Source: an archaeon
GTDB lineage: Archaea; Nanobdellota; Nanobdellia; Pacearchaeales; GW2011-AR1
Length of the DNA stretch: 64,000 bases
Assembly (NCBI GenBank): GCA_018697035.1
Contig: JABHSE010000004.1
Location: 63,122-127,121 of the forward strand
Reading direction: 5' to 3'
Shown here: positions 1-64,000 of the stretch, in pieces
Numbering within the stretch: the first letter of the stretch is position 1
Layout: every line of letters starts with the position of its first letter
Notes under the pieces: generated by a model
What the model was told of the DNA's origin: nothing
The model's database searches: none
Seen by the model: only the letters and a program-made list of their open reading frames with translations
Program-made: the position numbers and the translations under genes

Positions 1-397
1 CATCTCTAATCAAAAACTCCTTCGCCCCAAACAAATTACCAGTCAAAACAAACAAAACAAAAGCAGCCAATAAAGCAAACGGAATCTCATTCCAAATAGT
101 CTCATGTTTAAAACGGACATTTCCAATAACAGCAACGATACCCAATACCAACAAAACATTAGCAATATTACTCCCGATCACATTTCCAAAAGCAATTTCC
201 CCATTACCCGAAAACGCAGCCATCAGATTCACAACCAACTCCGGCAGACTCGTCCCAAAAGCAACAATGGTCAACCCAATAATCAAACTCGAAACACCAA
301 ATCGCTTAGCAATAGAAGAAGAAGAGTCCACTATCCAATTTGCACTCTTAGTCAACAAAATAATTCCTAAAACAAAAAATAAATAGACCATCACCAT
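1..397 (-). CDS. Ca2+/Na+ antiporter (CaCA/YrbG family), N-terminal part; the C-terminus runs off the window
   Basis: Absent from the ORF track because it is open to the window edge. My reverse translation from the ATG at 395-397 gives MVMVYLFFVLGIILLTKSANWIVDSSSSIAKRFGVSSLIIGLTIVAFGTSLPELVVNLMAA..., which contains the GTSLPE alpha-repeat signature of CaCA exchangers. Confidence 0.7.
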   Translation of the reverse strand, partial: MVMVYLFFVLGIILLTKSANWIVDSSSSIAKRFGVSSLIIGLTIVAFGTSLPELVVNLMAAFSGNGEIAFGNVIGSNIANVLLVLGIVAVIGNVRFKHETIWNEIPFALLAAFVLFVLTGNLFGAKEFLIRD

Positions 398-445
398 TAT
401 CATCCAATACAAAACCTATATAAAAGTTTAAGCATTAAAATAATC

Positions 446-670
446 ATGATAATCGGAATCGTCCTCGCCATCTCACTCGCAATAAACCTCACATCCCTCC
501 TAATCATAATCACAGCATCAACAGGTATCCTCCATGAAAACCTAATAACCGGCGCAGTCATCGGAACCACCCAAGCCGCATCTTACGCATTCCTAACACT
601 AATCATATCCCTAGTCGCAACATTCTTCATAATATCAATTCTAAAAAACAGAACTATCAGTCCCCAGTAA
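446..670 (+). CDS. small membrane protein, unknown function
   Basis: 74-aa ORF with two hydrophobic segments, in an otherwise uncovered gap. Confidence 0.4.
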   Translation: MIIGIVLAISLAINLTSLLIIITASTGILHENLITGAVIGTTQAASYAFLTLIISLVATFFIISILKNRTISPQ

Positions 671-1367
671 CACCTTCAACAACCTTCTCTAAAACCTCAC
701 GATTCAAAGACTCCTGGGTATCAGCCTTTCTTTTCCTTCTCTCATCAAGTGTATATTTAATCGCAGTAACAATACGCAAAAAAATAGGAATAGCTGCTCC
801 AACTCCAACTCCAAATATAACAAGAGCAATAATAGCAATAGCAATGCCCCAAGGCAAAACATAGTTCCAAAGAATATCCGCAAGACCAACAATAAGAGTA
901 GCAAAAGAAACAGTAGATTTTAAACCAATAATAATAGAAAACAATACAATTCCAAACAGCCGAGCCCAACTCATTTCAAAAAATACCCAATCCATACTTT
1001 TCCTATTAAGAAAAGGCAACCAACTAAACGTAGCATCAGCATTCAAAATAAAAACAACAACAAAGAATAACCAAACATAAAGATTGGCAACAAACAACCA
1101 AGTCAAAGAAGGCACCATTCCAAACACAACCTTCAGCCAAGAAGCATTATCCTCAAGCCACAGATTAATCTCAGTAATCCTCAGCTCAGCCTTCGTAACA
1201 AACGGATCATACTTCCCAAAATCAACCTTCCCCGACTCATCAAAAGGCAACTGCTCAACTACTCCCTCAATAGCCGCCATATCATCACCATCGATACCAG
1301 CACTAGGCTCAACAGCCGAAACGAACATCAATCCAAACAATAAAACCAAAAGCACAACTCTTTTCAT
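657..1367 (-). CDS. membrane protein with N-terminal signal/anchor, unknown function
   Basis: 236-aa ORF with a hydrophobic N-terminus (LLVLLFGLMFVSA) and several TM-like segments. Confidence 0.6.
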   Translation of the reverse strand: MKRVVLLVLLFGLMFVSAVEPSAGIDGDDMAAIEGVVEQLPFDESGKVDFGKYDPFVTKAELRITEINLWLEDNASWLKVVFGMVPSLTWLFVANLYVWLFFVVVFILNADATFSWLPFLNRKSMDWVFFEMSWARLFGIVLFSIIIGLKSTVSFATLIVGLADILWNYVLPWGIAIAIIALVIFGVGVGAAIPIFLRIVTAIKYTLDERRKRKADTQESLNREVLEKVVEGVTGD

Positions 1368-1437
1368 ATAACTACATATTATCCCGACTTTTAAATATTC
1401 TCAAAACTTATATAAACTAAATTCCATTCCACATAAC

Positions 1438-2049
1438 ATGAGAAAAGAAGTGACCCTGTTAATACTATTAACCCTTTTGATTCTACCAATAATCACAGCA
1501 GAAGAAATAATCCCAGAAGAACCTAAAGAAAAATTAAGTGCACTATTGGGAGGACTCAACGAAGAAACAGAAAATGTTCTAGAAAGACAAATAGATACAC
1601 CGATATTAACAGAAGTTATTAGCGGATTATTCAGATTATCCACTGAAGAAGTCACATGGATGAACCTAATGATACTCCTAGGAATGTCGTTCTTCCTTTT
1701 CCTTTTCCTGTCAGACGCACTCCAATTCACATCATTCAACGAACAAACATCACTAATAATTTCTATAAGCATGGTAATAATAATGAGCGCCATAGGAATA
1801 ACAAGACAAATCCTAATCTTCACGACAGGACTAACAGCCTCACTTAACTTCTTTAAAGAAATGGGAATGTTCGGAAAAGCTCTAACTCTATTAATCATAA
1901 TAGCAATATTCCTTTTCGCGCACTATCTAATTAGTATACAGAAAAGAAATGCCAAATTATTGGAAGCCAAAGAATTCGGAGAGAAAATACATCAATCAAA
2001 AAAGAATATAGAGGATTTCAGTGAAGAAATCCTAGAGTTAGGAAAATAA
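1438..2049 (+). CDS. membrane protein, unknown function
   Basis: 203-aa ORF with a signal-like N-terminus and multiple TM segments. Confidence 0.6.
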   Translation: MRKEVTLLILLTLLILPIITAEEIIPEEPKEKLSALLGGLNEETENVLERQIDTPILTEVISGLFRLSTEEVTWMNLMILLGMSFFLFLFLSDALQFTSFNEQTSLIISISMVIIMSAIGITRQILIFTTGLTASLNFFKEMGMFGKALTLLIIIAIFLFAHYLISIQKRNAKLLEAKEFGEKIHQSKKNIEDFSEEILELGK

Positions 2050-2079
2050 AAAAAATAAAAAAAATAAAAGTATTTATGT

Positions 2080-2682
2080 CTATTTCTTAGCGGCTCCTTC
2101 TACTATATCCGAAGCACCACTTAGTAATCCAAACCCCTTTCTCATATCAGAAGTCGCTTTATTAACCTCTTCCTGATCTTGTTGTGCCCTATGAACAGCC
2201 TTAAGTCCAGACCATCCAACTACAAAATTCATTACTACCGCGATTACTATAGCCCAGATTACTATAAGACCAATTCCAATAGCTCCTATGCTAGCAGTGA
2301 CACCAAACCACGCGACTATATTCTCAACAACCCTAGTAACACTTCCAATAATAGCCAATCCCAAAGCAATGACCCAAGAGACAGGTTCACTAAAAGAAGA
2401 AAACGCATTAATTATATCCGCGAGTGCTACCAATAGAATCAAGAAAACTGCTAATACTAAAATAAAAGATTCAGTACTATTCAAAGAATCGTCACCAAAT
2501 ACAATACTTGTCGGAGTTTCAAGCCATGTAGGAAGGCTAATTGGATGCTTATCCGCAGGTGCGCCAGCAGCAATAACATCAGTAGCAAGAATCCATTTCA
2601 ATGAAACACCACCAATAACCAATACAAATATGAAAATAAGTATACCTAATATAATTTTAGATTGCCTAGTTATATTACCCAT
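2080..2682 (-). CDS. membrane protein, unknown function
   Basis: 200-aa ORF with an N-terminal TM and hydrophobic core segments. Confidence 0.6.
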   Translation of the reverse strand: MGNITRQSKIILGILIFIFVLVIGGVSLKWILATDVIAAGAPADKHPISLPTWLETPTSIVFGDDSLNSTESFILVLAVFLILLVALADIINAFSSFSEPVSWVIALGLAIIGSVTRVVENIVAWFGVTASIGAIGIGLIVIWAIVIAVVMNFVVGWSGLKAVHRAQQDQEEVNKATSDMRKGFGLLSGASDIVEGAAKK

Positions 2683-2791
2683 TTTTATTCAAACCCCCTT
2701 TCACCTTTATCAATCATGCAAACAATAAGAGTAAATTCCTTATAAACATTCCGAAATCATTCCCAAAAAATTCACACTATAAAAGTAGTAA

Positions 2792-3514
2792 TCACATTCC
2801 CTTAATGATATGCTTAATCTGTTTCTCGAGCTGTTTCTTCTTCTTCTTATAATAACTCTCAGTAACATGTCCCTCTCTCTTATACTTCTCAAGATCAGTC
2901 AACTTCTTTTTTATCTCAGCGATAAAATCATTCTGGTTATCAGCATCCGTAGCCTTCAATCCCTGCTTAATAATCGCCCGCCTAATCGTCCCATCAAACA
3001 ACAAGAAAATCAACCCAGCCCCAGCACTAACTAAATAAATCCAAGCCAAGCTTCCAACATCATCATATCGCATTCCCCATATACCAATAAAAGTAACAAC
3101 ATAAAAAATCCAAAGCATCTTCCGAACGGTCGCACTATCATCAAACTTCTCAACAAAGGTAAAATAAATCAACAATGGCAAAGAAGCACTAACAGCAATC
3201 CCAAACACAGAATAAGGCAACAACATAGTCTTCAATAAACCCTCTCCAACCAAAAACCTAGTAGATAACAATGAAACCGAAACCGAAACAATCCAAATAA
3301 TATACGCATTATCTTCAAACACATCCATCTTAGAAATTACAATATAAACAACGGCAAAAATAATAACCAAAAACAAAACCCTCTCAAACAACATATCACT
3401 AGTCCCGCCAAGAAGAGCGGAAAAAAACGGGAACAATAATCTCTCTCCAGCCTCAATCAACTGTTCCATACCCTGACCAAGTCCAGAAGCAAGATCAACC
3501 ATAAACAACACCAA
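2792..3514 (-). CDS. polytopic membrane protein, paralog of 3567..4364
   Basis: Shares colinear motifs with its neighbour (LLPYS.(F/L)GI, FDGTI(R/Q)R.I(I/S)K) and a K-rich C-terminal tail. Confidence 0.65.
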   Translation of the reverse strand: MVLFMVDLASGLGQGMEQLIEAGERLLFPFFSALLGGTSDMLFERVLFLVIIFAVVYIVISKMDVFEDNAYIIWIVSVSVSLLSTRFLVGEGLLKTMLLPYSVFGIAVSASLPLLIYFTFVEKFDDSATVRKMLWIFYVVTFIGIWGMRYDDVGSLAWIYLVSAGAGLIFLLFDGTIRRAIIKQGLKATDADNQNDFIAEIKKKLTDLEKYKREGHVTESYYKKKKKQLEKQIKHIIKGM

Positions 3515-3566
3515 CCAATTTTCTCATATTGAATAAAGAGAATGGAACTTTATAAAGTTTTCAGAA

Positions 3567-4364
3567 TTATTTAGTTTTTTGAAGATGCTGAATTTTCTTT
3601 CTAGCAGCCTTAACTCTTGTTTCGTGCTGAGCTTCATCTATAGTACCATCGGCATAGTCACTATCGGCATTCTTGATTGTTCTACGTTGAGCATCAAGTA
3701 GAGACCTATTTGAACCAACACGGAGTCTCTCCATTTTTGCCTTACTTATAATTCTTTGAATAGTCCCATCAAACATCAAGACCAAAAGACCTAGTCCAGC
3801 AGTAACAAGGTAAATATATGCAAAGCTTCCAACTCCTCCCGCAACACTAGTAGGAGCACCACTTCTCATAAACCATAATCCTATAAATATAACAATGAAA
3901 AAAGTCCAAGATATTTTTCTAAGTGTAGTTGCAAAGTCTTTTACAATAATAAAATACAGAATAAAAGGAATTCCAGCCGTTAGAGTAATTCCAAGAGCAG
4001 AATATGGTAAGAGTACAGTATTAATTATTTCTAGATTTCCAAACCACCTAATTGCCAATATAGAAACACCCGTACTTACCGTCCATAATATCCACGCAGT
4101 CTCTTCAAAGAATTTAATATTTTCAAGGGCTTTCCACACAACAGAGAATATAATTATCAAAAATAAAACTTTCGCCAATATAATATCAGAACCAGTATTT
4201 ACCCCACTATTAAGATCTCCAAAAATTAAACCCAAAACAGGTTCAAGTATCTTATAGCTTTCTTCCATAAAACTCTTTATATTTTCAGCCGGCCCAGCCG
4301 AGACAATCCCCATCATAGAAAACAAAAAAATCCCCATAACCAAAAACCCGAACATCTTTTTCAT
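3567..4364 (-). CDS. polytopic membrane protein, paralog of 2792..3514
   Basis: Signal peptide plus the same motif order as 2792..3514. Confidence 0.65.
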   Translation of the reverse strand: MKKMFGFLVMGIFLFSMMGIVSAGPAENIKSFMEESYKILEPVLGLIFGDLNSGVNTGSDIILAKVLFLIIIFSVVWKALENIKFFEETAWILWTVSTGVSILAIRWFGNLEIINTVLLPYSALGITLTAGIPFILYFIIVKDFATTLRKISWTFFIVIFIGLWFMRSGAPTSVAGGVGSFAYIYLVTAGLGLLVLMFDGTIQRIISKAKMERLRVGSNRSLLDAQRRTIKNADSDYADGTIDEAQHETRVKAARKKIQHLQKTK

Positions 4365-4403
4365 AACTATTACAGAGTATTATTCTTTATAAATTTAATC
4401 ACT

Positions 4404-4688
4404 CTACCCCTTCCGATACCCAACAACCTTCCGCTTCTTCCCAACACCCTCATAAATCGGAATCTCATCCTCACCACCTTTAACACTCTTCTTCCCAACA
4501 TTTCCCCTCTCCAACGACATCACAACACCAACAACAACCAAAACAATACCAGCTCCAGCAATATAATTCCCAGCAACACCATCTAAAAAGGCCACCTCAA
4601 ACGGAATCATACCAAAGCCAACAGCCATGACAACAATTCCCAAGACCGAAACGACATAACCAACCACCTTCTCTACCATATCAATCAT
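4404..4688 (-). CDS. small membrane protein (start trimmed to internal MIDMVEK)
   Basis: The track ORF 4404..4955 has an implausible R/L-rich N-terminal extension that overlaps the divergent ORF 4760..4945. An ATG at 4686-4688 is followed by two TM segments. Confidence 0.5.
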   Translation of the reverse strand: MIDMVEKVVGYVVSVLGIVVMAVGFGMIPFEVAFLDGVAGNYIAGAGIVLVVVGVVMSLERGNVGKKSVKGGEDEIPIYEGVGKKRKVVGYRKG

Positions 4689-4759
4689 AGTCACCACTTC
4701 TTTATAAAAATATCCATTCACCCCAACAAAACTTATAAAAGAAAATACCATAGAATCAC

Positions 4760-4945
4760 ATGAATAAATACCTAGAAATACTAATTGGATTAGTTTTCCT
4801 ATCAGTCCCAATCTACACTTGGATAACAAACTGGAGCAACTTCGGAACAGCTGCAACACTATTCCTAAAAGGCGGACTCGTATGGGCATTACTTGGAATC
4901 GGCGCAATATTCTTAATAATCGGCCTAAGCGATCTAAAAGATTAG
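4760..4945 (+). CDS. small membrane protein
   Basis: 61-aa ORF with two clear TM helices. Confidence 0.5.
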   Translation: MNKYLEILIGLVFLSVPIYTWITNWSNFGTAATLFLKGGLVWALLGIGAIFLIIGLSDLKD

Positions 4946-5042
4946 ACAACCACAATAATTCCTTTAAACCTTAAACCACCTAGCCACGCATGTATATCGA
5001 GCATAGCGGACTGAATCAAGGGAAGTTGAACTTCAAGAAACC

Positions 5043-5049
5043 GGAGGTG
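5043..5049 (+). promoter_or_regulatory. Shine-Dalgarno-like GGAGGTG upstream of the Nre-like gene
   Basis: GGAGGTG lies 7 nt before the ATG at 5057. Confidence 0.4.
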
Positions 5050-5056
5050 TCTTAAG

Positions 5057-6253
5057 ATGGACAATCTATGCATACGTTGTAAGGGAAAAGGTCTATGTGG
5101 TCACTCATGCAGAATCTTAGCCAAATTCAAAGACAACGCCCCGAAACCAAAACTTCACTTCTCAGGAAAATCAGCCCCAGAACTTTTCGTCGGAAGAATA
5201 GGCTATCCCTACATCAACGCCGGAATTCTAACACCCCAAGACAACGACAATATATCAAACTTCCCAAGTGCCGAAGAATGGTCAAAACAAAACTTCTCCA
5301 TATCAAACGTCTTAAGACTCCGAGGTCAACTAATCTACGGCAAAGCCCAAACTCACATAAAAATCAACGACAAAATAAAACAAGTCACCCAAGAACTAGC
5401 TTTATCTTCAAAACCAGTCTCAACCGAAATCTTCCTAAAGAAAAAACCAACCATGCAATTCACAGTAGATAAAGTCTTCCAACCCATGACAAATCCAGCA
5501 CCATTAGTAAAAGCAATCCTAGAAGAAAATCCCTTCGTTCCAAAAAAAGTCGACTATCTAATCAACGACACCGACGCAAAATCAGTAGACGTAATAAACG
5601 AACTCTATAAATCAAACACAAAAATAGATCATCTCCAAAAATTATTATCAATCGGATTATTAGGAAAAAAAGCCGCAAGACGAATGGTTCCAACGAGATG
5701 GAGCATAACAGCAACAGACGACACAATCTCAAAAGAACACCTCAAAAAAATCAGATACTTGCCCCACACAAACCAAATAACATTATACTCAGGCAACTTC
5801 CTCGGCAACTACATCGAAGCCCTAATCCTCCCCGGCCCATTCGCATTCGAAGCAATCGAAGCCTGGCAAGCAGGCGCAACATATTCCGGAACCGAAACAG
5901 AAATTTCCCAAGACCACGAAGGCTTTAACGGAAGAAAAAAATATGCATTCAACGTAACCGGCGGCTACTACGCAATGCGTCTCCCCTTAACAGAACACCT
6001 AATAAAAATAAAACGTCAAGCCTCAGTCTTAATGTTCAGAGAAATCCGCCCAGAATACTACGCCCCCCTTGGAGTCGGAATTGTAAGAGAAACAGCAAAA
6101 CGAACATTTCAGGAAAAACCAAAATATTTCGACACAATCAAAGATGCATTACAAGACATTAGCGAAAGAATAGAGACTCCAATAGAAACCATAAAACAAA
6201 AATCCTGGCTTCTAAATAATTACGGCAAACAAAAATCAATCTTCGACTTCTAA
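5057..6253 (+). CDS. archaeal Nre-family DNA repair protein (DUF650/DUF651-like)
   Basis: N-terminal C.RCKGKGLCGHSC cysteine cluster and a length near 400 aa, typical of archaeal NreA/NreB as I recall the family. Confidence 0.6.
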   Translation: MDNLCIRCKGKGLCGHSCRILAKFKDNAPKPKLHFSGKSAPELFVGRIGYPYINAGILTPQDNDNISNFPSAEEWSKQNFSISNVLRLRGQLIYGKAQTHIKINDKIKQVTQELALSSKPVSTEIFLKKKPTMQFTVDKVFQPMTNPAPLVKAILEENPFVPKKVDYLINDTDAKSVDVINELYKSNTKIDHLQKLLSIGLLGKKAARRMVPTRWSITATDDTISKEHLKKIRYLPHTNQITLYSGNFLGNYIEALILPGPFAFEAIEAWQAGATYSGTETEISQDHEGFNGRKKYAFNVTGGYYAMRLPLTEHLIKIKRQASVLMFREIRPEYYAPLGVGIVRETAKRTFQEKPKYFDTIKDALQDISERIETPIETIKQKSWLLNNYGKQKSIFDF

Positions 6254-6552
6254 ACCCCAACAACCCCTAGCCTCCTCATCCCATAATCAAATCCAATATA
6301 TTCAAAATTCCTATCCTCAATAGCTTCCTCCAACTCACTTCTCTCCTCAAAATTATCCCCAATAACCTTATAGTATTTACACTCAAGATTCTTCATAATC
6401 CCAGAAACAACATTATTCCTATCAACACAAAACTTCTTCCCACAAATCGAAAACTCATAACCAACAATATCTTCCCCTCTCTTAACAGAACAATTAAGTT
6501 CAATTCTCCCCATACAAAAACCAAGCATCATTTCTTTATATATTTTTAGCAA
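6250..6552 (-). CDS. hypothetical protein
   Basis: 100-aa ORF that fills the gap; no recognisable motif. Confidence 0.45.
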   Translation of the reverse strand: MLKIYKEMMLGFCMGRIELNCSVKRGEDIVGYEFSICGKKFCVDRNNVVSGIMKNLECKYYKVIGDNFEERSELEEAIEDRNFEYIGFDYGMRRLGVVGV

Positions 6553-6561
6553 TAATTATAC

Positions 6562-7155
6562 TCAAAAAGAGAATCCAATCAAAACACCCTCAATAATCCC
6601 AGCCACAACCAACAATGGAACCACGACAAAAACAAAAAACCGCAACCCTTCCCGAAACACATAACCCATTCCCTTATTCTTGTCTCCTAACCCCCAACTC
6701 CTAACCCCCAACCAAGAAGTACCCAGTCGCAACCCCATCCCAATCGAAAAAATAATAGCCGGCAACTCAAAAACTCCATGCGGAAAAATCCTCCACATCA
6801 CAAAAATCCCATCCACCGTCACAGCCTCCCTTGCAACAAACCCAAGCAAATACCCATTAATAACACAAGTAATCATCGGCAAAACTCCAAGTCCAATTCC
6901 CAAAACAAATGCCATAAAACTAGCAGTCAAATTATTTAAAAAAATAAACCCAATCAATTCTATAGTGCCTAAACCCTCAATCTCCAAAATCAGCTTCTCA
7001 ATCATCTCAAAGATCTCTGCCCTAAAAAAAACAGGGAAAGCAAACCCAATCAAAAACATCAAAGCAAAAAGCCCAAACGCAAAAACAAAAAACCACCGAC
7101 ACTCAATAGCAAACTTCCAACACTTATTATAATTGTTAACAAAAAAATCCTTCAC
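6562..7155 (-). CDS. SpoIIM-like membrane protein (DUF95)
   Basis: Multi-TM protein with the FPHGVFELPA motif characteristic of the SpoIIM/DUF95 family. Confidence 0.7.
   Translation of the reverse strand: MKDFFVNNYNKCWKFAIECRWFFVFAFGLFALMFLIGFAFPVFFRAEIFEMIEKLILEIEGLGTIELIGFIFLNNLTASFMAFVLGIGLGVLPMITCVINGYLLGFVAREAVTVDGIFVMWRIFPHGVFELPAIIFSIGMGLRLGTSWLGVRSWGLGDKNKGMGYVFREGLRFFVFVVVPLLVVAGIIEGVLIGFSF
6689..6714 (-). repeat. F2 G-rich in-frame repeat copy in the SpoIIM-like gene
   Basis: aacccccaactcctaacccccaacca is read as WLGVRSWG, a different frame from the copy at 18679-18704. Confidence 0.8.
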
Positions 7156-7559
7156 TTAGACATCCCCCTATTCAAAAACTCCCCAACCCATCCACATCCA
7201 ACACCCAAAACCTTCTGCTCATATCGAACCCCCATCCCACAAACCTTCTCAATCTTTTTATTCATCTCACTAAAAGTATAAAGCACAACCTTCACCCCCT
7301 CAAGCAACCCTCTACTATTCAACCTATCAATAATTTCAATACCAAGGTTATCCTCAACAGAACCAGGCTCCATCTCATATCTAGGAAATTGATTATCAAA
7401 AATCATCCCATAAATATTTTCCTTATTCGCTTTAGAATGTTTCTGCAAAAAAGTATTCCAAGCAACGAAACTAACAGGCTCAAACCCACACCTAGCAACA
7501 GCTCTCTCAAGATTCTTCCGATAAGTTTTATCATCTTCAAGTATCCAAACATCCTTCAT
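7152..7559 (-). CDS. hypothetical protein, possibly CheY-like receiver fold
   Basis: Begins VWILEDD; alternating beta/alpha-like pattern; weak call. Confidence 0.35.
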   Translation of the reverse strand: MKDVWILEDDKTYRKNLERAVARCGFEPVSFVAWNTFLQKHSKANKENIYGMIFDNQFPRYEMEPGSVEDNLGIEIIDRLNSRGLLEGVKVVLYTFSEMNKKIEKVCGMGVRYEQKVLGVGCGWVGEFLNRGMSK

Positions 7560-7598
7560 AAAATAACATAGAGTACAACCTTTATCAATCTTACCGCC

Positions 7599-7675
7599 AA
7601 GCTCCGCGCGTAAGCGCTACCTTCGGAGCTTTAGTGATAACCACCGGCACTAGCCAACCACCCACCAGCGAAGCG
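7599..7675. repeat. GC-rich intergenic element (family F3): nested hairpin plus CCACCCACCAGCGAAGCG block
   Basis: 8-bp stem AAGCTCCG/CGGAGCTT (7599-7631) encloses CGC-GTAA-GCG. The 18-mer at 7658-7675 matches 39102-39119 at 17 of 18 positions. Confidence 0.6.
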
Positions 7676-7689
7676 TCCAGATATTTTTC

Positions 7690-8361
7690 TCAACGAGCAA
7701 AATATTTAGATATCATAGCAGTCTTCCTCGGAAACCGCCTCTTCAAATAAAACCCATATCCAAGCCCCACAATCAATCCGCCAAGATGTGCAGTATTACC
7801 AATCGGCAATCCAAGTCCAAGCGACAAAGCCCAAAGCCCAAACATTAAGAAACCCATCGCAGCCCACATCGGCATCGGAATCACAAAGAAAACCAAAACA
7901 GGAAGCCGCGGAGTCAAAACCGCAAGCAAGCCACCTAAAGCAAATATCGCACCACTCGCACCGACGGCATAAACATTCAAATCACTACCAGTCGCCAAAG
8001 CAATCAAAACAAAAAACAACCCAGCAAAAAGACCCCCAATAAAATACAAAGAAATAAACCGCTTCTTCCCAATCAACTTCTCAACAAAACTCCCAATAAA
8101 CATAAGGGAAACCATATTCACAAACAAATGCCCAATCCCAGCGTGCATAAACATACTCGTCAAAAAAGTCCAAACACCCCTCCCCTCCAAAATCATAGCA
8201 GGCATCAAAGCAATCCAAGAAACAATAAGGTCATCGCCAAAAAATCCCATCAAAATAAGAACACCAATAAACACGGCAACGTTTGCCGCAATCAAAGCAC
8301 TAGTATACGACAGATTCGAATCAAATCCTCCTCTTCTACGAGTCCCAATAGAATGATTCAT
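7690..8361 (-). CDS. rhomboid family intramembrane serine protease
   Basis: GASGAIFALGG (GxSG) and downstream HLGGLIVG histidine motif in a 6-TM protein. Confidence 0.85.
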   Translation of the reverse strand: MNHSIGTRRRGGFDSNLSYTSALIAANVAVFIGVLILMGFFGDDLIVSWIALMPAMILEGRGVWTFLTSMFMHAGIGHLFVNMVSLMFIGSFVEKLIGKKRFISLYFIGGLFAGLFFVLIALATGSDLNVYAVGASGAIFALGGLLAVLTPRLPVLVFFVIPMPMWAAMGFLMFGLWALSLGLGLPIGNTAHLGGLIVGLGYGFYLKRRFPRKTAMISKYFAR

Positions 8362-9254
8362 TATTTTCTCCCAGCAATTTTCTTTTTCAATTTACTAGCC
8401 AGACTAACCTTCTTTTTAACCACCTTCTTAACCTTCTTCTTGCCCGATGAAGCTGGAACCTTAGTTCCCTTTTTAGAGGGTATACTTTTACGTGTAACAG
8501 TAACCTTCTTCTTGACCTTCTTCACGACTTTCTTAACCTTCTTAACCTTCTTCTCAACCTTCTTCTTAACCTTCTTCACGACTTTCCCAGCAGCTTTCGC
8601 CTTAGCCTCCGCCACCTTCTTCCTTGCCGCAGCACGAATAATCTTCATCAATTCCTTCCTCTTAGCCTCCTCTTTATCCAACTTATTAGAAGCCCTCTTC
8701 CTAGCTATCTTCTTTTTCTTCTGAACAATTTCAAGCTCCTTTCTAATCATATCTACATTCCTATTTGTCCGAGTAATCCAGGTCTTAGCCTCACGTATCG
8801 GTCGACTATTATCACTCAATTCATAAATATCCGCACACTCTTCACAACTAAACCCATTCTCTAATGCCTTCTCCTCACTAACTTCAATATCACAGCTCTT
8901 ACAAACATAAAACCGCTTCGTTTCCCGACTATTCAAAACCCCCTCAAAATTAGCAATCTTCTTCATCAAAGAATTCTCCAACTTCATCAGACACTTCTCT
9001 GTATTCAATGTCCAATAATAAATATACCAACCCTTCCGCTTATCCTTCTTCCTAATAAACGAAACCAGATTATCAGCCGACAACTTATACAAAATATTCC
9101 GAACCTGATTGATCGTCAACTCCATCTTCTTCGCAATCAAAAACTCATTAACATCTTTCTTCTTAAACAAAATCTCCGCAATTCTCCCAGTATTCTCTCC
9201 GGCCATCTCTTCAATTAAATCGTGCAAAAGTTTAACCTGTAACATTACCATCAA
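8361..9254 (-). CDS. tfe: transcription factor E (TFE alpha) with long Lys-rich C-terminal tail
   Basis: N-terminal winged helix (INQVRNILYKL...), Zn-ribbon CKSC...CEEC, then a KKV-repeat tail. Confidence 0.8.
   Translation of the reverse strand: MMVMLQVKLLHDLIEEMAGENTGRIAEILFKKKDVNEFLIAKKMELTINQVRNILYKLSADNLVSFIRKKDKRKGWYIYYWTLNTEKCLMKLENSLMKKIANFEGVLNSRETKRFYVCKSCDIEVSEEKALENGFSCEECADIYELSDNSRPIREAKTWITRTNRNVDMIRKELEIVQKKKKIARKRASNKLDKEEAKRKELMKIIRAAARKKVAEAKAKAAGKVVKKVKKKVEKKVKKVKKVVKKVKKKVTVTRKSIPSKKGTKVPASSGKKKVKKVVKKKVSLASKLKKKIAGRK
8440..8495 (-). repeat. F1 in-frame repeat copy within the tfe tail
   Basis: ttgcccgatgaagctggaaccttagttccctttttagagggtatacttttacgtgt, translated as TRKSIPSKKGTKVPASSGK. 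Confidence 0.85.
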
Positions 9255-9356
9255 AATAAATTTTCTTTTATATACCTTTCTCTATCTCCCTCGACAAAAT
9301 GTAGTCATTATAAAATTACTATAAACCTATAAAAAGAAATTAAGGCAAGTCATAAT

Positions 9357-9974
9357 ATGGGATTATTCAGTAAAAAAGAAGAGGTGCCGAAAATACCGAC
9401 ATCTCCAGCATTACCTGAACTCCCAAAACTAGAACAACCCGAACCAAAAAAAGATCTACCAGAACTTCCATCTTTTCCTGCGACTTCTAAAAATGATAAT
9501 TTGAATCAAGAAATGGTAAAGTCCGCTGTAGTAGATACGCCATCTCCTGGAGAAAACGAAGTGAGTGGGCAAACAGCAACTCTGCCTGCAATAGAAAGTT
9601 CAAAAGAGAAGTCGTCAATTCCTCCAAAACCTTCCATTCAAAATCCCATATCATCTCCACCAAAAATGCCGCTAATCCCAGAGGCACCCAAGCCAACAGT
9701 AGAAGAGGTACCAAAAATACCAACTGTTCAATCCCCATCAAAACCGACTCAACATGCAAACGAACCAATCTTTATTAGAATAGATAAATTCCAAACCTCA
9801 CAAAAAAACTTCGAAACAATCAAAGACAAAGTTAGCCAAATAGAGTCAGTACTAAAAAAAATAAAAGACGTTAAATCACAAGAAGAAGAAGAATTAAAAG
9901 GTTGGGCTAAAGACGTCGAAAAAATAAAATCCCGATTGGGCGAAATCAACGACGACATATTCAACCAAATTTAA
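9357..9974 (+). CDS. hypothetical Pro-rich / coiled-coil protein
   Basis: 205-aa ORF with a P/E/K-rich N-terminal half and a coiled-coil-like C-terminus. Confidence 0.5.
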   Translation: MGLFSKKEEVPKIPTSPALPELPKLEQPEPKKDLPELPSFPATSKNDNLNQEMVKSAVVDTPSPGENEVSGQTATLPAIESSKEKSSIPPKPSIQNPISSPPKMPLIPEAPKPTVEEVPKIPTVQSPSKPTQHANEPIFIRIDKFQTSQKNFETIKDKVSQIESVLKKIKDVKSQEEEELKGWAKDVEKIKSRLGEINDDIFNQI

Positions 9975-9978
9975 AATC

Positions 9979-10332
9979 ATGGCCACAAAAGAAGAAATCT
10001 ACGTATCAATTCCTCCACTAGACTACAAAAAATCAAAATCAAACGTCCTAATGGCACAAGCTTCACTTCTCGAAACTCTCAAAAGACTCCACAATCTAAA
10101 AATCCTCTCGAGGCAAAAACAAGACCTCAAGCTCAAACTACGAAAACTAATATCATCAACCCTAACTCACATAGATTCAATCCAAAACAAAATCCCAAAA
10201 CCAAGTATCCCCAAAACAGTCCAAAAGAACCAAGAACCAAAATCCCAAACGAAACTAACATCCTCAAATAGAGACGACATAGAAGAAGAACTAAAAGTAA
10301 TCAATGAAAAACTTAGAGAGCTAAATTCTTAA
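9979..10332 (+). CDS. hypothetical coiled-coil protein
   Basis: 117-aa ORF immediately after 9357..9974. Confidence 0.5.
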   Translation: MATKEEIYVSIPPLDYKKSKSNVLMAQASLLETLKRLHNLKILSRQKQDLKLKLRKLISSTLTHIDSIQNKIPKPSIPKTVQKNQEPKSQTKLTSSNRDDIEEELKVINEKLRELNS

Positions 10333-10363
10333 AACTTAAAAACCCAATTCACTAGTTTTTACA

Positions 10364-12103
10364 ATGGAAAGAAAAGAACTAATAAAAAAATACATAGAAT
10401 TCTTCAAGTCGCACGCCCACACTCAAATCAAAAACTCATCTCTAGTCCCAGAGAACGACTCATCAGTTCTCTTCACAACAGCTGGTATGCACCCACTAGT
10501 CCCATATCTCTTAGGCCAATCACACCCGCAAGGGAAGAGGCTGGTAAATATTCAAAGATGCCTAAGAACGGACGATATAGAGGAAGCTGGAGATACAACG
10601 CATCACACATTTTTTGAAATGACAGGCAATTGGTCACTCGGAGATTACTGGAAAAAAGAGGCTATAGAAATGTCTTTCGAATTCGCAATAAAAGAATTAA
10701 AGTTGCCAAAAGAAAGAATAGCTGTAACGGTATTTGAAGGAGACGAAAAAGCTCCACGAGATGAAGAGTCAGTACAAATCTGGAAAGACCTTGGAATTTC
10801 AGAAGATAGAATAGCATATTTGCCAGGGAAAGACAACTGGTGGGGCCCCGCAGGAGAAACTGGGCCATGCGGACCATGCACAGAATTATTTTATTGGAAA
10901 CCAAATGATAGACCAACCCCAAAAGTTTTTGACCCAGAAGATGAAGAAAACTGGGTAGAGATATGGAACGATGTATTAATGGAATACAATAAGGACAAAA
11001 AAGGCGATTACAACAAAGCAACCCAACAAAACATAGATAATGGAAGAGGATTAGAAAGAATGCTTGCAGTGATAAATGGCTTCGAGGATAATTACCTAAC
11101 AGAAATATGGCAACCAATCATAAATAATATAGAATCATTATCAAACAAGTCATACAAAGAAAATAAAAAAGCAATGCGAATAATAGCCGACCACATCAAA
11201 GCTGCAGCCTTCATAATCAACGACGGAATAACACCAGGTAATGCCGACCAATCCTACGTCTTAAGGAGATTAATTAGAAGAGCAATTCGTCACGGACGGA
11301 CATTAGGCATCGAAAACTTTACAACAAAAATAGCAGAACCAATTTACAAAATCTACGACGACTATGATTTAGATAAAGAGAAAATTAATCAAGAACTACA
11401 AAAAGAAGAAGAAAGATTCCTAATAACATTAGAGCAAGGACTAAAAGTTTTCGAAAAAATAACACAAGATAAAAAAGAGATTAATTGTAAAGATGCCTTC
11501 CTATTGTATCAATCCTATGGTTTCCCAATAGAAATGACGAAAGAGTTAGCGTCGGAAAAAGGCATCACCCTAGACGAAGAAGGGTTCGAAAAAGAATGCA
11601 AGATACATCAAGACCTCTCAAGAACAGCATCCGCCGGAAAATTCAAATCAGGCCTAGCAGATAACTCCGAACAAACAACAAGACTCCACACAGCCTGCCA
11701 CATGTTAAACCAAGCACTACGAGAAGTTCTAAACGACAAAAACATAATGCAAAAAGGTTCCAACATAACTCCAGATAGATTAAGATTCGACTTCAACTTC
11801 GACAGAAAATTGACAACGGAAGAAAAGAAAGTAATAGAAGATTTAATGAACAAAAAAATAAAAGAGTCGCTCGAAGTTAACATGCAGGAAATGACACCAG
11901 AGGAAGCAAAAAAAGTAGGAGCAGTAGGAGTCTTCGACGACAAGTACGGTGACAAAGTAAAAGTCTACAAAATAGGAAACTTCTCAACCGAACTCTGCGC
12001 TGGACCTCATGTAGAAAACACCTCAGAACTAGGACATTTCAAAATCAAAAAAGAACAATCTTCGAGTGCAGGTGTTAGAAGAATTAAGGCAATCCTAGAA
12101 TAA
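10364..12103 (+). CDS. alaS: alanine--tRNA ligase, compact form
   Basis: FTTAGMHP...QRCLRTDD...HHTFFEMTGNWSLGDYWK class II AlaRS core, then editing-domain metal motifs HTACHML and ELCAGPHV and C-terminal GVRRIKA. Confidence 0.85.
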   Translation: MERKELIKKYIEFFKSHAHTQIKNSSLVPENDSSVLFTTAGMHPLVPYLLGQSHPQGKRLVNIQRCLRTDDIEEAGDTTHHTFFEMTGNWSLGDYWKKEAIEMSFEFAIKELKLPKERIAVTVFEGDEKAPRDEESVQIWKDLGISEDRIAYLPGKDNWWGPAGETGPCGPCTELFYWKPNDRPTPKVFDPEDEENWVEIWNDVLMEYNKDKKGDYNKATQQNIDNGRGLERMLAVINGFEDNYLTEIWQPIINNIESLSNKSYKENKKAMRIIADHIKAAAFIINDGITPGNADQSYVLRRLIRRAIRHGRTLGIENFTTKIAEPIYKIYDDYDLDKEKINQELQKEEERFLITLEQGLKVFEKITQDKKEINCKDAFLLYQSYGFPIEMTKELASEKGITLDEEGFEKECKIHQDLSRTASAGKFKSGLADNSEQTTRLHTACHMLNQALREVLNDKNIMQKGSNITPDRLRFDFNFDRKLTTEEKKVIEDLMNKKIKESLEVNMQEMTPEEAKKVGAVGVFDDKYGDKVKVYKIGNFSTELCAGPHVENTSELGHFKIKKEQSSSAGVRRIKAILE

Positions 12104-12111
12104 GTATACTT

Positions 12112-12582
12112 TCAAAATTTAGAAAACTTATTACCTAATCTCTTAATTTCATGCGCCATGTTGTCAACAATTCGGGAAACTCCCCTCTCCATCTCTCTGG
12201 AAACATACTCCAATCCCACACTCTCAAAAAGATTAGATGCAGTTTTATCCCCACTATAAAGTCCAATTATTTTAGGATGTTCATCCATTAGAGTAGGAGC
12301 GAGATGATACCATTCAGGTCTCTGAGACTCATGCATTCTACGAAAATTATTTTCCTCATTATCTTTTTCAGCTATAGCCATACCCTCACTCATGACATTA
12401 TAAACAATATCCTTAGTCACATCACCCTCCAACGCAAGAAGCGCTTTCTTATCACTAACAAGTTCTCCAAAAAAGTGCCTATTACTAATACCGATACTTC
12501 TATTTTTAAAAATAGGTTCGAAATAATGTTCAAAAGAAGGCTCTTCTATATATCGCCTAATCAAAATAATTCCACTTCCCAT
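12112..12582 (-). CDS. hypothetical protein
   Basis: 156-aa ORF with no motif recognised. Confidence 0.5.
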   Translation of the reverse strand: MGSGIILIRRYIEEPSFEHYFEPIFKNRSIGISNRHFFGELVSDKKALLALEGDVTKDIVYNVMSEGMAIAEKDNEENNFRRMHESQRPEWYHLAPTLMDEHPKIIGLYSGDKTASNLFESVGLEYVSREMERGVSRIVDNMAHEIKRLGNKFSKF

Positions 12583-12630
12583 GCAAAATAAATTACTCTA
12601 TTCTTTATAAAAATTCATATACCAAACTAT

Positions 12631-13026
12631 CTACTTCTTCCCTTTCCGAACCCGCTCCAAAATCTCCTCAATCATCCGCTCCGCCTTCCGGTTCACCTTA
12701 TAATCATACTCCAACTTAATCCTATCCTTCTGCGCCTGCCTATTCTGACTCATCAATATCACCGGAGCCTGCAACGCCGCAATACAACTTAAAACCAAAT
12801 TCAACAAAATAAAAGGATACGGATCCCATTCACCAACCCAAGCATAAACATTAACGACCATCCAAATCCCAAGAAAAATCAAAAACCCAATAATAAAAAC
12901 CCAACTTCCAGCCCACCTAGCTATCCCATCAGCCGCCATCTCTCCAATCGATCTTTTCTTCCCAGAAACCTTAGCCAAAACACCGTTGCCACTCTTTGTC
13001 ACCATAACATACAAAACCAAACCCAC
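12631..13026 (-). CDS. DUF1003 family membrane protein
   Basis: Two TM segments followed by PYPFILLNL...QAPVILMSQNRQ, typical of DUF1003. Confidence 0.7.
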   Translation of the reverse strand: MGLVLYVMVTKSGNGVLAKVSGKKRSIGEMAADGIARWAGSWVFIIGFLIFLGIWMVVNVYAWVGEWDPYPFILLNLVLSCIAALQAPVILMSQNRQAQKDRIKLEYDYKVNRKAERMIEEILERVRKGKK

Positions 13027-13050
13027 TTTAAATAACTAGTCATTATCAAA

Positions 13051-13425
13051 GTGTCATCACTCAATAGTAAGACTTATAAAACAGAAACAGCATCCCAATT
13101 CATGAAAAGACAAATAGGTTTTTTATCGAAAGATGAACCGGGTGCACAAGCGAAATATAGTGAACATAACGGAAGTTTTATCAAAGTAGCAGATGGGAAA
13201 AAAGGAATGTCGGGAATACTAAGATCGTGCAAATACTCTGAAGGTGTTTACGAGTTTACATTCGATAAGTATATAGAATACGGACCAGACGAATTACCAA
13301 TAATTACAGAAAAAAAATCCTCTATAGAAATAGTAAGGGGATCTTCAACAGTAATTCCATCAAGTTTCTCAATAGAAGAATACGTAGAAAAAGAAATAGC
13401 AGCAATAAAAAATAAAACTAGTTAG
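13051..13425 (+). CDS. hypothetical protein (GTG start in track; alternative ATG at 13102)
   Basis: 124-aa ORF sharing a G.Y(E/D)FTFD(K/R) motif with 16402..16680. Confidence 0.4.
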   Translation: MSSLNSKTYKTETASQFMKRQIGFLSKDEPGAQAKYSEHNGSFIKVADGKKGMSGILRSCKYSEGVYEFTFDKYIEYGPDELPIITEKKSSIEIVRGSSTVIPSSFSIEEYVEKEIAAIKNKTS

Positions 13426-13427
13426 TT

Positions 13428-16361
13428 TCACTCTAAATAAATAGCAGCCATCCCCGGCTTCGCTTTCTTGGCTATATTCTTCGGATCAACCTTCCCAGAA
13501 TCATTCACGGCAAAAACTTCCACCTTCTTACCAACACCCTTAGAAATCTTCTTAGCATCAACATCCCCAATCTCAAACGGCATCACATAAACATAAACTC
13601 TTCTAGTATCCTCTTTAACAATTCCCTTAACTCTATCAATAATCTTAGAATTCAAATCCCCATTATCCTCATCTCCCAAAATCTTCTCCTCATCAACCTC
13701 AGGCCAAGCCGCAACAGAAACCAACCCCTCACCTCCCATCTTCTCCCAAAGCTCCTCCGCAATATGCGGACAAATAGGACTAAATAATTTCAAAAATTTA
13801 GAAGCAATATCCTTAGAACAACCACTACTCATCAAACCAAACAACTCCCGAAGCTCAATCGTCGCCTTCCGATATTTAAAGTTGCCATAATATTCCTCAA
13901 TATTCTTAACAGCCAAATTCAATCTAGAGACCAACTCATCAGAATCTTTCAAATTTTTACGAGAATCATAAAATCCATAAACCTTCCGAATAAATCTAGC
14001 ACTTCCAACAATCCCCTTTTCCGACCAATCAATATCCTTATCAGGAGAAGCCAACCCACTCAAGAAAAACCGCGCAGTATCAATTCCATACTTTCCAGAA
14101 ACAACTTCAGGCAAAACAACATTCCCAAGACTCTTACTCATCTTCCGCCCATCTTCAGCATGCAACATCCCCTGATGAAACAACTTACTAAACGGCTCGT
14201 CAAAATCAAGCACTCCAATATCCCGCAAGAACTTAACATAAAATCTACTGTAAAGCAAATGCATACAAGCATGCTCAGCTCCACCAATATAAACATCAAC
14301 CGGATTCCAAGCATTAACCTTCCTAGAGTCAAAAATCTTCTTAGAATTATCAGGGTCACAATACCTCAAAAAATACCAAGACGAATTAACAAACGTATCC
14401 ATAGTATCACTCTCTCGCCTACCAATCTTACCACACTTAGGACATTCAGCCTTCAACCATTCCTCATTACTCTCCAACGGATTCCCTTCACCAAACTTAA
14501 CATCCTTAGGCAACACAATAGGTAAATCTTTCTCAGGAACCGGAACAGCACCACAATCCTCACAGTAAACAATCGGAATCGGCGTCCCCCAATATCTCTG
14601 ACGACTAACTCCCCAATCCCTAAGTTTAAAATTAACAACCTCTTTTGCTTTATTACTTTCAGCCAACCAAGCAGCAATTTCCTTTTTAGCTTTTCCGCTA
14701 TTTATTCCATCAAAATCCCCAGAGTCAATCAAGACACCATCCCCAGTATGAACTTCCTTTCCATTATTATACCATTCCAACATCTCAGAAAGCTCAGCAA
14801 CAGGAGTCAACTTATCCAAGTCAGAAACAGAATTCCATTCAACCTCATGTTTTTCAGCTTCCTTATCGTCCAAATCTTTTTGAGTCTTACTAGTCAACCG
14901 AAAAACAAAAACACTAGAAAGAACAGACCTATTAACTTTTTTATGGGCAGCATAAAATAGAACATGCATTTTGTATGGCATCTCCTTAACCAACTCAAAA
15001 TTTTGATAACCAGTTTCTTCCTTAACTTCTCTAATGGCAGAATCAACCGCTTCTTCGCCTTCATCAATGCCACCAGTAACAGGAGTAAGCCACGGAAGTT
15101 TCTTATTCCTCAGAGCAATAAATTTATCACCTTTCTCATTTAAAACTATAGCATGTATAATGTCTCTCTCGGTATTTTCAGCATCCTTTCTGGGAGGATT
15201 CTCTTCATCAAGAAATGAAGGAGCAACAACCTGCCTAATCTCAATCCCATACTTAGTCGCAAAATCAAAATCCCTCTTATCATGCGCCGGAACCCCCATA
15301 ACCATTCCACTCCCATAATCAGCAATAACAAAATTCCCAATCCAAATCGGAACGCTCTCCCCATTCGCCGGATTCATGGCATAACTCCCACTAAAAACAC
15401 CCTCCTTATCAAGCTTCCCAATATCCTTCTCACTAGTCGACTTAATCTTCTTCAAAAACTTATCAACATCTTTCCTCTGCTTATCAGTCACCAACTCATC
15501 CAACCTATCGTGCCCAGCTGCAACAACCATAAAAGTAACCCCAAAGATAGTATCAGGCCGAGTCGTAAAAACCTTCCAGATATTCTTGCCCGAACCCCCG
15601 AACCCCCGAACCCCCGAACCACCTGAAATCTCGAAAGAGATTTCTGTCCCCTCACTCCGCCCAATCCAATTCCTCTGCATAGTCTTCGTCCTCTCCGGCC
15701 AATCAATCTTATCCAACCCCGCCAACAACTCATCAGCATACTCCGTCGTCTTGAAAAACCACTGCTTCAACTTCTTCACATGGACCTCCGTATCCTCATG
15801 CCTCCAACACTTCCCCTCGTTAACCTGCTCATTCGCAAGAACAGTATTACACTCAGGACACCAATTAACCGAAGCCTCCTTCTGATAAGCAAGTCCCTTC
15901 TCGAGCATCTTCAAAAAAATCCACTGGTCCCATTTGTAAAAATCAGGTGAAGCAGTATTAACCATTCGAGACCAATCATAACTAAGACCTAGCGCCTTCT
16001 GTTGGTTAACATAATTATCAATAGCGTCACTAGTATACTTCTCAGGATGAATCCCAGCCTTAATCGCAGCATTCTCCGCAGGCAAACCCAAGGCATCGAA
16101 CCCCATAGGATGAAGCACATTAAAACCCTGCATAATCTTAAACCGAGCCAAAATATCACCAATCGTATAATTCCAAGCATGCCCCATATGCAACCCAGTT
16201 CCACTCGGATATGGAAACATTTCTAAAACATAAAATGGTTCTTTCTTACTTTTAGCATCAACCTTGCCCGAAGCCGAGGGTACACCTTGAGTGCAAAAAG
16301 TCTTTTTAGCAGCCCACCTATCCTGCCACTTCCTCTCAATCCCAGCAAAATCTATATCCAT
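13428..16361 (-). CDS. leuS: leucine--tRNA ligase with internal Nudix-domain insertion
   Basis: HMGH (LHMGHAWNY) and KMSKS (RKMSKSLGN) class I signatures, CP1 editing motifs (VFTTRPDTIFG, GVPAHDKRDF), and a Nudix box GGIDEGEEAVDSAIREVKEETGY. Confidence 0.9.
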   Translation of the reverse strand: MDIDFAGIERKWQDRWAAKKTFCTQGVPSASGKVDAKSKKEPFYVLEMFPYPSGTGLHMGHAWNYTIGDILARFKIMQGFNVLHPMGFDALGLPAENAAIKAGIHPEKYTSDAIDNYVNQQKALGLSYDWSRMVNTASPDFYKWDQWIFLKMLEKGLAYQKEASVNWCPECNTVLANEQVNEGKCWRHEDTEVHVKKLKQWFFKTTEYADELLAGLDKIDWPERTKTMQRNWIGRSEGTEISFEISGGSGVRGFGGSGKNIWKVFTTRPDTIFGVTFMVVAAGHDRLDELVTDKQRKDVDKFLKKIKSTSEKDIGKLDKEGVFSGSYAMNPANGESVPIWIGNFVIADYGSGMVMGVPAHDKRDFDFATKYGIEIRQVVAPSFLDEENPPRKDAENTERDIIHAIVLNEKGDKFIALRNKKLPWLTPVTGGIDEGEEAVDSAIREVKEETGYQNFELVKEMPYKMHVLFYAAHKKVNRSVLSSVFVFRLTSKTQKDLDDKEAEKHEVEWNSVSDLDKLTPVAELSEMLEWYNNGKEVHTGDGVLIDSGDFDGINSGKAKKEIAAWLAESNKAKEVVNFKLRDWGVSRQRYWGTPIPIVYCEDCGAVPVPEKDLPIVLPKDVKFGEGNPLESNEEWLKAECPKCGKIGRRESDTMDTFVNSSWYFLRYCDPDNSKKIFDSRKVNAWNPVDVYIGGAEHACMHLLYSRFYVKFLRDIGVLDFDEPFSKLFHQGMLHAEDGRKMSKSLGNVVLPEVVSGKYGIDTARFFLSGLASPDKDIDWSEKGIVGSARFIRKVYGFYDSRKNLKDSDELVSRLNLAVKNIEEYYGNFKYRKATIELRELFGLMSSGCSKDIASKFLKLFSPICPHIAEELWEKMGGEGLVSVAAWPEVDEEKILGDEDNGDLNSKIIDRVKGIVKEDTRRVYVYVMPFEIGDVDAKKISKGVGKKVEVFAVNDSGKVDPKNIAKKAKPGMAAIYLE
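15589..15623 (-). repeat. in-frame 8-nt microsatellite (GGGGGTTC)x3, a G-quadruplex-type motif on the sense strand of leuS
   Basis: The plus strand reads cccgaacccccgaacccccgaacccccgaaccacc. The sense strand has G5-TTC-G5-TTC-G5-TTC-G3 and encodes GGSGVRGFGGSG. Confidence 0.8.
16264..16294 (-). repeat. short (hairpin-less) F1-related copy near the leuS 5' end
   Basis: ttgcccgaagccgagggtacaccttgagtgc keeps both F1 flanks (TTGCCCGA.., GAGGGTACAC..GTGC) and encodes TQGVPSASGK. Confidence 0.6.
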
Positions 16362-16401
16362 AACAAAACAAAACTTGTTATATTTAAAAATTCTCTCATT
16401 A

Positions 16402-16680
16402 CTAAAAAGAGTTTTCTAATCTCTTGTTTCCAGCAAAATCAGCATTTTTTTTAATTATATTAAATTTGGTCACACGAATACCAAGCAAAGCATCACGATC
16501 AAAAGTAAAATCATAACCACTAGAATTAATAAAATCAACAATACCGCGAGAAGTATATCTTTTCCCATCTCTTTCCCATTCAGACATGTCTCCAATCTTC
16601 CATTGCTTTAATGCCATGTAGGGCTTATTTATATTTCCAGACATAACAATTCTACGGCGTGACTCATTATAATTATCCAT
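16402..16680 (-). CDS. hypothetical protein
   Basis: 92-aa ORF. Confidence 0.45.
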   Translation of the reverse strand: MDNYNESRRRIVMSGNINKPYMALKQWKIGDMSEWERDGKRYTSRGIVDFINSSGYDFTFDRDALLGIRVTKFNIIKKNADFAGNKRLENSF

Positions 16681-16989
16681 CTAAACCCACCCCCTTTCAT
16701 TTTTTTTTAAAATAAAAAAAATGACTGAACTTTCTATGAAGGTACTGACATTCAATTTACGATAAATATATAATACAACCATTTTAAAAAAAACGATCGC
16801 ACTCACAAGAGTACGACAGTCAGGACTAGAATCAAAACCAAAAACATCGAGCCTAATCCTTCCATTCCAAAGAAACTAGACTAAACTTTAAAAAACTTTC
16901 GAACTCATCAAATACAACCCAAATCCTTAAAAACCAAAACCTCCCCAAACAACCAGGTGATCAGCCACAGACTGCTTCTGTAAAACAAT

Positions 16990-18063
16990 ATGGTAGATCA
17001 AAGAACAATACAATTAGCAAAACTAGTAGTAGACTATGCATTAAAAGTCAAAAAAGGAGAAAATGTAATACTATCAGGCGGAATCGAAGCCGAACCATTC
17101 CTGCTATCCCTCTACAAAGAAGTTGTCCTAAGAGGCGCCCACCCAGACTTCCGAATCAATATCAGAGAAACCGCACCTTTCTTTTTCAAACATGCACAAC
17201 CTCATCAAATCGAAAAATTTCCAGATTCATTCAACTACCAAGTCAAAAACGCACAAAAATACGTAGGTATACTAACCGACACCAATACTCGTAGCCTAGC
17301 AAATTCCGACCCAAAAAAAATGACAGCACGACAAAAAGTAATCAAACCAATATCAACCTACATCTGCAACGGAAAACCATACATCCAAAGAAGCTCCGTC
17401 GCCTACCCCTGTCAAGCCCTAGCGCAAGATGCAGAAATGAGCCTAACGGATTACGAAAACTTCGTCTACGGAGCATGTCTCCAGGATTGGGACAAAATCG
17501 GGAAAGAGATGAATGAAATCTTAGAAATATTTAAACAAGGAAAATCAGTTCACCTAATCGGCGAAGGCGTAGACTTAAAGTTCCAAATCAAAGGCTCATT
17601 AGCAAAATCAGATCTCGACGGAGAAAACATCCCAATGGGAGAAGTCTTCATGGCACCAGTTAGAGAATCACTAAATGGCTGGATAAAATTCGACTATCCA
17701 GCAATAGAAGCATCAAAAGAAGTAACTGATATTTACCTAAAGTTCAAAGACGGAAAAGTAGTAGAAAGCTCAGCTTCAAAGAATGAAGATTTCCTAAAAG
17801 AAATGTTATCGGCAGACGAAAACGCTTCCTACGTAGGAGAATTCGGAATAGGTATGAATCCAAAAGTCAACAAGTTCACAAAGAATTTATTATTCGACGA
17901 AAAAATGGGTGGAACAATTCACCTAGCCCTAGGAGCAGCCTACAAAGAAAACGGCGGCGGCAACGACTCAATAATCCACTGGGACATAGTCAAAGACATG
18001 AGCAAAGCAAAAATAATTCTAGATGGGAAAATTGTTCAAGAAAACGCAAATTGGAAAATTTAG
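16990..18063 (+). CDS. aminopeptidase, M29 (AmpS/PepS-like) family
   Basis: Length and motifs GEFGIGMNP, GGTIHLALG and IHWDIV match thermophilic metalloaminopeptidases. Confidence 0.8.
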   Translation: MVDQRTIQLAKLVVDYALKVKKGENVILSGGIEAEPFLLSLYKEVVLRGAHPDFRINIRETAPFFFKHAQPHQIEKFPDSFNYQVKNAQKYVGILTDTNTRSLANSDPKKMTARQKVIKPISTYICNGKPYIQRSSVAYPCQALAQDAEMSLTDYENFVYGACLQDWDKIGKEMNEILEIFKQGKSVHLIGEGVDLKFQIKGSLAKSDLDGENIPMGEVFMAPVRESLNGWIKFDYPAIEASKEVTDIYLKFKDGKVVESSASKNEDFLKEMLSADENASYVGEFGIGMNPKVNKFTKNLLFDEKMGGTIHLALGAAYKENGGGNDSIIHWDIVKDMSKAKIILDGKIVQENANWKI

Positions 18064-18131
18064 CTATATTTAATCTTAGCTCACCAGAGATACCTAAAGG
18101 GTTAAAAACCAAATCACTTTCACACCAATAC

Positions 18132-18292
18132 GCTCCGTTAGTCTAGTGGCCAAGGATGCCGCCCTCTCAAAGAGGTGGAAAGCCCTCGTCGGTGAGACAA
18201 CGGCTTTATGTTCGCTTGAACAACCACTTGAATCTCTCCTGAGATTCTTTTGGAGAACGGCGGTGACCCGGGTTCAAATCCCGGACGGAGCG
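18132..18292 (+). tRNA. tRNA-Glu(CUC) with a roughly 88-nt intron at the canonical anticodon-loop position
   Basis: Hand fold: acceptor GCTCCGT/ACGGAGC, D arm GTCT-AGTGGCCAA-GGAT, anticodon stem CCGCC/GGCGG, loop CTCTCA.., T arm CCGGG-TTCAAAT-CCCGG. The intron is about 18170-18257, with BHB-like pairing CTCT/GGAG. Confidence 0.8.
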
Positions 18293-18429
18293 TTTTTATT
18301 TCAGGATTTGTTTAAAGTAAATATTTGGGTTTTCTTTAGGAATTTTTAATTCTGTGTCCGAGCTTCTCTGAAGTGAAGGTAAATTGGAATTCCTCAGAAT
18401 TTCATGCCATCAAGACGAGGACGGAGCGT

Positions 18430-20667
18430 TTATTCCTCATCCCCAAACTCCCCAACAATCTCCAAAATCTTCTCTCCATACTTCATCAACTTCTCAGGCC
18501 CAATCCCCGAAACCTTCATCAACTCCTCAGCGTCCTTAGGCATCCTCTCCGCAATCTCATCAATAGTAGCATTAGACAAAACAACAAACGCTGAAACCCC
18601 ACGCTCACTACTAACAACCGCCCTCCAGCTCTTCAATTCCCCAACCAAGCCTTCATCAACATCAGCAGCCTTACCCCCAACCCCCAACTCCAAACCCCCA
18701 ACCAGTCTTCTCATCTCCGCAGTAATATAATAAGTCGCCTTCTTAGTATGCGTCACAATCAACTCTTCCTTCGCCCGAGAAACCGCAACATAAAACAACC
18801 TCCTCTCCTCTTCCTCCCTGTCATAATCATCCATCTTCACCATCTCGACCGCAGGGTGATCCGTCGCCTTACACGGAAAATTGGACTCATTGGCCCCAAT
18901 CACAAAAACCTTTTTCGCCTCCAGCCCCTTAATCGCATGAACAGTGGCAAGAGTAACACCTTCCACATTATCACCATTGACTTTCTTCCCCGCCGACTCA
19001 TCTGCCCGAACAACATGAACAATCCCCCTCGCTGTCATAGCCCTAGACAACTCTAACAATATCTTATTAGTCCGAGCCAAAACAAAAATATTATTCAACC
19101 CAACATCAGAATCCTCAATCTCCCTCAAAACAAAATCACGTTCCGCATCCTCATTAGAAAAATCCTCAATCCTAATCTTCGCCTCACCTTCAAGATGTCC
19201 CTCTAAATCAGGCAACTTCATATCCCGAATAGCATGGTTCATAAAATCAACCACTCCCCCAAAACTCCGATAATTCTTCTTCAAATGAATAATCTCAATA
19301 CCTTTTTCGTTAGGTCCGCGTCCATCCGCGTCCATCCGCGGTTCATTTTTTCCCTTTCCAAAATCATCCTCAAAATTAAGAATATAATTTACATCACTCC
19401 CCCTCCATCCAAAAATAGACTGCCGTGGATCACCAACTGCAAAAAGATTGCCCAATAAAGACGGCACATCAGTGCCCATTTTAGAGGGTACACTATTACG
19501 TGTGGCTTCTAAAAGCAACCCAATCAACTCAATCTGCATCGCATTAACATCCTGATACTCATCAACCAAAACATGCTCAAGCCTAGGTATACCATCCGGA
19601 TTATCTTTAAAAAATTTAATAGCGTCAATAATCTGGTCACTATAATCCCGCAACCCCTGCGTCTCCATATGCTCCTTCAAATATTTCGTAATTCGGTAAA
19701 TCCTCTCCGCATTAACCCGTTCTTTCCCGTCAACATCCCGAGTCCAATCATAATCAGTCTTACCACTCACTTTAAAATAATCCATCACAGCAAAACAATC
19801 ATTCATAAAAGCATTAGACAACTGACTCGCCGTTCGAAACTTCTTCTGTCCCGCACTAAAATACTCATCAACAATCTGCTCCATATCCAACCCCAGCGTC
19901 GCCAAAGCCATATTCATCGCCAAAATCTTATCACTATAACTCTGCACCCGAACCTGCCTACCATAAATCTTAGCACCGTGCCTCTGCAAAATCCTCTCAC
20001 AAAACGAATTAAAAGTGTGAACCTTAACACCAACAACACCCAACTCCCCCAACCTCCTCTCCATCTCCATCCTTGCCTTCCGCGTAAAAGTAATAGCCAA
20101 AATCTTCGAGGCATCAACCCCTCGATGCTTAACCAAAAACTCAATCCTCTTAGTCAAAACTGTCGTCTTCCCACTTCCAGCTCCAGCAACACAAAGCAAA
20201 TTTTTAGCATCCGAAACAATTGCCTTCTTCTGCTCATCATTATACATCTCCAAAAAATCCCCATACTTCTCAAACCTAACCCTATCATCCCCATTAACTT
20301 TGCTCTCCCCAAAATCAACACGATTCCCCAACCTTTTCGCCTCAAGCGTCGGACGCGTAATCTCATTCCTCCCACGAATAGTCAAACTCATAACCTTAAC
20401 AAACCGATTATAATCACTCTGAATCATCTCAATCATTCCATTCGAAATCAACCTATCAATCTCTCCCGCAACCTTACCTCTATCCCAACTCAAACTGTCA
20501 AAATTATCCAACTCATCCAACCGACTTTTACTAATCGACTTGTTAGAATAATCCCCAGTCAAAAAATCAATCAACAAATTCCGTCCCACCTGAAACGGCA
20601 ACTCCATCAAGGCCCTCAATATATGTGTGTATTTCAAATCCTCTTCCATCACGCAAAAAACAAACAC
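18430..20667 (-). CDS. UvrD/PcrA-family DNA helicase with N-terminal wHTH-like and C-terminal HhH/HRDC-like regions (start may be MEEDLKY at 20649)
   Basis: Walker A AGAGSGKTTVL, VDEYQDVN, GDPRQSIFGWRGS, VTLATVHAIKGLE. Confidence 0.85.
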   Translation of the reverse strand: MFVFCVMEEDLKYTHILRALMELPFQVGRNLLIDFLTGDYSNKSISKSRLDELDNFDSLSWDRGKVAGEIDRLISNGMIEMIQSDYNRFVKVMSLTIRGRNEITRPTLEAKRLGNRVDFGESKVNGDDRVRFEKYGDFLEMYNDEQKKAIVSDAKNLLCVAGAGSGKTTVLTKRIEFLVKHRGVDASKILAITFTRKARMEMERRLGELGVVGVKVHTFNSFCERILQRHGAKIYGRQVRVQSYSDKILAMNMALATLGLDMEQIVDEYFSAGQKKFRTASQLSNAFMNDCFAVMDYFKVSGKTDYDWTRDVDGKERVNAERIYRITKYLKEHMETQGLRDYSDQIIDAIKFFKDNPDGIPRLEHVLVDEYQDVNAMQIELIGLLLEATRNSVPSKMGTDVPSLLGNLFAVGDPRQSIFGWRGSDVNYILNFEDDFGKGKNEPRMDADGRGPNEKGIEIIHLKKNYRSFGGVVDFMNHAIRDMKLPDLEGHLEGEAKIRIEDFSNEDAERDFVLREIEDSDVGLNNIFVLARTNKILLELSRAMTARGIVHVVRADESAGKKVNGDNVEGVTLATVHAIKGLEAKKVFVIGANESNFPCKATDHPAVEMVKMDDYDREEEERRLFYVAVSRAKEELIVTHTKKATYYITAEMRRLVGGLELGVGGKAADVDEGLVGELKSWRAVVSSERGVSAFVVLSNATIDEIAERMPKDAEELMKVSGIGPEKLMKYGEKILEIVGEFGDEE
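18679..18704 (-). repeat. F2 G-rich in-frame repeat copy in the helicase gene
   Basis: aacccccaactccaaacccccaacca is 25 of 26 nt identical to 6689-6714 and is read as LVGGLELGV. Confidence 0.8.
19448..19503 (-). repeat. F1 in-frame repeat copy in the helicase gene
   Basis: ttgcccaataaagacggcacatcagtgcccattttagagggtacactattacgtgt encodes TRNSVPSKMGTDVPSLLG. It sits between the VDEYQD box and NLFAVGDPRQS. Confidence 0.85.
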
Positions 20668-20673
20668 CAGCTT

Positions 20674-21612
20674 TTAAGTTTTATTAGAGTCTACAATCAT
20701 CTCAACAATATTATTATCCTTCCGAATTTCCCTTAGAGTATCCCCATAATCAACAACAAACTCCAAAACATCAACACTACTCTTAGGCATATTCATATTC
20801 TCAACCCGCAAAGTCCGACCATACCCAATCCCAATCTCACCCAACTCAACAACATCGACAACATCACCATCGGCAAAAATTGTCAAATCAATCTCAACAA
20901 CATCCAACAACCCCTCATTTAAAATTGAAATATTAAAATCCAAATCCCTCCCCTTCACAATCCCATCCACACTCTCAATCTTAATATCAGCCAACGCCTC
21001 AATCGAATACAAGTCAACCATCAAGTCAACCATATCCTCACTCATCCGCTGCTCACAGTCAGAGGTATTATACATAATATTTTTAGGGTCATCACTATGA
21101 GAAAATCCAAAAACATGTCCCAATTCATGTAACGCAACAATCGGATAATCACAATCATTCCCATTATACAAAAGAACCTTCCCTTCCTCAATCACTTTAA
21201 ACCCACTTGTATTAATAATTCTCGAAGGTCCACCCTCGCCAGCAGCAAACAAATTATCACCCAATTCAATAAACTCATCCGAACATCCAACCTTGATATC
21301 AGAAGTTTCATCACCTTCAAAAAACGAAACAATACCAACCTCATCACTAAAAATACCAAGAGATTCAATCATCATGCCTCTCCTATCCTCATCACAATCA
21401 CTCTCAATAAAATATGAAATAAAATTATGATTAAACCTCAAGCTCTCAGCAAAAACAGGAACCGCTCCATAATTAATAATCTCAACACTCTCAGGCTCAA
21501 CATAATTAACTTTCAACTCCACCGGATCTCTCGGTAAGTTCTCAATCATAAACGCAAAACTAAAAACAAACATTAAAAAAATCACAATAGACGATATCAC
21601 CTTCCAAATCAT
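20674..21612 (-). CDS. secreted/anchored zinc metalloprotease (metzincin, matrixin-like)
   Basis: HELGHVFGFSH zinc motif followed by a Met-turn-like NIMY; N-terminal TM anchor. Confidence 0.75.
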   Translation of the reverse strand: MIWKVISSIVIFLMFVFSFAFMIENLPRDPVELKVNYVEPESVEIINYGAVPVFAESLRFNHNFISYFIESDCDEDRRGMMIESLGIFSDEVGIVSFFEGDETSDIKVGCSDEFIELGDNLFAAGEGGPSRIINTSGFKVIEEGKVLLYNGNDCDYPIVALHELGHVFGFSHSDDPKNIMYNTSDCEQRMSEDMVDLMVDLYSIEALADIKIESVDGIVKGRDLDFNISILNEGLLDVVEIDLTIFADGDVVDVVELGEIGIGYGRTLRVENMNMPKSSVDVLEFVVDYGDTLREIRKDNNIVEMIVDSNKT

Positions 21613-21647
21613 TACATTCTAAATCAAAATCACTATATATTACTTTC

Positions 21648-22322
21648 TTATAACCTAATATTAGCCTTAGCAATTTCGCATTTCGCAGCGGCACCCCTTC
21701 TCTTAGCCATAAAATAATTATCAGGTGTAACTCCCTCGCTAGGCATTTCCCCATTTTCCATAGCAGTTATCCAAGAGTTAACTATAGGTCCATCCTGTGT
21801 TACAACAGCAGTTTTCTTTCCAGTCCTAGCTGTCCAATATCCAGTCTTCAAAAGACTCCTATCTCTACCAGACAAATCCTTATACCAACTAGATCTTTCC
21901 ATATCATGCATACAACCAACATAATTATCAGCAGAAGCAAATTTATCAAAAATTAAACCCCCGGTCCTAAACTTTCTATATAAGTCCATCCTAGCATTCC
22001 ATAAATTTTTACCAAGAGTACCCTTGGAAGCACAATAATCCTTAACTTCATCACATAAAAATTCTCTACAAATACCAGGAGTTAAATAAATATTTTTCTT
22101 ACTCTGAACAATTGAAGACAATTTCCTAATACAATCAATTTCATGTTCCTGCTCAGATGAAACCCCACCTAGAGTAATATAGCCAAAAACAGCACAATTA
22201 TCAAGAAGAACTATATCACAATCATCAGCGATAGTCGCAAGAGAAACTAATCGCTTGTTTCTATTCTTAGCCATTTCCCTTTTCTTCTTTTTACTCATTC
22301 CCATAAAAAAACTAGACATCAT
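21648..22322 (-). CDS. hypothetical protein
   Basis: 224-aa ORF whose composition differs from neighbouring core genes. Confidence 0.5.
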   Translation of the reverse strand: MMSSFFMGMSKKKKREMAKNRNKRLVSLATIADDCDIVLLDNCAVFGYITLGGVSSEQEHEIDCIRKLSSIVQSKKNIYLTPGICREFLCDEVKDYCASKGTLGKNLWNARMDLYRKFRTGGLIFDKFASADNYVGCMHDMERSSWYKDLSGRDRSLLKTGYWTARTGKKTAVVTQDGPIVNSWITAMENGEMPSEGVTPDNYFMAKRRGAAAKCEIAKANIRL

Positions 22323-22364
22323 CTATTTATAAAGTTATCCCATGTAACTACTGCTAGGTTATAA

Positions 22365-23219
22365 CTAATCCTTTTTCATAATTCTCTCAACATCCTCAAC
22401 ATCCCGAGCTTCAATCAAAGCCATTCGCAACCTCTTCCCCCCAACCAACCCCTTGCTAAAATTCATAGCCTGATACTTAATCTGCCGAAAAAACAAACCA
22501 AACTTCCGAGCCAACTCCAAATATTTCCCAAACGAAACATCTCCCTTATCCCCAAAAACTTCAGGATGTCCAATAGCCAACCTACCCAACATAACAAAAT
22601 CAAAATCCTTCAAAATCTTATCAACACACTCAAACCTAGAAACCCCCGAAAAAATAACTGGTATACCACTCCGCTTCTTAACCTTCAAAGCAAACTCATA
22701 ATCAACATCCCCACTATATCCTTGTGAAACAGTTCGAGCGTGAATACAAATCGCATCAACCCCAACCTCTTCACAAATCCTCAAAATATCAAACGCCAAA
22801 TCACTCTTCCGAATCTTAACAGTCAAAGGCTTATCAGTACAACTCCGCATAACTTCTAATATCTCCCGAATAACAATAACATCACTCAAGCAAGCCCCAT
22901 GCCCCAACCTCTTAGAAAGCTTAGATGGACAACCCAAATTAAAATCCCAACCCCTCACTTCACTATCATACCTCCTCATAAAAGATTCAATCCCCTTAGA
23001 CGAATTCCCAAACAACTGCAACATCGGCCTATCATCCAAATCCAACTTCTTCCTAGACAAAGCTGAAGTCATCCCAGTCCAAGTCAAGCCACAACCAGCC
23101 CTCTTACAAAGCAATCGAAACGCAACATCATTAGGTTCAAGCATCGGAGCAAGAAAAACACGACTCTTTAATTCAAGATTCCCAATTCTACATTCCATAA
23201 AAACAAAAGACAGAATCAA
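22365..23219 (-). CDS. tRNA-dihydrouridine synthase (Dus family)
   Basis: FLAPM...DVAFR, LQLFG and DFNLGCPS motifs of the FMN TIM-barrel Dus enzymes. Confidence 0.75.
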   Translation of the reverse strand: MILSFVFMECRIGNLELKSRVFLAPMLEPNDVAFRLLCKRAGCGLTWTGMTSALSRKKLDLDDRPMLQLFGNSSKGIESFMRRYDSEVRGWDFNLGCPSKLSKRLGHGACLSDVIVIREILEVMRSCTDKPLTVKIRKSDLAFDILRICEEVGVDAICIHARTVSQGYSGDVDYEFALKVKKRSGIPVIFSGVSRFECVDKILKDFDFVMLGRLAIGHPEVFGDKGDVSFGKYLELARKFGLFFRQIKYQAMNFSKGLVGGKRLRMALIEARDVEDVERIMKKD

Positions 23220-23288
23220 TTTATTAACCTGCCCATAATAACAATAATCTAAAAAAATAAACTAGGAATAAATTCCTAATAATATAAC

Positions 23289-24329
23289 CTAAGGATAAGC
23301 CATAGCAGCAACATAGTCATCCACAGGAGCAGGTTCAGCCATAGCAGGAGCAACATAGTCATCCACAGGAGCAGGTTCAGCCATAGCAGGAGCAACAGGC
23401 TCAATCATAGGAATAACAGGTTCAACCACAGGAGCAACATAGTCATCCATAACAGGTTCAACCACAGGAACATCCGTCTGAATATTAGCTCCCATAAGAT
23501 TTATCACTTGACTCTCAAGTTGACTAATTCGACTCTCAAGTTGACTAATTCTAATTTCCCAGTCACTAACAGAATCACTATTACCGTCAATAGCGGGATT
23601 ATACATCGCCACATTTCCGGTAGCAACATCATCCAAAGTCCCAGATTCAAAAACAGAATTTTTCCCCGCCTGAATTTTCTCATTAACTTCATTACTCAAA
23701 CTCAAAAAAGTTTCATAAGATATCTCTAAATTCCCAGTCTTTTCTATATCAGCACCACTTGATTGAAGGTTCTTACGAGCACGTGCATATATCTGCTCAA
23801 CACGATCCTTATGATTATTAAACTCACTTTGAATTTCGGCAATCTTTTTTAAGCCATTACTGGAACCATTATCAATCTTACCAGGTTTAATGCCTTCAAT
23901 GATCGTCATAACCTCAGCAATGAGTTTCTCATATTTCTTTTGCATTTTCATATAAGCTTCACTATCCTCATTAACTAATATCTCAGCTTCAGACAACATT
24001 TTCTCTGCCCTACCTAAGACTTGCTTAACTTTTTTCTCTTTATTAAAAGTAAACAAAGACTGTAAGCGATCTGCATTGTTTTCAAAAAATCCGATTTTCC
24101 TAGCTTCACCTATGTCACCAATCTCCCCAGGGACAACATAATCAGCAACAGGAGCAACATCATCCATAGCAACAGGAGCAACGTCACCCACAGCAGGCTC
24201 AACATAATCAGCAACAGGAGGAACATAGTTATCCATAGCAACAGGAGCAACATCATCCACAGCTACAACAAGACCAGAAACTCCAAGCATTAAAATCATC
24301 CCCAAAAACAAATTAATTATTTTATTCAT
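23289..24329 (-). CDS. secreted repeat protein, paralog of 24475..25569
   Basis: Signal peptide, shared core ARKIGFFE..DRL...FTFNKEKK, and APV/DDYV repeats at both ends. Confidence 0.6.
   Translation of the reverse strand: MNKIINLFLGMILMLGVSGLVVAVDDVAPVAMDNYVPPVADYVEPAVGDVAPVAMDDVAPVADYVVPGEIGDIGEARKIGFFENNADRLQSLFTFNKEKKVKQVLGRAEKMLSEAEILVNEDSEAYMKMQKKYEKLIAEVMTIIEGIKPGKIDNGSSNGLKKIAEIQSEFNNHKDRVEQIYARARKNLQSSGADIEKTGNLEISYETFLSLSNEVNEKIQAGKNSVFESGTLDDVATGNVAMYNPAIDGNSDSVSDWEIRISQLESRISQLESQVINLMGANIQTDVPVVEPVMDDYVAPVVEPVIPMIEPVAPAMAEPAPVDDYVAPAMAEPAPVDDYVAAMAYP
23301..23395. repeat. tandem repeat with a unit of about 42 bp inside 23289..24329
   Basis: catagcaggagcaacatagtcatccacaggagcaggttcagc is repeated and encodes the duplicated APAMAEPAPVDDYVA. 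Confidence 0.8.
23510..23551. repeat. perfect 21-bp tandem duplication inside 23289..24329
   Basis: gactctcaagttgactaattc x2, encoding RISQLES x2. Confidence 0.9.
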
Positions 24330-24474
24330 AATATAATACCTCCTTTCAACATAACAGATACAAACAAGACTAATTTATAACTCTATCTAAAACTAAACTA
24401 GGTTAGTCTCTAACAGACCCAGTACCCTTCCCAAAAAAATAAAAAAATAAAAATTTATTTTAACATCGTAAAAC

Positions 24475-25569
24475 TTAAGCAGCAATCGAGTTAGCACCAG
24501 TCGAGGTTCCAGTAGAACCTACCACACATGTTCCTAAAACATCCGCAGCACATCCATCACAATACTCAAGAACTAATCCGCTACAACAAGGAGTTGCTCC
24601 AGTAGAGGATGTTTCACTAACGTAAACAGTTTCCCCTTCTGCCGCGCATTTCAAAGTTGGATCATTAGTAGCTTTTCCATTAGCACTTCCGTCACTGTTA
24701 CGAAGACGCATTTTAGCGATGTTTTTCTTAAGAGCACCAGAATCATCCATTCGTATCTCTCGAGCCCCAGTCAAACCTTCACTGTTCTCAATCTGACTTA
24801 CAAATTCTTCAAGATCCTCTTCACTCATTTCTCCTAAAGCCTTATGTTTTAGAAGGATATTGGCCTTCTTTTTCATAATTCGCTCTTCAATATTCCCAGT
24901 TCTATTAGAATATCTCTCATAAGCTTTTTCCAGTCTTTCAACCTTTTCTGCATCAGCACCATTAGCTTCTAATCTATCATAAGCACGAGCATATAACTTT
25001 TCAGCATTATCTTGATGTTTTTCAAATCTATTTTGAACACGCACAATCCTTTCTATATCTCCAGCAGAAGATTTGTTATTCTGAGCTCTAGATTCCATTG
25101 CTTCAAGAACCTTTTCAGCTTTAGCTACAAGTTCATTATACCTAGCCTGCGCCTTCTCATAAGCCTCAGGATCTTCCTCGGCCAAAAGTTCAGCCTCAGC
25201 CAATTTCTTCTCAGCCATATTCAAAGCCATCTCAATTTTCTTCTCCTTATTAAAAGTAAAAGCTAATCTCAAACGGTCCATCCTATCTTCGAAAAACCCA
25301 ATTTTTCTTGCAACAACAACACCAGTAGAATCAATAGTGGTAGGATTGATCTCTTCATTTAAAGTATCTTCAGAACATATAAACTCACAATTAGGCCCAG
25401 TCCTTCCAACAGAAATACCATCATCACAAATTTTCGCATCCATAGCACATACAATCGAATTCTCACTTATAGTTGAACTATCGTTTTCATCTTCAGCAAC
25501 AACAAAGCTAAAAGTTCCAATCATTAAAAACATCAATACAAATAATCCAGTTATTTTTTTCATTTTCAT
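24475..25569 (-). CDS. secreted Cys-rich protein, paralog of 23289..24329
   Basis: Signal peptide, the same ARKIGFFEDRMDRL..FTFNKEKK core, and Cys-rich termini. Confidence 0.6.
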   Translation of the reverse strand: MKMKKITGLFVLMFLMIGTFSFVVAEDENDSSTISENSIVCAMDAKICDDGISVGRTGPNCEFICSEDTLNEEINPTTIDSTGVVVARKIGFFEDRMDRLRLAFTFNKEKKIEMALNMAEKKLAEAELLAEEDPEAYEKAQARYNELVAKAEKVLEAMESRAQNNKSSAGDIERIVRVQNRFEKHQDNAEKLYARAYDRLEANGADAEKVERLEKAYERYSNRTGNIEERIMKKKANILLKHKALGEMSEEDLEEFVSQIENSEGLTGAREIRMDDSGALKKNIAKMRLRNSDGSANGKATNDPTLKCAAEGETVYVSETSSTGATPCCSGLVLEYCDGCAADVLGTCVVGSTGTSTGANSIAA

Positions 25570-25699
25570 TATTATATATTACCCCCTTTCAACAAGTTAA
25601 ATCTAATTAACTCCCTGCAGTAACCTAGTAAATTTTCCACCTTCATAACATCTTCAGATAAAAACACTATATAACAACCACCTGAAACTAATTGAAACC

Positions 25700-25757
25700 T
25701 TGCCGACCTTGTCTGCGTAGCAGATGCCCTCTAGGCAGGAGGTACACCCTTGGGTGT
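25700..25757 (-). repeat. diverged intergenic F1-like copy
   Basis: ttgccgaccttgtctgcgtagcagatgccctctaggcaggaggtacacccttgggtgt has TTGCCGA at the start, a central hairpin TCTGC-GTA-GCAGA, then GGAGGTACAC and a terminal hairpin ACACCC-TT-GGGTGT. Confidence 0.5.
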
Positions 25758-25761
25758 TTAC

Positions 25762-26529
25762 CTATCTAGCTCTGCGCAGCTTAACCCTATTCTCTCTTCC
25801 AAAATTCTCCTTCTCAACAATCCCCTTCTCAACCAAACTCCGAACCTTCCGAGTACACATCACCTTAGATATCCCAAGCTCCCGAACCAAATACTTCATC
25901 CAACAACTCTTCCGCTTCGCCAACAACTCAACAATCCTCTTCTCATCCCCAAACAAATTATGACTAACCAACTCTTTTTTTGCACCCCTATCTTTAGTTT
26001 TGTTTTCCCTGTTGAGTTTCTTAATCTTATTAGAGAACTTCCTTTTCTCTAAAACAAAAAAACCAATACCCAAAAAAACCAGACCAGTAATACCAACCCA
26101 AAACCAAAAATAAGAATTCTCAAATCCCTCGTAAAAAACAATAACCTCATTTTTATCAATATCTCTCCACTCCAAAATGATACTAGTGCCATCACTAGAA
26201 ATCTCATAACCCTTAGGGTAGACTAAGTCATCAACCAAAACATAACCCTGCGGCAAATAAACTTCCAAATCATAATCCAAATCAACAACTCTTGGCAAAA
26301 CAAAAATCCATTCACCATCTTTTCGAATAAAGTCTCTAGTAATAAAACTAACTTCACTACCCTTCTCCTCCAACAAAGAATACTCCTCGGGCAAAATCAC
26401 ACTCGCTCCATTACTAAGCTCGACCTCAACCAAAACTTTATCATCAACAATAATACATGTCACGCTAGTAGCCGAAACAAACCCCAATAAGCAGACCAGG
26501 ACAATCAACAGTTCAAACCTCATATTCAT
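25762..26529 (-). CDS. membrane-anchored protein with C-terminal winged-helix DNA-binding domain (start trimmed to MNMRFELL)
   Basis: Signal/TM, extracytoplasmic domain, TM, then a MarR/TrmB-like wHTH (IVELLAKRK...LVRELGISKVMCTRKVRSLVEKGIV). The track N-terminus overlaps the upstream gene and looks spurious. Confidence 0.55.
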   Translation of the reverse strand: MNMRFELLIVLVCLLGFVSATSVTCIIVDDKVLVEVELSNGASVILPEEYSLLEEKGSEVSFITRDFIRKDGEWIFVLPRVVDLDYDLEVYLPQGYVLVDDLVYPKGYEISSDGTSIILEWRDIDKNEVIVFYEGFENSYFWFWVGITGLVFLGIGFFVLEKRKFSNKIKKLNRENKTKDRGAKKELVSHNLFGDEKRIVELLAKRKSCWMKYLVRELGISKVMCTRKVRSLVEKGIVEKENFGRENRVKLRRAR

Positions 26530-27184
26530 ACACCTTATCATATGGAATAAACCACTGCACCACGCTCTTCTTATGTGCCTTCTCCATAATCTTCCGAAAC
26601 AATCGAATCGAATTCCCATGCGCCGAAATCGCAACATTCACCTCATTCTTCCTCATAAACTTTTTCAAATCTTTGATAAATCTCCCCACCCTCTTCTCGA
26701 CATCCGCAAACGACTCACCATTCGGAGCCGCAACCTTATACCCTCGATGAATAGCCTTATACTCTTCTGTCCCAAAAAACTCCTCAATCTTTTTCCTATT
26801 CCTCTTATCCAAACTCACAACGAAATCCCCATGCGTCCTCAAATCATAACTCCGCTTCCCAATCCTATCAACAAACTGCTCATGCGTCGTCCCCTGCAAA
26901 TCCCCATAACTACGCTCAATCATTCTATCATCCTCCAAAACAATTCGACACTCATCATGCCCCCTCAGAACAGGCTTCAAAGTATCCTTAGACCTAGATA
27001 ACCTCGTATGAATCGCAACCTCAAACTTCTTACTCTTCAACTTTTTAGCAACAATATTAGCATGCTTCTTCCCCTCCGCCGTCAACCTAGAATCCATCCA
27101 ACCAGTAAACCGACCATCCCGATTAAACGTCGTCTTCCCGTGCCTAAATAAATAGATATGAAATTTTTTATTTTTCCTAAACAT
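26513..27184 (-). CDS. histidine phosphatase family protein (dPGM-like)
   Basis: LFRHGKTTFN...FTGW RHG motif and the downstream SAHGNSIR. Confidence 0.8.
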   Translation of the reverse strand: MFRKNKKFHIYLFRHGKTTFNRDGRFTGWMDSRLTAEGKKHANIVAKKLKSKKFEVAIHTRLSRSKDTLKPVLRGHDECRIVLEDDRMIERSYGDLQGTTHEQFVDRIGKRSYDLRTHGDFVVSLDKRNRKKIEEFFGTEEYKAIHRGYKVAAPNGESFADVEKRVGRFIKDLKKFMRKNEVNVAISAHGNSIRLFRKIMEKAHKKSVVQWFIPYDKVYEYEV

Positions 27185-27217
27185 AACGACATCCCTCAGT
27201 TAAATTAGTAAATATTG

Positions 27218-27330
27218 CCAAGCCCCCAGCGAAGCTGACCCCCCCACGAAGTGAACCCCCCACGAAGTGAACCCCCCACGGAAATTTATTTTCGTGAGCC
27301 ACCCCGAAAGACAAAGTCTTTCGCTGCCTC
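27218..27330. repeat. GC-rich intergenic element (family F3) with 17-bp tandem units and two hairpins
   Basis: ccagcgaagctgacc, then acgaagtgaacccccc x2, then hairpin CGAAAGAC-AA-GTCTTTCG (27305-27323). The tail resembles 39138-39160. Confidence 0.6.
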
Positions 27331-27407
27331 TTTCTTTTTCTAAACATAATAGATAGTAGCATCTCACATATAAAAACATTTTTATAACTCCTCAACCTTA
27401 ACAAATC

Positions 27408-27728
27408 ATGATAGCTCAATGGATAGCAGTCGCAGTTTTAATTTTCCTAGGTTTCGCTTATTTAAAACTTGAACATCACGGCAACAAAATAAGAATCGCA
27501 ATAATTCTAATAGTAGGAGCAATACTCTATTTTTCAATAATAGGCCACTTCAACACACAAGAAATCGACATAACATCCCCACGAGGAATCGTCAACTCAG
27601 TCTATCTCTACTTCGGCTGGATCGGCAGCACCGCATCATCACTATGGGACATCGGAGTCGACACAACACATATGGTAGGCAATGCAATAAAGATCAACGA
27701 CACAGAAGAAACAAAAAAAACAAGATAA
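27408..27728 (+). CDS. small membrane protein
   Basis: 106-aa ORF with three TM-like segments. Confidence 0.5.
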   Translation: MIAQWIAVAVLIFLGFAYLKLEHHGNKIRIAIILIVGAILYFSIIGHFNTQEIDITSPRGIVNSVYLYFGWIGSTASSLWDIGVDTTHMVGNAIKINDTEETKKTR

Positions 27729-27800
27729 GCCTGGCACGGGGATCAAACCCGCGACCTCCGCATTACCAATGCGACGCTCTATCAACTGAGCTAACCAGGC
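27729..27800 (-). tRNA. tRNA-Thr(GGU)
   Basis: Hand fold of the reverse complement: GCCTGGT-TA-GCTC-AGTTGATA-GAGC-G-TCGCA-TTGGTAA-TGCGG-AGGTC-GCGGG-TTTGATC-CCCGT-GCCAGGC. Confidence 0.85.
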
Positions 27801-27920
27801 ATAATAAAATTCAATGACTCTATCTTATAACTTTATCGATAAGCCGTTACGGGGCGAACGATTTGCGCGAATTTTCTCTACGAAGTGATTAGAAATTTTT
27901 AGTGTGAATCGTGAGTAAAA

Positions 27921-28054
27921 CCCACGACCTCTACATTTTTGGATTTCTTTGAAATTCAAAGCATGAAGGTTCTTTGAACCTACTTTACCAATGTAACGCT
28001 TAATATATGCTGAGGGTCGCGAAGCGAGTCATCCCTTTGGGAAGCTAATCAGGC
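27921..28054 (-). tRNA. tRNA-Thr(GGU)-like gene with long insertions; 3' T-arm and acceptor strand not found
   Basis: Reverse complement: GCCTGAT-TA-GCTT-[40 nt]-AAGC-G-TTACA-TTGGTAA-[49 nt]-TGTAG-AGGTC-GTGGG... Three stem pairs differ from the neighbouring tRNA-Thr by compensatory changes. Confidence 0.45.
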
Positions 28055-28106
28055 ATAGATCTACCCATCCCCAAAATATTATAAACCTTCCTAGCACGAA
28101 TCCGTA

Positions 28107-28601
28107 ATGGAAGAAGAAACCCAGGAATCAGAACAATATAATTTCGAAGAAGACTACGAATCACTAAAAAAACAACACAACCTCCCAGATTTCGAAGCAC
28201 TAGCTCAAGACTTCGACATCGAAAAAATCGCAGACAAAGAACCACTATTCCTAGCACGAGAAATCAGACGAATCATCAATGAAAAAATCACAGCATACAT
28301 CCACCTCTTCGAAACCCTAATCAACCCAACTGCCCCACCTATGTTCGTATTCAAAATCCTAAAAAACATGACGGAAGAAGAAAAAAAAGAAATCCAAGAA
28401 TTTTACAAAGTCCTATCAAAAGCACAAATCGAAATCATGAAACTAGACACAATATACAAAGAAGAAGATGAAATAAAATTCATAAATGATAACTTCAAAA
28501 TCTGGCAAGAAATGAAATCAAAAATCCACACACTCTTTGAGTCCTTCCAAACAAACTTTGAAAACGGCAACATAGAAAAAGAACGAAGCTATTTTGATTA
28601 A
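28107..28601 (+). CDS. hypothetical acidic protein
   Basis: 164-aa ORF. Confidence 0.5.
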   Translation: MEEETQESEQYNFEEDYESLKKQHNLPDFEALAQDFDIEKIADKEPLFLAREIRRIINEKITAYIHLFETLINPTAPPMFVFKILKNMTEEEKKEIQEFYKVLSKAQIEIMKLDTIYKEEDEIKFINDNFKIWQEMKSKIHTLFESFQTNFENGNIEKERSYFD

Positions 28602-29203
28602 ACATTCATCTTTCCAAATTTCTTCAAAGTGTAATCCCACCTACCCTTATCCAAACTCATCCCCCTATCCAAAACATCCCCAGTCACAAAATCATAAGAA
28701 AACCAAATCCTCTCATTCCTAATCCCAGTCAGCCTCAACATATACTGATCAATCCTCGGACAATCAAAATCAACATCCTCATCACTAACCGTAGCATGAA
28801 ACTTCTTCACAGCATCAATCTTCTTAACAAGCTCAACATCTCCTCTAATCAAATCTTCAAGCCCATCATCAAATCTTCTCAAAGCCCCATCCTCAAAAAC
28901 AGGCACATGAGAATATTTCCCATCAAAATCATTTCTTCCCTCCAAATAAAAAGATATAGGATGCTTAATATTCCCACAAAAATCAACGATCTTCTTCCTG
29001 ACAATCTTCTCATCATTAATCAAACTAAACGGCCGAACAAGCGTAACATGAGGATGATAAACCTCCTCATCCTTATCAGAAATCCCACGAAGATAATCCT
29101 TAGCAAATCCCTTCAACCAAACTTCAAAATAATAACTCATAATTTCCCGAACAATATAACCCTTATTAATATAATGACAATCAACACTACAATTACAAAT
29201 CAA
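28598..29203 (-). CDS. 2H phosphoesterase superfamily protein (LigT/ThpR-like); alternative start at 29140
   Basis: Two H-x-T/S-x motifs: HPHVTLV and KFHATVS. Confidence 0.6.
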   Translation of the reverse strand: MICNCSVDCHYINKGYIVREIMSYYFEVWLKGFAKDYLRGISDKDEEVYHPHVTLVRPFSLINDEKIVRKKIVDFCGNIKHPISFYLEGRNDFDGKYSHVPVFEDGALRRFDDGLEDLIRGDVELVKKIDAVKKFHATVSDEDVDFDCPRIDQYMLRLTGIRNERIWFSYDFVTGDVLDRGMSLDKGRWDYTLKKFGKMNV

Positions 29204-29208
29204 CCCAA

Positions 29209-29409
29209 CTAAGAACCACTACTCTCATCAACCCCTTCCCTACTATCTTCTATCCCTTCTCTATTGTCCAAAATAGTCACAGCAACCTTCGCTTCATCTT
29301 CTACAGTTTCTTCTCCGCCAAAAACATCATCCCCGAAAATAGAAAACGCCATACTAATCAAAAGAATCAAAGTTATAATCATAACCAACCAAAAATACAA
29401 CCTCTTCAT
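29209..29409 (-). CDS. small secreted/membrane protein
   Basis: 66-aa ORF with an N-terminal TM and acidic tail. Confidence 0.4.
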   Translation of the reverse strand: MKRLYFWLVMIITLILLISMAFSIFGDDVFGGEETVEDEAKVAVTILDNREGIEDSREGVDESSGS

Positions 29410-29446
29410 AAAAAATAAACCAATCGAAACTTTATATATTTACCCA

Positions 29447-31090
29447 TCACAAAAATCCCAACCCAATCTCACACCCAACAACCGGAAACCTAATCTTCCA
29501 ATTCCTCAAAACCCTAGGCGCAACCTCACCAACCCGCCCAACCTCAACATCATCAACAACAATCTTCCCACATCGCCCAACAATATAATTCGAATCCTCC
29601 ACGTCCTCAACAATATACTCCAATCCCAACATCTTAAACAAATAATCCAAAACCTGCTTCATCTCAGTATATCCCATCTTCTCATCAACCATAGCAATCG
29701 CCAATCTCTCTTTCTCTCTAACTCCATTATCACTCTTCTCATCTAAAGCAAACACACGTCCCACCTCAAACACCTTCTGCGGATAAGCAGCATCAGAATT
29801 TTCCGACAAAATCTGCAACATATTCGTCATCATATCCATCCTCAAAACATCCCGCTCCGTTTTGCTCTCCTCGACCTCGATAAAATCATTAAACTCATAA
29901 TGCATCTTCTTAATATTCTTCTTCGTAGTCAAATGAAAACTATTGCATTCCAGCATTCCAAGTCCAGCCAAAATATTTCCAATCGCTCTCTTCTCCCTAT
30001 CAAAAGAATCCTCCTCTGCAATAGTAGAAATCTCCGGAATCTCCGGAACAAAATTATCATACCCATAAGCAATCGCAACCTCTTCAGTCAAATCAATCCA
30101 ATGTAGAATATCCGCACGATAACAAGGAACCTCAGCAAAAAACTTACCATTATCATTTCTCATTCCAATCCCCATCCTGTTCAAATATCCCCTAACTTCC
30201 TTCTCTTTCAATGAAATCCCCAAAGTCTTCTCAATATCCTCAATCTTAAATTCCAAATCTTCATGCCCCATATCAGGAGAAACAAAACTCCCATCCTTAG
30301 AATCCTTAATATTCATGGCATAAATTTTCCCACCCATTTCCGAAATTGAAGCAAGCAAGATATTCAAAACCTTTTTCAAATAAACTAAATTATGTCCAGA
30401 ACACTCAATAAAAACATCTCGCGTCTTCTCATCAATCCTTCCAGTCTTCTCACTATTAATAATCGGCGGCATACTTAAAACATCGTCATTAGCATCAATA
30501 AAAACAGGATAAACATCCGTATCTTCAAGTAAATGAGCATATTCTCTTCCAGTTGGGTGCCCTTTCAAAATCTGCCGAGCATTCATTTCCCGAGAAGCCT
30601 CAAGTGGCAAGAACTTAATATCCTCACTCGCTCGCCCCACAAACCGAATCGGCAAACTAATCTTATCAAGGGGATATATCCCAATCGCAGCCTTCTTTCT
30701 TTTTCGTCCAATAGAATTATGTAACTTCTCCTGCAAATCAACTACATTCTTAATATCAGAGTCACTAAATTTCAATCCCTTGATAATAGCACAAACAGTA
30801 AATGGCCGAACCACCTTTACAGATTTCTCAACAATAACTTCGTAATTTTTCTCTGGCTCATAAATTCTGAACTTAGCAACCTTACCTTTCCCATTAAACT
30901 GATTCACAGCCCGTGCAAAATTCTCCAAACTCAAAAGGTCAGGCCTATTCGGAAAAAGCTCAACCTCAACTTCCGAGTCAGTCAACTCTTCAACCGGCGT
31001 CCCCATATCCGTAATCTTCTTTTCAAGCTCCTTACTAATCTTACCAACCCGCTTCTCAAGCTCCTTCCGATCCATAGTCAATATTGTCAT
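29447..31090 (-). CDS. pheT: phenylalanine--tRNA ligase beta subunit (archaeal type)
   Basis: Length near 547 aa, colinear with archaeal PheT (B3/4 and B5 regions, C-terminal catalytic-like fold), in an operon with pheS. Confidence 0.85.
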   Translation of the reverse strand: MTILTMDRKELEKRVGKISKELEKKITDMGTPVEELTDSEVEVELFPNRPDLLSLENFARAVNQFNGKGKVAKFRIYEPEKNYEVIVEKSVKVVRPFTVCAIIKGLKFSDSDIKNVVDLQEKLHNSIGRKRKKAAIGIYPLDKISLPIRFVGRASEDIKFLPLEASREMNARQILKGHPTGREYAHLLEDTDVYPVFIDANDDVLSMPPIINSEKTGRIDEKTRDVFIECSGHNLVYLKKVLNILLASISEMGGKIYAMNIKDSKDGSFVSPDMGHEDLEFKIEDIEKTLGISLKEKEVRGYLNRMGIGMRNDNGKFFAEVPCYRADILHWIDLTEEVAIAYGYDNFVPEIPEISTIAEEDSFDREKRAIGNILAGLGMLECNSFHLTTKKNIKKMHYEFNDFIEVEESKTERDVLRMDMMTNMLQILSENSDAAYPQKVFEVGRVFALDEKSDNGVREKERLAIAMVDEKMGYTEMKQVLDYLFKMLGLEYIVEDVEDSNYIVGRCGKIVVDDVEVGRVGEVAPRVLRNWKIRFPVVGCEIGLGFL

Positions 31091-32145
31091 ACCAAACTAT
31101 CTCCTTTATCTCTTATTAATCTTTCCAATTCCAAAAATTCCTCATCCTTCATTCCCTCTTTGTATAATTCATTAACTAGCCACAGCCCAGAATCTCTAAT
31201 CTTCTCCTTAGGAGAATTCAACCCAAACCAACCTCCAGAAGCCCCACATTCTTCACATCCAGAAACACTCGAAATAATTCGCGACTCAATCCTTAATCGA
31301 TCTTCAATATCCTCAATCTCGAATACAGCAAAACTAAAATTATTCCTAATACGGTCACTAACCTTTTTCTCAACTTCCGCCTGCTTCTTCATATCGATAA
31401 GGTGCAAAAATTTATCTTTAGCTTCTCGCGTAGTCAAATCTAGTTCCCAGTGTTCTAAAAAACCATCTCCGTCCTTATTCAACAAAGCCCTTCCAATATT
31501 CTTTCTAAAAATACTACGATCTTTATTCTCATTCAAAAAATGTTGCTTCAATCTAGATCTCAATTGCCCTTCTCCAGTATGTGTACCAACTCGAACAATC
31601 CTATCCACGCCATGTCCAGGCTCACCTTTCTCAAACAAAATATATATCCCATTTCGCGGGATCCTCTTCTCATCGAAAGGAAACCGATGTTTCTCCATTC
31701 TATCAAATAAACCATGCAATTTTCCACATGTTCCGCAAGTTTTCTCTTTCAAAAATTTAAGCTGCCGGCCAATCCCAAGTCCCCTCATTGGAACATCATA
31801 ATTATTAATTTCGGGAGTCAAAAACTCCCGATACCTTTTCCCAGCCAAAAAAACAAATTCATCACTATCCAAATTAGCCTTCTCCTTCAATTGTCCCAAA
31901 ACTCCTTCGGCCCAAACCTTTCTTTCTCTAATTCTCATTTCATTCAAAGTCTTGTTATAGGAATCAATCTTTTTATCTAACTCCAGCAATCCATATTCCG
32001 CAGAAAGAACAAATATCTTGTCAGCCTTCAGCAACTTAGCATAAGCTAAATTAAATTTAAACAAAGGACTAATATACAAATTTTTAGCCCGGTGCTGTCC
32101 ATCCAGCTTTTTACTAACACAAGATATCAGAACAAATTTTTTCAT
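31087..32145 (-). CDS. two-domain protein: N-terminal DUF6884-like, C-terminal GIY-YIG-like
   Basis: N-terminus ISCVSKK...LYISPLF...VLSAEYGLL resembles DUF6884. The C-terminal half begins NGIYILFE...RIVRVGTH (GIY-type motif). Confidence 0.5.
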   Translation of the reverse strand: MKKFVLISCVSKKLDGQHRAKNLYISPLFKFNLAYAKLLKADKIFVLSAEYGLLELDKKIDSYNKTLNEMRIRERKVWAEGVLGQLKEKANLDSDEFVFLAGKRYREFLTPEINNYDVPMRGLGIGRQLKFLKEKTCGTCGKLHGLFDRMEKHRFPFDEKRIPRNGIYILFEKGEPGHGVDRIVRVGTHTGEGQLRSRLKQHFLNENKDRSIFRKNIGRALLNKDGDGFLEHWELDLTTREAKDKFLHLIDMKKQAEVEKKVSDRIRNNFSFAVFEIEDIEDRLRIESRIISSVSGCEECGASGGWFGLNSPKEKIRDSGLWLVNELYKEGMKDEEFLELERLIRDKGDSLV

Positions 32146-32749
32146 GAGTTCTAACTTCCATCATTTCACCATGTCCAGGCACGATAAAATCAGCCAACTC
32201 CAAAATCTTCCGCCGACTCTCCTCATAAGCATCCATATCAGCAGTAATCATCTCAATTTCCCTTTCTTCCAAATCAGTCAACCGAGGAACCCTGATAGCA
32301 TCACCAGCAACAACCACAACACCTTTTTCAGTATCAACGACAACGGACATCATATCAAGGGTATGACCAGGCGTAAAAATAACTCGAACATCCCTTGCTA
32401 TCTCAGGATTATCAATAAGATTTCCTCTCTCCAAAAAACCTTTATTCAAGGTCTGAACCTGCCCAGGATATTCGCCTCCAGCAAACTTCAACATAATCTT
32501 TGCCCCGTTAAACAAATGAACATTCGTAGTATGATCAATATGGGTATGGGTAAGAATAATAATATCTATATCTTCAGGAGAAAGACCTTCTCCCTTTAGG
32601 GCATCTAAGAGCTTCTTTTCATTAGCAAAAGATCCAGGATCAACCAGAATATTTTTATCACTTTTGATTAAAGTCGAAGTAGAGCCTATCAAAAACCCTC
32701 CTTCAGTCGCCTCATGCTTCCCATTAACCAAAACCTTCACTTCCGCCAA
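32114..32749 (-). CDS. MBL-fold metallo-hydrolase
   Basis: THTHIDH (HxHxDH) motif and downstream TPGHT. Confidence 0.8.
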   Translation of the reverse strand: MAEVKVLVNGKHEATEGGFLIGSTSTLIKSDKNILVDPGSFANEKKLLDALKGEGLSPEDIDIIILTHTHIDHTTNVHLFNGAKIMLKFAGGEYPGQVQTLNKGFLERGNLIDNPEIARDVRVIFTPGHTLDMMSVVVDTEKGVVVVAGDAIRVPRLTDLEEREIEMITADMDAYEESRRKILELADFIVPGHGEMMEVRTHEKICSDILC

Positions 32750-34347
32750 ACCCTCATCTCTCGCAATTTATTCAAATCATTCTTATACATCTCTCTCAAA
32801 TCATCAATCCCAAAAAAATTCATAATAACCCTATCAAACCCAGGACCCCAAGCCAAAACAGGAACATGCTTCCCAAACATCGGAATCGTCACCTCAGGCC
32901 GAAACATCCCAGCTCCACCAAGTTCCAACCATTTTTGTTTCCCCTCGTGCCAAACATCAATCTCCAATGACGGCTCGGTATACGCAAAATAAGCCGGTCT
33001 CCACCTAAGTTTCTCATAACCCATCTTCCCAAAAAACTGCTTCAAATAACCAAGCAGCTGAACAAAATTCGCATTCTCATCTACAACAATCCCCTCAGTC
33101 TGATTAAATTCGAAACCATGCGACCAATCCACAGTCTCATTCCTAAAACATTTCCCAAGTGCAAAATACTTCGCCGGAAACTCTCCACTCTTCCCAATCT
33201 CCATAATCTTCCGAGCAGACAAACAAGTCGTATGCGTTCTAAGCAAAACTTTCTTAGCATCTTCCTCATCCCACTTCTGCTGCCATCCCTTACTTCCATC
33301 AACCCCACCCTCATGCGCCTTAGCAACATTCTCCAAAACCTTCTTTACTCCCAACTCCGAACTCCCAACTCCTGACTTCGACCTCAAATTTTTGAGGTAG
33401 AACGTATCCTGCATCTCACGAACCGGATGATCCTGCGCCGTAAATAAAGAATCAAAAACCCAAAACCCACTCTCAACCATATTCCCCTTCATCTCCTTAA
33501 ATCCCATCTCCAACCAAATCGACTTAGCATAATCCGTAGCCTGATTCACAAAATGCCTCTTCCCACCATACAACCTTGGCACAGGCGCATTCAAATCATA
33601 ACGCCGAAACTTCTTTCCCTTCCAACTCGTCCCCTTCAACATCTTTGGCGTCAAAGCCTCCAACATCTCCCCACCCAAGTCCATCCCATAAATCTTCAAA
33701 CCCAAATCACTCAACTTCACATTAACAATCTTCTCCTCAATAACCTCAACAATATCTTTCCTTTTCTTCAAATTTGCCAAAGCCAACAGATCTAAGTCCT
33801 TAACCTCATCTAAAGCAACAGGCAACTTCTCTATGAAAACCTCCTCAATACTCTTCTTTGAAACCTCACTACCGCCCGACAATTTCAATTTCCCCTTATC
33901 AATCTCAACCAAACCCTTCCCTTTCAAAACACCAAGCGCAACCTTCGCCTCATTCTCATTCAAACCACAAACATTCCTAATCTCACCAATCGGAATAACT
34001 TTGCCCGATGAAGCCGGAACTTCTTCAGAAGTTCCCAATTTAGAGGGTACACTATTACGTGCATCAGATAACTTATTGAGCAATGCCCGCTCAGGCAATT
34101 CCTTCTTTAAATAATTAATCCCCAAAATTCCCAAATCAACCCTCTTCACCTCATTAGTCTCAGAAACAACCAAACCCTTCTTTTCCAACAACCCAACAGC
34201 CCGCAACACAGTGGTTTTATCTAAATTACTTTTTTCAGCAACAACCCCAACTTCTAAATCTTCCTTGCTTAACTTAGGCAAAACATCGCGCTCCATAGGC
34301 GACAAAGACTCAATAATCAACTTCTCATCCATATCAACCCCAATCAT
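32737..34347 (-). CDS. pheS: phenylalanine--tRNA ligase alpha subunit (archaeal type)
   Basis: N-terminal tandem wHTH repeats and a class II core (FRRY.., LLRTHTT, GKCFRNE, GAGMFRPEV). Confidence 0.9.
   Translation of the reverse strand: MIGVDMDEKLIIESLSPMERDVLPKLSKEDLEVGVVAEKSNLDKTTVLRAVGLLEKKGLVVSETNEVKRVDLGILGINYLKKELPERALLNKLSDARNSVPSKLGTSEEVPASSGKVIPIGEIRNVCGLNENEAKVALGVLKGKGLVEIDKGKLKLSGGSEVSKKSIEEVFIEKLPVALDEVKDLDLLALANLKKRKDIVEVIEEKIVNVKLSDLGLKIYGMDLGGEMLEALTPKMLKGTSWKGKKFRRYDLNAPVPRLYGGKRHFVNQATDYAKSIWLEMGFKEMKGNMVESGFWVFDSLFTAQDHPVREMQDTFYLKNLRSKSGVGSSELGVKKVLENVAKAHEGGVDGSKGWQQKWDEEDAKKVLLRTHTTCLSARKIMEIGKSGEFPAKYFALGKCFRNETVDWSHGFEFNQTEGIVVDENANFVQLLGYLKQFFGKMGYEKLRWRPAYFAYTEPSLEIDVWHEGKQKWLELGGAGMFRPEVTIPMFGKHVPVLAWGPGFDRVIMNFFGIDDLREMYKNDLNKLREMRVWRK
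33348..33372 (-). repeat. F2-related GGAGTTGGG tandem motif in pheS
   Basis: ctcccaactccgaactcccaactcc encodes GVGSSELGV. Confidence 0.55.
34001..34062 (-). repeat. F1 in-frame repeat copy in pheS
   Basis: ttgcccgatgaagccggaacttcttcagaagttcccaatttagagggtacactattacgtgc encodes ARNSVPSKLGTSEEVPASSGK. Confidence 0.9.
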
Positions 34348-34388
34348 ACAATCTTTTTAAGGTTTAGCAAAAGAGTGCCCAAACCAAA

Positions 34389-34757
34389 TCACCGAATCCC
34401 CTTCTCCGAAACATGCCCAATCAATCCTCGCAACATCATACCCACCCTACCTAATTCTTTAACCAACTCATCAACTTCCCCATCATCCAAATATCCCAAT
34501 TCCCCAGCTGCCAACAATTGACTCTCAACCTCCTTAGTACTTCCCAAAGCATTATACAAAAACGAAACAAAGTCTTTACTGGTTCTTCTTCCACAACCCT
34601 CAGCAATATTAGAAGAAATACTAACAGTCGCTCTTCTGAGCTGTGAAGTCAATCCGTAAATCTCATCACGAGGAAACTTAGAAGTCAATCCATAAACTTT
34701 CTTAATTAAACCAAAAGAAACCTTCCAAACCTCCAAATTACGAAAATTCCAAACCAT
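34389..34757 (-). CDS. four-helix-bundle protein (23S rRNA-intervening-sequence / Avd-like family)
   Basis: FRNLEVWK...SQLRRATVSISSNIAEG motif set typical of TIGR02436-like proteins. Confidence 0.85.
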   Translation of the reverse strand: MVWNFRNLEVWKVSFGLIKKVYGLTSKFPRDEIYGLTSQLRRATVSISSNIAEGCGRRTSKDFVSFLYNALGSTKEVESQLLAAGELGYLDDGEVDELVKELGRVGMMLRGLIGHVSEKGIR

Positions 34758-34840
34758 AATAAACTCAACATCAAAGAATACTTAAAAGTTGCCCAAATCA
34801 ATCCTTACCCCCGGTACCACCCCACCTCCCCACAAATTAC

Positions 34841-36595
34841 TCAATAGAGTAATTTGTGTATATCCCTCAAATGCTTCAAATGCTTATTCTTAGCCTTTTT
34901 CAAATCCCCAGATTTCTTCTCATGTAGAATACCAACTAACTCCTGCCCAGCCAAAATCTTCGGCGTCACAACATAATCAGCCCCAGCACGATACAATTTC
35001 AACGTCTCACTAATCCGACTACCAACAACAACAACCTTAGCCTTAGGCGCAACCTTCTTCAACTTCTTTATTAAATACCGAGTCTGCTCATAATCAGGAA
35101 TCGTCGAAATAACCAACTTCAACTTTTTCAAATTAATCTTCTCCAACATATCAGGACTACAAACATCTCCATAAACACAACTCACTTTCTTCTTCATCAA
35201 CACCCCAATCACCTCAGGATTATAATCAATAACCAACAGCTTATCTCTATCTTCCAGCAACTCCTCCATCAAAGCCCCACCCATCCGATGCGACCCAATC
35301 AACAAAATCTCCTTATCCCTTTTGTCCTCATAACACATAACTTCACGAATAGGCAAAAACCCTAGGCTTCTAATCGGGTAACGAAAAAACCGATACATTC
35401 CACTCTTATATTTGATAAAATAAGGAGTAACTGACATCGTAATAATCGTAGCCAAAATCACAGTCGAAAAAATCGAAGCATCCAGAACACCAGTCATCAT
35501 ACCGATACCACCTATAATCAACGAAAACTCAGACAACTGCGCCAAAGAAATCGCCGTCAAAAAACTAGTTCGAGGCTGATAACCAGTAATCCTAAGCAAA
35601 ACCAAAGTTACAATAGGCTTAATTAAAAACGCGCCAAAAATCAAGACCCCAAGCAAAACCAATCTCTCTCCAACACCACTAAAAACAAGCTGCATTCCAA
35701 GTGCAACAAAAAACAAAATAGCAAAGAAATCACGAAGCGGAGAAATCCTTGACTCAAGCTCCAACTTAAACGGAGAATTCGCCAAACTCACTCCCGCAAT
35801 AAAAGCACCAATAACAATAGACAACTCACTAATGTAAGCCAAAATAATAAACAAAAACAAAACAGCCAAAGAACACAAAAACAAAAACTCATTCGACTGC
35901 GCCGCGAACCGAAACAACTTATTCAAAACAAATCTCTGCAGCAAAAACGCAGCTAATAAAATCAGGCCCAATTTCATAAAAGCAAGCGACAATGGAACAA
36001 ACGCAAACCCACCACTAGTAAAAACAACAATCGCAACAATCGCAACCAAATCCTGCAACAGCAAAATACCCAAAACCAAACGACCATGCAACGTCACCAA
36101 CTCATTCCTATCTGCCAACAACTTAATATCAACCATCGTAGAACCGAACGCCAAAATAATTCCGATATAAGCAGCCTGCAAACTACTCAACCCCAAAATA
36201 CCAGCCAACGCCATAGCAATCCCAAAAATAATTCCAACCTGCAAAACCCCAATCAACGCAATCTTTTTCAGATTCGCCTCACGAATCTTCCTAAACGAAA
36301 TCTCTAAGCCAGCGGTAAACAACAAAAACGCAATCCCAATTTCTGAAAACGCATTAATCAAATCTAAATTCTTCACAACTCCAAAAATCAAAGGACCCAA
36401 AACAAGCCCAGTCAAAACATACGCCGGAATCAAAGGCTGCTTCAACATCCGCGCAACAAACGCAAATATAGCAGACAAAATAAGTATCACAGCAATATCA
36501 AAAATAATAACTTCACTCGCCGGCAACGTATCGAGATGATGCGCAATAGTACTAACACCTTCAATCACCTTCCCAGTCATCAACTCAATCATCAA
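34841..36595 (-). CDS. CPA2 cation:proton antiporter with C-terminal RCK/TrkA-N domain
   Basis: About 12 TM segments followed by a Rossmann-like region (ILLIGSHRMGG). Confidence 0.85.
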   Translation of the reverse strand: MMIELMTGKVIEGVSTIAHHLDTLPASEVIIFDIAVILILSAIFAFVARMLKQPLIPAYVLTGLVLGPLIFGVVKNLDLINAFSEIGIAFLLFTAGLEISFRKIREANLKKIALIGVLQVGIIFGIAMALAGILGLSSLQAAYIGIILAFGSTMVDIKLLADRNELVTLHGRLVLGILLLQDLVAIVAIVVFTSGGFAFVPLSLAFMKLGLILLAAFLLQRFVLNKLFRFAAQSNEFLFLCSLAVLFLFIILAYISELSIVIGAFIAGVSLANSPFKLELESRISPLRDFFAILFFVALGMQLVFSGVGERLVLLGVLIFGAFLIKPIVTLVLLRITGYQPRTSFLTAISLAQLSEFSLIIGGIGMMTGVLDASIFSTVILATIITMSVTPYFIKYKSGMYRFFRYPIRSLGFLPIREVMCYEDKRDKEILLIGSHRMGGALMEELLEDRDKLLVIDYNPEVIGVLMKKKVSCVYGDVCSPDMLEKINLKKLKLVISTIPDYEQTRYLIKKLKKVAPKAKVVVVGSRISETLKLYRAGADYVVTPKILAGQELVGILHEKKSGDLKKAKNKHLKHLRDIHKLLY

Positions 36596-36624
36596 ATAAA
36601 CTAGCCATTATCTTTTATAAATAT

Positions 36625-37290
36625 TTAGAACACAACACAATCTCGAATCTCACTCGAACTCATCCCAACCGTCTCCCCAAACGCCTTCCGCCCCTTCTCA
36701 TCAACAACACCATCCTTATCCAAAACCAAACTAGCAATCTTAATAGAACATCCAACTTTCCGACAAACCTTCACATTCTGAATAATCTTAGCAATCCTCA
36801 TAGCTTTTTCTTTCCCACATAAAGAAGCAATATCTCCAAAATCAACAACAATACTCACACCTTTGCCCGATGAAGATGGAACTTTCCCAGAAGTTCCCAA
36901 TTTAGAGGGTACACTATTACGTGTCGCCGCCATCTTCGCAACAACATGATTCAACCCCGAATCCCTCTGCTTCAAATTATCAAACTTAGTCAAAGCCTCA
37001 ACCGAAACCAGATAATCAATCTTCAAACTCTCAATCACTCTCCGATTAAAAGCATCATCCCCACCAAAAATCCCAACCTTACCCTTAAATCCTTTATCTC
37101 TAAGCGACGCAATAATACTCCTAGCCATCTTTTCATTGGAACGAATCAAAAATCCATCACAACCGGGGTCAGCAGAGTCATGCCCAATTGGGGCCATATC
37201 ATTCAAATCATCCTTACTAGAAACCTCTCTAAGATAAACAGAATCCTTACAACGAAACAAATTCAAATCTTTCATAACAACCCAAACCAA
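36625..37290 (-). CDS. rnp3: RNase P protein component 3 (Rpp30 homolog)
   Basis: TIM-barrel-like pattern with DSGLNHVVAKMAA...GVSIVVDF...IQNVKVCRKVGCSIKIAS, colinear with archaeal Rpp30. Confidence 0.7.
   Translation of the reverse strand: MVWVVMKDLNLFRCKDSVYLREVSSKDDLNDMAPIGHDSADPGCDGFLIRSNEKMARSIIASLRDKGFKGKVGIFGGDDAFNRRVIESLKIDYLVSVEALTKFDNLKQRDSGLNHVVAKMAATRNSVPSKLGTSGKVPSSSGKGVSIVVDFGDIASLCGKEKAMRIAKIIQNVKVCRKVGCSIKIASLVLDKDGVVDEKGRKAFGETVGMSSSEIRDCVVF
36863..36924 (-). repeat. F1 in-frame repeat copy in rnp3
   Basis: ttgcccgatgaagatggaactttcccagaagttcccaatttagagggtacactattacgtgt encodes TRNSVPSKLGTSGKVPSSSGK. About 56 of 62 nt are identical to the pheS copy by manual alignment. Confidence 0.9.
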
Positions 37291-37323
37291 AACAATTATA
37301 TAAATCTATTCTGAAACAAAAAC

Positions 37324-37746
37324 ATGAACCTCTACTACATCGCCCCAAAAGAATCAAGAGACTCAATCCTAAAAAACGGAATCCTCCCACCGCAAGAAGT
37401 CTTAGAGTTAATCAAACAAGGCAAACTCGACAAAGAAGTCCTAGGCGTCTCATACTCAATCGACTCATCGAACTTCCCACAACACGTATCCCTCATAGAA
37501 AATCCCAACATAGCCACAACAGTCGCCCAACAAATATGCTTCGCAAAAACAGGCCTATACACAGACCCAGAATTCATGGCAATAGGATACGTAATAAAAC
37601 CCGAAATAAGAGAACATAAAGAATTCATCAATCAAGAAACAGTAAGACAAATGCACTCCGACCCATACCCTTCTGAAGTTTTATATCACGGAAAAATCCC
37701 ACTAGAATTTATAGAAAAAAGACAGTTCGCAGCAAGAACACATTAG
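37324..37746 (+). CDS. hypothetical protein
   Basis: 140-aa ORF. Confidence 0.5.
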   Translation: MNLYYIAPKESRDSILKNGILPPQEVLELIKQGKLDKEVLGVSYSIDSSNFPQHVSLIENPNIATTVAQQICFAKTGLYTDPEFMAIGYVIKPEIREHKEFINQETVRQMHSDPYPSEVLYHGKIPLEFIEKRQFAARTH

Positions 37747-37985
37747 TATCCCAAAACCTCATCCACACAATCCCCATCAACAGAGTAAGCCCTCTCACCC
37801 TTATCATAATAACGCACAATCCGAATCATCTTCTTTCCCTTAGGAATACCCTCCCCACAAAAATAACACGCATCCCCATAAGAAAAACCCTCAACACAAA
37901 CAACCTCAATATCAAAAGGATCATTCAATCTCTCAACTAACATTTCCCGAGTCTTCTCGTAAGCGCCACCAATATCCCATACCAT
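37743..37985 (-). CDS. hypothetical small Cys-containing protein
   Basis: 80-aa ORF. Confidence 0.4.
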   Translation of the reverse strand: MVWDIGGAYEKTREMLVERLNDPFDIEVVCVEGFSYGDACYFCGEGIPKGKKMIRIVRYYDKGERAYSVDGDCVDEVLGY

Positions 37986-38018
37986 ATAATATCAAGCACA
38001 AAAATACCAATTAAATAT

Positions 38019-38696
38019 TTATCCCCTAATCAAAGTCCCAACAAACCTCTTACCCCTAATCACAGAATCCATAGCCTTCAATGACCCAACAATATAACAA
38101 TCAATCCGCCTCTTCAAAATCTCCTCAGCCGCAACCAAATCCAAAACAAAATGCTGCCCCGCCTTATACTTAACCTTCCGAGCAACCTTCAAAAAATCCT
38201 TCCAACTAATCTTAGAAATAAATCGAGCACCCTTCCGAGCAGGATCCCTATCATAAAGCCCCCGAACATTAGTCAAATTAATAAACGAACACTCAAGATA
38301 CCCAGCCAACTGAGCCGCATTCCCATCACTAGTATTCTTATCCTTCCATCTCAAGGCCCCACAAAACACAACCCGATTCTTCCCAAGCAAACCCTTAACG
38401 CTCTTCATACTCCTAGGCACAACCTCATTCGCCTCCCTCCCAAAAAACCTCGCCATAAATCCAGCATGAAACCTAGTAATCGCAATCCCCTCCTCACTCT
38501 GATCCCTCAAACTCTTACCCAACTTCCGAAACGCAGAAATATACCGCCGAGCACTCGAACCCCCACCACAAACAACAACGAACCTCTTATCCTTATGAGA
38601 ATCAATCAACTTATGAAACTTCCTCAAAAAAACATAATCAACATCATCCGGAACAATCCGACTCCCGCCAAGCGAAATCACCCACACATCTTTCAT
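38019..38696 (-). CDS. pyrH: UMP kinase (archaeal type)
   Basis: Amino-acid-kinase fold: VISLGGS..., VVVCGGGSSAR; 225 aa. Confidence 0.75.
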   Translation of the reverse strand: MKDVWVISLGGSRIVPDDVDYVFLRKFHKLIDSHKDKRFVVVCGGGSSARRYISAFRKLGKSLRDQSEEGIAITRFHAGFMARFFGREANEVVPRSMKSVKGLLGKNRVVFCGALRWKDKNTSDGNAAQLAGYLECSFINLTNVRGLYDRDPARKGARFISKISWKDFLKVARKVKYKAGQHFVLDLVAAEEILKRRIDCYIVGSLKAMDSVIRGKRFVGTLIRG

Positions 38697-38745
38697 AAAA
38701 ATACAAAACCAAAAGACTTTATAACCTTAGTCACAAGAAAAATTA

Positions 38746-39060
38746 ATGGATACAAAGACTATTTTATACCTAGAAGATGCGGAAAAAGGCTCCTGTCTGC
38801 ATTGTACATACGGGGTAATAGTCCCACAAGGAGACAATAACACAATAGATTTTGCTAAATGTCAAGCCCTAATGAAACAACATGAAAAACCAATATTCAA
38901 TTTTAACCTATATGATGAATATGCAGGATACCTTCCCAAAGAGGGCAGTATCCTCTCAGCAACAGATAGGCCATGCTCAGAAAACAGGAAAAACTTATTC
39001 AAAATAGCTGAAAGATTCAATGAAAACTTTGAACTAAAACATCTATCTAAGAACAAATAA
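38746..39060 (+). CDS. hypothetical protein
   Basis: 104-aa ORF. Confidence 0.45.
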   Translation: MDTKTILYLEDAEKGSCLHCTYGVIVPQGDNNTIDFAKCQALMKQHEKPIFNFNLYDEYAGYLPKEGSILSATDRPCSENRKNLFKIAERFNENFELKHLSKNK

Positions 39061-39067
39061 AACTATC

Positions 39068-39160
39068 ACAAGCGCGAACTAAGAGCGCAAAAACAAACCT
39101 ACCACCCACAAGCGAAGCGACCTACCACCTACTACCTCGAGAACAAAGTTCTCGCGCATC
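39068..39160. repeat. GC-rich intergenic element (family F3)
   Basis: GCGC...GCGC hairpin, CCACCCACAAGCGAAGCG (39102-39119), and perfect 7-bp hairpin CGAGAAC-AAA-GTTCTCG (39138-39154). Confidence 0.6.
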
Positions 39161-39213
39161 TTTCATATCCCAAAAAGTAGAACATAATTTATATACATTC
39201 TGGTCAAACCAAA

Positions 39214-39516
39214 CTACTTCTCCAACTCACTTTGCTCACTCAACCTATTCCGCCTAGAAGCCGAAGCAGCCATATCTCCAACAACACCTCCCATACCCGC
39301 AACATAAACAGGAGCAACAATCGTACTAATATTCAAAAACAAAGATCCACCCCAAGCAAACAATTCCTCCGCAGGATTACCATTAAGTCCCAGAAAAATA
39401 GTATACCTTATAGCCACAATCGGAGCCAACGCACCACCAACCATCCCACCATAAACCATAGCCTTCTCCCCAACACTATAATCCGGAAACTCCATTATCT
39501 CATTCATAATTCCCAT
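39214..39516 (-). CDS. small membrane protein
   Basis: 100-aa ORF, Gly-rich TM segments. Confidence 0.45.
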   Translation of the reverse strand: MGIMNEIMEFPDYSVGEKAMVYGGMVGGALAPIVAIRYTIFLGLNGNPAEELFAWGGSLFLNISTIVAPVYVAGMGGVVGDMAASASRRNRLSEQSELEK

Positions 39517-39578
39517 AAAATACCATCAAGAATACATCTTATAAATATTAGCATTTTAATTATCACAAATCCCACAGC

Positions 39579-39872
39579 CTAATCAACAACACAAGAACCC
39601 AAATCCATCCCATCCAAAACTCGCCCCGCACTATACTCATTCCCACCACGAACAAGCTCCCTCGCAACATCACACCTTTTCCCATCATCCTCCAAGCCCC
39701 TAGCATATATAGCCGCGCCAGAAGGATTATAGTCAACAAGAGCCAAGCAAACACCATAAAGCAAATTCTGATCTTTAACTTCCGGAGTAGACAAAGTTTT
39801 GAAATCATCAGCACAAGCAATCCCGCCAAGCGCCAACAATCCTCCAACGAGCCCAACAATCTTTCTTCTCAT
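39579..39872 (-). CDS. small secreted protein
   Basis: 97-aa ORF with a signal-like N-terminus. Confidence 0.45.
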   Translation of the reverse strand: MRRKIVGLVGGLLALGGIACADDFKTLSTPEVKDQNLLYGVCLALVDYNPSGAAIYARGLEDDGKRCDVARELVRGGNEYSAGRVLDGMDLGSCVVD

Positions 39873-39932
39873 AAAACTACAACTCGAAATTACATTAAAA
39901 ACATTATTGCACTAGACTATCTAATCCAAAAA

Positions 39933-40223
39933 TTATCGAACAGTAAAAAGTTGATCATCCGTCACATCAAAAACCCCAGTCCGAACCCCACAATCCAACC
40001 ACCCATGAGCATAATTCAAAGCCGCAAACGCCAAAACCCATTTCCCCTCACCCTCGAAATGCCGCGCATCACTAAGATAATTCGCAACCATATCAATAAT
40101 CTCCTTAGCCTCACTCTCTTTCCCACTAATCACATGCTCCTTAACCTCAACGAGCCCCCGACTAGTCAAATCAAAATACCGATCCAACCTCTTCCGAGTA
40201 ATCTCATTATCCATAAAAAACAC
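39933..40223 (-). CDS. DUF357-like protein
   Basis: Helical protein of about 96 aa with the ...ALNYAHGWLDCGVRTG motif. Confidence 0.5.
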   Translation of the reverse strand: MFFMDNEITRKRLDRYFDLTSRGLVEVKEHVISGKESEAKEIIDMVANYLSDARHFEGEGKWVLAFAALNYAHGWLDCGVRTGVFDVTDDQLFTVR

Positions 40224-40264
40224 AAAACAGCAACTTATTTAAATTTACTGAAACAAGAAAAAAT

Positions 40265-40582
40265 ATGTCAAAACAAACAATCCACACAAGGCAACATAAG
40301 GCAACACTGTACGAAATAACAGAAGCAAATTATAAGTCCGAGGAACATTACGAAGATGGAACCCACCAAAGAATGGAGACAGAAAAGGTAGTAGCTGTGT
40401 CTGAGTTTGATCTTTTCAAGGCAATAGAGGAAGGTGCAGAAAGTGAAGGTTTCAAAAAAATAGACTCAGACGAAGATTCCATAACTTGCACAAATCCCCA
40501 AGGAAGATACAGAACGTATACCGCAGAGATAGAAGAAGACGGAATAGTAAAAATAATTCTCGGACTTAATTTTAAACAATAA
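40265..40582 (+). CDS. hypothetical protein
   Basis: 105-aa ORF. Confidence 0.45.
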   Translation: MSKQTIHTRQHKATLYEITEANYKSEEHYEDGTHQRMETEKVVAVSEFDLFKAIEEGAESEGFKKIDSDEDSITCTNPQGRYRTYTAEIEEDGIVKIILGLNFKQ

Positions 40583-40636
40583 TAAATTTTAAACTCGAGC
40601 GCAGCCCTTCCTATACTCCCAACTCTAAACCACAAC

Positions 40637-41329
40637 TTACTCAAGCAAATTATAAGCCGTAACCTTCCGAATCAAAAATCTAGAACCAATCGTCTTAGAA
40701 ATAACAGCATTAACAGAAAACTCACTAATCGACGCCCGAAAAACTCCCTCAAGCAACGGAATATGCGCTTCATCAGCAACCTTCCCCAAAATATCACCAA
40801 TCTCCTTCTCAGACAAAGCAACCCGAGTCGTCTGTCTCTGCCCAGCACGAATAACCGTAATCGACTTCTCAGCACCCTTGCAGTCAATACTAGAAACCGA
40901 AGGATCACCAAGCAAAGGCGCAATCTTTCCATAACCATCAGTATCTATAGTCACAGCCCCCGACTCAACAACAGGAGAAAGACGAATAGGCGGATTAACT
41001 GTTTCAATATGAGCCCTCGGAACAATCGGCATACGTCGAGCAATCGGTTTCTCAATCGGAGCAATTAACTCACTCATTCTCATACTCTCAAACCCATCTC
41101 TCTTAGGCGCAACATCCACAACCTCCTCCCTCTTATCAATCAACAACGGACGTTCAGCCATAGAAGCCATCATTACTCTCTCTGAAACCTTAGGAACTAA
41201 ATCAGCATGAATAACATCCCTTTTTTCGTAGTTTAAATTCGCAGACCTTATATTCTGAATGATAGAAAAAACAAAGCGCCTAAAAAAAGGATGCACAGAA
41301 ATCAATGAAACATCACTAGAGCCCATCAA
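40637..41329 (-). CDS. protein resembling only the N-terminal domain of FlaI/VirB11-type secretion ATPases
   Basis: LLGDPSVSSIDCKG...ITVIRAGQRQTT...LSEKEIGDILGKVA...RFLIRK resembles the pre-Walker-A region. No P-loop is present. Confidence 0.45.
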   Translation of the reverse strand: MMGSSDVSLISVHPFFRRFVFSIIQNIRSANLNYEKRDVIHADLVPKVSERVMMASMAERPLLIDKREEVVDVAPKRDGFESMRMSELIAPIEKPIARRMPIVPRAHIETVNPPIRLSPVVESGAVTIDTDGYGKIAPLLGDPSVSSIDCKGAEKSITVIRAGQRQTTRVALSEKEIGDILGKVADEAHIPLLEGVFRASISEFSVNAVISKTIGSRFLIRKVTAYNLLE

Positions 41330-41793
41330 ATACTCGGAAGCGGTTTCGGTCTAATAGGAGGAGTTTGCGGCCTAGGCATCATCACCTGTGGTTCCTCACT
41401 TCGTCCCCTCAACTTCCCCTCCATCAAAACTAAACCTTTCGCAATCGTCTTATTTTGATTCAACAACGAATCAATCTTATCCAACATCTCCTTATCATCA
41501 GGCTTCCCTCCCGACATAAAATTCTTAGCACTCTCCTCAAAAATTTGCAACAACTTAGATATATTATCACTCAAAGCTCCAAACTTAACTGACATATTAG
41601 TCATCGCATGCTGCAGTCCAACAAAATTCTCAATCAATAATTCCTCTCTTTCTTTCGCCGTCATCTTCTTAGCTCGAACAACTTTCTTCTTAACAACGGT
41701 TTCCTTAGGCGCATGTTCCTTGACAATAGTTTTCCGATTACCCTCATCATCAACAGTCTCAGTCGTCACCTTCTTCACCACACTCTTTGTCAT
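41326..41793 (-). CDS. hypothetical coiled-coil protein
   Basis: 155-aa ORF with a 4-nt overlap with the downstream gene. Confidence 0.5.
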   Translation of the reverse strand: MTKSVVKKVTTETVDDEGNRKTIVKEHAPKETVVKKKVVRAKKMTAKEREELLIENFVGLQHAMTNMSVKFGALSDNISKLLQIFEESAKNFMSGGKPDDKEMLDKIDSLLNQNKTIAKGLVLMEGKLRGRSEEPQVMMPRPQTPPIRPKPLPSI

Positions 41794-41954
41794 AATACAA
41801 ACACGAACACATTATTTATAAAAGTATTGACTACTCAGTTCTAACAAATTATAATTCTAAAACAAAAAATGGGCCCAGGAGGAATCACACCAAGCAAAGC
41901 GAAGGAAGTCCCTGTGGGAAACCCCAGGTTTGGACCTCCTGCTCCGGACCAGAA

Positions 41955-42025
41955 TGGGCCCAGGAGGAATCAAACCCCCGCCCCCCGGGCTGGAGCCAGG
42001 TAGACTATCATTATCCGATGGACCC
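41955..42025 (-). tRNA. tRNA-Trp(CCA)
   Basis: Hand fold of the reverse complement: GGGTCCA-TC-GGAT-AATGATA-GTCT-A-CCTGG-CTCCAGC-CCGGG-GGGC-GGGGG-TTTGATT-CCTCC-TGGGCCC-A. The D loop is atypical. Confidence 0.7.
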
Positions 42026-42090
42026 AATGATAAAACAAAATAGAACACCCAACTTTTAAAGATTACTACAATTCGCCAACTCGGGCGAAG

Positions 42091-42125
42091 CCCAACTCCC
42101 AACCCCAAACACCCAACTCCTAACC
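42091..42125. repeat. F2-related C-rich (CCCAACTCC) intergenic tract
   Basis: cccaactcccaaccccaaacacccaactcctaacc. Confidence 0.5.
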
Positions 42126-42130
42126 AGAAA

Positions 42131-42847
42131 TTAGCTAGCTAATTTCTTCATCTCTTCAATCTCCACGCTAGAAATCGCACAGCCCTTAAACTTAACCCCA
42201 TATAACAAAGCATCCAGCAACTCCTTATTACGTTTCCCAGAATCACCCAAAATCAGATCCTTCTTCCAAGCAACATACAACAACTCAGCACTCCGAATAA
42301 ACTTAAACCTCTTCCACCCATCAATCAAACTCAAAGTAGAATCAAGCGGTGTATGAAACTTCCTCTCCATCATCTCCTCCAACTTATCAGGCGCCTCCGT
42401 CAACATCCGCGTCGTCCTCTCATCAATCACAATCACACAGTCACCGGGCCCAGCAGAGGTCATGCCGTTTGAGGCCTTAACCAAATTAATAAAAGCCAAG
42501 CAAGCAGCCTCACCTTCCTGAATAATCGCAATCTTCGCCCCCGTCGCTGTCGACCTCAAAACCCCATTCGCACTCTTCAAAACCTTCTTAGTCTCCTTAT
42601 CTAACTTCTGATTCGAAACAATATCCCCACTCATCTTAAACACACCCCGCTCAATCATATCCGTAACCTGCAAAGCCTCCAGTTTAAACTTCTTAATCTT
42701 CATCGGTCTATCAACTACCTCACGCTTCACTGCCGGAGTCAAAATAAACTCGCCATCAAAAACCGACTTCAACTTCTCAATCACAGGAAGCATCCCATTC
42801 ATAGTAAGAGAAATTATCGGCCCAGCATCAAAAACTAAATATTTCAT
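42131..42847 (-). CDS. hypothetical protein (possibly PIN-like N-terminus)
   Basis: 238-aa ORF beginning YLVFDAGPIISL. Confidence 0.45.
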   Translation of the reverse strand: MKYLVFDAGPIISLTMNGMLPVIEKLKSVFDGEFILTPAVKREVVDRPMKIKKFKLEALQVTDMIERGVFKMSGDIVSNQKLDKETKKVLKSANGVLRSTATGAKIAIIQEGEAACLAFINLVKASNGMTSAGPGDCVIVIDERTTRMLTEAPDKLEEMMERKFHTPLDSTLSLIDGWKRFKFIRSAELLYVAWKKDLILGDSGKRNKELLDALLYGVKFKGCAISSVEIEEMKKLAS

Positions 42848-43254
42848 TTTCCAAACCTCTTAGTATTCCAATACTCATTTAGATATGTAATCTTATCGCC
42901 ACGCATTTTCAAAATCATTATCCCAACCATTCGCCCACTTTCCCACTTTCCCTTTCCCCTATATTCATTCTTACATTCCCACTCCGCAAACCCAGTTTTT
43001 TCATCTTTAGACAAATAACGTTTCCCGGTCTTGAATTTTATCTTACGAGTATTCTTCACAACAATCGAATCCCAAAACTTCGCAATCGCTTTATGCCCGA
43101 CATAAGGTTTCGCCAACGGACTCTCTTGATATTTCCCAGTCTTAGTAAAACATTCCAAAATCAAATCAGTATCCTTCTTTTCCCAAGCGTCCCCATACTT
43201 TTTCATCACAGCTTTTATTTGTTTAATATTCATTTCTCTATCGTGCCCTCCCAT
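42844..43254 (-). CDS. SnoaL/NTF2-like fold protein
   Basis: About 136 aa with a YGDAWEKKD...ECFT...FWDS pattern. Confidence 0.5.
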   Translation of the reverse strand: MGGHDREMNIKQIKAVMKKYGDAWEKKDTDLILECFTKTGKYQESPLAKPYVGHKAIAKFWDSIVVKNTRKIKFKTGKRYLSKDEKTGFAEWECKNEYRGKGKWESGRMVGIMILKMRGDKITYLNEYWNTKRFGK

Positions 43255-43649
43255 GCATAAGGTAGCAATTCCTTCAATTTAACTTTCTTCGACTTAGAAA
43301 CTATAACTTCAGTATCCCAATTCTTTTTACTTAACTGGTGAAGCATTTCTCTACATTTCCCACACGGAGGGATAACTTCATATTTCCTGTTTTTTTTATT
43401 GTAATAAACCGCAACTATTGTTTTGATATATTTTTCACCATCACTAATCATAGAACCTATTGCCTGATATTCCCCACAAGAACCAATCCCACAATAAAAT
43501 CCAAGAGAAACTCCTCGAAAAATGTTCCCATTAGAAGTTATCAAAGCTGCACCAACATCACCAGTATCAATAAGATTAACAGAACTAGATTTTACGATAA
43601 CATTCTCGGCTTTTTTGATAAGCATTTTATCCTCTTTTGTTAATTTCAT
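43230..43649 (-). CDS. cytidine deaminase-like zinc enzyme
   Basis: SCGEYQA (C-x-E) and PPCGKCREML (PCxxC) zinc-ligand motifs. Confidence 0.6.
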   Translation of the reverse strand: MKLTKEDKMLIKKAENVIVKSSSVNLIDTGDVGAALITSNGNIFRGVSLGFYCGIGSCGEYQAIGSMISDGEKYIKTIVAVYYNKKNRKYEVIPPCGKCREMLHQLSKKNWDTEVIVSKSKKVKLKELLPYAWEGTIEK

Positions 43650-44206
43650 CCAAAAAACTCCTCCGCAATCTTAACTCTCTCCTCAACCGGCATCGAAATC
43701 GCAATCTTAGAATTCCCAATATGCGACTGCCCAATATAACTAGCCATATCCCAAAGTGAAACCCCCAACAACTCCGCTGTAGCAGACGAAGACAAACCAT
43801 GCTCATACAACTTAAACGCCTTATTAATTTCAGCCTTCCGAAAAACATCACTAATATAATGTCCCAAATCTCCCTCAATCTCATTCAAAGAATGCCGAAT
43901 CGCACCCAAATTTTTCCGCGCTCCTTCTGTATCCTTCTTATCCAAAGCCACAACAGCCTCCCCCAAATTCTTAACAACAGCCTCGTAAAACACACTCCAT
44001 CCCTCCATATCTCGATAATGAGCACGCTCCATAACCTTCCCCAAAGAATAAACCAAGACCGCAACAACGATATTATCCGCATCCTTAGAAATCGCCGCAA
44101 CATGAATCGTCTGATTAGATAAACTCTTCAACTCATTCGCCTTATCTTCCTCAATAAACTGCTTCGCCGACCTCAATATCCGCAAAACATTCTCAACCTC
44201 TTCCAT
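43646..44206 (-). CDS. hypothetical protein with C-terminal HTH-like segment (start trimmed to MEEVENV)
   Basis: The track ORF extends to 44278 and overlaps the divergent PIN gene. An ATG lies at 44204-44206. Confidence 0.5.
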   Translation of the reverse strand: MEEVENVLRILRSAKQFIEEDKANELKSLSNQTIHVAAISKDADNIVVAVLVYSLGKVMERAHYRDMEGWSVFYEAVVKNLGEAVVALDKKDTEGARKNLGAIRHSLNEIEGDLGHYISDVFRKAEINKAFKLYEHGLSSSATAELLGVSLWDMASYIGQSHIGNSKIAISMPVEERVKIAEEFFG

Positions 44207-44256
44207 AAATAATCCAATAACCCAACTTATATAAATCTTCTTAACATTATCCAACC

Positions 44257-44640
44257 ATGCAAATCCTACTAGACACAAACTTCGTCATAACAACAACAAA
44301 GCAAAAAATAAACATCCAAGAAAAAATCAACAAAGCAACTTCAGAACCAATAGAATGGATAATCCCCCAAGACGTCCTAAACGAACTCGGCAACATTAAA
44401 GATAGAAAAGAAACCTCTCCTAAAGACAGAGCGGCAGCAGAGCTAACATTCCAAATTATACAAGACCTAAAACCAACAGTTGTAGAACTCAAAGGCAAAA
44501 ACCCGAACGTAGATATAAAGATAGTAAACTACATTCTAGACAAACCAATCATCTTAGCAACCCTAGACAAAAACCTAAAATCAAGAGTTAAAAACAAAAT
44601 CCTAACAATAAGAGGAAAGAAAAACCTAGAAATAACTTAA
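44257..44640 (+). CDS. PIN-domain nuclease (Fcf1/Utp24-like)
   Basis: ILLDTNFV..., IPQDVLNEL, and a conserved D in ATLDKNLK. Confidence 0.65.
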   Translation: MQILLDTNFVITTTKQKINIQEKINKATSEPIEWIIPQDVLNELGNIKDRKETSPKDRAAAELTFQIIQDLKPTVVELKGKNPNVDIKIVNYILDKPIILATLDKNLKSRVKNKILTIRGKKNLEIT

Positions 44641-44987
44641 TCTGTTTTGTTGATTCGTTGTTCAAGAATCTCAGTCCACATAATAGCTCTCTGTAACGTC
44701 ATTGCTCTACGAGTTTGCTCTCTTGCCGCAGCAGGAAATAGACTGGAACTTTTAGATTGTTCATCACGATATTTTTCTTTAAATCTTTTTAACGCTGCCA
44801 TCTCAATCTTTTCAAAATCTTGCGCAGCAGTCTCACCAAACTTCTTTTTCAAATCCTCTATAGATTCTTTAACAAGTCCCAAATAGTAATCCTCCGAATA
44901 AGCAGACACTCCAGAGTCCCCATAATGTCTAAACGCCATACATCCCCAAGACATAGAAACTTTATAATAATTTGTATACCACACCAT
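44637..44987 (-). CDS. hypothetical protein
   Basis: 116-aa ORF. Confidence 0.45.
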   Translation of the reverse strand: MVWYTNYYKVSMSWGCMAFRHYGDSGVSAYSEDYYLGLVKESIEDLKKKFGETAAQDFEKIEMAALKRFKEKYRDEQSKSSSLFPAAAREQTRRAMTLQRAIMWTEILEQRINKTD

Positions 44988-44994
44988 CTAATAT

Positions 44995-45240
44995 AAAAAA
45001 ACCCAATCATCGCAAACCTTTTACTTCACCAGAAGTACCTACTGGGTAAACCAAACCAAAATACGTTTAAAAAAACCCAATCATCGCAAACCTTTTACTT
45101 CACCAGAAGTACCTACTGGGTAAACCAAACCAAAATACGTTTAAAAGAATCCCATCGCAAACCTTTTACTTCACCAGAAGTACCTACTGGGTAAACCAAA
45201 CCAAAATACGTTTAAAAGAATCCCATCGCAAACCTTTTAA
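44995..45240. repeat. 3.3 tandem copies of a 74/71-bp unit immediately upstream of rpo7
   Basis: The phase marker cgcaaaccttttac recurs at 45011, 45085, 45156 and 45227. The last, partial unit ends in aaccttttaaacc, about 20 nt before the ATG. Confidence 0.9.
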
Positions 45241-45262
45241 ACCAAAAATTTCTCAACCTATT

Positions 45263-45856
45263 ATGTTCTCTATAGTAAAAGTAACAGATCACGTAAGAGT
45301 CGAACCAAACAAATTCGGCATGGATACAGACGCGGCAGTCAGAGCTCAGTTAGAAGAATCCTACTCTGGTTTCCAAGACAAAGACATTGGAACGGTAGTC
45401 GCAGTTCTCGACGTCAAAGAAGTCAAAGAAGGCATCATAATCCCAGGCGACGGCGCAGCATATTACGAATCAACATTCAAATTAATCGTATTCAGACCAG
45501 AACTACAAGAACTAGTCTACGGAACAATAGAAGAAATCACAAACTTCGGAGCCTTCATATCAATGGGCCCAATCCGAGGCATGATCCACATCTCACAAAC
45601 AATGGACGACTTCGTATCATTCTCAGATTCAGGAGTCCTAACAGGAAAAGACGGGAAAAAGAATCTAGTCCAAGGAGACAAATGTATCGCACGAATCGTG
45701 GCAATATCATACAAAGGTGAGGAACCAAAAATCGGGCTAACAATGAGGCAACCAGGTCTAGGAAAATTAGATTGGATTAAAGCAGAAAAAGAAAAAACAG
45801 ATGCGATTGCAAAACAAGCACTAGCTCTTGAAAACAAAAAGGAGAAGAAGAAATAA
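45263..45856 (+). CDS. rpo7: DNA-directed RNA polymerase subunit Rpo7 (E')
   Basis: Typical N-terminus (V.VEPNKFG) and a C-terminal S1 domain (GAFISMGPIRGMIHISQ). Confidence 0.9.
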   Translation: MFSIVKVTDHVRVEPNKFGMDTDAAVRAQLEESYSGFQDKDIGTVVAVLDVKEVKEGIIIPGDGAAYYESTFKLIVFRPELQELVYGTIEEITNFGAFISMGPIRGMIHISQTMDDFVSFSDSGVLTGKDGKKNLVQGDKCIARIVAISYKGEEPKIGLTMRQPGLGKLDWIKAEKEKTDAIAKQALALENKKEKKK

Positions 45857-46056
45857 TGGTATCGAAAGCAAACAAAGAAAAATCATGTCTAAACTGTAGA
45901 GCAATCTACTTCGGAGACAAATGTCCAAAATGCGGCGAGACTCCAGCCAGCGATTCCTTTAAGGGCAGAATTCATATCTTCAATGCAGAAAAATCCGAAC
46001 TAGCAGAAAATATGGGAATTCCAAAAGAAGGCGAATTTGCAATCAAATCAAAATAA
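45856..46056 (+). CDS. spt4: transcription elongation factor Spt4 (RpoE'')
   Basis: Zn ribbon CLNC...CPKC, followed by the ...SELAENMGI..GEFAIK tail. Confidence 0.8.
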   Translation: MVSKANKEKSCLNCRAIYFGDKCPKCGETPASDSFKGRIHIFNAEKSELAENMGIPKEGEFAIKSK

Positions 46057-46057
46057 T

Positions 46058-46519
46058 ATGGAAATCAAAACAATCAAACAAACAAAAAACCCCTTCATGA
46101 AAAGGGAAGAATTAACTCTAGAAATAACTTCCGAATCAGTTCCAAGCACCTCAGAGGTAATCTCAAAATTAGGAAAAGACGAAGCATTAACAGTAATAAA
46201 AAAAATCAACACAAACTTCGGAAGACAAACATTTCTAACAGAAGTAGTTGTATACGACAACATAGAGGCAAGAAAAAAGATAGAAACTATCCCACAAAAA
46301 ATAAGAAAAAAAATGGCAGCTGAAGAAAAAGCAGCAGCTGAAGAGGCAAAAAAGAAAGCAGATGCAGAAATAAAAGAAGCAGATGCAGCAGCCGAAGCAG
46401 CTAAACAGGAAGCCGAAGCTCCAGTAGCAGAAGAGAATCCAGTTGAAGAAGTTAAAGATGAGGAGAAAGGGTCTGCCCCAACCGATAATAAAGATAAATC
46501 TGTGAGGGTAACTGAATAA
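46058..46519 (+). CDS. rps24e: ribosomal protein eS24 with Ala/Glu-rich C-terminal extension
   Basis: MEIKTIKQTKNPFMKREELTLEI...NTNFGRQTF...VYDN matches the S24e pattern. The start is taken at the second Met. Confidence 0.8.
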   Translation: MEIKTIKQTKNPFMKREELTLEITSESVPSTSEVISKLGKDEALTVIKKINTNFGRQTFLTEVVVYDNIEARKKIETIPQKIRKKMAAEEKAAAEEAKKKADAEIKEADAAAEAAKQEAEAPVAEENPVEEVKDEEKGSAPTDNKDKSVRVTE

Positions 46520-46755
46520 TGGCAATTAAGAGTAAAATCAAAGGAAAGAAGAAACACACAAACAAACCAACTTCTGTAAAATACAAAAAGTATACAATAG
46601 AAGGCGACAAAATCGTAAAGAAAGCACGAAGCTGCCCAAGATGCGGACCAGGAATTTTTTTGTCAGTCGGAAAAGGTCGAGCATATTGTGGAAAATGCCA
46701 CTTTACAGAATTCGACAAAAAAGAAGTAGAGCTGAAATTAGAAGCTAAAGAATAA
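46519..46755 (+). CDS. rps27ae: ribosomal protein S27ae-type zinc-ribbon protein
   Basis: CPRCGPG.F......YCGKC zinc ribbon in a K-rich 78-aa protein. Confidence 0.85.
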   Translation: MAIKSKIKGKKKHTNKPTSVKYKKYTIEGDKIVKKARSCPRCGPGIFLSVGKGRAYCGKCHFTEFDKKEVELKLEAKE

Positions 46756-47111
46756 TTTTATAAGAATTTATCATATCTAACCATGTGTCACTCGCCAATT
46801 ACAACATACCGAAAACTTTAAATAGTATTGTATGTTAGTTATATTATCACCTCTTTTTCCCCAGGAGATGACAATGAGGCTACTAATTTTTTGCTTTATT
46901 GTCGCTCCTAGGGTTTATACTTTATTAAAGTGAAGATCCATATAAGACCTGAGATGAACAGTTTGTTCGAGGCAGTGGATTTATTTTTTCTTAGAAGTAA
47001 TATCTCTACAACAAAGCAAACCAACCCTACAAAACCAAATCCACGTCATCCGCGTGCCATTATTTTCTAAACTCCAACAAAACTTATTAACCCAAGACTC
47101 TAAATAAATTC

Positions 47112-47912
47112 ATGATAGGTGATGACAAAATAAACCAAAATCAGTTCTTCAACCTAATCTCATCCAACGAACTCTCCTGGCAATCCATCATCTACGACCT
47201 CATCAAAACAGAACAACTCGACCCCTGGGACATCAACCTCGCAACCCTAGCCGAAAAATACGTCGCAACAATCCAACAGCTAGAAGAAGCCGATTTCTTC
47301 ATCTCATCAAAAATATTACTTGCATGTTCCTTATTACTAAGACTAAAATCCGAAATCCTAATCAACTCCTACATCCAAGACCTCAACGACGCCCTCTACG
47401 GCAAGAAAGATGAAAAACGCTACGAACTAGAACGAATCGAAATAGACGAAAACGACCTTCCAATCCTAAGCCCCAAAACCCCAATGGCACGTCACAAAAA
47501 AGTCACACTCCAAGAACTAATCAAAGCACTCGACCACGCAATCAACACCGAGTCAAGAAGAATCCGAAAAGAAATCCATGGACGCCAAGCACGAAAAAGC
47601 ATGCTCACAGTAATGCCAAAAGACAATTTCATTCCACTCAAAGTCAGAATCAAATCAATCTTCGGAATCGTAAAAACTCATCTAAATGATAACGACCACA
47701 TGAAGTTCCACCACATGGCACAATCAAAAGAAGAACAACTAGCCTCCTTTGTCCCAATACTTCACCTCTCAAACAACGGCAAAATATTCCTCCGACAACC
47801 AAAACACTTCGACCATATCCACATGACACTAGATTTACACAAAGAGGAAAAAATTGAGTTAGAAGAAGAGTTAGGTATTTTAAAAGACGAAATAATAGAA
47901 ACCCAACAATAG
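47112..47912 (+). CDS. scpA: segregation and condensation protein A
   Basis: WDINLATLAEKY...EADFFISSKILLACSLLLRLKS is typical of ScpA/kleisin. Confidence 0.75.
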   Translation: MIGDDKINQNQFFNLISSNELSWQSIIYDLIKTEQLDPWDINLATLAEKYVATIQQLEEADFFISSKILLACSLLLRLKSEILINSYIQDLNDALYGKKDEKRYELERIEIDENDLPILSPKTPMARHKKVTLQELIKALDHAINTESRRIRKEIHGRQARKSMLTVMPKDNFIPLKVRIKSIFGIVKTHLNDNDHMKFHHMAQSKEEQLASFVPILHLSNNGKIFLRQPKHFDHIHMTLDLHKEEKIELEEELGILKDEIIETQQ

Positions 47913-47953
47913 GCTTATATATTTCTTAAACTTAATAACAACAGAGGTGAAAA

Positions 47954-48190
47954 ATGAAAAAACAAGTAACCGAAAAATTAGCAGCTCTAATAACAGCCGC
48001 TTTTGGATTGGTAGCAGCTTTAGCATGGAATGACGCAATCAAAGCATTATTCGTCGGCCCGTGCGGATCAGACAATGCAGGAGCACTCTGTTCGCTATCT
48101 TCTGGAGGACCATGGGTTTACGCAGTCTTTGTAACAGCTCTCGCGGTATTCGCAACAATCTGGATTGCTAAAGTAGCCGAAAAGAAATAA
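47954..48190 (+). CDS. small membrane protein (DUF5654-like)
   Basis: 78 aa, two TM segments, AAFGLVAALAWNDAIKALF. Confidence 0.45.
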   Translation: MKKQVTEKLAALITAAFGLVAALAWNDAIKALFVGPCGSDNAGALCSLSSGGPWVYAVFVTALAVFATIWIAKVAEKK

Positions 48191-48205
48191 GGCTCCAATA
48201 CTTTT

Positions 48206-49366
48206 TTATTTTTTATTTTTTTCCAAAATCTCTTTTTGAGAAAACATCTCCTCAACCCCACTCCCCATATCCCGAACCTTAAACTCACCCTTAGCAACCT
48301 CATCCGCCCCAACAAAAACAACCTTCCCAATCCCTTTAGAATCAGCATACTCCAATCCCTTCCCAATCGCCTTATCCATCAACAACACCGTCCGAATTCC
48401 CTCTCCCCTCAACCTCTCCGCCAAATCAACCGCCTCCACATCACAACCAAGCGACAAAACCAAAACATCAACAGCACTCCCTTCAATTTTCGACAACAAA
48501 CTAATCGGCTCAAACCCAAGCGCAATACCAAAAGCCTGAACATCATCAACCATATAAGCCCCACCTCCAGCAAGAGAAACCCCCAACTCATCACTCCAAA
48601 TCTCAACCACAGTCCCATTATAATACGAAAGTCCCCTAGCCAAAAAAGGCCGAAACTCCGGCGTCACACCATACATCTTACAAAGCTTCTTCAACTCTTT
48701 AATTTCACCATAAAACTTATACTTCTCAAAATCCTTCCCAGTGAAAATCTTCAACACCCTCTCGCAACCAATGCTCTTCAAATTATCAGCAACATCCTTC
48801 ACCGACAACTTATCCAACTTATCAATCTCACGAATCGCCTGATCTCTAACTTTCTCATCAACTCCCTCGCTAACCAGAATCTCATTAATCAACCTACGAT
48901 TATTAAAGTAAATCTTAACCGGCATCTCAAGCTTCTCAAAAATACCAGACATCATCTTCAAACACTCAGCCTCATCCTTCATGCTCGAACCAACAACATC
49001 CGCATCCGCCTGAGTAAACTCCCGACTCCTCCCTTTCCGAATCGCCTCATCTCGAAAAACACTTCCAATCTGAAACCTCTTATACGGCAACTTCTGATTC
49101 TTCGCCAACCTCTTCAACTGAAACGTAAACTCAAACCTCAACGCCAACTTCCGCTTTCCCCTATCACTCAAACGGAAAACATCCCGAACAGCCTCGTCGT
49201 TAGCATTATCCCCAACAACAAAATCCTCTCTCTCAATAATCGGGCTCTCCGCAATCTCAAAACCATAAGTCTCAAACTCTCTCTGAATAATCCCCCGAAT
49301 CACCGCACGCTTCGCCGCCTCAGCCCCGACAAATTCATTAAACCCCTTAACTATTCTCGAACTCAT
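48206..49366 (-). CDS. HisRS paralog 1 (class II HisRS fold plus anticodon-binding domain; motif 3 Arg not conserved)
   Basis: FRDEAIRKGRSREFTQADADVVG (motif 2), ARGLSYYNG, GGGAY, but GIALGFEPI where HisRS normally has G.GleR. Confidence 0.8.
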   Translation of the reverse strand: MSSRIVKGFNEFVGAEAAKRAVIRGIIQREFETYGFEIAESPIIEREDFVVGDNANDEAVRDVFRLSDRGKRKLALRFEFTFQLKRLAKNQKLPYKRFQIGSVFRDEAIRKGRSREFTQADADVVGSSMKDEAECLKMMSGIFEKLEMPVKIYFNNRRLINEILVSEGVDEKVRDQAIREIDKLDKLSVKDVADNLKSIGCERVLKIFTGKDFEKYKFYGEIKELKKLCKMYGVTPEFRPFLARGLSYYNGTVVEIWSDELGVSLAGGGAYMVDDVQAFGIALGFEPISLLSKIEGSAVDVLVLSLGCDVEAVDLAERLRGEGIRTVLLMDKAIGKGLEYADSKGIGKVVFVGADEVAKGEFKVRDMGSGVEEMFSQKEILEKNKK

Positions 49367-49636
49367 CTACTTCCTCCCTTTCTCAAGTTTAATAATTCTC
49401 CGCTTCAACTTCTCAATCTCAACCTTATTATTAATATCAAAAACCCACTCAATAAACAAAACTCCAGGAAAAACAATCACGAGAGTAAATATTAGTCCAC
49501 TCAAAGTCAGCCTCCGAACTTCCTCAAAAGCCAAGTCGAAAAATATCCCATGAATAATAGCCCCAACCGAAACCAATACAGAAAAAACCAACAATATCAA
49601 AATCTGCTTCCTCATTAAACCAATCGATTTAACCAT
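49367..49636 (-). CDS. small membrane protein
   Basis: 89-aa ORF with two TM segments. Confidence 0.45.
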   Translation of the reverse strand: MVKSIGLMRKQILILLVFSVLVSVGAIIHGIFFDLAFEEVRRLTLSGLIFTLVIVFPGVLFIEWVFDINNKVEIEKLKRRIIKLEKGRK

Positions 49637-50177
49637 TTCGCTCTCCCAAATACTCCTTCAACTTCCCAAATGCAATCTTCCTCATACTAAACTCATTCTT
49701 CTTCTCCAAACTCATCTCCCCAAAAGTCTTATCACTTCCCTCAGGCAAAAACATCTTATCCCAACCAAAACCGTTCTCTCCCCGAGGCGCAACAATATCT
49801 CCTTTAACATTCCCTTCAAAAAACACAACACTATCCCCATCACTATACCCAATCAAAGTCTTAGCAACAGCCGACCCATCATCATATCTACCAACCAAAT
49901 CCGCAATTCCCTCAACCTTCAAACTATCTAAAAACCATTTAATCAAAGGCCCAGGCAAACCATTCAAACAATTAATATAAACCGAAGTATCCTCAACAAT
50001 AAACTCGCCCTTATTATGCTTCAAAGCCTCATCCAACTTAGCCTCAATAATCTTCCTAGCATCAATCTCCTGAATCTCTGGCAAATCCAAATCAATCTGC
50101 TCCACATTATCAATAATACTCCGCGCCTCTAAAAACTTCCCCTCATTCCCAGTTATAAAATAAAGTTTCTTCCCCAT
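49629..50177 (-). CDS. non-canonical purine NTP pyrophosphatase (HAM1/RdgB/ITPase)
   Basis: YFITGNEGKF..E, ...EDTS..., FGWD motifs. Confidence 0.85.
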   Translation of the reverse strand: MGKKLYFITGNEGKFLEARSIIDNVEQIDLDLPEIQEIDARKIIEAKLDEALKHNKGEFIVEDTSVYINCLNGLPGPLIKWFLDSLKVEGIADLVGRYDDGSAVAKTLIGYSDGDSVVFFEGNVKGDIVAPRGENGFGWDKMFLPEGSDKTFGEMSLEKKNEFSMRKIAFGKLKEYLGERNG

Positions 50178-50257
50178 GCAACATCAAAAAAACCACACTT
50201 TAAATCATTTACCCAAACACCCTTAAACCAAAACCAACAACCAATCTAGCCGCCCGC

Positions 50258-50316
50258 GGATTATATTGCTAATGCGCGATATAATCCAACAGCTTTGCAG
50301 GGATTAATTTCCCTGC
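50258..50316. other. two adjacent strong hairpins upstream of tRNA-His
   Basis: GGATTATAT-12nt-ATATAATCC (50258-50287) and TGCAGGGA-loop-TCCCTGCA (50296-50316). Confidence 0.6.
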
Positions 50317-50382
50317 ATTATACTCTTTCAATAAATTTAAAAGACAAAACCTCATTCCTATATTACCACATTTGGTAACAAT

Positions 50383-50454
50383 GACGGTTGTAGTTCAATG
50401 GTAGAATGTATGGTTGTGGTCCATGAGACGCGGGTTCGATTCCCGCCTTCCGTC
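50383..50454 (+). tRNA. tRNA-His(GUG) copy 1, with encoded G-1
   Basis: G-ACGGTTG-TA-GTTC-AATGGTA-GAAT-G-TATGG-TTGTGGT-CCATG-AGAC-GCGGG-TTCGATT-CCCGC-CTTCCGT-C. T-T oppositions at 5:68 and 6:67. Confidence 0.8.
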
Positions 50455-50534
50455 CTTTTTCTAGAATTGAATGAAGTTCGATTGAAGACATTTCAATGTC
50501 GAATGCCCGCAGGCCAAGCCTTCCGTCTAAAACC

Positions 50535-51221
50535 CTAAGCAGGTTCGTATCCCAACATCTCTTTTGCCTTAGAAATATCTATACTATCTAATTCGTCAGC
50601 AATATTGAATGTCTCATACCAAAAAATATCCCTACTCCTAATGGACTTTTCGATTCCCTGAATTGCATTATTCATACTAACCCTGGTACCATAAGGACCG
50701 TCTTCGTCCGCAATTCTTGGAAACCTCAATATTGTAATAGGTATCTTTTTAGCTAATCCATAAAATGCTAAGATATTTTCCGCTATAATTTTACTTTCAG
50801 GATAAGCCAAGCTTCCATCGCCACATTCAATATCATCAACCTTTAGATACATTGGAAATATTTTATTATTCTCTCTAAGGGGAAGCCTTACTGGAATACC
50901 CACCTCTGCACCATAGTAAGCAGTAGAACTAATATATATTAATTTTTTAACCCTATTCTCAACACAAGCATTAACCACATTCAAAGTTCCAATACAATTA
51001 TTCGAAAAATAATCATCAAATGTTTTCGTATTATCAGGTTTGGGAATCGCAGCAGCATGAACAACAATATCGCAAGTTTTCATCGAGTTTGACAATCTTT
51101 CATAATCTAATATATCGTCCCCATTCGTGACATCATACTCAATTATTCGATTATCACCACCTATTTTATCAACCAACGATTTACCAAGATATCCCCTGCT
51201 TCCAGTTACAAATATTTTCAT
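50535..51221 (-). CDS. NAD-dependent epimerase/dehydratase (short SDR)
   Basis: IFVTGSRGYLG Rossmann motif and YPESK (YxxxK). Confidence 0.75.
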   Translation of the reverse strand: MKIFVTGSRGYLGKSLVDKIGGDNRIIEYDVTNGDDILDYERLSNSMKTCDIVVHAAAIPKPDNTKTFDDYFSNNCIGTLNVVNACVENRVKKLIYISSTAYYGAEVGIPVRLPLRENNKIFPMYLKVDDIECGDGSLAYPESKIIAENILAFYGLAKKIPITILRFPRIADEDGPYGTRVSMNNAIQGIEKSIRSRDIFWYETFNIADELDSIDISKAKEMLGYEPA

Positions 51222-51361
51222 TTTCTATTAATCATATTACAGATATTATAAATTTTTCTCATTCAGATGTATCGTAACTTTATTTATTATAGAATGAAAA
51301 TTAAAAAAATAAAGCCGGAGATTTCTCCCCAACGGCCAATAAAAAAAATTTATGCAAAAGA

Positions 51362-51685
51362 TTAAGCCGTCTCTTCAGGAGTCTCAGCTTCAACCGCAGG
51401 TGCAGCCTCAACCGGAGCCTCTTCAGATTCAACCTCAGCTGGTGCTTCTTCAGCAACAGGAGCTTCCGCTTCAACAGCAGGGGCTTCCGCAACCTCAGGA
51501 ACAGCTTCTTCAGCTACAGGAGCTTCAACTTCAGCAGGGGCTTCTTCTACAGGAGCCTCAACCTCAGGAGCAGCTTCTTCTTCAGCAGCAGGTTCCTCAG
51601 CAGCTTCTTCTACAGGAGATTCCACAGATTCCACAACAGGTGCGTCCTCAATAGTCTCCTCAGGAGTTACGTTTTCTTCTTCCAT
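51362..51685 (-). CDS. low-complexity acidic E/A/P/V-rich protein (uncertain)
   Basis: 107-aa ORF. The region is open in several frames on both strands, so coding status is unclear. Confidence 0.3.
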   Translation of the reverse strand: MEEENVTPEETIEDAPVVESVESPVEEAAEEPAAEEEAAPEVEAPVEEAPAEVEAPVAEEAVPEVAEAPAVEAEAPVAEEAPAEVESEEAPVEAAPAVEAETPEETA

Positions 51686-51731
51686 AATTCCTCAATCCAA
51701 AAATTCTTTATAAAGATTTAGGTATCACAAC

Positions 51732-52142
51732 TCAGGGACATCGCACATAAAATAACTTACCCGCAGGAGCCGTCAAATAACACTCATGCTTCTCATAACT
51801 TCTCATATGCGGCACATACTCATAATAGCTCCCCTTTAAACCAGATCTCAACCCTTTCTGATATTTCAAATCATGACCTCTTGCAAAATTCCTCGACCTC
51901 TCAAACCTATCACCACGAGAAAACACATCCTCATGCTTCTCCTCAAAATAATCCCGTGTCGTCCGATAACTATACCCATGCCGATAATCATAAGTCGAAT
52001 GTCGGTCATCATTATCATAATCAATCTCAATAATCCGCGTCTCCACAAACCTTTCTTTGTAACCAACATCATGCGCCGAAACGAAACCAACACACAAAAC
52101 CAACAACAAAACAATATACCTATTCATAATATAACAAGTCAT
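51732..52142 (-). CDS. small secreted protein
   Basis: Signal-like LLLVLCVGFVSA; 136 aa. Confidence 0.45.
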   Translation of the reverse strand: MTCYIMNRYIVLLLVLCVGFVSAHDVGYKERFVETRIIEIDYDNDDRHSTYDYRHGYSYRTTRDYFEEKHEDVFSRGDRFERSRNFARGHDLKYQKGLRSGLKGSYYEYVPHMRSYEKHECYLTAPAGKLFYVRCP

Positions 52143-52175
52143 CTAATCCTTTTAAAAATTATTATACTCTACCCA

Positions 52176-53162
52176 CTAAATCAACTTCCGAACCCGCTCA
52201 ACCAAATCCGGCCTAACATAATAATGCAACGTCACATCAGACGAATTCTCCCATTCACCCTTAACGATTTTCTTATGCCCCAACTTCTCCGCCAACCCCA
52301 AACAAAACACTCCAACATTGCCCTTATTCTTCTTAGCCAAAAACTTCTCGACCTCTCTAGTCGCAAAATGCGACCGAACAATATGCGGATAAAACCTCTC
52401 CCCACAAAACCTCTCAAATCCAGCCTCAAACTCAACATCCCCAAAAGGTCTCCCCTTACTATTCAAAAAAACAAAATCATCCATCTTCCTCTTGCCCAAA
52501 ACTCGTTTCAACTCAGAAACAACCCTCTCTCCAAAAATCTCTTCAATAACCTGCGGAACCCCATCCTTCCCAATAAAACTAAACCGAACCTTCTTTCCAC
52601 TAATCTGAATATCTTTTTTCTTAAGAGTAGTCAATCCCTTATGTCTACTCCTCTTATAGTAAACCTCACTCCCAACCCTCATCTTCGTCTTAAGCAAAAC
52701 CAACATTGCAAGAACTAACTCACTCGTTCCAAGCGCCTTCATTAAATTTCGGCGAAGCCTAGGTAAACATTTCTCAAAATCATCAACCAACTTAAACTTC
52801 TTATCTTTAGAGATCTTCATCTTATCCAAACTATAAATATAACAAAGACTACCACTGGGATTCTCAAAAATAACGTCCCAATGTCCATGCGACTTCTCAT
52901 CATGAATTGCCAACTTAGAAGCAAACAAAGGAAACGCCTTGTTTAACTTCGTGCCATCGGGCAAAATCCCAATTCTTTTTCCAATACTCCTCCCCTTGCA
53001 AAATCCCCCCATCAAAAAATCTCCATCTCGAATCATCTTCAAATTCCCATGCTTCTTAAAAAGTTGAGCAACAGTCATAGCCTCCGGAAATTTAACCTTA
53101 GATTTCCGACCTCTTTCATCAACAACAGCCAAATCAGAAAACCGAATCCTATAACACCTCAT
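52176..53162 (-). CDS. type IB DNA topoisomerase (small poxvirus/bacterial-like form)
   Basis: MRVGSEVY...GLTTLKKKDI...V.FSFIGKDGV, IVRSHFAT, LGH, and a C-terminal ..TLHYYV candidate catalytic Tyr. Confidence 0.65.
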   Translation of the reverse strand: MRCYRIRFSDLAVVDERGRKSKVKFPEAMTVAQLFKKHGNLKMIRDGDFLMGGFCKGRSIGKRIGILPDGTKLNKAFPLFASKLAIHDEKSHGHWDVIFENPSGSLCYIYSLDKMKISKDKKFKLVDDFEKCLPRLRRNLMKALGTSELVLAMLVLLKTKMRVGSEVYYKRSRHKGLTTLKKKDIQISGKKVRFSFIGKDGVPQVIEEIFGERVVSELKRVLGKRKMDDFVFLNSKGRPFGDVEFEAGFERFCGERFYPHIVRSHFATREVEKFLAKKNKGNVGVFCLGLAEKLGHKKIVKGEWENSSDVTLHYYVRPDLVERVRKLI

Positions 53163-53206
53163 AAAAAACTAGTCGTCGATAAGCTATATAAAATTTTCCA
53201 AAGAGA

Positions 53207-53593
53207 CTAACTAGGAATATTAATTCCTCTTTCGACCATGATTTTTGCTTCCGGATTCTTAGCACTTATACGATCCATATATCCTGCTAATGTAGATTTT
53301 ACCCCTGCATCTACTTTAGAAAAAAGCATATCAGAATCAATCTTGAACTCATTAAAATACATATCATGATACCCAGCAGTGTTCTGCTTAACATGCAATT
53401 CAAAAACTCCACATTCTTCAGACTTCTCTCCAAATATCTTCACTGCGTAAGAAACACCATCAGAACCATGCGTTCCCCCAGTAATTTTCACTTCTTTAAT
53501 TTTCTTCTCCAATACTCCTTCCAAAATTTTTTCAGGCAAAGATACATCATAACTCCTTTCCACCAATAAACGATAAGCATTATTTCTTTCCAT
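53207..53593 (-). CDS. hypothetical protein
   Basis: 128-aa ORF. Confidence 0.45.
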   Translation of the reverse strand: MERNNAYRLLVERSYDVSLPEKILEGVLEKKIKEVKITGGTHGSDGVSYAVKIFGEKSEECGVFELHVKQNTAGYHDMYFNEFKIDSDMLFSKVDAGVKSTLAGYMDRISAKNPEAKIMVERGINIPS

Positions 53594-53651
53594 TAAAACT
53601 ACATCTCCCTCCCACCTTTTAACATTTTATATCATCTAGTCTCTATATTAA

Positions 53652-54038
53652 CTACAAATAATCTAACCCATCCCGTGCAATCTTCCTATAAAAACAAGAC
53701 TCCCTATGCTTACCCAACTCATCCACCGTATGACAGGCCCCATCTCCCTCAGAAGTAACCTGATAAACCAAGGCATCCTGATCGCAATCAACTAAGATAT
53801 TCTCAATCCTCAATTTATTCCCAGAATTCTCCCCCTTCGTCCAAAGTTTATTCTTCGAAGTACTCCAGAAAGTAGCATAATTTGTCTGAATAGTTTTATC
53901 CAAAGCCTCTCTATTCGCATACGCCAACATTAGAATATCCTTTGATCCACTATCCTGAGTAATCACTGGCACAAGCCCACCCCTTTTCTCAAATTGAATT
54001 ATTCTCTCGCAAGTTTGTTCTAATTTTTTAATATCCAT
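53652..54038 (-). CDS. hisI: phosphoribosyl-AMP cyclohydrolase
   Basis: GLVPVITQD...MLAYANREAL...FWSTSKNKLWTKGENSGN...DCDQDALVYQV...GACHT. Confidence 0.8.
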   Translation of the reverse strand: MDIKKLEQTCERIIQFEKRGGLVPVITQDSGSKDILMLAYANREALDKTIQTNYATFWSTSKNKLWTKGENSGNKLRIENILVDCDQDALVYQVTSEGDGACHTVDELGKHRESCFYRKIARDGLDYL

Positions 54039-54059
54039 TTTAAATAAGAAATCTCAACT

Positions 54060-55241
54060 CTAATGATAATGAGGATGCTCAGAAGTCTCTGCACATTTAT
54101 CATTCACAACATCCATCTCCAAAACACTCTCGTCCCCACTAACCATATCCTTCACCTTAAACACCCCACTCTCAACTTCCTGTTTCCCAACAAAAACCAC
54201 CTTCCCAAACTCATACGCATTAGCATACCCAAGCGCCTTACTAGGTTTACCATAATTCACAGAAACAATCTTACCCTGCTCCCTAAGTTTTTGAGCCAAT
54301 TTAATAGCAACATCATCTTCTCCCAAAGACACAATCAAAAATTTATCTTGAACACTCTTGAGCTTAGCAATCAAAAACAACCTATCCAATCCCATAGAAA
54401 TTCCCGTACACTGAACGTCGTTGAAAATATAACTTCCACCTCCAGTAATCGTTTCCTTAATACCCTCACCCTTAATCTCAAACACAGAACCGTTATAATA
54501 ACTAAGTCCCCTAATCGTCGTCGGTGAAAAAACAATCCGAAGCCCATACTTCTTACAATAATTAATCAACTCAAGCACTTCTTTATACGACTCAAATTTT
54601 TCAAAGTAATCTTCACCCTCATTAAACCTATCAATAATTCCCTCAACCCCAAAAGGCCTAAGGTTATCCCGCAACTCATCCTCAGGCAATTTATCAAACT
54701 TATCAATCTCACGCATAACCTGGTCCCTGTCTTTATCATCCACACCAAAGTCTTCCAAGATTTCATTCATAAGTTTACGGTTATTAATCAGCACAGTCGG
54801 AGTAATTCCAATACCCCTCAAAATCTCAGACACAACCACAAGAGTCTCAGCCTCGTCCTTAACAGTAGAACCCACAGTATCAATATCACACTGCACAAAC
54901 TGCCTAACCCGATTCCCCGAAACTGGCTCATCTCTAAAGACCGGTCCAACAGCAAACCTCTTGTAAGGAAGTTTCTTTCCCTGCATCAATCGCTTTAAAG
55001 GAAAAGTCATTTCATATCTAAGCGCCAAGTCCCTATCTCCCTTATCCTTCAATCTAAAAATATCCGAAACCGCTTCATCATCAGTATTATCTCCCTGAAC
55101 AAACTGCCTACTTTCAATTATAGGAGTGTCCACAGGAGAATACCCATACCTAGTAAAAGTATCAACAATAATTTTCCTTATAGCCTCTCGCTTAATCGCA
55201 TCTTCGCCTTCATAATCCTTAAATCCCTTAACAGTATCCAT
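54060..55241 (-). CDS. hisS: histidine--tRNA ligase (paralog 2; start trimmed to MDTVKGF)
   Basis: Motif 2 FRDEPVSGNRVRQFVQCDIDTVG, IRGLSYYNG, GGGSY, motif 3 GISMGLDRL, and an anticodon-binding domain. The track N-terminal extension overlaps a tRNA. Confidence 0.85.
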   Translation of the reverse strand: MDTVKGFKDYEGEDAIKREAIRKIIVDTFTRYGYSPVDTPIIESRQFVQGDNTDDEAVSDIFRLKDKGDRDLALRYEMTFPLKRLMQGKKLPYKRFAVGPVFRDEPVSGNRVRQFVQCDIDTVGSTVKDEAETLVVVSEILRGIGITPTVLINNRKLMNEILEDFGVDDKDRDQVMREIDKFDKLPEDELRDNLRPFGVEGIIDRFNEGEDYFEKFESYKEVLELINYCKKYGLRIVFSPTTIRGLSYYNGSVFEIKGEGIKETITGGGSYIFNDVQCTGISMGLDRLFLIAKLKSVQDKFLIVSLGEDDVAIKLAQKLREQGKIVSVNYGKPSKALGYANAYEFGKVVFVGKQEVESGVFKVKDMVSGDESVLEMDVVNDKCAETSEHPHYH

Positions 55242-55253
55242 CTTGTCCTCCAA

Positions 55254-55326
55254 GGCGGAAGGCGGGAATCGAACCCACATTATACGGACCACAACCATAT
55301 GTACTAACCATTATACTACAACCGCC
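55254..55326 (-). tRNA. tRNA-His(GUG) copy 2, with encoded G-1, 12 nt upstream of hisS
   Basis: Reverse complement: G-GCGGTTG-TA-GTAT-AATGGTTA-GTAC-A-TATGG-TTGTGGT-CCGTA-TAAT-GTGGG-TTCGATT-CCCGC-CTTCCGC-C. Confidence 0.8.
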
Positions 55327-55478
55327 ATAATTTAATTCATTAGAAATACAAGATAAGATAGGGAGGTTTCTACTTCGAACAATGCCGGCAATCAGCACTA
55401 AACGTACCTTTCGCCTCGATATTTGTTAAAAATGTTAATTTCATATTTGACACAACTAACCCGTCTTTATAAATATTA

Positions 55479-56009
55479 TTATTCCCTAAAAAGAGATAGG
55501 ATTCTTTCAGGATCTACTCTATAAGGACTTCCCTTCCCTTCAAAAAAATAATGGTCCCTAATCAAATGTGGAATCAACCCAGAAACCTGTATAGGATTTT
55601 TACAATCACGCATTTCTCCAGGATAGAAAGGCTTACCATCATCAGGCATCAACCACATCACACTTGCCTTATCGGTATAGTCATCACCCCAAGGACAATT
55701 TTGTTCCCCACAGGTAAATTCTGTTACAATCTTAAAACTTCCTTGACGAAAAAATTCTTGCCCATGACCCATAATCATAGATTCCAACTTATCCGCAACT
55801 TGCTCATATGTCAAGTTGAGTTTTTTAAGCGTCGCAAAATCACCGAGCACAACCTCCTCAAAAGATTCATCTCCTCTAAGAAATCCATCTGATGAACCAT
55901 AAACACTTCCCGTAGGCTTCAGAAGCTTTTCCAATTGAACAAGTTTTTCACCAAGAGGAATAGACGCCAAAACTTTTTCATAAAGAGTGTCATAATCCAC
56001 ATTATTCAT
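55479..56009 (-). CDS. hypothetical protein
   Basis: 176-aa ORF. Confidence 0.5.
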   Translation of the reverse strand: MNNVDYDTLYEKVLASIPLGEKLVQLEKLLKPTGSVYGSSDGFLRGDESFEEVVLGDFATLKKLNLTYEQVADKLESMIMGHGQEFFRQGSFKIVTEFTCGEQNCPWGDDYTDKASVMWLMPDDGKPFYPGEMRDCKNPIQVSGLIPHLIRDHYFFEGKGSPYRVDPERILSLFRE

Positions 56010-56010
56010 T

Positions 56011-57111
56011 TTAACTAGTCATCAATTTATAGTAAATATCGTTAAATATTTCTAAGTCTTTTTTATTTACACTTTCATCAGATGTATGACATTGGTCTGA
56101 CTGCCCAGGCCCAAAGATTACCGCTTCTCCCCACTTCGAAAAAAGAGCAGCCTCTGTCCATCCATATTTAACTCCCATATCTACAGAAGGCACAATCCCC
56201 TTCAGCTGCGAAATAAATAAACCATCTCTATCTGTTCCAAAAGAATCTCCCCAAAAAATCGGATTACATTTGGAGTCAGCACAAATATCCAACGCCATTT
56301 TTTTTATCATTCCATACTCATCTTGAATATCCTGAGACGGCACCAACCTCTGACTCGTTCTAATCAAACATTTATCCGCAACAACATTAGCCCCCTCCCC
56401 TCCACGAATCATTCCAATATTCATAGTAGAACATCCAAGCAAAGGATCCCTCTCACTCTCGACCTCCTTCCCATACTCAATCACTCTTCGACAAAATTCC
56501 GCGGCCTTATAGATAGCATTATATTTATCATTATAATCAAAATCCGCCTTAGAAGAATGTGCTGCAAAGCCACCAAACTCAGTCTCCAAATCCAAACATC
56601 CCTTCTGCGCATATATAATCTTCCCATTCGTCGGCTCAGCAACAACAACCCTCGCATTCTTCAAATCAAAATCCTTTATCAATTGCTCACCACCCTTAAG
56701 CGAACCCTCTTCATCCGCAGTAAAAATTAAATAAACATCCTGCTTCGGCTTTTCATCCAAAGAAAGAGCAGCGCTAATCATACATGCCAAACCAGCCTTC
56801 ATATCGCTACTTCCCAATCCATATATCTTCCCATCTTGCTCCAAGGGCTCAAACGGATTCTTAGTCCACCCAGAAGAAACAGGAACACTATCAGTATGCC
56901 CAGTAAGAACTAAGGGCGAATCAAATTTTTCCCCAGGAATCCTAACGACCAAATTATACAAGTCAAACTCGTCCCCAATATCCCTAAATCTAAACCTCTG
57001 TGTCTCAAACCTAGCCAACTTATCCTCGATATAATCAACTATTTCCTTATTTGACTTCGTACACTGAGAGTCAATCCTAATTAAATCTTTCAAGATGGTT
57101 ATTTGATTCAT
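56011..57111 (-). CDS. M20 family metallopeptidase/deacylase (ArgE/DapE/carnosinase-like)
   Basis: LTGHTDSVP, GSSDMKAG and FTADEEG metal-ligand motifs. Confidence 0.8.
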   Translation of the reverse strand: MNQITILKDLIRIDSQCTKSNKEIVDYIEDKLARFETQRFRFRDIGDEFDLYNLVVRIPGEKFDSPLVLTGHTDSVPVSSGWTKNPFEPLEQDGKIYGLGSSDMKAGLACMISAALSLDEKPKQDVYLIFTADEEGSLKGGEQLIKDFDLKNARVVVAEPTNGKIIYAQKGCLDLETEFGGFAAHSSKADFDYNDKYNAIYKAAEFCRRVIEYGKEVESERDPLLGCSTMNIGMIRGGEGANVVADKCLIRTSQRLVPSQDIQDEYGMIKKMALDICADSKCNPIFWGDSFGTDRDGLFISQLKGIVPSVDMGVKYGWTEAALFSKWGEAVIFGPGQSDQCHTSDESVNKKDLEIFNDIYYKLMTS

Positions 57112-57113
57112 CC

Positions 57114-57890
57114 TTACTTCCCCAATCTATCCATGACTTTAGTTAAGTATTCCTGATCAAGATTTTTTATATCCCATCCAAACCATTTGCTATTTCGTTC
57201 AGGATCTTTAAATAAATCTCTTGGTGGTTTACCCGATAGTGTCTTAGACGTAATGATACCCATTGCAGGATTGATTGTTCTATTCACAAAATGTTCAAAA
57301 TTCCTTTTTGCAGCTTTTTCTAATCTTTTTGCAACCAAAACCGAGCCTAATCCCCTATTTTGATAAGAATCTATAATTCCCGACTCCGCACCATAAAAAG
57401 TTTTATTTGGAACAAACCCTTCATTGTTTAATAGATCTTTAACTTTTGGAAAATTAACACTAGTTGTTTTTTTATCAGGTACCATATATCCCCAACTAAA
57501 ACCAATAGGACGATTTTCATCATACAACATAAAACCCTCAAATCCTTCCTTATCTAAAGCTTCATCAATTAATTCCTGATGATTAACAAAGTTTGGGTAG
57601 AAATCAACTAGCTCTAAAGGTTTTTCACATTCAACGCAAGAATCCAGTCCCCCTTTGGGTAGCAAAAAAACATCATTCCTCAAAGTATATCCATTCCTAC
57701 AATCATTAACGACCTTCTGTTCTTTATTTAAGTCGTATCTTTCACACAATTCAGAAGCATAAGGTGTTCCACAATTATCACATGCTAAATCTTCATGCCA
57801 AGGATGTCCGCTAAAAACTTCTTTATATACACTTGCCAACGATCCAATATTTTTACCCTCTATATTCCTTAAATGTAACTTATTTTTCAT
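57114..57890 (-). CDS. GNAT-like acetyltransferase with Cys-rich N-terminal insert (putative)
   Basis: YQNRGLGSVLVAKRL resembles the GNAT acetyl-CoA motif A. CDNC...CVEC are possible Zn ligands. Confidence 0.5.
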   Translation of the reverse strand: MKNKLHLRNIEGKNIGSLASVYKEVFSGHPWHEDLACDNCGTPYASELCERYDLNKEQKVVNDCRNGYTLRNDVFLLPKGGLDSCVECEKPLELVDFYPNFVNHQELIDEALDKEGFEGFMLYDENRPIGFSWGYMVPDKKTTSVNFPKVKDLLNNEGFVPNKTFYGAESGIIDSYQNRGLGSVLVAKRLEKAAKRNFEHFVNRTINPAMGIITSKTLSGKPPRDLFKDPERNSKWFGWDIKNLDQEYLTKVMDRLGK

Positions 57891-57892
57891 TT

Positions 57893-59407
57893 TTATATAT
57901 CTAATTTAACCCCCCTTTCAATAATATCTAATATTTCATTATTCCTTATTAAACTATTGATTTTCGCTAAATCAATTCTAAACTCCCTGTCGTTATCGAT
58001 ATAAGGACTTACCTCTCGAATTTTATTATGCACCAATTGAGCAATCATACTTCCCTCTTCAATATTTCTTAATTCCAACGCCTGAACCGAACACATATAC
58101 AAAATAGAAATTATTTCTTCCACATTATGGATTATATCTCTCGCCTTCCTTGCACCTATAGTTCCCATACTCACGTGATCCTCCTGATTTGCACAAGTAG
58201 GAATAGAATCCACGCTCGACGGATGCGCCAACACCTTATTCTCAGAAACCAATGCAGCCGCGACATATTGAGGAATCATCAATCCACTATTCAATCCACT
58301 TTCTTTTACTAGAAACGCCGGAAGGCCTTCATTCAAATTAGGATCAAGCATTCTAAAAATAATCCTCTCAGAAAGATTACCTAATTCACTTATTGCAATA
58401 CCCAAGAAGTCGGCGACTAGCGCTATTGGCTGCCCATGAAAGTTTGCGCCAGAAATTGCCTTTCCCTCAAAAATCAAAGGATTATCTGTTGCAGAATTTA
58501 TTTCCGTTTCCACAACTCCCTTAATATATTTAACAGAATCCAACGATGCGCCAATAATTTGTGGCAATGCCCTAAGGCTATAAGCGTCCTGCACCTTCGT
58601 CGTCGAATCAATCAATTTACTCCCTTCAATCAATTTGGAAATAATAGACGCACATCTTCCCTGCCCAAAATGAGGTCTCGCCAAATGAATATTCTCATTC
58701 AAAGCAACACTACAACCCTTCAATGATTCCAAACTCAACGAACTCGCGATAAGAGTATTCTTAATCAAATTCTCAGAATCATGTATATTAAGAGCCATTA
58801 TAGCAGTCATCACCGTCGTCCCATTATTCAAAGCCAAGCCTTCCTTAAAGCTCAATTTTATAGGAGAGAGCCCTGCATACAAAAGTGCCTCCTTTCCCGA
58901 CATACGCTGACCATTAAACATCGCCTCTCCTCTACCAATCATTACCAGAACCATATGTGAGAGAGGAGCAAGATCCCCACTAGCACCAACAGACCCCTTC
59001 TCAGGAATAATTGGATGAACACCCCTATTCAACATATCAACCAACAACTGCACCGTACTCAGACGTATACCAGAAAATCCCTTAACAAAAGTATTAATCC
59101 TAATCAACATAACAGCCCGAACAATGTCCTCAGACAGAGGCTCACCAACCCCAACCGCATGACTCTTAATCAAATTCTCCTGAAGCTTCTCCACATCTTC
59201 CAACGGAATCGAAACATTAGACAAAGAGCCAAAACCCGTAGTCAAACCATAAACAGATTCTCCTTCAGAAATCATAGTTTCAACATAATTTCGAGAACGA
59301 TTAATTTTACCAACAGATTCCTCTGGAAGCTCAACGACATAATTATTTCTAGAAACATCAACAACGTCTTTTACTGAAAGATTTAATCCGTTTAACTGGA
59401 CTTTCAT
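57893..59407 (-). CDS. hutH: histidine ammonia-lyase (MIO enzyme)
   Basis: GSVGASGDLAPLSH contains the Ala-Ser-Gly MIO-forming triad. About 504 aa. Confidence 0.85.
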   Translation of the reverse strand: MKVQLNGLNLSVKDVVDVSRNNYVVELPEESVGKINRSRNYVETMISEGESVYGLTTGFGSLSNVSIPLEDVEKLQENLIKSHAVGVGEPLSEDIVRAVMLIRINTFVKGFSGIRLSTVQLLVDMLNRGVHPIIPEKGSVGASGDLAPLSHMVLVMIGRGEAMFNGQRMSGKEALLYAGLSPIKLSFKEGLALNNGTTVMTAIMALNIHDSENLIKNTLIASSLSLESLKGCSVALNENIHLARPHFGQGRCASIISKLIEGSKLIDSTTKVQDAYSLRALPQIIGASLDSVKYIKGVVETEINSATDNPLIFEGKAISGANFHGQPIALVADFLGIAISELGNLSERIIFRMLDPNLNEGLPAFLVKESGLNSGLMIPQYVAAALVSENKVLAHPSSVDSIPTCANQEDHVSMGTIGARKARDIIHNVEEIISILYMCSVQALELRNIEEGSMIAQLVHNKIREVSPYIDNDREFRIDLAKINSLIRNNEILDIIERGVKLDI

Positions 59408-59537
59408 ATTGAACCAGTATGTTTTAGGTTTATAAGAATTGTTGTGATATAAAGCAGTTCAAAAGTAAAATATGATTTTCTGTTACGAGTGTTCTCAACA
59501 CAAACTTTAAAAGTAAAAATCAATCTACTAAACACAT

Positions 59538-59576
59538 GCGCCTATAGTCTAGTGGCCAAGGATGCTGCCCTTTCAC
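59538..59576 (+). tRNA. tRNA-Glu(UUC) 5' half only (acceptor 5' strand, D arm, anticodon 5' stem and loop)
   Basis: GCGCCTA-TA-GTCT-AGTGGCCAA-GGAT-G-CTGCC-CTTTCAC, near-identical in architecture to tRNA-Glu(CUC) at 18132. I found no GGCAG, T arm or TAGGCGC downstream in the window. Confidence 0.6.
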
Positions 59577-59656
59577 AGTGGAGTACCTAAAGGGTATACT
59601 ACCCTGACAACCTTTATAAAGGAAGAACTCCTGTTATATTTGGAAAAATAAATCAA

Positions 59657-60889
59657 ATGGGAATTAATGATATTACTAAAAATGAAAATGAATGGAGAAA
59701 GTTAAAAGAAAATAATTATAATTTAAAAAATCTAAATCAAAAAAATAGATCGATAACTTCAGATTTTCTAAAAGATTTTGAACTTGGAATCAACACTCCA
59801 CCAAAAAAACGGGGAGCAAGAAAACCCGGAACGCTTTTGAAATTGAGATATTTTCTTGTTTCTCTAAACAGGCACTTTCCTAAAAAAACATTTATTAATT
59901 TAACAAAAGACGATTTACATTCGTTATGTGAAAACATGTTTCAAGGCACAATAAAGACGTGTAACGGAAGAATCTACAAAGATGTTGGAGAAGTTGTGAA
60001 AAATCTTAAAACTTTTTTCAGATGGGCGGAAAGAACCTCTAACATAAATGAAAGCATAGTAGAAGACTTGTCAGCCGCTTCTTATAAAAGGTCTAAGCCT
60101 GCCTGGACTTATCTTGAGCATGCCGATATAAAGAAATTAATTGATAGTGCAAATGCCACATATAAGCCTCTTATGGTTTTCCTCTATGATTCAGGTTTGC
60201 GTCCAGAAGAGGCCATCAGAATAAAAGTGAGTGATTTCGAATTTTCTTCCGATGGCCCAGCAATCTTAAACATTCCAGAAATTCGAGGAAGTGGCATGAG
60301 AGTTTCTAAAACATTTGAGAGGACGATCAAATTGATGAACAGTTCAAATCAAATCAAAAATTATATAGAACTTAATGGATTAAAGTCCAATGATTTACTA
60401 ATTCAAAAAAGAAGATTGATGTTTAATAGATATCTTAAAAGATTGGCCTTAAAATTATTTGGCAATATGAAGACAAAAGCCAGGGGCGAAATTAAAGATA
60501 TCAATATGTACGCATTTAGACATTGGTCTTCGATTTATTGGTTAGATCGATATAAGACAAATAAAGATTTGATGTATAGAATGGGTTGGAAGAACGAGAA
60601 TAAAATCCTTTATTATTCAGAATTTTTAGGAAGAAGAGATAAAATTGACGATGAGGATATGCTTACAATCGAGGATAAGAACAAGTATGAAAAAGATATA
60701 GAAAAGTTGGAAAAACAAGAAATTCAAAATTTTGAATTGCTTAAAAAACTCTCTGCCATCACCCAAGTGCTACTGAAAGCGGCTATGGAAGATGAAACCA
60801 CAAAAGAAAGTTTGAAGAAACAGCTTATCAGGATTACCCTTGAGGGAGCTGAAACAAATCACTTGCAAGTGATTTCCCCTCCTCATTAA
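59657..60889 (+). CDS. tyrosine recombinase / phage-type integrase
   Basis: GLRPEEAIRIKVSDF (Arg I region), YAFRHWSSIYWL (R-H box), MGWKN..ILYY (candidate catalytic Tyr). Confidence 0.8.
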   Translation: MGINDITKNENEWRKLKENNYNLKNLNQKNRSITSDFLKDFELGINTPPKKRGARKPGTLLKLRYFLVSLNRHFPKKTFINLTKDDLHSLCENMFQGTIKTCNGRIYKDVGEVVKNLKTFFRWAERTSNINESIVEDLSAASYKRSKPAWTYLEHADIKKLIDSANATYKPLMVFLYDSGLRPEEAIRIKVSDFEFSSDGPAILNIPEIRGSGMRVSKTFERTIKLMNSSNQIKNYIELNGLKSNDLLIQKRRLMFNRYLKRLALKLFGNMKTKARGEIKDINMYAFRHWSSIYWLDRYKTNKDLMYRMGWKNENKILYYSEFLGRRDKIDDEDMLTIEDKNKYEKDIEKLEKQEIQNFELLKKLSAITQVLLKAAMEDETTKESLKKQLIRITLEGAETNHLQVISPPH

Positions 60890-61376
60890 CCCAATAATAC
60901 CGTTTTCTATCCTTGCCCATCTCAGTTTCAACCAATCCCTTTTTCATCAACTCTTTAAGAATACTCTTGGTGCTTATCCGCGAGAGACAGGGGTTCAGAT
61001 GCGAGGATTTTATACGAATCTCCTCAGAAGTACGCCTCACAGGATTTAACAATAATGTTTTCAAAACAACATATCTTTGCCGGGGACTTGCGGATATCCA
61101 TCCAATCAAATCATAATCTTTTTTGATTTTTTGAACAGGGATTGAAATTTCGAGCAGTTTCCTGGCTTTATTCGTCAAAACATAAAGTTTGCCCTTGTGT
61201 CCTTCAGGATTAAGGCATTTTATAGTTCCCCGTTTCAAGTACGGTTTAAGATTAAATTTATCAACACAAAGCTCATTCATAACTTGTGTCGGTGTTTTAG
61301 GAACAGAAAATGAAGAAAGAAGTTGAATGTTTTTTGGTCGATTTATCCAATTGATCAATTTCTTTTCCCCCATCAA
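60834..61376 (-). CDS. winged-helix DNA-binding protein
   Basis: Two wHTH-like segments (..TPTQVMNEL..; RRTSEEIRIKS..NPCLSRISTKSILKELMKKGLVE). Its 3' end overlaps the integrase 3' end by 56 nt. Confidence 0.5.
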   Translation of the reverse strand: MMGEKKLINWINRPKNIQLLSSFSVPKTPTQVMNELCVDKFNLKPYLKRGTIKCLNPEGHKGKLYVLTNKARKLLEISIPVQKIKKDYDLIGWISASPRQRYVVLKTLLLNPVRRTSEEIRIKSSHLNPCLSRISTKSILKELMKKGLVETEMGKDRKRYYWVNEEGKSLASDLFQLPQG

Positions 61377-61424
61377 TATAAAAAGATGCGATATAGATAA
61401 AGGGCTTGTACAATAATGAGAACC

Positions 61425-61454
61425 GTTTCTGTTTCTGTTTCTGTTTCTGTTTCC
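61425..61454. repeat. hexanucleotide microsatellite (GTTTCT)x4 plus GTTTCC
   Basis: Read directly: gtttctgtttctgtttctgtttctgtttcc. Confidence 0.95.
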
Positions 61455-61746
61455 CTATTTTCATTATATATGTTTTTTACCTGGAAATAAAAGAATCGTA
61501 TATAGTCTGGAACAATTTACTAAGGGAAAAGTTTTGTCGTGGATTAAAAATTAAATATCGGTGATGTGGTGTGAAAGTAAAAAGACTTTTTCAGTTAATG
61601 CCTCTAAATTTCAGTATATACATAAATGAAGCGAATATGATATGCAAAATATGATGGCACAATAATTAATTGTACAAAATACTTATTAATTAAAAAAGCA
61701 ATAAAATATCAGACGCAATATATGCTGATTAACATGATGGGGAAAT

Positions 61747-63042
61747 ATGTATATAGCAAATCAGATAATAGAGGATGCGAGAAGAGAGTTCCTTGACGAA
61801 TGTGATTTTGTGTTGAGGCTTCCCTCAGCAATTGTTTTGAAGGGTCATGATAAAAAAATACTTTTTAGAGAGGTTATTTGTATTCCAAAATATTTCTATA
61901 TTGGGATAAAGGAAAATCATGGATATTTTGATATAGAAGAAAAATGCATTAGGTCAAATTTAAATACGGGTTCAGATTATGAATTAAAGGAATCGGACTG
62001 GGAGACATTAGAAGGTCGCTATCTTCTCTCACTAAAATCATTTTATATTACCATATTCGAAGATCATCCAGTTATTGCATTACTTAAGTTTAAAAAAACC
62101 ACTTTTCAAAGACTTTTTCAATGCAAATTAAAGATTTGGTCTGATATTCCCAAAAAATCATATCTTTTCTATCCCGATATCACATCCCTATCTATCATTT
62201 TATATTTATTTGAGAATACAATCTCTTTTGAGGATTTTAATGTTCATAAAGAACAATATAAAAATATTTTAAAAAATGAAAAAATGAATATTATGAATAT
62301 TACGCCTTCAGTTAGACAGAAATTAAATGAAACAGAAAATTACTCATACAATTTTTTTACTGACATTTTAATGCTTCCATTCTATTTTAATCTGGGTTTC
62401 AATGAAAGGGCGGCTGCATTTTATTCATTGCTCGGAGAACCTTTATCAGATGTTGAACAGTCATACAAGGCTTCTCCTGAAATGATGAGGTTTGAGCTTC
62501 CAAGCACTGGAGAAACAAGATTAGATGAAGACTTCACTTCACCTCTTTCGCTTATAATACCTTCAACAGACTATGCGACCCCTGAGGAATTTATAGGATA
62601 TATAAATAAAGCGATTAATAATAAAAAAATGATAATTAGATTCTATAAAAATATATTAAGTGATGATAGTATTGCAGTTGTCAATTTAGATATAAAGCTG
62701 GAAGATTTTTTTGAGCCAGTTCTTTCAAAATTTTTCCCTAAGAATTTACTGAGCTTTGAGCTTAGCACAAAGAAATATGTCAAGAAGCCTGTGTGTTTTT
62801 CTGACCTAAACTATACTGAGTCTAACTCAATAAAAATTTCATATAGTTCCCCCCATCTCTTGCTAAGAGGGCCATTATCTGATTTGAGAAATATTACGAA
62901 CTCAATAATTAAATTTAATAAGGGAACGGTCCAATATATTGATTCTCCTATTGATGGGAAAGGATCAGGAGGAGCGAAATTTTTAACCGAGGAAGAATAC
63001 AAGTTGTGTTACTCGCCAATAAGGAGGACTAAGGCACCATGA
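61747..63042 (+). CDS. unknown protein, element cargo paralog A
   Basis: 431-aa ORF sharing FL(D/N)ECD.V...P, YIGIKEN.G.F..EEK and CK.KIWS(D/E)IP..SY with the next ORF. Confidence 0.6.
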   Translation: MYIANQIIEDARREFLDECDFVLRLPSAIVLKGHDKKILFREVICIPKYFYIGIKENHGYFDIEEKCIRSNLNTGSDYELKESDWETLEGRYLLSLKSFYITIFEDHPVIALLKFKKTTFQRLFQCKLKIWSDIPKKSYLFYPDITSLSIILYLFENTISFEDFNVHKEQYKNILKNEKMNIMNITPSVRQKLNETENYSYNFFTDILMLPFYFNLGFNERAAAFYSLLGEPLSDVEQSYKASPEMMRFELPSTGETRLDEDFTSPLSLIIPSTDYATPEEFIGYINKAINNKKMIIRFYKNILSDDSIAVVNLDIKLEDFFEPVLSKFFPKNLLSFELSTKKYVKKPVCFSDLNYTESNSIKISYSSPHLLLRGPLSDLRNITNSIIKFNKGTVQYIDSPIDGKGSGGAKFLTEEEYKLCYSPIRRTKAP

Positions 63043-63095
63043 CTAATGGGATTAGCCTCACTATAAGTTAATGTTGTATGCAAATATAATTTGGA

Positions 63096-64000
63096 GATAA
63101 CTTATGTCGATATCTCATGAAATTGATCTTGATCGAAGAAGTTTTTTAAATGAATGTGATGTTGTTTTTCAAATTCCGGGAACTTTCAATTTAGAAGAAG
63201 AATCTATTCTGAAATGGGAACAAGAAGTTATCTGTGCATCAGTATTTTCTTATATTGGAATTAAAGAAAACAACGGGGAATTTGAGTTTGAAGAAAAATA
63301 CTTAAATATATTGAGTTTTACAGTAGAACAAGACGATTTTAAGGGATTAACAAAACAAATAGATAATGACGCAAAAAATGGTATAAAGAATCGTTTTTTG
63401 GCCTTGGAAAAAAATTCTTATATTCAAAACTTAAATATAAACAAGAGCACTTTTGAACGATTTAAAAAATGTAAAATTAAAATTTGGTCCGAAATTCCCC
63501 CGGGATCTTACATCCGAAAATGGGATTGTTCTTTTGTGGCATTATATTTCTTTTGTATTGAAAACAAAATTCCTTTTGAAAAGCTCAATCGCGAGATAGA
63601 GACATATAAAAAATTATTGCGTCGCTTAGAATTAAAAATTGATATCCTGAATATTCACCATGCAAAATCTATTTCGTTGACTGAAGCGGAAGAAAAAGCA
63701 TGCAAAATTATAATGAGATTATTTGAGTATCTCGTATTATTTGAATCTGCTCTTGATCTTAAAGTGGACTTCAGCTCTTTCTGTCCTTTATTAGGACCAA
63801 TTTTTTTGAATAATCAATCTTCCAAGTATAATATTTCAGAAGCAATGATTTTTCATTTACCCATTTCGGAGAAAAAGGAATATTTCTCTCCATTCGTTTG
63901 GCAGTGGAAAAACGATGATTACCTCAACTATGTCAACAAATTAGTTAACGATAAAAAGCTAAGAATTGGTCTAAAAGAGAACCCATTGGAATACTCGGAG
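63096..64000 (+). CDS. unknown protein, element cargo paralog B (partial; runs off the window)
   Basis: Absent from the ORF track. ATG at 63096 is preceded by GGAG. My translation is MSISHEIDLDRRSFLNECDVVFQIPGTF...YIGIKENNGEFEFEEKY...CKIKIWSEIPPGSYI..., open to the window end. Confidence 0.6.

Follow-up and report, generated by a model that had tools for sequence, protein, structure and literature searches.

A short in-frame repeat with a covarying hairpin in protein genes of DPANN archaea, a possible analogue of the Rickettsia palindromic elements

Introduction

The Rickettsia palindromic elements (RPEs; Ogata et al. 2000, summarised in PMC10969869) are short repeats of about 100–150 bp found in an alphaproteobacterium. 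They have palindromic potential and no known transposase. Many copies lie in frame within unrelated housekeeping genes of this reduced-genome symbiont, where they encode a conserved peptide placed at positions at which the protein fold tolerates an insert. REP sequences, in contrast, are extragenic and tagged by GTAG or CGTC, and they frequently form inverted doublets (PMC3733652). Short mobile hairpin inserts that are sometimes in frame are also known from fungal mitochondria (GC clusters, double-hairpin elements and “byp”). Here we analyse an intragenic repeat of DPANN archaea whose basic unit is 54 nt long. Neither the element nor its sequence was described in the literature searched.

Copies of the Element in the Window and Their Host Genes

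The window, i.e., the whole 64-kb stretch of DNA that was analysed, has exactly four intact copies of a 57–63 nt element, all on the minus strand, as found by repeat finding, pattern searches and a covariance-model scan run without filters. The same searches revealed a hairpin-deleted remnant that constitutes a fifth copy (Table 1). The number of matches expected by chance from shuffled sequence in the window pattern search is 0. The copies share a common reading frame in genes coding for TFE, a UvrD-like helicase, PheRS-alpha, an Rnp3-like protein and LeuRS. Their positions show no regular spacing, and no further copies were detected in the 20 kb beyond the window ends (10 kb at each end) in the same genome. 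The TFE, PheS-alpha, LeuRS and UvrD/PcrA-type helicase assignments are backed by Pfam or NCBIfam while the “rnp3” label is weakly supported (NCBIfam E 7e-9, under the curated cut-off, and without a Pfam match). The LeuRS remnant has lost the hairpin and 24 nt but kept the frame; the same LeuRS site is filled by full copies at other loci (L027 and L017/L043).

Table 1. Positions of the element copies and of associated features in the window.
Feature	Position	Strand	Sequence or stem	Peptide	Remarks
TFE copy	8439..8495	-	stem GGAAC/GTTCC, 5 bp	TRKSIPSKKGTKVPASSGK	in Lys-rich C-terminal tail of TFE (ORF 8361-9254)
Decayed LeuRS copy	16263..16294	-	GCACTCAAGGTGTACCCTCGGCTTCGGGCAAG	CTQGVPSASGK	near N-terminus, ORF 13428-16361
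Helicase gene	18430..20667	-			UvrD/PcrA-type SF1 helicase, C-terminal HRDC domain
NLFAVGDPRQS, flank of helicase insert	19417-19449				
Helicase copy	19447..19503	-	ACACGTAATAGTGTACCCTCTAAAATGGGCACTGATGTGCCGTCTTTATTGGGCAAT (coding strand)	TRNSVPSKMGTDVPSLLGN	54-nt unit at 19450-19503
Central hairpin, helicase copy	19463..19476 (plus-strand coordinates)	-	GGCAC-TGAT-GTGCC (coding strand), 5 bp, 4-nt loop		
VDEYQD, flank of helicase insert	19549-19566				
PheS copy	34000..34062	-	stem GGAACTTC/GAAGTTCC, 8 bp	ARNSVPSKLGTSEEVPASSGK	63 nt, PheRS alpha ORF 32737-34347
Rnp3-like copy	36862..36924	-	stem GGAACTT/AAGTTCC, 7 bp		63 nt, ORF 36625-37290

The helicase copy scores 81.3 bits against the covariance model (E 1e-15). 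It encodes residues 389–406, an insert between helicase motif II (DEYQD, residues 369–373) and motif III (GDPRQS, residues 412–417). In the AlphaFold2 model of the protein, pLDDT falls below 50 at residues 391–404, between a helix (376–391) and a strand (407–412), and structure alignment shows a 16-residue gap in PcrA and UvrD where the insert sits. The insert is thus predicted to form a disordered, fold-compatible surface loop, with which the structure gaps agree. It is present at this loop in 11 of 120 helicase orthologues, scattered over the tree, whereas 109 carry an invariant short spacer (3-residue loop). An invariant short spacer also replaces the insert in all 85 alignable PheS orthologues (85/85). 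Because of these two sets of orthologues, the insert is considered to be the derived state. An earlier sequence-only reading of this region had given the stems of all four intact copies, placed the helicase insert between VDEYQD and NLFAVGDPRQS and proposed that it forms a surface loop; all three statements held.

The stem of the helicase copy is read in frame as GGC ACT GAT GTG CCG (G T D V P). Its third pair is C:G, compared with A:T in most copies (GGAAC/GTTCC). Both substitutions, A>C (Gly GGA to GGC) and T>G (Val GTT to GTG), are third-position synonymous changes, and this is the sole stem pair with wobble positions on both sides. The paired and synonymous nature of the change, also part of the initial reading, was confirmed.

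Organization of the Element and Distribution of Its Host Sites

The basic unit has 54 nt (18 codons), the long-stem forms have 60–63 nt, and direct dimers also exist. A short 5′ palindrome is followed by a conserved ACCCTCTAAA block, by the central hairpin of 5–8 bp, whose sequence is free while its pairing is kept, and by a conserved CTTCATCGGGCAA block. The encoded peptide is hydrophilic and disordered, with the pattern (A/T)RNSVPSK-G-T-x-V-P-SSSG(K). Two subfamilies, v1 and v2, are distinguished. Direct dimers are found at L008, L045, L053 and P0150, and v1–v2 dimers recur at different sites. At L019 a short derivative is nested in the loop of another copy, and helicase P0005 carries a truncated copy. 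With the internal deletion in LeuRS, these forms illustrate the decay and rearrangement characteristic of repeats.

About 45 further copies were collected from Pacearchaeota, Woesearchaeota and Nanoarchaeota assemblies; Antarctic lake and groundwater samples are among the origins of the loci. The element occupies at least 35 distinct host sites among about 45 loci in several DPANN lineages, including three different sites among orthologous helicases and two in PheS. Many copies are at the N- or C-termini of proteins. ORFs contain all copies except L006; every coding copy uses a single frame out of three open ones, has a length that is a multiple of 3 and is free of stop codons. The multiplicity of copies and of independent sites, the single frame and the helicase loop location are shown. 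Homology of the TCGGG type to the element 3′ end is found immediately upstream of the insertion at three sites (L002/L049, L005 and L027); chance alone would give about 0.17 sites of this kind (P about 7e-4).

The only nearly identical strain (99.3%) has the same copies, and no recent presence/absence polymorphism was seen. About 100 kb from related genomes contained no copies besides the helicase copies themselves. In viral contigs, one pattern matched 17 loci, with a single weak covariance-model match that corresponds to an ordinary terminator, and a second pattern was too short and gave chance matches only. A concatenated peptide query matched 8 small proteins, and a profile search of 1.84 billion representatives matched 15. 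The protein motif is too short for a protein-level census, so that no abundance can be estimated.

Covariation of the Central Hairpin

An isolated 5-bp hairpin is not significant (fold z-scores from −0.3 to −2.05). That the hairpin is more than a chance structure rests on its fixed position within the repeat family and on covariation in a larger set. The alignment brings together 41 distinct copies, taken from the window as well as from contigs of DPANN genomes and metagenomes, and nine perfectly complementary stem variants were found in the enlarged copy set. Standard pairs occupy 96.8% of the stem cells, and both sides have changed in 27 cells distributed over four pairs. The observed covariation score was matched by none of 500 shuffles, and sliding the stem register drops pairing to 24–55%. 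The pair with wobble positions on both sides is AU in 22 copies, CG in 13, GC in 3, UA in 1 and UG in 1; it is 95% Watson-Crick when 42% is expected from the column compositions. Stem length is at least 5 bp in nearly all copies, there is only 1 G.U per 205 core cells, and four imperfect stems persist.

Pairs 4 and 5 covary non-synonymously. Thr/Val is replaced by Ala/Ala, Ser/Asp or Asn/Phe, so that GT.VP becomes GA.AP, GS.DP or GN.FP. Such coordinated amino acid changes cannot be produced by constraint on the peptide. The intergenic copy L006 (59 nt) is out of frame, yet it has a 5-bp stem of different sequence. In the 63-nt forms each arm is symmetrically longer by 3 nt, an extension that we infer to be most simply a single palindrome event at the DNA level.

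Covariation of the hairpin among copies is thus established. The sequence-only reading had suggested that a hairpin of DNA or RNA, and not the peptide alone, is under selection or has a mechanistic role, and had named two outcomes that would refute this, uncompensated stem changes in a larger set and a Gly and Val codon choice that merely follows general usage. Both tests favoured the suggestion: covariation is strong across the 41 copies and the two codons are infrequent (see below). The proposal is supported. Covariation cannot, however, distinguish selection on the hairpin from self-correction of a palindrome by template switching, nor can it tell whether the hairpin matters as DNA or as RNA.

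Codon Usage and Conservation at the Nucleotide Level

GGC is the rarest Gly codon in the window genes (7%) and GTG accounts for 17% of Val codons; codon usage thus fails as the source of the helicase stem codons. Rare codons are found throughout the element (CGT 9%, GTA 8% and CCC 7%, in addition to GGC), which has 24% C compared with 12% C on the coding strand. The four-fold degenerate sites of the 3′ block are near-invariant, while the first and second positions of the codon at 43–44 vary. The DNA pattern search forces an identical 5′ block, but it does not impose the degenerate sites of the 3′ block; conservation was assessed only at unforced positions and in copies reached via the host protein. 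Among helicase alleles found via the protein, synonymous variation affects 1 of 9 element codons versus 15 of 24 flank codons (Fisher p = 0.017). Conservation acts at the level of the nucleotide sequence rather than of the peptide.

A Mobile or Self-Copying DNA as the Favoured Explanation

The reading that we favour, by analogy and with moderate confidence (probability about 0.55), is that the element is an undescribed archaeal analogue of the RPEs, a mobile or self-copying DNA whose peptide is tolerated. The element DNA would propagate or copy itself and insert repeatedly, always in the same frame, into genes of Pacearchaeota, Woesearchaeota and Nanoarchaeota. Copies would persist only where the peptide, a passenger, falls at an end of the protein or in a loop that accepts it. 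We infer that the hairpin works as nucleic acid, its most likely form being single-stranded DNA that folds while the element is copied or inserted. A mobilising enzyme might recognise it, or it might itself provoke template switching or copying mediated by microhomology. That the copies arose by mobility and that DNA, not RNA, is the active form are inferences, and so is the copying mechanism.

Several observations weigh against this explanation. No terminal inverted repeats, consistent target-site duplication or conserved target motif were found. Neither a transposase nor an HUH enzyme was identified among the 20 window ORFs scanned or in related loci totalling roughly 170 kb and annotated with Pfam; a phage-type integrase in an unrelated island is the only recombinase seen. 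Synonymous sites are conserved at orthologous sites across lineages that are 60–80% identical in protein, and a purely selfish, decaying insert would not stay so conserved unless re-copying or gene conversion renewed it. In scattered lineages the same helicase and PheS sites are filled while nearer relatives are empty, which needs site preference, lateral transfer of alleles or repeated precise loss, none of which has been demonstrated. The scarcity of copies outside the window and the absence of recent presence/absence polymorphism count against it as well.

A bolder version is possible, in which the repeat, more than a passive relic of the RPE kind, is an actively maintained, ORF-embedded archaeal element recognised by a dedicated, unknown DPANN enzyme or RNA-binding protein. 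The recognised module would be made of the small 5′ palindrome, the conserved loop strands and the covarying hairpin, as DNA or RNA, and the factor would let the element re-insert at specific sites, excise precisely or undergo ongoing gene conversion. Such activity would account for the fixation of rare synonymous codons across Pacearchaeota and Woesearchaeota, the recurrent filling of the same helicase loop (11/120) and PheS loop, and the v1–v2 dimers at different sites.

Alternative Explanations

The repeat might be a functional signal of the host, a folded DNA or RNA bound by a cellular factor and kept by purifying selection, its insertion history being secondary. The structure could be a sense mRNA hairpin with CCC/GGG as its closing pairs and two conserved loop strands of 9 nt, or an antisense transcript that fits the kink-turn consensus (CCC-GAU-GA... 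/ ...A-GA-GGG) and could bind L7Ae. In favour of a signal, synonymous sites and rare C-ending codons are fixed at orthologous sites in divergent lineages, and conservation peaks precisely in the two strands on either side of the hairpin, the blocks ACCCTCTAAA and CTTCATCGGGC, which both subfamilies have in common. Read directly, and noticed post hoc, the antisense blocks comprise a C-stem, a 3-nt bulge and tandem G.A/A.G pairs; of the few non-Watson-Crick cells, the antisense strand would have four as G.U (L009, L049, L041 and L024) and the sense strand two. However, the helicase copy and the intergenic L006 copy have no Rfam match even at E 10. The kink-turn consensus holds little information and was spotted after the fact; the antisense strand fits its core, but D′/C′ boxes are absent, UAGA replaces CUGA, and several copies that are otherwise intact have a mutation at the critical G (sense position 47), among them the window helicase copy (TTATTGGG). 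Stem pairing is almost entirely Watson-Crick, the loops do not belong to the stable RNA tetraloops, most orthologues manage without the element and the irregular spacing in the window does not help this hypothesis, which we regard as unlikely. Less likely still is that the palindrome corrects itself without selection. In such quasi-palindrome correction, intrastrand template switching during replication would transfer a change from one arm to its partner; covariation would be a side effect of mutation, and neither function nor mobility would depend on the hairpin. The nearly perfect Watson-Crick stems with few intermediates, the symmetric 3+3-nt arm extensions and the existence of hairpin-deleted derivatives fit this process. 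It accounts neither for the single-stranded flanks, whose conservation exceeds even that of the stem, nor for the length of 5 bp or more that nearly all stems keep, and the four imperfect stems remain uncorrected. It is moreover compatible with the mobile-DNA explanation and not an alternative to it.

Two further hypotheses can be all but discarded. According to one of them the selected entity is the peptide, an 18–21-residue linker, short linear motif or modification site, and the inverted repeat is incidental. Gly and Pro codons (GGN/NCC) and Thr and Val codons (ACN/NGT) are indeed reverse complements, so that direct reading of G-T...V-P codons automatically gives 4 of the 5 stem pairs; in addition, all coding copies use one reading frame and the peptide is well conserved outside the hairpin (ARNSVPSK...SSSGK, AARGIPSK...). 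The tests on wobble pairing and covariation largely refute it: the wobble/wobble pair, free of peptide constraint, is kept Watson-Crick with all four pair types in use, and the amino acids change coordinately at pairs 4 and 5. The fixation of synonymous sites on rare codons and the hairpin of the out-of-frame intergenic copy are also against it. According to the other, the segment is removed or skipped during expression, as a bulge-helix-bulge intron or by translational bypass, and the peptide is never present in the protein. The inserts within conserved cores of essential genes speak for it, as does the fact that DPANN archaea possess broad-specificity splicing endonucleases (for a pointer, see PMC5829648). 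Manual inspection could not draw a bulge-helix-bulge, there being no 4-bp helix with flanking 3-nt bulges beside the hairpin, and matching take-off and landing codons are absent. An excised segment would need neither a length that is a multiple of 3 nor freedom from stop codons.

Significance of the Element

If upheld, the mobile-DNA reading would make this element the first archaeal counterpart of the RPEs, a selfish or semi-domesticated DNA inside essential genes of a genome-reduced symbiont and an independent system to study how ultra-compact genomes tolerate, or even use, in-frame insertions. Compensatory evolution of the hairpin offers a direct handle on the mechanism. The recurring sites and the fixed synonymous sites, without a visible transposase, hint at an undescribed mechanism of copying or maintenance. 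In practice, the element adds 18–42 spurious residues to DPANN marker proteins (aminoacyl-tRNA synthetases, Kae1, TFE and ribosome-associated proteins).

Comparison with Known Systems

Classical MITEs resemble the element in being miniature, multi-copy and without coding capacity, and in lying at different genomic sites. An assignment to MITEs was rejected because the 5′ end (RCACGTAAT) mismatches the reverse-complemented 3′ end (TTGCCCGAT), i.e., there are no terminal inverted repeats, and because the flanks of about 35 sites share no common duplication, only the three TCGGG-type homologies being found. No autonomous parent element or insertion sequence with the same ends was identified in the loci examined. 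Manual threading found no complementary 4-mers beside the hairpin, excluding an archaeal bulge-helix-bulge intron, and led also to rejection of a canonical box C/D sRNA, an H/ACA RNA and a hammerhead; the ACA of subfamily v2 is missing from v1. A target of a diversity-generating retroelement was ruled out because variation lies in stem pairs and loop and is not adenine-specific. No reverse transcriptase was present among the window ORFs scanned.

The fungal mitochondrial mobile hairpin inserts likewise invade coding regions of a compact genome. Unlike the archaeal element, they are GC-rich and belong to a eukaryotic organelle, and the ribosome skips byps, which are free to lie out of frame.

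Like REP/REPIN sequences (RAYT, HUH Y1) and palindromes derived from IS200/IS605, the element is small and non-autonomous and has an imperfect hairpin with a covarying stem, conserved bases beside the hairpin and no terminal inverted repeats or target-site duplication. Long-term persistence and sequence conservation within the genome are also shared. The REP criterion of an imperfect palindrome with compensatory stem variation is met while the extragenic one is not: the archaeal element is intragenic and translated, forms direct dimers and has no GTAG/CGTC tag beside the stem. Guide/cleavage-site pairing of the IS608 type was rejected in the absence of covariation, positions 25–26 varying against a constant 3′ end. 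About 230 kb of annotated DPANN sequence, which does not represent whole genomes, contained no RAYT or TnpA gene.

The RPEs are the closest parallel, although membership in RPE families 1–10 is ruled out by the length of 54–63 nt, the occurrence on DPANN contigs only and the lack of an Rfam match; there is no sequence relationship. The archaeal element differs from RPEs by its discrete 5–8-bp hairpin with explicit compensatory evolution, its two subfamilies, its recurrent direct dimers and its presence at the same sites in scattered lineages. It shares with them a short repeat with palindromic potential that lacks a known transposase, many in-frame copies in unrelated housekeeping genes of a reduced-genome symbiont, and a conserved peptide placed where the protein fold tolerates it. 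The RPE criterion of in-frame copies in unrelated genes with a conserved peptide is met at 35 or more host sites, and that of an insert in a fold-compatible surface region is met for the helicase copy.

Copies of the F1 Repeat and Their Surroundings

The F1 repeat, an in-frame element with a central hairpin, was recovered in the window by repeat finding as family D7. Searching by pattern, and scanning with a covariance model run without filters, gave four intact copies and no more, each of them on the minus strand (4/4). Pfam and NCBIfam confirmed the host genes except for the Rnp3 label, whose support is only weak. Full copies occupy the LeuRS N-terminal site in loci L027 and L017/L043, while L049 has ESSGK (TCTTCAGGCAAG) there, possibly a further-decayed footprint. 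Copy density is uneven: the five window copies, including the decayed one, fall between 8 and 37 kb. No further copy was found in the 20 kb beyond the window ends in the same genome; in ~100 kb from related genomes, copies occur only within the helicase gene.

A single exact-pattern scan per collection, specifying 19 bases of the 5′ block, yielded nine loci in genomes and 34 in metagenomes. Named genome hits are exclusively DPANN (Candidatus Pacearchaeota, Candidatus Woesearchaeota, Nanoarchaeota and unclassified “archaeon”). Two metagenome matches (L028, L040) were rejected as chance matches; the full element is present in all others, with a 3′ block that the search did not require. Additional copies were gathered through host-protein homologues and the contigs carrying them. 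The coding-strand consensus of the 54-nt unit is RCA CGT AAT AGT GTA CCC TCT AAA NTG GGN NCT NNN GNN CCN NCT TCA TCG GGC (AAR), with the peptide (A/T)RNSVPSK-G-T-x-V-P-x-SSG(K). At the helicase site the prevailing form belongs to a second subfamily, v1 (GCC RCA CGY GGC ATA CCC TCT...; AARGIPSK...). At least 35 distinct coding sites were counted. Three frames are open, and a single one of them is used at every site; many copies lie at protein termini. Direct dimers (L008, L045, L053 and homologue P0150) have a period of 54 nt, or 60 nt for long-stem units. The intergenic copy in L006 lies in a 417-nt spacer with inverted GC skew and retains a 5-bp stem of different sequence.

Coordinates of F1 copies and of other features (window positions unless a locus is named)
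Feature	Position	Strand	Host or remark
Intact copy	8439-8495	minus	TFE
Intact copy	19447-19503	minus	UvrD/PcrA-type helicase
Intact copy	34000-34062	minus	PheRS alpha
Intact copy	36862-36924	minus	Rnp3-like ORF
Decayed fifth copy	16263-16294	minus	near LeuRS N-terminus; hairpin deleted, peptide CTQGVPSASGK
Direct dimers	L008 1689-1799; L045 11147-11266; L053 8589-8702		recurring junction TCGGTC/GCACGT
Nested derivative	L019 119-199		short, hairpin-less, in loop of a full copy
Intergenic 59-nt copy	L006 6887-6945		out of frame, antisense to neighbours
Low-GC (32%) segment	59517-64000; L192 7911-21296		skew reversed
tRNA-like 65-nt repeat	59517-59581		start of low-GC segment; 74% identical to 18111-18175
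Phage-type integrase	59657-60889		start of low-GC segment
tRNA (Rfam), 161 nt	18132-18292	plus	missed by ARAGORN
74-nt unit, three in tandem	44994-45212		two identical, third 86% identical
Rpb7-like gene	45263-45856		just downstream of tandem array
HisRS paralogues	48206-50455; 54060-55326		families D8, D9, D19
LeuRS	13428-16361	minus	NUDIX domain after editing domain, residues 402-530
Low-complexity coding repeats	23284-24287; 51430-51606; 8380-8609		periods 9-24 nt (D1-D3, D5, D6)

Strand asymmetry is very strong in the window (GC skew −0.2 to −0.5 across positions 1-60,000), and nearly all genes are on the minus strand. The coding strand of this region has 27.5% G and 11.6% C, C-ending codons making up just 1-14% of each synonymous family. 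The low-GC segment is likely to be an integrated element; in the longer contig it holds a ParE-like toxin, and a second integrase lies near the point where it stops. It has no F1 copy. The length of the Rfam tRNA implies a long intron. The two HisRS paralogues are diverged (DNA segments ~71% identical), and a tRNA-His gene lies near each of them. The NUDIX architecture of LeuRS is shared by L049 and L050. The KKV-rich TFE tail, which hosts a copy, is one of the low-complexity repeats.

Covariation in the Hairpin and Nucleotide-Level Conservation of the Element

The coding strand of the helicase copy reads GGC ACT GAT GTG CCG and differs from the GGAAC/GTTCC found in most copies by two third-position synonymous changes that form one stem pair. 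The sequence-only reading had called these changes compensatory and both synonymous; this held, as did its description of the stems in the window copies. A lone 5-bp hairpin is not significant by itself; what counts is that it keeps its place throughout the repeat family. In an alignment of 41 distinct copies, 96.8% of the stem cells are paired and both-sided changes occur in 27 cells, at four pairs. No shuffle (0/500) scored as high in covariation as the observed alignment, and pairing was only 24-55% when the 3′ partner was slid by 1-3 columns. Nine stem variants are perfectly complementary (GGAAC/GTTCC, GGCAC/GTGCC, GGGAC/GTCCC, GGCGC/GCGCC, GGAGC/GCTCC, GGTGC/GCACC, GGATC/GATCC, GGAAA/TTTCC and GCAAT/ATTGC), and four imperfect ones resemble intermediates. 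Two outcomes had been named beforehand as refuting a role of the hairpin at the nucleic-acid level rather than in the peptide only: uncompensated stem changes in a larger copy set, and Gly and Val codons that follow general usage. The shuffles favour the original claim on the former; the latter likewise failed to refute it, GGC accounting for 7% of Gly and GTG for 17% of Val codons in window genes. Both tests thus support that role.

The 5′ block identity is forced by the search pattern and conservation claims therefore use unforced evidence only. In the 3′ block, four-fold degenerate positions 45, 48, 51 and 54 are invariant in 31-33 of 33 copies, and the neighbouring positions 43-44, the first two of a codon, are free to vary. 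Among six helicase alleles located via protein rather than DNA, synonymous variation at codons with a conserved amino acid affects 15/24 flank codons versus 1/9 element codons (Fisher p = 0.017). The element is built mainly from rare codons (CGT 9%, GTA 8%, CCC 7%, GGC 7%), with 24% C versus 12% in the coding strand. The nearly invariant four-fold sites, scarce synonymous changes and high C content leave two options: constraint on the sequence as nucleic acid, or repeated re-copying.

Insertion Sites in the Helicase and PheS

The copies are insertions and not ancestral sequence. The spacing from DEYQD to GDPRQS is exactly 20 residues in 109 of 120 helicase orthologues, the other 11 carrying the element at that point (two dimers and one truncated copy included). 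PcrA and UvrD structures show a 16-residue alignment gap exactly at TRNSVPSKMGTDVPSL, and an AlphaFold2 model (mean pLDDT 80.9) predicts a loop at residues 391-404, where pLDDT is less than 50, linking helix 376-391 to strand 407-412; the expected surface loop is thus borne out as a disordered one. The helicase family has a second site after KVSG (P0004/L049, P0023, P0092/L002) and a third in P0088/L053. PheS has two occupied sites. At site A the spacer is 8 residues in 85/85 orthologues alignable there; among the top 120 hits only the window protein and P0166 have the insert, L007 and L032 being added from the DNA scan. Helicases with inserts are scattered on a neighbour-joining tree, each beside empty relatives, and the same scatter is seen for PheS. 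Random deletion is an unlikely source of the empty sites because the empty state is constant in length.

Site-1 helicase copies across lineages are of the v1 type, preceded by a GCC codon and in most cases bearing the GGCAC stem, which suggests that they share an origin, with lateral spread or precise loss. The window copy has GCC followed by a unit of the other subfamily, v2, and could derive from collapse of a v1-v2 dimer as in L045.

Origin and Maintenance of the Element

At three sites the stretch immediately before the element shows TCGGG-type homology to the element's own 3′ end (P about 7e-4); native S-G-K codons supply it at helicase site 2. This hints at homology-assisted copying. No terminal inverted repeats, target duplications or target motif were found at element sites, and no transposase among 20 window ORFs scanned or in the annotations of ~170 kb from related loci. 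The scattered occupancy, the constant length of the empty state, the shared site-1 features, the junction homology, the lack of mobility hallmarks and the uneven density are all left unexplained by a simple “selfish insert”.

A purely peptide explanation, in which the conserved G-T...V-P makes the inverted repeat incidental, accounts for four of the five stem pairs, since the codons of Gly and Pro, like those of Thr and Val, are reverse complements of each other. It is all but excluded by the wobble/wobble pair, which is Watson-Crick in 95% of cases versus 42% expected and uses all four pair types, and by coordinated amino-acid changes at pairs 4 and 5 (GT.VP to GA.AP, GS.DP or GN.FP). Mechanical self-correction of the palindrome could generate covariation without selection, but it leaves the conserved flanks unexplained and is improbable. 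A host-level function of the folded DNA or RNA is a serious rival supported by the synonymous-site conservation, even if we consider it unlikely; in its most concrete version the antisense strand matches the kink-turn consensus, but this match is a post hoc observation of low information content, and several copies break it.

The best-supported reading, by analogy and with a probability of about 0.55, is that the element would be an archaeal counterpart of the Rickettsia palindromic elements (RPE). A tiny repeat would be copied into many genes and survive where a disordered peptide is harmless, its hairpin mattering at the nucleic-acid level. DNA is weakly favoured over RNA as the inferred active form because the stems consist almost wholly of Watson-Crick pairs (1 G.U in 205 core cells), none of the loops is a stable RNA tetraloop, long-stem variants lengthen both arms symmetrically, and hairpin-deleted and nested derivatives exist.

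Comparison with Known Repeat Families

Rfam has no match to the element, and searches of the accessible literature turned up neither it nor its sequence. The maintenance mechanism may itself be new. The defining features of MITEs, terminal inverted repeats and target-site duplication, are absent. The element differs from REP/REPIN sequences by its intragenic location and the lack of an end tag (GTAG or CGTC) beside the stem. It behaves like the RPE but is not a member of that family.

Follow-up and report, generated by a model that had tools for sequence, protein, structure and literature searches.

A probable relic of an ancestral intron-containing tRNA-Thr(GGU) gene, with a structured hairpin in its T loop, next to an intact isoacceptor gene in a DPANN archaeon

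The window, i.e. the whole stretch of archaeal DNA that was analysed (64 kb, positions counted from its first letter), carries a tRNA pseudogene at 28054-27842 on the minus strand, for which readings as a multi-intron or as a split tRNA fail the tests that define them. It is probably the non-functional relic of the original intron-containing tRNA-Thr(GGU) gene of this lineage. The relic, here named tRNA2, consists of tRNA-like exons, three insertions and a corrupted acceptor 3' strand; the intact gene tRNA1, with the same anticodon, follows it 41 nt downstream in direct orientation. The preliminary description had placed a second tRNA-Thr(GGU)-like sequence upstream of the intact gene and on the same strand, which the minus-strand sequence confirms. 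The features of the locus are the following.

28079-28085, minus strand: TATA box TTTATAA, 24 nt upstream of the relic 5' end; the motif is conserved in relatives, putative promoter
27842-28054, minus strand: whole tRNA-Thr(GGU) relic tRNA2, 213 nt (sequence, nhmmer pieces, in-silico splicing)
28042-28054, minus strand: acceptor 5' strand GCCTGAT, TA and D-stem 5' strand GCTT, aligning to positions 1-13 of the intact gene
28002-28041, minus strand: 40-nt D-loop region of the relic
28012-28041, minus strand: 30-nt D-loop insertion CCCAAAGGGATGACTCGCTTCGCGACCCTC, no BHB motif (negative BHB scans, alignment to relatives)
27997-28011, minus strand: decayed D-loop remainder AGCATATATT, D-stem 3' strand AAGC and G26
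27986-27996, minus strand: anticodon stem 5' strand TTACA and loop TTGGTA (anticodon GGT), identical to L151 copy A
27937-27985, minus strand: canonical 37/38 intron of 49 nt with a strict BHB motif (BHB scan, ARAGORN, alignment to L155)
27921-27936, minus strand: A38, anticodon stem 3' strand TGTAG, variable loop AGGTC and T-stem 5' strand GTGGG
27849-27926, core 27852-27923, plus strand: long, strand-specific hairpin element H (homologs, covariation, folding)
27842-27853, minus strand: 3' remnant, with T-stem 3' strand CCCGT, AAC, GGC and discriminator T
27801-27841, minus strand: spacer with AAAGTTATAAGA (TTATAA at 27825-27830), 87% identical to the L028 spacer
27728-27800, minus strand: intact intron-less tRNA-Thr(GGU) gene tRNA1 (ARAGORN; Rfam tRNA, 57.5 bits)

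The window has a G+C content of 38.6% and encodes a PheRS beta chain of archaeal type; the nearest genomes are Pacearchaeota, Woesearchaeota and Nanoarchaeota MAGs, with PheT identities of 58-77%. Contigs encoding an identical neighbouring protein come from marine samples, including the JGI record SI39no09_200m, and the gene order PheT, small ORFs, ORF164, tRNA-Thr(GGU), ORF106 and His-phosphatase is kept in relatives. The relic region is identical across 10 independent contigs from several samples, and it is therefore not an assembly artefact; no variation within the relic and no deletion variants occur among these contigs, the population being clonal here. In the 407-nt intergenic region the sole polymorphism of the 10 contigs is at window position 27752, a G to A change in the tRNA sense that affects position 49 of the intact gene; an A-U pair replaces the G49.U65 wobble, so the structure is preserved. 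Two short contigs (L025 and L026) are identical to the window in the tRNA region, but from position 27726 on, towards lower numbers and directly beyond the 3' terminus of tRNA1, they diverge from it completely, which could reflect either strain-level variation or a chimeric contig end. Sequences of this organism were not found in the 3 metatranscriptomes of the source study.

The exon blocks, the GGT loop, the 40-nt D-loop region and the 49-nt insertion at 37/38 are all present as had been described. The likeness of the relic to tRNA-Thr exceeds chance; with a profile HMM built from tRNA-Thr genes of relatives, its exon blocks are the second and third best matches in the 64 kb (E = 0.0037 and 0.028), colinear and on one strand. 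Three base pairs are altered on both sides between the two genes and all of them pair still, in agreement with the earlier reading: the D stem is GCTC/GAGC in the intact gene and GCTT/AAGC in the relic, while the anticodon stem is TCGCA/TGCGG in the former and TTACA/TGTAG in the latter. The segment AGCATATATT of the relic and the AAGC-G behind it, at 27997-28001 on the minus strand, correspond to AGTTGATA-GAGC-G in the intact gene.

ARAGORN does not call the relic as a tRNA, with or without introns, and no match to the Rfam tRNA family RF00005 was obtained at E <= 10 on 501 nt or at E <= 1 on the whole window. The relic is still rejected by ARAGORN after in-silico deletion of all three insertions, while swapping the 3' strand alone to ATCAGGCT leads to a tRNA-Thr(GGU) call, and with the other lesions mended and the 49-nt intron kept the program reads i(38,49). 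Thus, the 5' two-thirds of the relic and its canonical intron are of tRNA grade, and the remainder is broken. The 3' strand AACGGC, in place of ATCAGGC, allows at most three contiguous acceptor pairs and not a 7-bp acceptor stem. In the D loop, G18 and position 19 are lost, with no G after position 15 in AGCATATATT, and the T loop is broken off after TTT, so that the set of conserved tertiary nucleotides (G18, 19:56, T54-T55-N56-R57-A58) is incomplete.

The same description had reported that the strand ATCAGGC was missing and that no 3' end was visible. The former holds; however, a 3' end does exist, as CCCGT-AAC-GGC-T, behind an insertion of about 70 nt. With its trailer included, the sequence CCCGT-AAC-GGC-T-TATC of the relic matches CCCGT-GCCA-GGC-T-TATC of the intact gene, and the relic is therefore full length, from 28054 to 27842, with a third insertion. 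CCCGT lies at 27849-27853 and AAC, GGC and T at 27842-27848, where AAC stands for the 4 nt that the intact gene has at positions 66-69; the acceptor 3' strand is corrupted at these positions, and the related locus L028 carries the identical corrupted end, CCCCGTAACGGCTTAT. The third insertion is in the T loop, following GTGGG-T and preceding the 3' remnant. In blastn comparison with the relatives, 27852-27923 is about 82% identical to a segment beside the tRNA-Thr gene of L002, inverted relative to its flanks; in L002, L006 and L132 this hairpin segment is found inside a downstream tRNA 3' fragment, laid out as GTCRYGGG, the segment, and TCCCC with the acceptor 3' strand and T. A simple inversion of an L002-like arrangement predicts, by eye, the wrong flanks beyond 9 nt, and an alternative T arm, TCGTG/CACGA followed by TTCACAC, offers no acceptor pairing by eye.

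At the 37/38 site, the pairing TTGG/CCAA with 3-nt bulges had been called BHB-like, and the BHB scan recovers exactly this, as a strict BHB motif with the central helix TTGG/CCAA, the bulges TAA and AAA and an outer helix of 5 bp; cuts at the intron borders restore the loop TTGGTAA. The anticodon arm and intron of the relic have 92% mean column identity with the intact tRNA-Thr(GGU) gene of L155, whose intron is 50 nt long and whose neighbouring protein is 79% identical to that of the window. The first hairpin of the two introns differs by one compensated pair, AGGTTC/GAACCT in the relic vs AGTTTC/GAAACT in L155. The introns by themselves are about 90% identical, and judged from this alignment the intron of the relic is orthologous to that of the intact L155 gene. 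Long canonical introns are also in use elsewhere in this genome, as a tRNA-Glu(CUC) gene with an 88-nt intron lies at window 18131-18293 on the plus strand; it is detected by Rfam (46.4 bits) and by the intron mode of ARAGORN, and missed by default ARAGORN.

The earlier proposal of a multi-intron tRNA with a third non-canonical intron was right in that a further insertion exists; this insertion, however, has no BHB motif, the D loop is decayed and the acceptor is unpaired. In the scan of 28060-27830, where 3 of 4 helix pairs were tolerated, neither a strict nor a relaxed (hBH/HBh') BHB motif was found for the D-loop or the T-loop insertion, and only the canonical intron qualified. An hBH-like match around the hairpin (AGGTCG/CGGCTT, TGGG/CCCG, bulges TTT and TAA) fails to rebuild a T arm, and matches of this sort are frequent by chance in the same scan; the related loop insertions of relatives have no BHB motif either. 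A functional three-intron tRNA-Thr(GGU), processed by a broad-specificity DPANN endonuclease and with its acceptor mismatches tolerated or repaired, is accordingly a very improbable reading. The perfect BHB motif of the canonical intron and the full pairing of the exonic D and anticodon stems speak for it, as does the background that some DPANN tRNA sets look incomplete and that an L3 loop in DPANN endonucleases is associated with more disrupted tRNA genes (PMC5829648). Like the multi-intron tRNAs of Thermoproteales and some DPANN archaea (PMC4090602, PMC5829648), the relic has insertions in the D loop, at 37/38 and in the T loop, and a strict canonical BHB motif; unlike them, its two non-canonical insertions are without BHB and its exons form no acceptor stem. 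Indeed, no BHB of either kind restores the D arm or the T arm, G18 and a partner at position 19 are absent from the D loop, the T-loop insert has an orientation inverse to that of its homologs and its fold is on the opposite strand, the fully 'spliced' form with AACGGC is rejected, the copy in L028 has an A-C mismatch in its anticodon stem, and an intact isoacceptor gene adjoins.

Split tRNA genes exist in Nanoarchaeum equitans and Caldivirga maquilingensis, 'recently split' tRNAs are known too, and split tRNAs are normally the sole source of their tRNA. The relic resembles them in offering the 5' portion of a tRNA but no usable 3' portion, and in its DPANN host, Nanoarchaeum being of this group as well; a split or trans-spliced tRNA had been suggested. 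It differs from them in having its own 3' remnant in cis, no evident complementary leader and trailer, and an intact isoacceptor gene next to it. Moreover, no T arm with RTCAGGC is found elsewhere in the 64-kb window, all 14 RTCAGGC sites being without a T arm. The possibility that the relic is the 5' part of a tRNA whose 3' half is encoded elsewhere is thus the slightest of those considered here. Some encouragement for it comes from the relative L151, where a 5' fragment (positions 1-44, acceptor GCCCGAT) stands behind the old promoter and upstream of an intact gene (GCCTGAT/GTCAGGC), after which come a T-arm remnant in inverted orientation and a 3' fragment with the terminus ATCGGGC; this end matches GCCCGAT of the upstream fragment and not the intact gene, so that matching fragments flank the latter. 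However, the L151 3' fragment has a T stem of 3 bp and an unspliceable loop insertion. Trailer and leader in L151 have, by eye, only a 6-bp palindromic match (ACACGT/ACGTGT). Cis-splicing of the 5' part of the relic to the 3' part of the intact gene was also considered and rejected by eye, with no BHB helix and an A6-C67 acceptor mismatch.

The reading of the sequence as a relic of the ancestral gene draws on its position as well as on its intron. In relatives a conserved TATA box fronts their single tRNA-Thr(GGU) gene; a GGTTTATAAGATTTTGGGG-like motif with equal spacing precedes the intact genes of L015, L155, L154, L159, L151 and others. As the TATA box of the window has the same distance from the relic and the intron matches that of L155, the relic is the ortholog of the ancestral intron-containing gene. 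A partially decayed duplicate had been offered as one option: decay is evident, while a fresh duplicate of the intact gene does not fit, since what decayed is the promoter-proximal, intron-containing ancestral gene.

The compensatory stem changes had been taken as a sign of selection on the fold, and this stands for past selection in a working gene but not for selection on the present copy. The anticodon stem TTACA/TGTAG is identical in L151 copy A, and TTACA/TGTAA is found in L155, L015 and L007; because the allele occurs in relatives, the selection belongs to a working gene in the past and not to this copy, and the stem differences between relic and tRNA1 therefore record two alleles, each shaped in working genes. 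The change of the D-stem pair C13-G22 to T13-A22, which is compensated, is the only lineage-specific stem change of the relic.

The intact gene tRNA1 has exons identical to those of the intron-containing gene of L031, and TTATAA at 27825-27830 is likely a separate TATA box for it. It is presumably the working copy, on which decoding would depend. Inspection by eye of tRNA1 and the relatives' tRNA-Thr genes shows covariation of the tertiary pair 19:56, the D loop AGTTGATA being combined with the T loop TTTGATC (A19:U56) and the D loop AGTTGGTA with TTCAATC, TTCGATC or TCCGATC (G19:C56).

A coherent scheme can be proposed for the relic of the ancestral gene. The relic has kept the ancestral promoter position and the ancestral 37/38 intron with its working-looking BHB motif, and its acceptor-5', D-stem, anticodon-arm and T-stem-5' sequences have remained tRNA-like. 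Decoding would be the task of the downstream intron-less tRNA1. Recombination at a tRNA-Thr hot spot of this clade may have given rise to the pair, whether by integration, by duplication or by gene conversion involving another tRNA-Thr allele. Transcription of the relic from its old promoter probably persists, but such a transcript could not mature into a tRNA.

Comparison of the relatives points to the tRNA-Thr locus as a recombination hot spot that is unstable across this clade. Besides the arrangement of L151, an upstream 5' fragment whose D loop has gained about 56 nt occurs in L010, and downstream 3' fragments with an insertion of about 31 nt after T56 are present in L028, L031, L151, L154 and L159. 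The 30-nt D-loop insertion of the relic has 77% mean column identity with these ~31-nt T-loop insertions, and both consist of a CCC-NNN-GGG hairpin followed by a GCTTCGC motif. Cargo of about 1.1 kb lies between the gene and a 3' fragment in L015, L027, L029 and L157, and comprises unknown ORFs or two PF10107 endonucleases; the latter are two tandem genes at 774-1762 of L157, PF10107 being an endonuclease family related to the archaeal Holliday-junction resolvase. The tRNA-Thr gene is inverted in L004 and L005, and in L160 the promoter is kept and the gene has moved. No integrase was found at any of the relatives' loci examined, and the neighbours in the window are conserved chromosomal genes; neither integrase nor cargo occurs between relic and tRNA1, so integration is suggested by the relatives only.

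The same relic is present in L028, with a neighbouring protein 80% identical, the same tandem layout and the same T-loop segment in the same orientation. Its relic has no D-loop insertion, an 18-nt intron and a mismatched anticodon stem, TTACA/TGCGG, and pairing is therefore not maintained in L028. Identity between window and L028 is 87% for the relic exons and 87% for the 3' remnant with spacer, vs 70-81% for flanking coding DNA. As the corrupted relic is common to both, it is old, and its decay is not visibly faster than that of its surroundings. Such slow divergence keeps a residual function under consideration, but it can also be explained by gene conversion. Indeed, in L126, a strain variant of L028, the intron of the relic has been copied into the intact gene, replacing its own, which demonstrates gene conversion between the copies. 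The L126 locus (1696 nt) further contains two tandem copies of a ~97-nt downstream 3'-fragment unit, and as a whole it indicates ongoing unequal crossing-over and gene conversion.

Against a mere relic stand the intact BHB motif and promoter, the lineage-specific compensated D-stem pair, and the persistence of the unit despite the age of its corrupted state, which is common to L028, with the hairpin H under selection. The slow divergence together with these features leaves room for a retained non-decoding role: the relic might be kept as the strong ancestral promoter and the 5' leader of a dicistronic precursor that also yields tRNA1, or as the home of the selected hairpin. This explanation is unlikely, although clearly less so than either of the tRNA readings. 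It agrees with the strong, strand-specific covariation of H in five lineages, with the 87% identity to L028 of the whole cassette of relic, hairpin and spacer, above that of the flanking genes, with the intact promoter and BHB motif, and with the absence of deletion variants in the 10 contigs of a clonal population. However, tRNA1 has its own TATA-like box, H folds on the strand opposite to the relic, and gene conversion as in L126 accounts for the slow divergence as well; moreover, in L002, L006 and L132 the hairpin is carried by short 3' fragments without the 5' tRNA part, and H therefore does not need the relic. The decayed ancestral gene remains the preferred explanation.

The hairpin element H, which fills the T loop of the relic in antisense orientation, has homologs in L028/L126, L002, L006 and L132. 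The five distinct homologs (window, L028, L002, L132 and L006) share one long hairpin fold, with 97.1% of alignment cells paired and 5 pairs altered on both sides; the covariation score was reached by 0 of 500 shuffles, and slid controls show none. On the folded strand the alignment contains 11 G.U cells and no A.C cell, and in the window the plus strand folds at -21 kcal/mol vs -14.9 for the minus strand; in L002 and L132 the two strands differ more. In the window and L028, the strand that folds is therefore the antisense strand of the relic, whereas in L002, L006 and L132 it has the sense of the tRNA fragments; the last of these three is a tRNA-Thr(CGU) locus. H always occupies the T loop of a tRNA-Thr copy or fragment that is disabled and adjoins an intact gene, and in 359 kb its covariance model detects one copy at each locus.

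From this pattern of substitution H is clearly under structural selection. No Rfam match was obtained for it; the search of IMG/VR gave 0 hits, and searches of phages and plasmids returned matches at chance level only. A scan of metagenomes with a loose hairpin pattern gave at least 118 matches, mostly chance and of high GC, with L126 and L132 as the only true homologs among the matches listed; at least 3 hairpin-like contigs from other organisms were found in the sediment run X11, a library labelled metatranscriptomic ChIP-Seq. Assignment of H as a C/D-box RNA, an H/ACA RNA, a K-turn or a BHB intron was rejected by eye, as the motifs are inconsistent across homologs. As a guess, H belongs to a recombination process acting on T arms, or is its footprint. 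It is tentatively viewed, as a possibility that falls well short of probable, as a previously undescribed strand-specific structured RNA or ssDNA element of disabled tRNA-Thr T loops in Pacearchaeota/Woesearchaeota-like archaea, and possibly as the core of a mobile or recombination element targeting T arms. If it were a mobile element, H could arrive with a replacement tRNA copy, or be tolerated owing to such a copy, and the ~30-nt D-loop hairpin-pair insertion would belong to this process as its second member. H may be the only part of the relic that is new; being under structural selection and matching nothing known, it could lead to something new.

Among known systems, a similar arrangement is found at the tRNA-Thr(GGU) locus of Caldiarchaeum subterraneum, where a 5' fragment, tRNA-Thr-F, lies upstream of the intact tRNA-Thr-II; Sugahara et al. 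[quoted passage not shown] The two loci are alike in the isoacceptor, in the defective 5'-side copy located upstream in direct orientation, in the differing intron content of the copies and in an origin ascribed to recombination or integration at a tRNA gene (PMC3293823). In Caldiarchaeum, however, the fragment comprises positions 1-27 and is found 1.8 kb upstream of the intact gene, a recombinase gene lying between the two (PMC3293823), whereas the relic is near full length (213 nt), lies 41 nt upstream without a recombinase, bears insertions in two loops, of which one is a conserved hairpin, and shows no heterogeneity within the population. Integrative elements of archaea classically leave direct repeats of tRNA gene parts as attL/attR (PMC3293823), and the series of intact gene, cargo and direct partial 3' copy in L015, L027, L029 and L157 resembles integration of the SSV or pNOB8 type; differently from the latter, no integrase is found at these loci, the window has no cargo, and the fragments often bear insertions and inverted T-arm pieces.

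For annotation, the relic should be counted as a pseudogene and not as a second or multi-intron tRNA-Thr. The window and its relatives make up a natural series of tRNA disruption states in uncultivated DPANN archaea, from an intact intron-containing gene, through a gene with fragments and a near-full-length relic that bears loop insertions, to 5' and 3' fragments flanking a replacement gene. It agrees with the published proposal that fragments and intron-like insertions, possible raw material for split and multi-intron tRNAs, result from recombination at tRNA genes.

Some further observations concern the surroundings of the locus and of its relatives. In several lineages the PheRS-beta matches span 150-490 bp more than the 1644-bp query (L001 8001-10134, L004 4396-6290, L010 6833-8620 and L015 8001-9880), which suggests an insertion, either an intein or an extra domain, in some lineages. 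In L003, a Pacearchaeota sequence, a match to the Rfam RT-16 RNA (71.4 bits, gathering score 50) is present at 5143-5269 on the minus strand, about 3 kb upstream of the PheT gene. Finally, two different tRNA-His(GUG) genes in inverted orientation, at window 50384-50455 on the plus strand and 55253-55326 on the minus strand, flank a segment of about 4.8 kb that encodes HisRS, PRA-CH, an epimerase and a 328-aa ORF (52176-53162). The HisRS ORF as listed overlaps the second tRNA-His gene, and the 328-aa ORF has topoisomerase-IB matches together with weak tyrosine-recombinase matches; this segment may be another rearranged or acquired tRNA locus.

Follow-up and report, generated by a model that had tools for sequence, protein, structure and literature searches.

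In-frame selfish DNA in essential genes is known mainly from Rickettsia. The palindromic elements RPE-1 to RPE-10 (Ogata et al. 2000, summarised in PMC10969869, PMC1779305, PMC3184786) are, as presented in these summaries, palindromic repeats interspersed in a reduced genome and placed in frame in unrelated housekeeping genes. According to the same accounts they are read in one frame, add a peptide compatible with the fold of the host protein and have proliferated in a lineage-specific manner with no known transposase; they are found in Alphaproteobacteria, measure approximately 100-150 bp and are abundant also between genes. One of them, RPE-7, sits in PheT of Rickettsia (PMC1779305). Minimal-genome microbes are also the source of PARCELs (palindromic amphipathic repeat coding elements), intragenic coding repeats of palindromic form, which in the description given stand in tandem in surface proteins (PMC2996958). 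Classical MITEs, including the in-frame Nezha, ERIC and BOX, are small, multicopy and non-autonomous and can form in-frame fusions (PMC10969869, PMC3184786); they carry terminal inverted repeats and target-site duplications. REP/REPIN-RAYT and PATE elements, of the IS200/IS605 type with Y1 HUH enzymes, are short and extragenic, with an imperfect hairpin, conserved terminal bases, a target of 4-5 nt and neither inverted repeats nor target duplication. For the archaea, the entries of a MITE review are classical MITEs only, and no report of an element similar to the one described here, in DPANN or other archaea, was returned by a full-text literature search.

Here we name this element F1, a family of repeats of 51-60 nt that follow the same lifestyle as the Rickettsia elements in ultra-small archaea, at half the size and with different ends. 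The likeness to the RPEs covers every feature listed above up to the absence of a known transposase, and extends to a host enzyme, since a phenylalanine synthetase subunit is occupied in both (PheT by the RPE, PheS and PheT by F1). The Rickettsia palindromic element is thus the closest counterpart of F1, but F1 is not a member of the RPE family, being set apart by its length and archaeal host, and a relation in sequence is not expected; it is also almost exclusively genic in most genomes and lies next to AA(R). In contrast to PARCELs, F1 occurs singly, rarely as dimers, in cytoplasmic housekeeping enzymes. Lacking terminal inverted repeats and target duplications it is not a classical MITE; its size falls at the bottom of the MITE range, and its frame and orientation are far stricter. 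Of the IS200/REP definition F1 shows the structural half only. It shares the hairpin, the conserved terminal bases and a fixed short sequence by one end (TT on the folding strand), whereas its target preference is 2-3 nt, Y1 is absent from the source genome and the IS ends of relatives are unrelated to it. We consider F1 to be, probably, a small non-autonomous, hairpin-bearing mobile DNA of a single genus of small-genome archaea, RPE-like and translated as a disordered linker.

The PheS copy and the F1 family

The DNA analysed is a stretch of 64,000 nt (the window) from a genome of 0.81 Mb in 4 contigs, 84% complete, which is designated G000; other G-numbers refer to relatives of the same genus. 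PheS (phenylalanine--tRNA ligase alpha subunit, 536 aa) is encoded on the minus strand at 32737-34347, and this ORF scores 486 bits against NCBIfam NF003210 (cut-off 350). The first-pass annotation had placed a repeat copy at 34001-34062, which reads ARNSVPSKLGTSEEVPASSGK on the minus strand within the PheS ORF, and had matched it to the copy in the gene of RNase P component 3 (Rpp30) at 36863-36924; the copy and the match, 56 of 62 positions, were both reproduced. Its span had to be trimmed, because TT at 34001-34002 belongs to a host Lys codon that is present in orthologs without the repeat (AAA, 34000-34002, minus strand; directly 3' of the insert on the sense strand and counted with the target rather than with the element). 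The inserted DNA is therefore 34003-34062 (minus strand), 60 nt or 20 codons encoding ARNSVPSKLGTSEEVPASSG, with ends set by the empty orthologs. On the plus strand it consists of a left arm (34003-34015, GCCCGATGAAGCC), a central hairpin (34016-34035) with a perfect 8-bp stem GGAACTTC/GAAGTTCC and a 4-nt loop, and a right arm (34036-34062) containing the near-invariant 23-mer TTTAGAGGGTACACTATTACGTG and a terminal Y. The hairpin is of the long, 20-nt variant; most F1 copies have a 14-nt variant. Differences from the Rpp30 copy had been said to cluster in the loop and stem top, which is true of three of the six; of the others, two immediately precede the stem on its 5' side and the third affects the final base.

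In the AlphaFold model of PheS the insert corresponds to residues 99-118 of 536 and is predicted as coil, the pLDDT being under 50 over model residues 99-115. This coil would connect helix 85-98 to helix 120-127, that is, two confidently modelled N-terminal helical modules, which agrees with the earlier placement of the linker between the wHTH repeats of PheS; the N-terminal 220 residues, with pLDDT 65-86, were considered here, and the poorly modelled catalytic half was left unused. The tryptic peptides expected from the insert are NSVPSK and LGTSEEVPASSGK.

The 23-nt core occurs four times in the window and in none of 100 shuffles, and a repeat search of the window groups the PheS copy with stretches at 8440, 19448 and 36863. 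In all four cases the repeat is on the plus strand inside a long minus-strand ORF. The sister copies are those of the weak Rpp30 homolog (60 nt, 36865-36924, ORF 36625-37290), of a UvrD-type helicase (54 nt, 19450-19503, ORF 18430-20667), where the stem is compensated to GGCAC/GTGCC, and of the Lys-rich tail of TFE alpha (54 nt, 8442-8495, ORF 8361-9254), all three read on the minus strand. Across G000, 11 copies were found by pattern search and 12 by a covariance model, each of the 12 within an ORF on the strand opposite to the folding strand and in one frame. Hosts checked against protein profiles are PheS, UvrD, TFE and, with weak support, Rpp30; the others, putatively named from their translations, are ABCE1, topoisomerase I, ribosomal protein L31e, a GTPase, a zinc-ribbon protein and Kae1. 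Two further genes hold degenerate in-frame copies (C3:257170 and C1:131102), which start with G (GTA and GTG). Among the ten intact copies tabulated for G000, a table without the two degenerate ones, the PheS copy alone starts with G (an Ala codon) and the other nine with A; most copies in other species start with G.

A covariance model built from 17 copies (R1) detected F1 in 24 of the 49 genomes of the genus, where it is present in between 1 and 12 copies per genome and has PheT and ArgS as additional hosts; the same model gave zero matches in 139 genomes from a further 83 genera of the order. Frame and codon-position counts rest on 36 copies collected in the genus. Thirty of these are stop-free, have a length that is a multiple of 3 and are all read in the same frame, though three of the six frames are open. 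Of the two other frames of the sense strand, one contains TAA and one encodes a hydrophobic peptide; the frame in use is hydrophilic, (A/T)RNSVPSK-x-GT..VP-SSSG. The other six copies form a subfamily in G046 that has in-frame stops and 55-57 nt and lies outside long ORFs, some of the stop-containing copies being embedded in larger local repeats. An ARGIPSK subfamily is 3 nt shorter, and head-to-tail dimers occur at three loci, with one junction shared.

Empty sites and the insertion target

PheS sequences of 30 species of the genus, 60-81% identical in amino acids, were compared. In 28 of them the site is empty (..LLNKLxE-K-x-x-IPIGEI, with nothing between), so that an equivalent linker, which would have spoken against the initial reading, is not a common feature of the orthologs; only G000 and G042 are filled. 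The comparison of filled and empty sites among relatives, which had been recommended along with that reading, fixed the ends of the element and revealed no target duplication: the PheS DNA of G042 differs from the empty one of G005 by exactly GAG|54 nt|AAG with no base duplicated at either junction. In G000 this codon boundary is occupied by the 60-nt version. The PheS repeat is hereby confirmed as a true insertion. The ArgS site is likewise empty in 26 of 29 orthologs in the genus.

Directly after the insert the sense strand reads AA in 28 of 29 sites (AAG 16, AAA 9, AAT 4), the sole exception being a dimer junction. Since the empty PheS and ArgS orthologs already carry the Lys codon, this codon is part of the target; F1 itself starts with A or G. 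No flanking motif beyond AA is visible in 22 independent sites, and no repeat indicative of a target-site duplication is present in the flanks of the 29 sites. Neither end of F1, GCCCGATG... or ...TTACGTGY, is an inverted copy of the other, and symmetry is confined to the internal imperfect palindrome. A scan of G000 for orphan or gene-flanking F1 ends gave none. F1 copies enter coding genes between two codons, the downstream one being AA(R), without target-site duplication, and they persist only where the stop-free frame lands in a surface loop or interdomain linker, so that the insert is translated as a floppy spacer.

Public runs that contain this stretch are all DNA runs of marine metagenomes, with no RNA run among those listed. 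Contigs from four of them end at F1 copies and none bridges an empty PheS site; F1 copies break short-read assemblies.

Conservation of the DNA and filling of the same sites

Pairing in the central stem is complete (100% of cells), with changes on both sides for all five core pairs, a level of covariation reached by none of 500 shuffles; slid controls are approximately 50% paired. These changes alter the peptide, for example from GT..VP to GA..AP, AT..VA, RT..VR or GN..FP. In the arms the third codon positions, with a variability of 0.044, are no more variable than the first (0.079) and second (0.057), which places the conservation at the level of DNA rather than peptide. What is conserved in F1 is accordingly a DNA sequence, the arms together with a covarying stem.

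The left and right arms form an outer helix with G.U pairs and tandem G.A on the plus (antisense) strand only. Folded as RNA, the antisense strand gives -23, -21.1 and -17.6 kcal/mol and the sense strand -19.1, -15.6 and -13.4 kcal/mol, with z down to -5.0 and -2.8, respectively; the antisense RNA folds better by 4-5.5 kcal/mol owing to the two constant G.U pairs and the tandem G.A of the outer helix. For folding as DNA no difference between the strands is seen. Wobble pairs of the inner stem were dropped as a strand indicator, as single mismatches fall equally on either strand, and only the outer helix is strand-specific. A kink-turn or L7Ae site on the antisense strand was rejected, the tandem G.A being in a symmetric 2x2 loop of the minimum-energy fold with no 3-nt bulge. 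For a box C/D RNA, F1 has no D box and no Rfam match at gathering score, and an Rfam search of the window returned tRNAs only, with no match for the F1 stretch.

Some positions are filled in species that are not sisters. A PheS tree calculated without the insert places G000 and the empty G015 as sisters (support 100/99), and G042 falls in a distant clade among empty species. The shared sites are GAN^AAR of PheS in these two species and AGT^AAR of ArgS in three (G003, G044 and G054). ArgS of G054 is only 49% identical to that of G003; G054 has, in addition, an F1 copy at a different PheS position. Where two species are filled at the same site, divergence in the arms is lower than in the flanks by a factor of 2.5 to 13: 5% against 15% for PheT of G002 and G050, 10% against 25% for ArgS of G003 and G044, 10% against 34% for ArgS of G044 and G054, and 2.6% against 35% for PheS of G000 and G042. 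The UvrD pair, a dimer locus at which the wrong member was compared, is left out of these values. In the G000/G042 pair 52% of the flanking third positions differ as opposed to 1 of 39 arm bases, which rules out neutral decay since a common ancestor. Either independent insertions struck one and the same nucleotide, or selection acts on the arms where they stand. G002 and G050, which share the same unusual stem, are the one pair likely to be orthologous by descent. Their copies differ at 2 of 54 nt and their flanks at 15% of sites, a suggestive but marginal contrast (P about 0.01-0.06).

Two further readings follow from these pairs. F1 may be a homing-type mini-element that re-enters the same nucleotide of the same essential genes in separate species, or an old insert kept by selection on the antisense strand; we hold this only tentatively, as a minority view with some chance of being right. 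If it were true, F1 would be more than neutral junk, namely a site-specific, frame-aware and hairpin-guided archaeal insertion system without a recognisable enzyme. It is unlikely that the resident copies are functional as nucleic acid, with the plus (antisense) strand forming a structured signal, as RNA or DNA, that selection retains in situ (such as a regulatory antisense RNA or a hairpin bound by a protein), and with the shared sites as old inserts. The better folding of the antisense RNA, an outer helix that works only on that strand, the covariation of all five stem pairs and the low arm divergence at same sites, including the probably orthologous G002/G050 pair, are all consistent with such a function. 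Most orthologs, however, have no insert, half of the genomes of the genus give no match and degenerate copies occur. The inner-stem mismatches show no strand preference, the strands are equal as DNA, Rfam gives nothing and the G002/G050 contrast is marginal; covariation could also come from template-switch correction of quasipalindromes.

Mobility and the remaining explanations

Patchy presence, empty sites, a non-coding subfamily, decayed copies and conservation at the DNA level fit non-autonomous mobile DNA that is filtered by translation, the explanation preferred above. The PheS copies of G000 and G042, with arms far less diverged than their flanks and an empty sister in G015, also speak for it as probable independent insertions. 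A mobilising activity would act in trans and recognise the hairpin; only intact copies would be mobilisable, which would give rise to the DNA-level conservation, and older resident copies would decay. The absence of duplication, the hairpin and the fixed dinucleotide by one end resemble hairpin-guided single-strand transposition, from which we infer that the hairpin may be recognised as single-stranded DNA by an HUH/Y1-like enzyme (IS200/IS605, REP/RAYT-type). Seamless excision would account for the empty sites, although this is a guess, as is the HUH/Y1 step. A search of G000, at its 84% completeness, for Y1, TnpB, RVT_1, IS110, DDE_Tnp_1 and rve found nothing intact and one broken DDE remnant. 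Among 48 relatives in the genus, Y1 genes are present in 12; F1 is carried by nine of these 12 and by 14 of the 36 without Y1. The IS200-like elements of the relatives, including the 556-nt IS of G046, were rejected as parents of F1, their ends being unlike those of F1, and model R1 run beside the tnpA genes of the relatives gave a best E of 0.19, with a shared 9-mer at one locus.

Several observations count against mobile DNA. No intact transposase is found in G000, the IS ends of relatives with Y1 do not resemble F1, inverted repeats and target duplications are absent, the same positions are filled in non-sister species, no presence/absence polymorphism was seen at the level of strains, and no copy of G000 is intergenic, while random insertion would predict more intergenic copies than tolerated in-frame ones. 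The lower divergence of arms than of flanks at the shared sites also fits selection on resident copies.

The PheS and Rpp30 copies lie 2.8 kb apart and both have the long 20-nt hairpin, and their identity had been taken in the first-pass annotation as a sign of recent spread or gene conversion. Spread of the family is borne out; a special, recent link between these two copies is not. The pairwise comparison shows that the Rpp30 copy is not uniquely closest: the copy in the GTPase gene, 192 kb away, is equally similar to the PheS copy (56/62) and matches its hairpin better (19 of 20 positions against 17 of 20 for Rpp30), and in the arms PheS of G042 is closer (41 of 42 against 39 of 42). The arms have a mean identity of 0.88 among copies of G000 and of 0.89 when these are compared with copies of other species, and arms as alike between as within species leave local gene conversion unsupported. 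The terminal base, too, is G in PheS but A in Rpp30 and in the eight other intact tabulated copies. That the sequence of the PheS copy comes from recent gene conversion by, or a duplicative link with, the Rpp30 copy is therefore very unlikely, in spite of the 56/62 identity and the shared hairpin length.

Still less probable is a functional module at the protein level, that is, a linear motif or a modification or docking site shared by many housekeeping proteins. The single frame that is always used and a peptide rich in S, T, P, G and K on surface loops would suit such a role. Against it, third codon positions are conserved like the others, stem covariation freely alters 4 to 6 residues, a non-coding subfamily exists and the insert is absent from most orthologs. 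Least credible of all is a mini-intron cut from the mRNA by the archaeal bulge-helix-bulge (BHB) splicing endonuclease and hence not translated: archaeal BHB introns can be short and able to spread between genes, and a tRNA in the window, matched over 161 nt by a model of 71 positions, probably has an intron. But genic copies are, unlike non-genic ones, always stop-free, a multiple of 3 and in one frame, none of which splicing needs; pairing would be required between the intron start and the first bases of the 3' exon, and these differ from host to host save for AA; and no BHB motif is present in the sense-strand folds.

As mobile DNA, F1 suggests that reduced genomes with little intergenic space may push small mobile DNAs into the surface loops of proteins. 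The absent target duplication, the fixed AA target and the reuse of identical sites point to a new insertion chemistry. Such inserts inflate apparent protein divergence, and the copies are natural markers of permissive insertion sites in conserved enzymes such as PheRS, ArgRS, ABCE1 and Kae1.

In terms of strand, 37 of 38 host genes are on the G-rich strand, compared to approximately 74% of all coding length. This does not fit a simple random-insertion model and would be in line with a strand-specific activity tied to replication, as in REP-like elements, although housekeeping genes may be biased in this direction anyway. Gene strands were called with a codon model restricted to positions 1-2; with the extreme GC3 skew of this DNA, a self-trained codon model collapsed onto one strand.

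F1 dimers and Y1 elements in the genus

Head-to-tail dimers of F1, the hairpin-bearing repeat inserted in frame in genes across the genus, occur in several genomes, namely at loci L049 (G049:C9:1690-1799), L058, L073 and L087, and have a common junction (GGTC|GCACG in the sense orientation). The junction resembles the product of a second insertion, at the TT adjoining the resident copy. Alternatively, it has the appearance expected if the dimer moved as a single unit.

In the related genome G046, the F1 subfamily that contains stop codons lies outside ORFs, and some of its copies sit within larger local repeats of approximately 190-285 nt that are 82-84% identical (L075:1353-1631, L080:1411-1693, L058:447-630 and L082:1432-1616). 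The same genome carries a 556-nt IS200-like element twice (L077:1402-1957 and L080:4863-5418, 99% identical to each other); its sole gene encodes a Y1 transposase, a member of the HUH family of IS200/IS605. Ten Y1 matches were found in another relative, G042.

Strand asymmetry of base composition

The strand asymmetry of composition is extreme across the whole window, as exemplified by the genes at 32737-34347(-), encoding PheS, and 5057-6253(+). At third codon positions the GC skew is about +0.66 to +0.88 in the minus-strand genes of the window and from -0.78 to +0.19 in the plus-strand genes. The GC skew of whole contigs, over all positions, lies between -0.30 and -0.39 for three of them and is +0.40 for the fourth. 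The asymmetry in this genome far exceeds the usual replication skew, and the F1 host genes of other species have the same strand bias at 26 of 27 loci.

tRNA-related genes, paralogs and other repeats

Just upstream of the F1-carrying UvrD-type helicase gene (18430-20667(-)), an Rfam tRNA match at 18132-18292 (+) spans 161 nt versus the 71 positions of the model, and therefore this tRNA gene probably contains a long intron. The arginyl-tRNA synthetases of the genus (loci L090-L119) fall into two divergent groups, with about 58-77% and about 39-49% identity to the protein of genome G003, which suggests gene replacement inside the genus.

Two segments of the window with approximately 71% identity (48251-48906 and 54129-54787), 5.9 kb apart, are located within ORFs 48206-49366 and 54060-55298, which are probably paralogous genes. 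Short periodic coding repeats were found at 23284-24287 (units of 18-24 nt, in ORF 23289-24329) and 51430-51606 (15-21 nt, in ORF 51362-51685). An intergenic tandem repeat at 44994-45212 has three 74-nt units (identities 100%, 100% and 86%).

Follow-up and report, generated by a model that had tools for sequence, protein, structure and literature searches.

The analysed DNA is a 64-kb window, which is the portion of the genome read here, from a Pacearchaeota/Woesearchaeota-type DPANN archaeon with a tiny genome. It encodes two tRNA-His(GUG) and two full-length histidyl-tRNA synthetases (HisRS), forming two intact modules. The module composed of tRNA-His1 and HisRS1 is native and corresponds to the ancestral locus of the lineage. 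The second one, tRNA-His2-HisRS2, is an intact cassette that was probably acquired horizontally, as a single piece of DNA, from a distant member of the same radiation (we estimate the probability of this scenario at roughly 70%). This additional set looks like the product of ordinary gene transfer and not like a new coding system.

Organization of the two modules

The native tRNA-His1 gene is located on the plus strand (50383..50454) and the probably imported tRNA-His2 gene on the minus strand (55254..55326), exactly where a previous sequence-only reading of this DNA had placed them, counting the encoded G-1 and the discriminator C73. ARAGORN calls tRNA-His(gtg) twice, at 50384-50455(+) and 55253-55326(-), and the Rfam tRNA model gives 59.2 and 52.8 bits, respectively, for a gathering score of 29, confirming both folds. 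The two genes encode G-1 and C73, lack an encoded CCA and present the same U.U mismatches (U5.U68 and U6.U67 in tRNA-His1). They share 81% identity and differ at 14 positions; at the acceptor end, the difference is limited to the pair 1:72, which is A1:U72 in tRNA-His1 and G1:C72 in tRNA-His2. Pairing is preserved at the stem differences that we checked by eye (1:72, D stem, anticodon stem and 50:64).

Both synthetase genes are encoded on the minus strand, HisRS1 (386 aa) at 48206..49366 and HisRS2 (393 aa) at 54060..55241. These are the two full-length frames recognized earlier, containing the peptides quoted at that time, and the paralogs are indeed related yet diverged, with 47% identity over 380 aa (E 1e-112). 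The mechanically predicted HisRS2 ORF reaches position 55298 (412 aa) and overlaps tRNA-His2; the N-termini of homologs and a GGAGG located 5 nt upstream support the ATG of the 393-aa form, at 55241, as the start codon. This GGAGG ribosome-binding site is part of a 12-nt spacer, TTGGAGGACAAG (55242..55253, minus strand), between C73 of tRNA-His2 and the HisRS2 ATG.

Each tRNA gene is the tRNA nearest to one synthetase, as had been observed, which reflects a lineage-wide order: tRNA-His precedes a hisS of the same strand at 57 of the 74 relative loci with upstream data, and at 19 relative loci a same-strand tRNA-His lies at most 150 nt upstream. The arrangement is not a chimera, a possibility raised as an objection in the sequence-only reading, because a 100% identical sequence spanning both modules is found in no fewer than 20 contigs, which come from several independent assemblies (ENA and JGI).

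Assignment of the two paralogs to the HisRS class

From their domains and residues, both proteins can be classified as HisRS and are predicted to aminoacylate tRNA-His. Pfam detects the domain PF13393 (tRNA-synt_His) in HisRS1 (E 8e-28) and HisRS2 (E 3e-31), together with PF03129 (HGTP_anticodon) at 40 and 25.8 bits, respectively (cutoff 21). The best NCBIfam family is histidine--tRNA ligase in both cases; the TIGR00442 (hisS) scores, 222.7 and 248.9 bits, are under the trusted cutoff of 286.75, though this is the best family. The two proteins are short and devoid of the loop that follows HisB. In 112 sequences, including both copies, the residues E79, T81, R105, E107, R113, R115, D121, D123, R244, Y248 and Y249 are invariant, and the residues checked in motif 2 (FRxE...RxRxFxQxDxD), LR[PY]ExT and HisA (RGLxYY) are present in HisRS1 and HisRS2. 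The class II motif 3 Arg (G.G.G.eR) is found in HisRS2 and not in HisRS1. Both copies and both clades to which they belong deviate from the HisB motif GGRYD, with GGG[SA]Y, i.e., Ala or Ser for Arg, compared with AAGGRYD in the human enzyme. This HisB variant is lineage-wide and specific to neither paralog.

A HisZ-like regulatory paralog had also been proposed. HisZ proteins have lost the aminoacylation residues and typically the anticodon-binding domain too. This hallmark is absent here, since both copies keep the anticodon-binding domain, motif 2, HisA and LR[YF]E.T, the catalytic residues checked being retained save the motif 3 Arg of HisRS1. The TIGR00443 (HisZ) scores, 100.8 and 123.6 bits, are below the cutoff of 271.65, and a tblastn search of the 64-kb window, for which the query was a HisG-I-E fusion of Pacearchaeota, detected neither hisG nor hisE. 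A HisZ identity is therefore not supported for either copy. In databases, many entries of the HisRS1/HisRS2 family are automatically named 'ATP phosphoribosyltransferase regulatory subunit'.

HisRS1 and the native locus

HisRS1, identified by Pfam, NCBIfam, synteny and AlphaFold, occupies the locus where about 80 related Pacearchaeota/Woesearchaeota genomes have their only HisRS. The anchor Spt4-S24e-S27ae-ScpA-DUF5654 (45856..48190, plus strand) flanks the single HisRS in both HisRS clades, whose HisRS adjoins ScpA-S27ae-S24e-Spt4 wherever flanking genes are present. Two syntenic partners of the native locus lie between HisRS1 and tRNA-His1 on the minus strand: orf89 (49367-49636), with homologs directly upstream of P-type HisRS (see below) at six relative loci, and a Ham1/ITPase gene recognized by Pfam (49629-50177), with homologs at three further relative loci. 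The tRNA-His of L005, the closest relative locus, matches tRNA-His1 at 100% identity, and those of other close relatives match it at 93-97%. Relatives of HisRS1 share up to 80% identity with it, and HisRS1 identity follows that of ScpA (64-69% for HisRS1 where ScpA is at 74-80%).

Motif 3 of HisRS1 reads GFEPI, where the Arg that is invariant in class II enzymes has given way to Pro287, which faces the Arg of 6nhi in the alignment. The same replacement is found in all 171 sequences of a subfamily that includes HisRS1 and that we call P-type. Perfect or near-perfect co-changes in this subfamily (R61, R/K110, G112 and R/K239) point to remodelling and not to decay. In P-type enzymes, basic residues appear at other sites while the motif 3 Arg is a Pro. 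The AlphaFold model of HisRS1 (pLDDT 90) resembles Thermoplasma HisRS 1wu7 (TM 0.88), and the 50 PDB fold matches listed are all HisRS. HisRS1 evolves at a near-normal rate and, for this reason, would be the continuing housekeeping enzyme.

HisRS2 and tRNA-His2 group with another lineage

HisRS2, identified by Pfam, NCBIfam, NJ trees and homolog comparison, is an R-type enzyme with a canonical motif 3 (GLDRL) and retains every family-invariant residue, including those of motif 2 and HisA and the motif 3 Arg. The phylogeny recommended in the sequence-only reading, here neighbour-joining (NJ) with 100 bootstraps rather than maximum likelihood, nests HisRS2 in 100/100 replicates within an all-R-type group that leaves out HisRS1. 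The genomes of this clade are only distant relations of the host: at the loci with top HisRS2 identity (57-60%), ScpA identity is only 46-49%. No HisRS2 ortholog above 64% identity was found among 5.8 billion proteins. The best matches of tRNA-His2 (85%) are the tRNA-His genes adjoining the closest HisRS2 homologs, at two loci, and the closest donor candidates known are at 64% for the protein and 85% for the tRNA.

Close relatives lack the second set. At the closest relative locus (L005), neither HisRS2 nor HisI is present upstream of the topoisomerase gene described below, and no second HisRS lies within 10 kb at the best 80 GTDB loci, each from a different assembly, or at any other relative locus retrieved. 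That HisRS is single-copy elsewhere is based on these +/-10 kb windows, on the finding that every assembly in the best 80 is represented by a single locus, and on the lack of close orthologs of HisRS2. These data support the horizontally acquired second set that had been listed among the possibilities.

The HisRS2 branch is accelerated, as estimated from outgroup distances (0.54-0.585, vs 0.42-0.46 for its sisters, sd 0.03-0.04) and from clade-conserved sites, at 13 of which it deviates (median 3.5). Two substitutions, F78M and Q81P, fall within the histidine-site motif LRYEFTFQ. The constraint on HisRS2 would be relaxed or shifted, the copy being accessory or partly redundant.

Genes surrounding the second module

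Three genes on the HisRS1 side of the cassette are encoded on the minus strand. A type IB topoisomerase-like gene (TopoIB, 52176-53162) is a syntenic anchor that is also found upstream of the HisRS locus of relatives; beside it is orf128 (53207-53593), a predicted ORF without assigned function. A standalone HisI (phosphoribosyl-AMP cyclohydrolase, 128 aa, 53652..54038) lies 21 nt downstream of HisRS2. Apart from one 98% match, evidently from the same species, its best homologs share 54-66% identity and the named ones belong to marine Bacteroidota; identity with the HisI part of a Pacearchaeota HisG-I-E fusion (L037) is only 38%. This HisI looks bacterial and Bacteroidota-like.

Upstream of tRNA-His2, a tightly packed accessory operon of four genes (55479..59407, minus strand) encodes the histidine ammonia-lyase HutH (57893-59407), a GNAT-like protein of 258 aa (57114-57890), an ArgE/DapE-family M20 deacylase (56011-57111) and orf176 (55479-56009). 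None of these genes was found at the equivalent position in relatives, except one homolog of the GNAT-like gene. The block is bordered by a tyrosine recombinase/integrase gene (59657..60889, plus strand), to the right of which G+C drops to 0.31-0.34; the G+C of the HisRS2 segment (0.38) is no different from that of the genome. Homologous integrases are located directly upstream of TopoIB at L005 and L037. A tRNA-targeting integrative element is not supported: the integrase is present, but att-like direct repeats with a partial tRNA copy do not flank the block. When each half of tRNA-His2 is compared with the window, the sole other match is tRNA-His1, which is inverted. No relative was seen on viral contigs.

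Origin and possible function of the second module

Because tRNA-His is usually located just upstream of hisS in this radiation, one transferred fragment carries both. The cassette would have been inserted some 2.8 kb upstream of tRNA-His1, at a variable spot that lies beside the tyrosine recombinase and may also have gathered other histidine-related genes (the Bacteroidota-like HisI, HutH, the deacylase and the GNAT-like gene). tRNA-His2 and HisRS2 could be co-transcribed, cleavage at the tRNA 3' end then producing an mRNA with a 12-nt leader that bears the GGAGG. With identical identity elements on the two tRNAs, HisRS1 and HisRS2 would each be able to charge either one. Some observations count against the transfer: known donor candidates are no closer than 64% (protein) and 85% (tRNA), the HisRS2 segment has the G+C of the genome, and neither att-like repeats around the block nor relatives on viral contigs were found.

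An ancient tandem duplication followed by differential loss, from an ancestor with P- and R-type HisRS, each with its tRNA-His, both being kept here, would fit the single syntenic neighbourhood occupied by both clades, the distance of only about 6 kb between HisRS1 and HisRS2, and the poorly resolved deep branching between the clades in NJ trees, with a mixed intermediate group. This seems unlikely, since the HisRS type tracks the species proxy ScpA (46-49% for the R-type loci nearest HisRS2 vs 74-80% for P-type loci), each of the 80 GTDB assemblies is represented by one locus only, close relatives have no HisRS2 ortholog above the 64% mentioned, and HisRS2 is located outside the conserved block, amid foreign-looking genes. 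We also regard as doubtful a functional specialization in which HisRS2, perhaps with tRNA-His2, has a non-housekeeping role tied to the adjoining histidine genes, for instance as a sensor or regulator responding to histidine or uncharged tRNA (HisZ/GCN2-like logic) or as a condition-specific synthetase. The clustering with HisI, HutH, the deacylase and the GNAT-like gene, the accelerated branch with its two histidine-site substitutions and a short HisG-(I)-E fusion found immediately upstream of the only HisRS at seven relative loci, which hints at a link between HisRS and ATP phosphoribosyltransferase, would agree with such a role; however, HisRS2 retains the family-invariant residues and the anticodon-binding domain, the window contains no hisG or hisE, and the gene is placed operon-like behind a well-formed tRNA-His, as is the ordinary hisS of relatives.

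The Pro in motif 3 could mean that HisRS1 is weak or inactive and that the housekeeping role really belongs to HisRS2, with its canonical motif. This is very unlikely, given that the 171 P-type sequences are strongly conserved and lie behind tRNA-His at the housekeeping locus with no second HisRS within 10 kb; the co-changes speak for remodelling, the accelerated copy is HisRS2, and the model of HisRS1 is a confident full HisRS fold. Naturally orthogonal pairs, already suggested as a diverging possibility, in which each HisRS charges solely its adjacent tRNA-His, are extremely improbable. The tRNAs do differ at 1:72, and the enzymes in their motif 2 loop, a region that contacts the tRNA acceptor end in HisRS-tRNA structures. 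Yet the known HisRS identity set is G-1:C73 with the GUG anticodon; both tRNAs keep it, and orthogonality is consequently not supported. G-1:C73 is encoded in all tRNA-His examined, save a few with U73, and at about 65 relative loci A1:U72 and G1:C72 tRNAs are each found with both P and R enzyme types. Even orthogonal pairs would leave coding unchanged, since the codons read by the two tRNAs are the same.

Comparison with known systems

Interpreted as a horizontal acquisition, the second module recalls the auxiliary aminoacyl-tRNA synthetase copies that prokaryotes acquire by horizontal transfer (review PMC9437257; genome-wide survey PMC5388404). Like these, HisRS2 is a second, divergent, full-length and foreign enzyme of the same specificity, located in an accessory region beside the native one. 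It differs from them in bringing its own cognate tRNA gene, in an operon-like arrangement with a 12-nt spacer, in having no known inhibitor-resistance or stress rationale, and in its donor, which would be another DPANN archaeon and not a member of a distant phylum. The table of auxiliary copies in the review includes no canonical duplicated HisRS, only HisZ (PMC9437257). HisZ is a HisRS-like protein that serves as the regulatory subunit of the short form of ATP phosphoribosyltransferase (Sissler et al., 1999, as cited in PMC9437257) and occurs only in bacteria (PMC9437257). Similarly to HisZ, the proteins described here are homologs of the HisRS catalytic domain, and HisRS2 adjoins a histidine-pathway gene, HisI; unlike HisZ, HisRS1 and HisRS2 keep the anticodon-binding domain and the checked catalytic residues, and their HisZ HMM scores are far below cutoff.

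In the thrU-tyrU-glyT-thrT-tufB operon of E. coli, tRNA genes are co-transcribed with a downstream protein gene. tRNA-His2 is likewise directly upstream of a same-strand ORF, whose ribosome-binding site lies in the tRNA 3' trailer; here, however, co-transcription is only predicted, the downstream gene encodes the synthetase for this very tRNA, and the gene order is conserved across the DPANN radiation. Finally, a co-evolved, atypical HisRS/tRNA-His couple is reported from Alphaproteobacteria that are devoid of G-1 (Ardell and Andersson, 2006; Wang et al., 2007). The P-type enzymes also form a lineage subfamily with a remodelled region (motif 2 loop and motif 3), but their lineage keeps the tRNA identity set, and it is the ATP-binding motif 3 Arg that has changed, not tRNA recognition.

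Two histidyl-tRNA synthetase genes and their tRNA-His genes

The window encodes two histidyl-tRNA synthetases on the minus strand, HisRS1 (48206-49366, 386 aa) and HisRS2 (54060-55241, 393 aa), which share 47% identity (E 1e-112) and in each of which Pfam identifies the HisRS and HGTP anticodon-binding domains. The sequence-only reading, which had described two full-length HisRS and two tRNA-His(GUG) genes in this region, was right about the feature itself. The best NCBIfam family is hisS for both proteins (222.7 bits for HisRS1 and 248.9 bits for HisRS2, under the trusted cutoff of 286.75), and all residues invariant among 112 family members are kept in the two enzymes, including E79, T81, R105, E107, R113, R115, D121, D123, R244, Y248, Y249, G268 and G269. 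The AlphaFold model of HisRS1 is confident (pLDDT 90.2, pTM 0.86), and all 50 structural matches listed for it are HisRS, with a TM of 0.88 to the Thermoplasma HisRS. The mechanical ORF of HisRS2 extends to 55298, into the adjoining tRNA gene (tRNA-His2), and automatic gene calls of 412 or 397 aa place the start inside this tRNA gene. The ATG at 55241 is supported as the start of a 393-aa protein because the N-termini of homologs fit and a GGAGG lies 5 nt before it; the 412-aa call is wrong, as it contains translated tRNA sequence.

ARAGORN detects four tRNAs in the window, two of which are tRNA-His(GTG), tRNA-His1 at 50384-50455 (+) and tRNA-His2 at 55253-55326 (-). Both folds stood up to checking: each is called by ARAGORN and scores far above the Rfam gathering score of 29 (59.2 bits for tRNA-His1 and 52.8 bits for tRNA-His2). 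Judging from the sequence and the Rfam alignment, both genes encode G-1 opposite C73, and the coordinates first proposed for them (50383-50454 and 55254-55326) are exact once G-1 is counted. The two tRNAs also have in common the GUG anticodon, the lack of an encoded CCA and U.U mismatches at 5:68 and 6:67. They are 81% identical, and at their stem differences, read from the same alignment, pairing is kept in tRNA-His2: from tRNA-His1 to tRNA-His2, A-U becomes G-C at 1:72, U-A becomes A-U at 12:23, G.U becomes G-C at 10:25, U.G becomes U-A at 27:43 and C-G becomes U.G at 50:64. The minimum free energy fold of tRNA-His2 is a cloverleaf. Thermodynamic folding z-scores of the tRNAs are unremarkable; the relevant evidence here is the covariance-model scores.

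Across about 65 related loci and the window, G-1 of tRNA-His is encoded without exception, and the U6.U67 acceptor-stem mismatch, often accompanied by U5.U68, is nearly universal. U73 replaces C73 in a few lineages, mostly R-type (see below; loci L052, L053, L061, L063, L067, L077, L084, L099 and L100). Elsewhere in the window, a tRNA gene with a 90-nt intron (18132-18292, +) was detected by Rfam and missed by ARAGORN. Two other synthetases have particular architectures: in LeuRS (13428-16361, -, 977 aa) the editing domain is immediately followed by an inserted NUDIX domain (aa 402-530, E 4e-13), which is unusual, and AlaRS (10364-12103, +) has only 579 aa, stopping right after the second additional domain without the usual C-terminal region.

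Two HisRS subfamilies

Database searches with HisRS1 and HisRS2 gave disjoint hit lists. Motif 3 reads G[FL]EP[IL] in 120 of the 120 best HisRS1 matches and GL[DE]R[IL] in every HisRS2 match with a recognisable motif 3; we call these enzymes P-type and R-type. Arginine is invariant at this position in class II synthetases, and P287 of HisRS1 aligns with the motif 3 arginine of the 6nhi HisRS chain. In an alignment of 321 sequences (171 P-type and 149 R-type), the residues at several further positions change together with the P/R state, perfectly or nearly so. Following HisRS1 numbering, position 61 is R in 171/171 P-type and S in 149/149 R-type proteins, and position 239 is R/K in 168/171 P-type and not basic in 148/149 R-type proteins; the P-type and R-type residues are R/K and S/T at position 110 (motif 2 loop), G and N at 112, W and K/R at 257, and N/G/D and K/R at 262. 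P-type enzymes have thus gained basic residues at 61, 110 and 239 and lost them at 257, 262 and 287. The P-type is thus a coherent remodelled subfamily and no decaying gene; the idea that the arginine may have been relocated is drawn from covariation only. If the P-type enzyme is active, a residue that textbooks hold invariant would be dispensable once other residues are relocated. In both clades HisB has GGG[SA]Y instead of the canonical GGRYD and the loop after it is shortened, which is a trait of the whole radiation and not of one paralog. In the genomes concerned, the large P-type subfamily appears to supply the sole HisRS of the housekeeping locus (171 homologs, among proteins P0002-P0120 and loci L005-L062, besides 48206-49366 in the window).

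HisRS2 falls inside the R-type clade in 100/100 neighbor-joining bootstraps of a 59-taxon subsample. Its distance to outgroups is 0.54-0.585, and that of its sisters 0.42-0.46 (sd 0.03-0.04). Of the positions conserved to at least 90% within its own clade, 13 are changed in HisRS2, among them F78M and Q81P within the LRYEFTFQ motif; the sampled clade members have a median of 3.5 and a maximum of 13 such deviations. HisRS2 is thus on an accelerated branch, and the rate of HisRS1 is near normal (8 deviations), which leads us to take HisRS1 as the probable housekeeping enzyme and HisRS2 as a putative accessory copy on which constraint is relaxed or shifted.

The native tRNA-His and HisRS pair

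We compared 80 related loci from 80 different GTDB assemblies, together with the contexts of 8 further homologs, and found no second HisRS within 10 kb at any of them. We infer that other genomes carry a single HisRS copy, considering these ±10-kb windows, the fact that each assembly contributes one locus to the 80 best (P-type and R-type) and the lack of close HisRS2 orthologs. The proteins P0104 and P0240 had looked like the two types together on a single contig of another genome and were discarded, as they come from different samples.

The neighbourhood of the single HisRS is the same in both clades, with TopoIB, orf136 and tRNA-His upstream and ScpA, S27ae, S24e and Spt4 downstream, convergent with hisS. 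In the window this conserved position is held by HisRS1, with orf89, Ham1 and DUF5654 as in the closest relatives. The identity of HisRS1 to its homologs follows that of the neighbouring ScpA, used as a proxy for species relatedness (ScpA 74-80% for HisRS1 64-69%), and tRNA-His1 matches the tRNA-His of L005, the closest relative locus, at 100% and those of other close relatives at 93-97%. By their position and sequence, HisRS1 and tRNA-His1 are therefore the native copy. The position after orf136 is occupied by a low-complexity acidic protein (51362-51685, -) with abundant E, A and P, built of degenerate 15-21-nt repeats; this position is conserved in relatives (L005 4749-5159 and L037 5144-5455).

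Surroundings and origin of the second pair

A standalone HisI (53652-54038, -) lies 21 nt downstream of HisRS2. Its best homologs (54-66%) are standalone PRA-CH proteins, and those whose source is named belong to marine Bacteroidota, aside from a 98% match (P0241) that is evidently of the same species and labelled Peregrinibacteria, probably from a mis-binned 2.6-kb contig. Compared with the HisI segment of a Pacearchaeota HisG-I-E fusion (L037 8818-10005), it is only 38% identical. Upstream of tRNA-His2, a tightly packed operon encodes HutH, a GNAT-like protein, an ArgE/DapE-family deacylase and orf176, beyond which lies a tyrosine recombinase (59657-60889); past the latter the G+C content drops to 0.31-0.34. 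A homologous integrase is located directly upstream of TopoIB in L005 and L037, which indicates that the second pair occupies a variable, recombinase-associated site. Neither HisRS2 nor HisI is present at the corresponding place in L005.

The loci that best match HisRS2 (57-60%) have a ScpA only 46-49% identical to that of the window; HisRS2 is thus nearer to the HisRS of distantly related lineages than to that of close relatives. The best matches of tRNA-His2 (85%) are the tRNA-His genes adjoining the best HisRS2 homologs (L099 and L100). The highest database identity reaches 80% for HisRS1 and does not exceed 64% for HisRS2. Among the 74 relative loci with upstream data, 57 have tRNA-His upstream of hisS on the same strand, at most 150 nt away in 19 of these 57. 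The second pair has the same form, C73 being followed by TTGGAGGACAAG and then by the ATG; tRNA-His2 and HisRS2 would be transcribed together as a tRNA-mRNA co-transcript resolved through 3' tRNA processing. We favour, with a probability of about 0.7, a horizontally acquired tRNA-His-hisS cassette added to the native pair, an origin that the sequence-only reading had listed among its possibilities and that the placement of HisRS2 and the low ScpA identity of its best loci support. The G+C scan of the window shows no compositional anomaly over HisRS2, no att-like repeats or partial tRNA copies were found in the window, and the module has no viral relatives in IMG/VR. If this reading is correct, these archaea can pass their conserved tRNA-His-hisS cassette between lineages as a unit.

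A recent duplication in situ is contradicted by the 47% identity of the two enzymes and by the nesting of HisRS2 in the other clade, and decay into a pseudogene by the intact ORFs, the kept family-invariant residues and the checked stem changes of tRNA-His2, which still pair. A chimeric assembly is ruled out: both pairs are spanned, at 100% identity to the window, by no fewer than 20 contigs originating from several ENA and JGI samples or studies. Of the blocks in the assembly collection, 29 contain the exact HisRS1 protein and 40 contain orf176, which adjoins HisRS2; HisRS2 is present in every context containing orf176. The ends of several independent same-species contigs cluster at 51955-52393 (orf136/TopoIB 3' region). 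Their partners from those samples stop at the complementary position, which makes this a break in assembly and not a variant without the island. Archaeal Spt4, S24e and S27ae are encoded in the window, as is an intron-containing tRNA; the bins of all close homologs carry the label Pacearchaeota, Woesearchaeota or Nanoarchaeota, and HisRS1 is also found on a 783,805-bp contig, the longest carrying it. A tandem array of three 74-nt units (44994-45212) lies between coding regions, two of the copies being identical and the third 86%; BLAST alignments with other same-species assemblies break or skip inside this array, suggesting a variable copy number.

The proposal that the second pair is orthogonal to the first finds no support, since the two tRNAs share G-1:C73 and the GUG anticodon and both states of 1:72 (A-U and G-C) occur with both enzyme types in relatives. 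A regulatory role of one paralog as HisZ, the HisRS-like subunit of ATP phosphoribosyltransferase, had also been raised and is not supported: both paralogs retain the anticodon-binding domain and the catalytic residues, HisZ models score 101 bits (HisRS1) and 124 bits (HisRS2), far under the cutoff of 271.65, and hisG and hisE are absent from the 64-kb window. In relatives, a short HisG-HisE fusion, with or without HisI, lies directly upstream of the sole HisRS at seven loci (L024, L034, L035, L037, L063, L069 and L084). Short-form HisG requires HisZ in bacteria, so that HisRS may double as the partner of HisG in these archaea. This possible partnership between HisRS and HisG-(I)-E is the most interesting lead from the locus. 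A broader reading, which we consider improbable, is that the two pairs are non-redundant: the P-type would be an undescribed active-site variant, widespread in Pacearchaeota, with altered ATP handling or regulation and possibly a HisZ-like moonlighting role with HisG-(I)-E, and the imported R-type pair would be kept for a job that the P-type cannot do. If so, this genome would be the one natural system offering a within-cell comparison of the two types and their tRNAs.

Comparison with known synthetase duplications

Duplicate synthetases acquired by transfer are common. The literature searched contained nothing specific on duplicated HisRS genes in DPANN, on the transfer of synthetases in Pacearchaeota or on a HisRS without the motif 3 arginine. 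A survey of more than 2500 genomes found HisZ paralogs annotated as ATP phosphoribosyltransferases (PMC5388404), a remark that matches the inconsistent naming, as HisS or HisZ, of the HisRS-family proteins among the database matches of HisRS1 and HisRS2. In a review of duplicated synthetases, HisRS is represented only by HisZ, with no canonical duplicate (PMC9437257); a full-length second HisRS with its own tRNA-His in a DPANN genome of about 0.8 Mb is outside the cases documented there.
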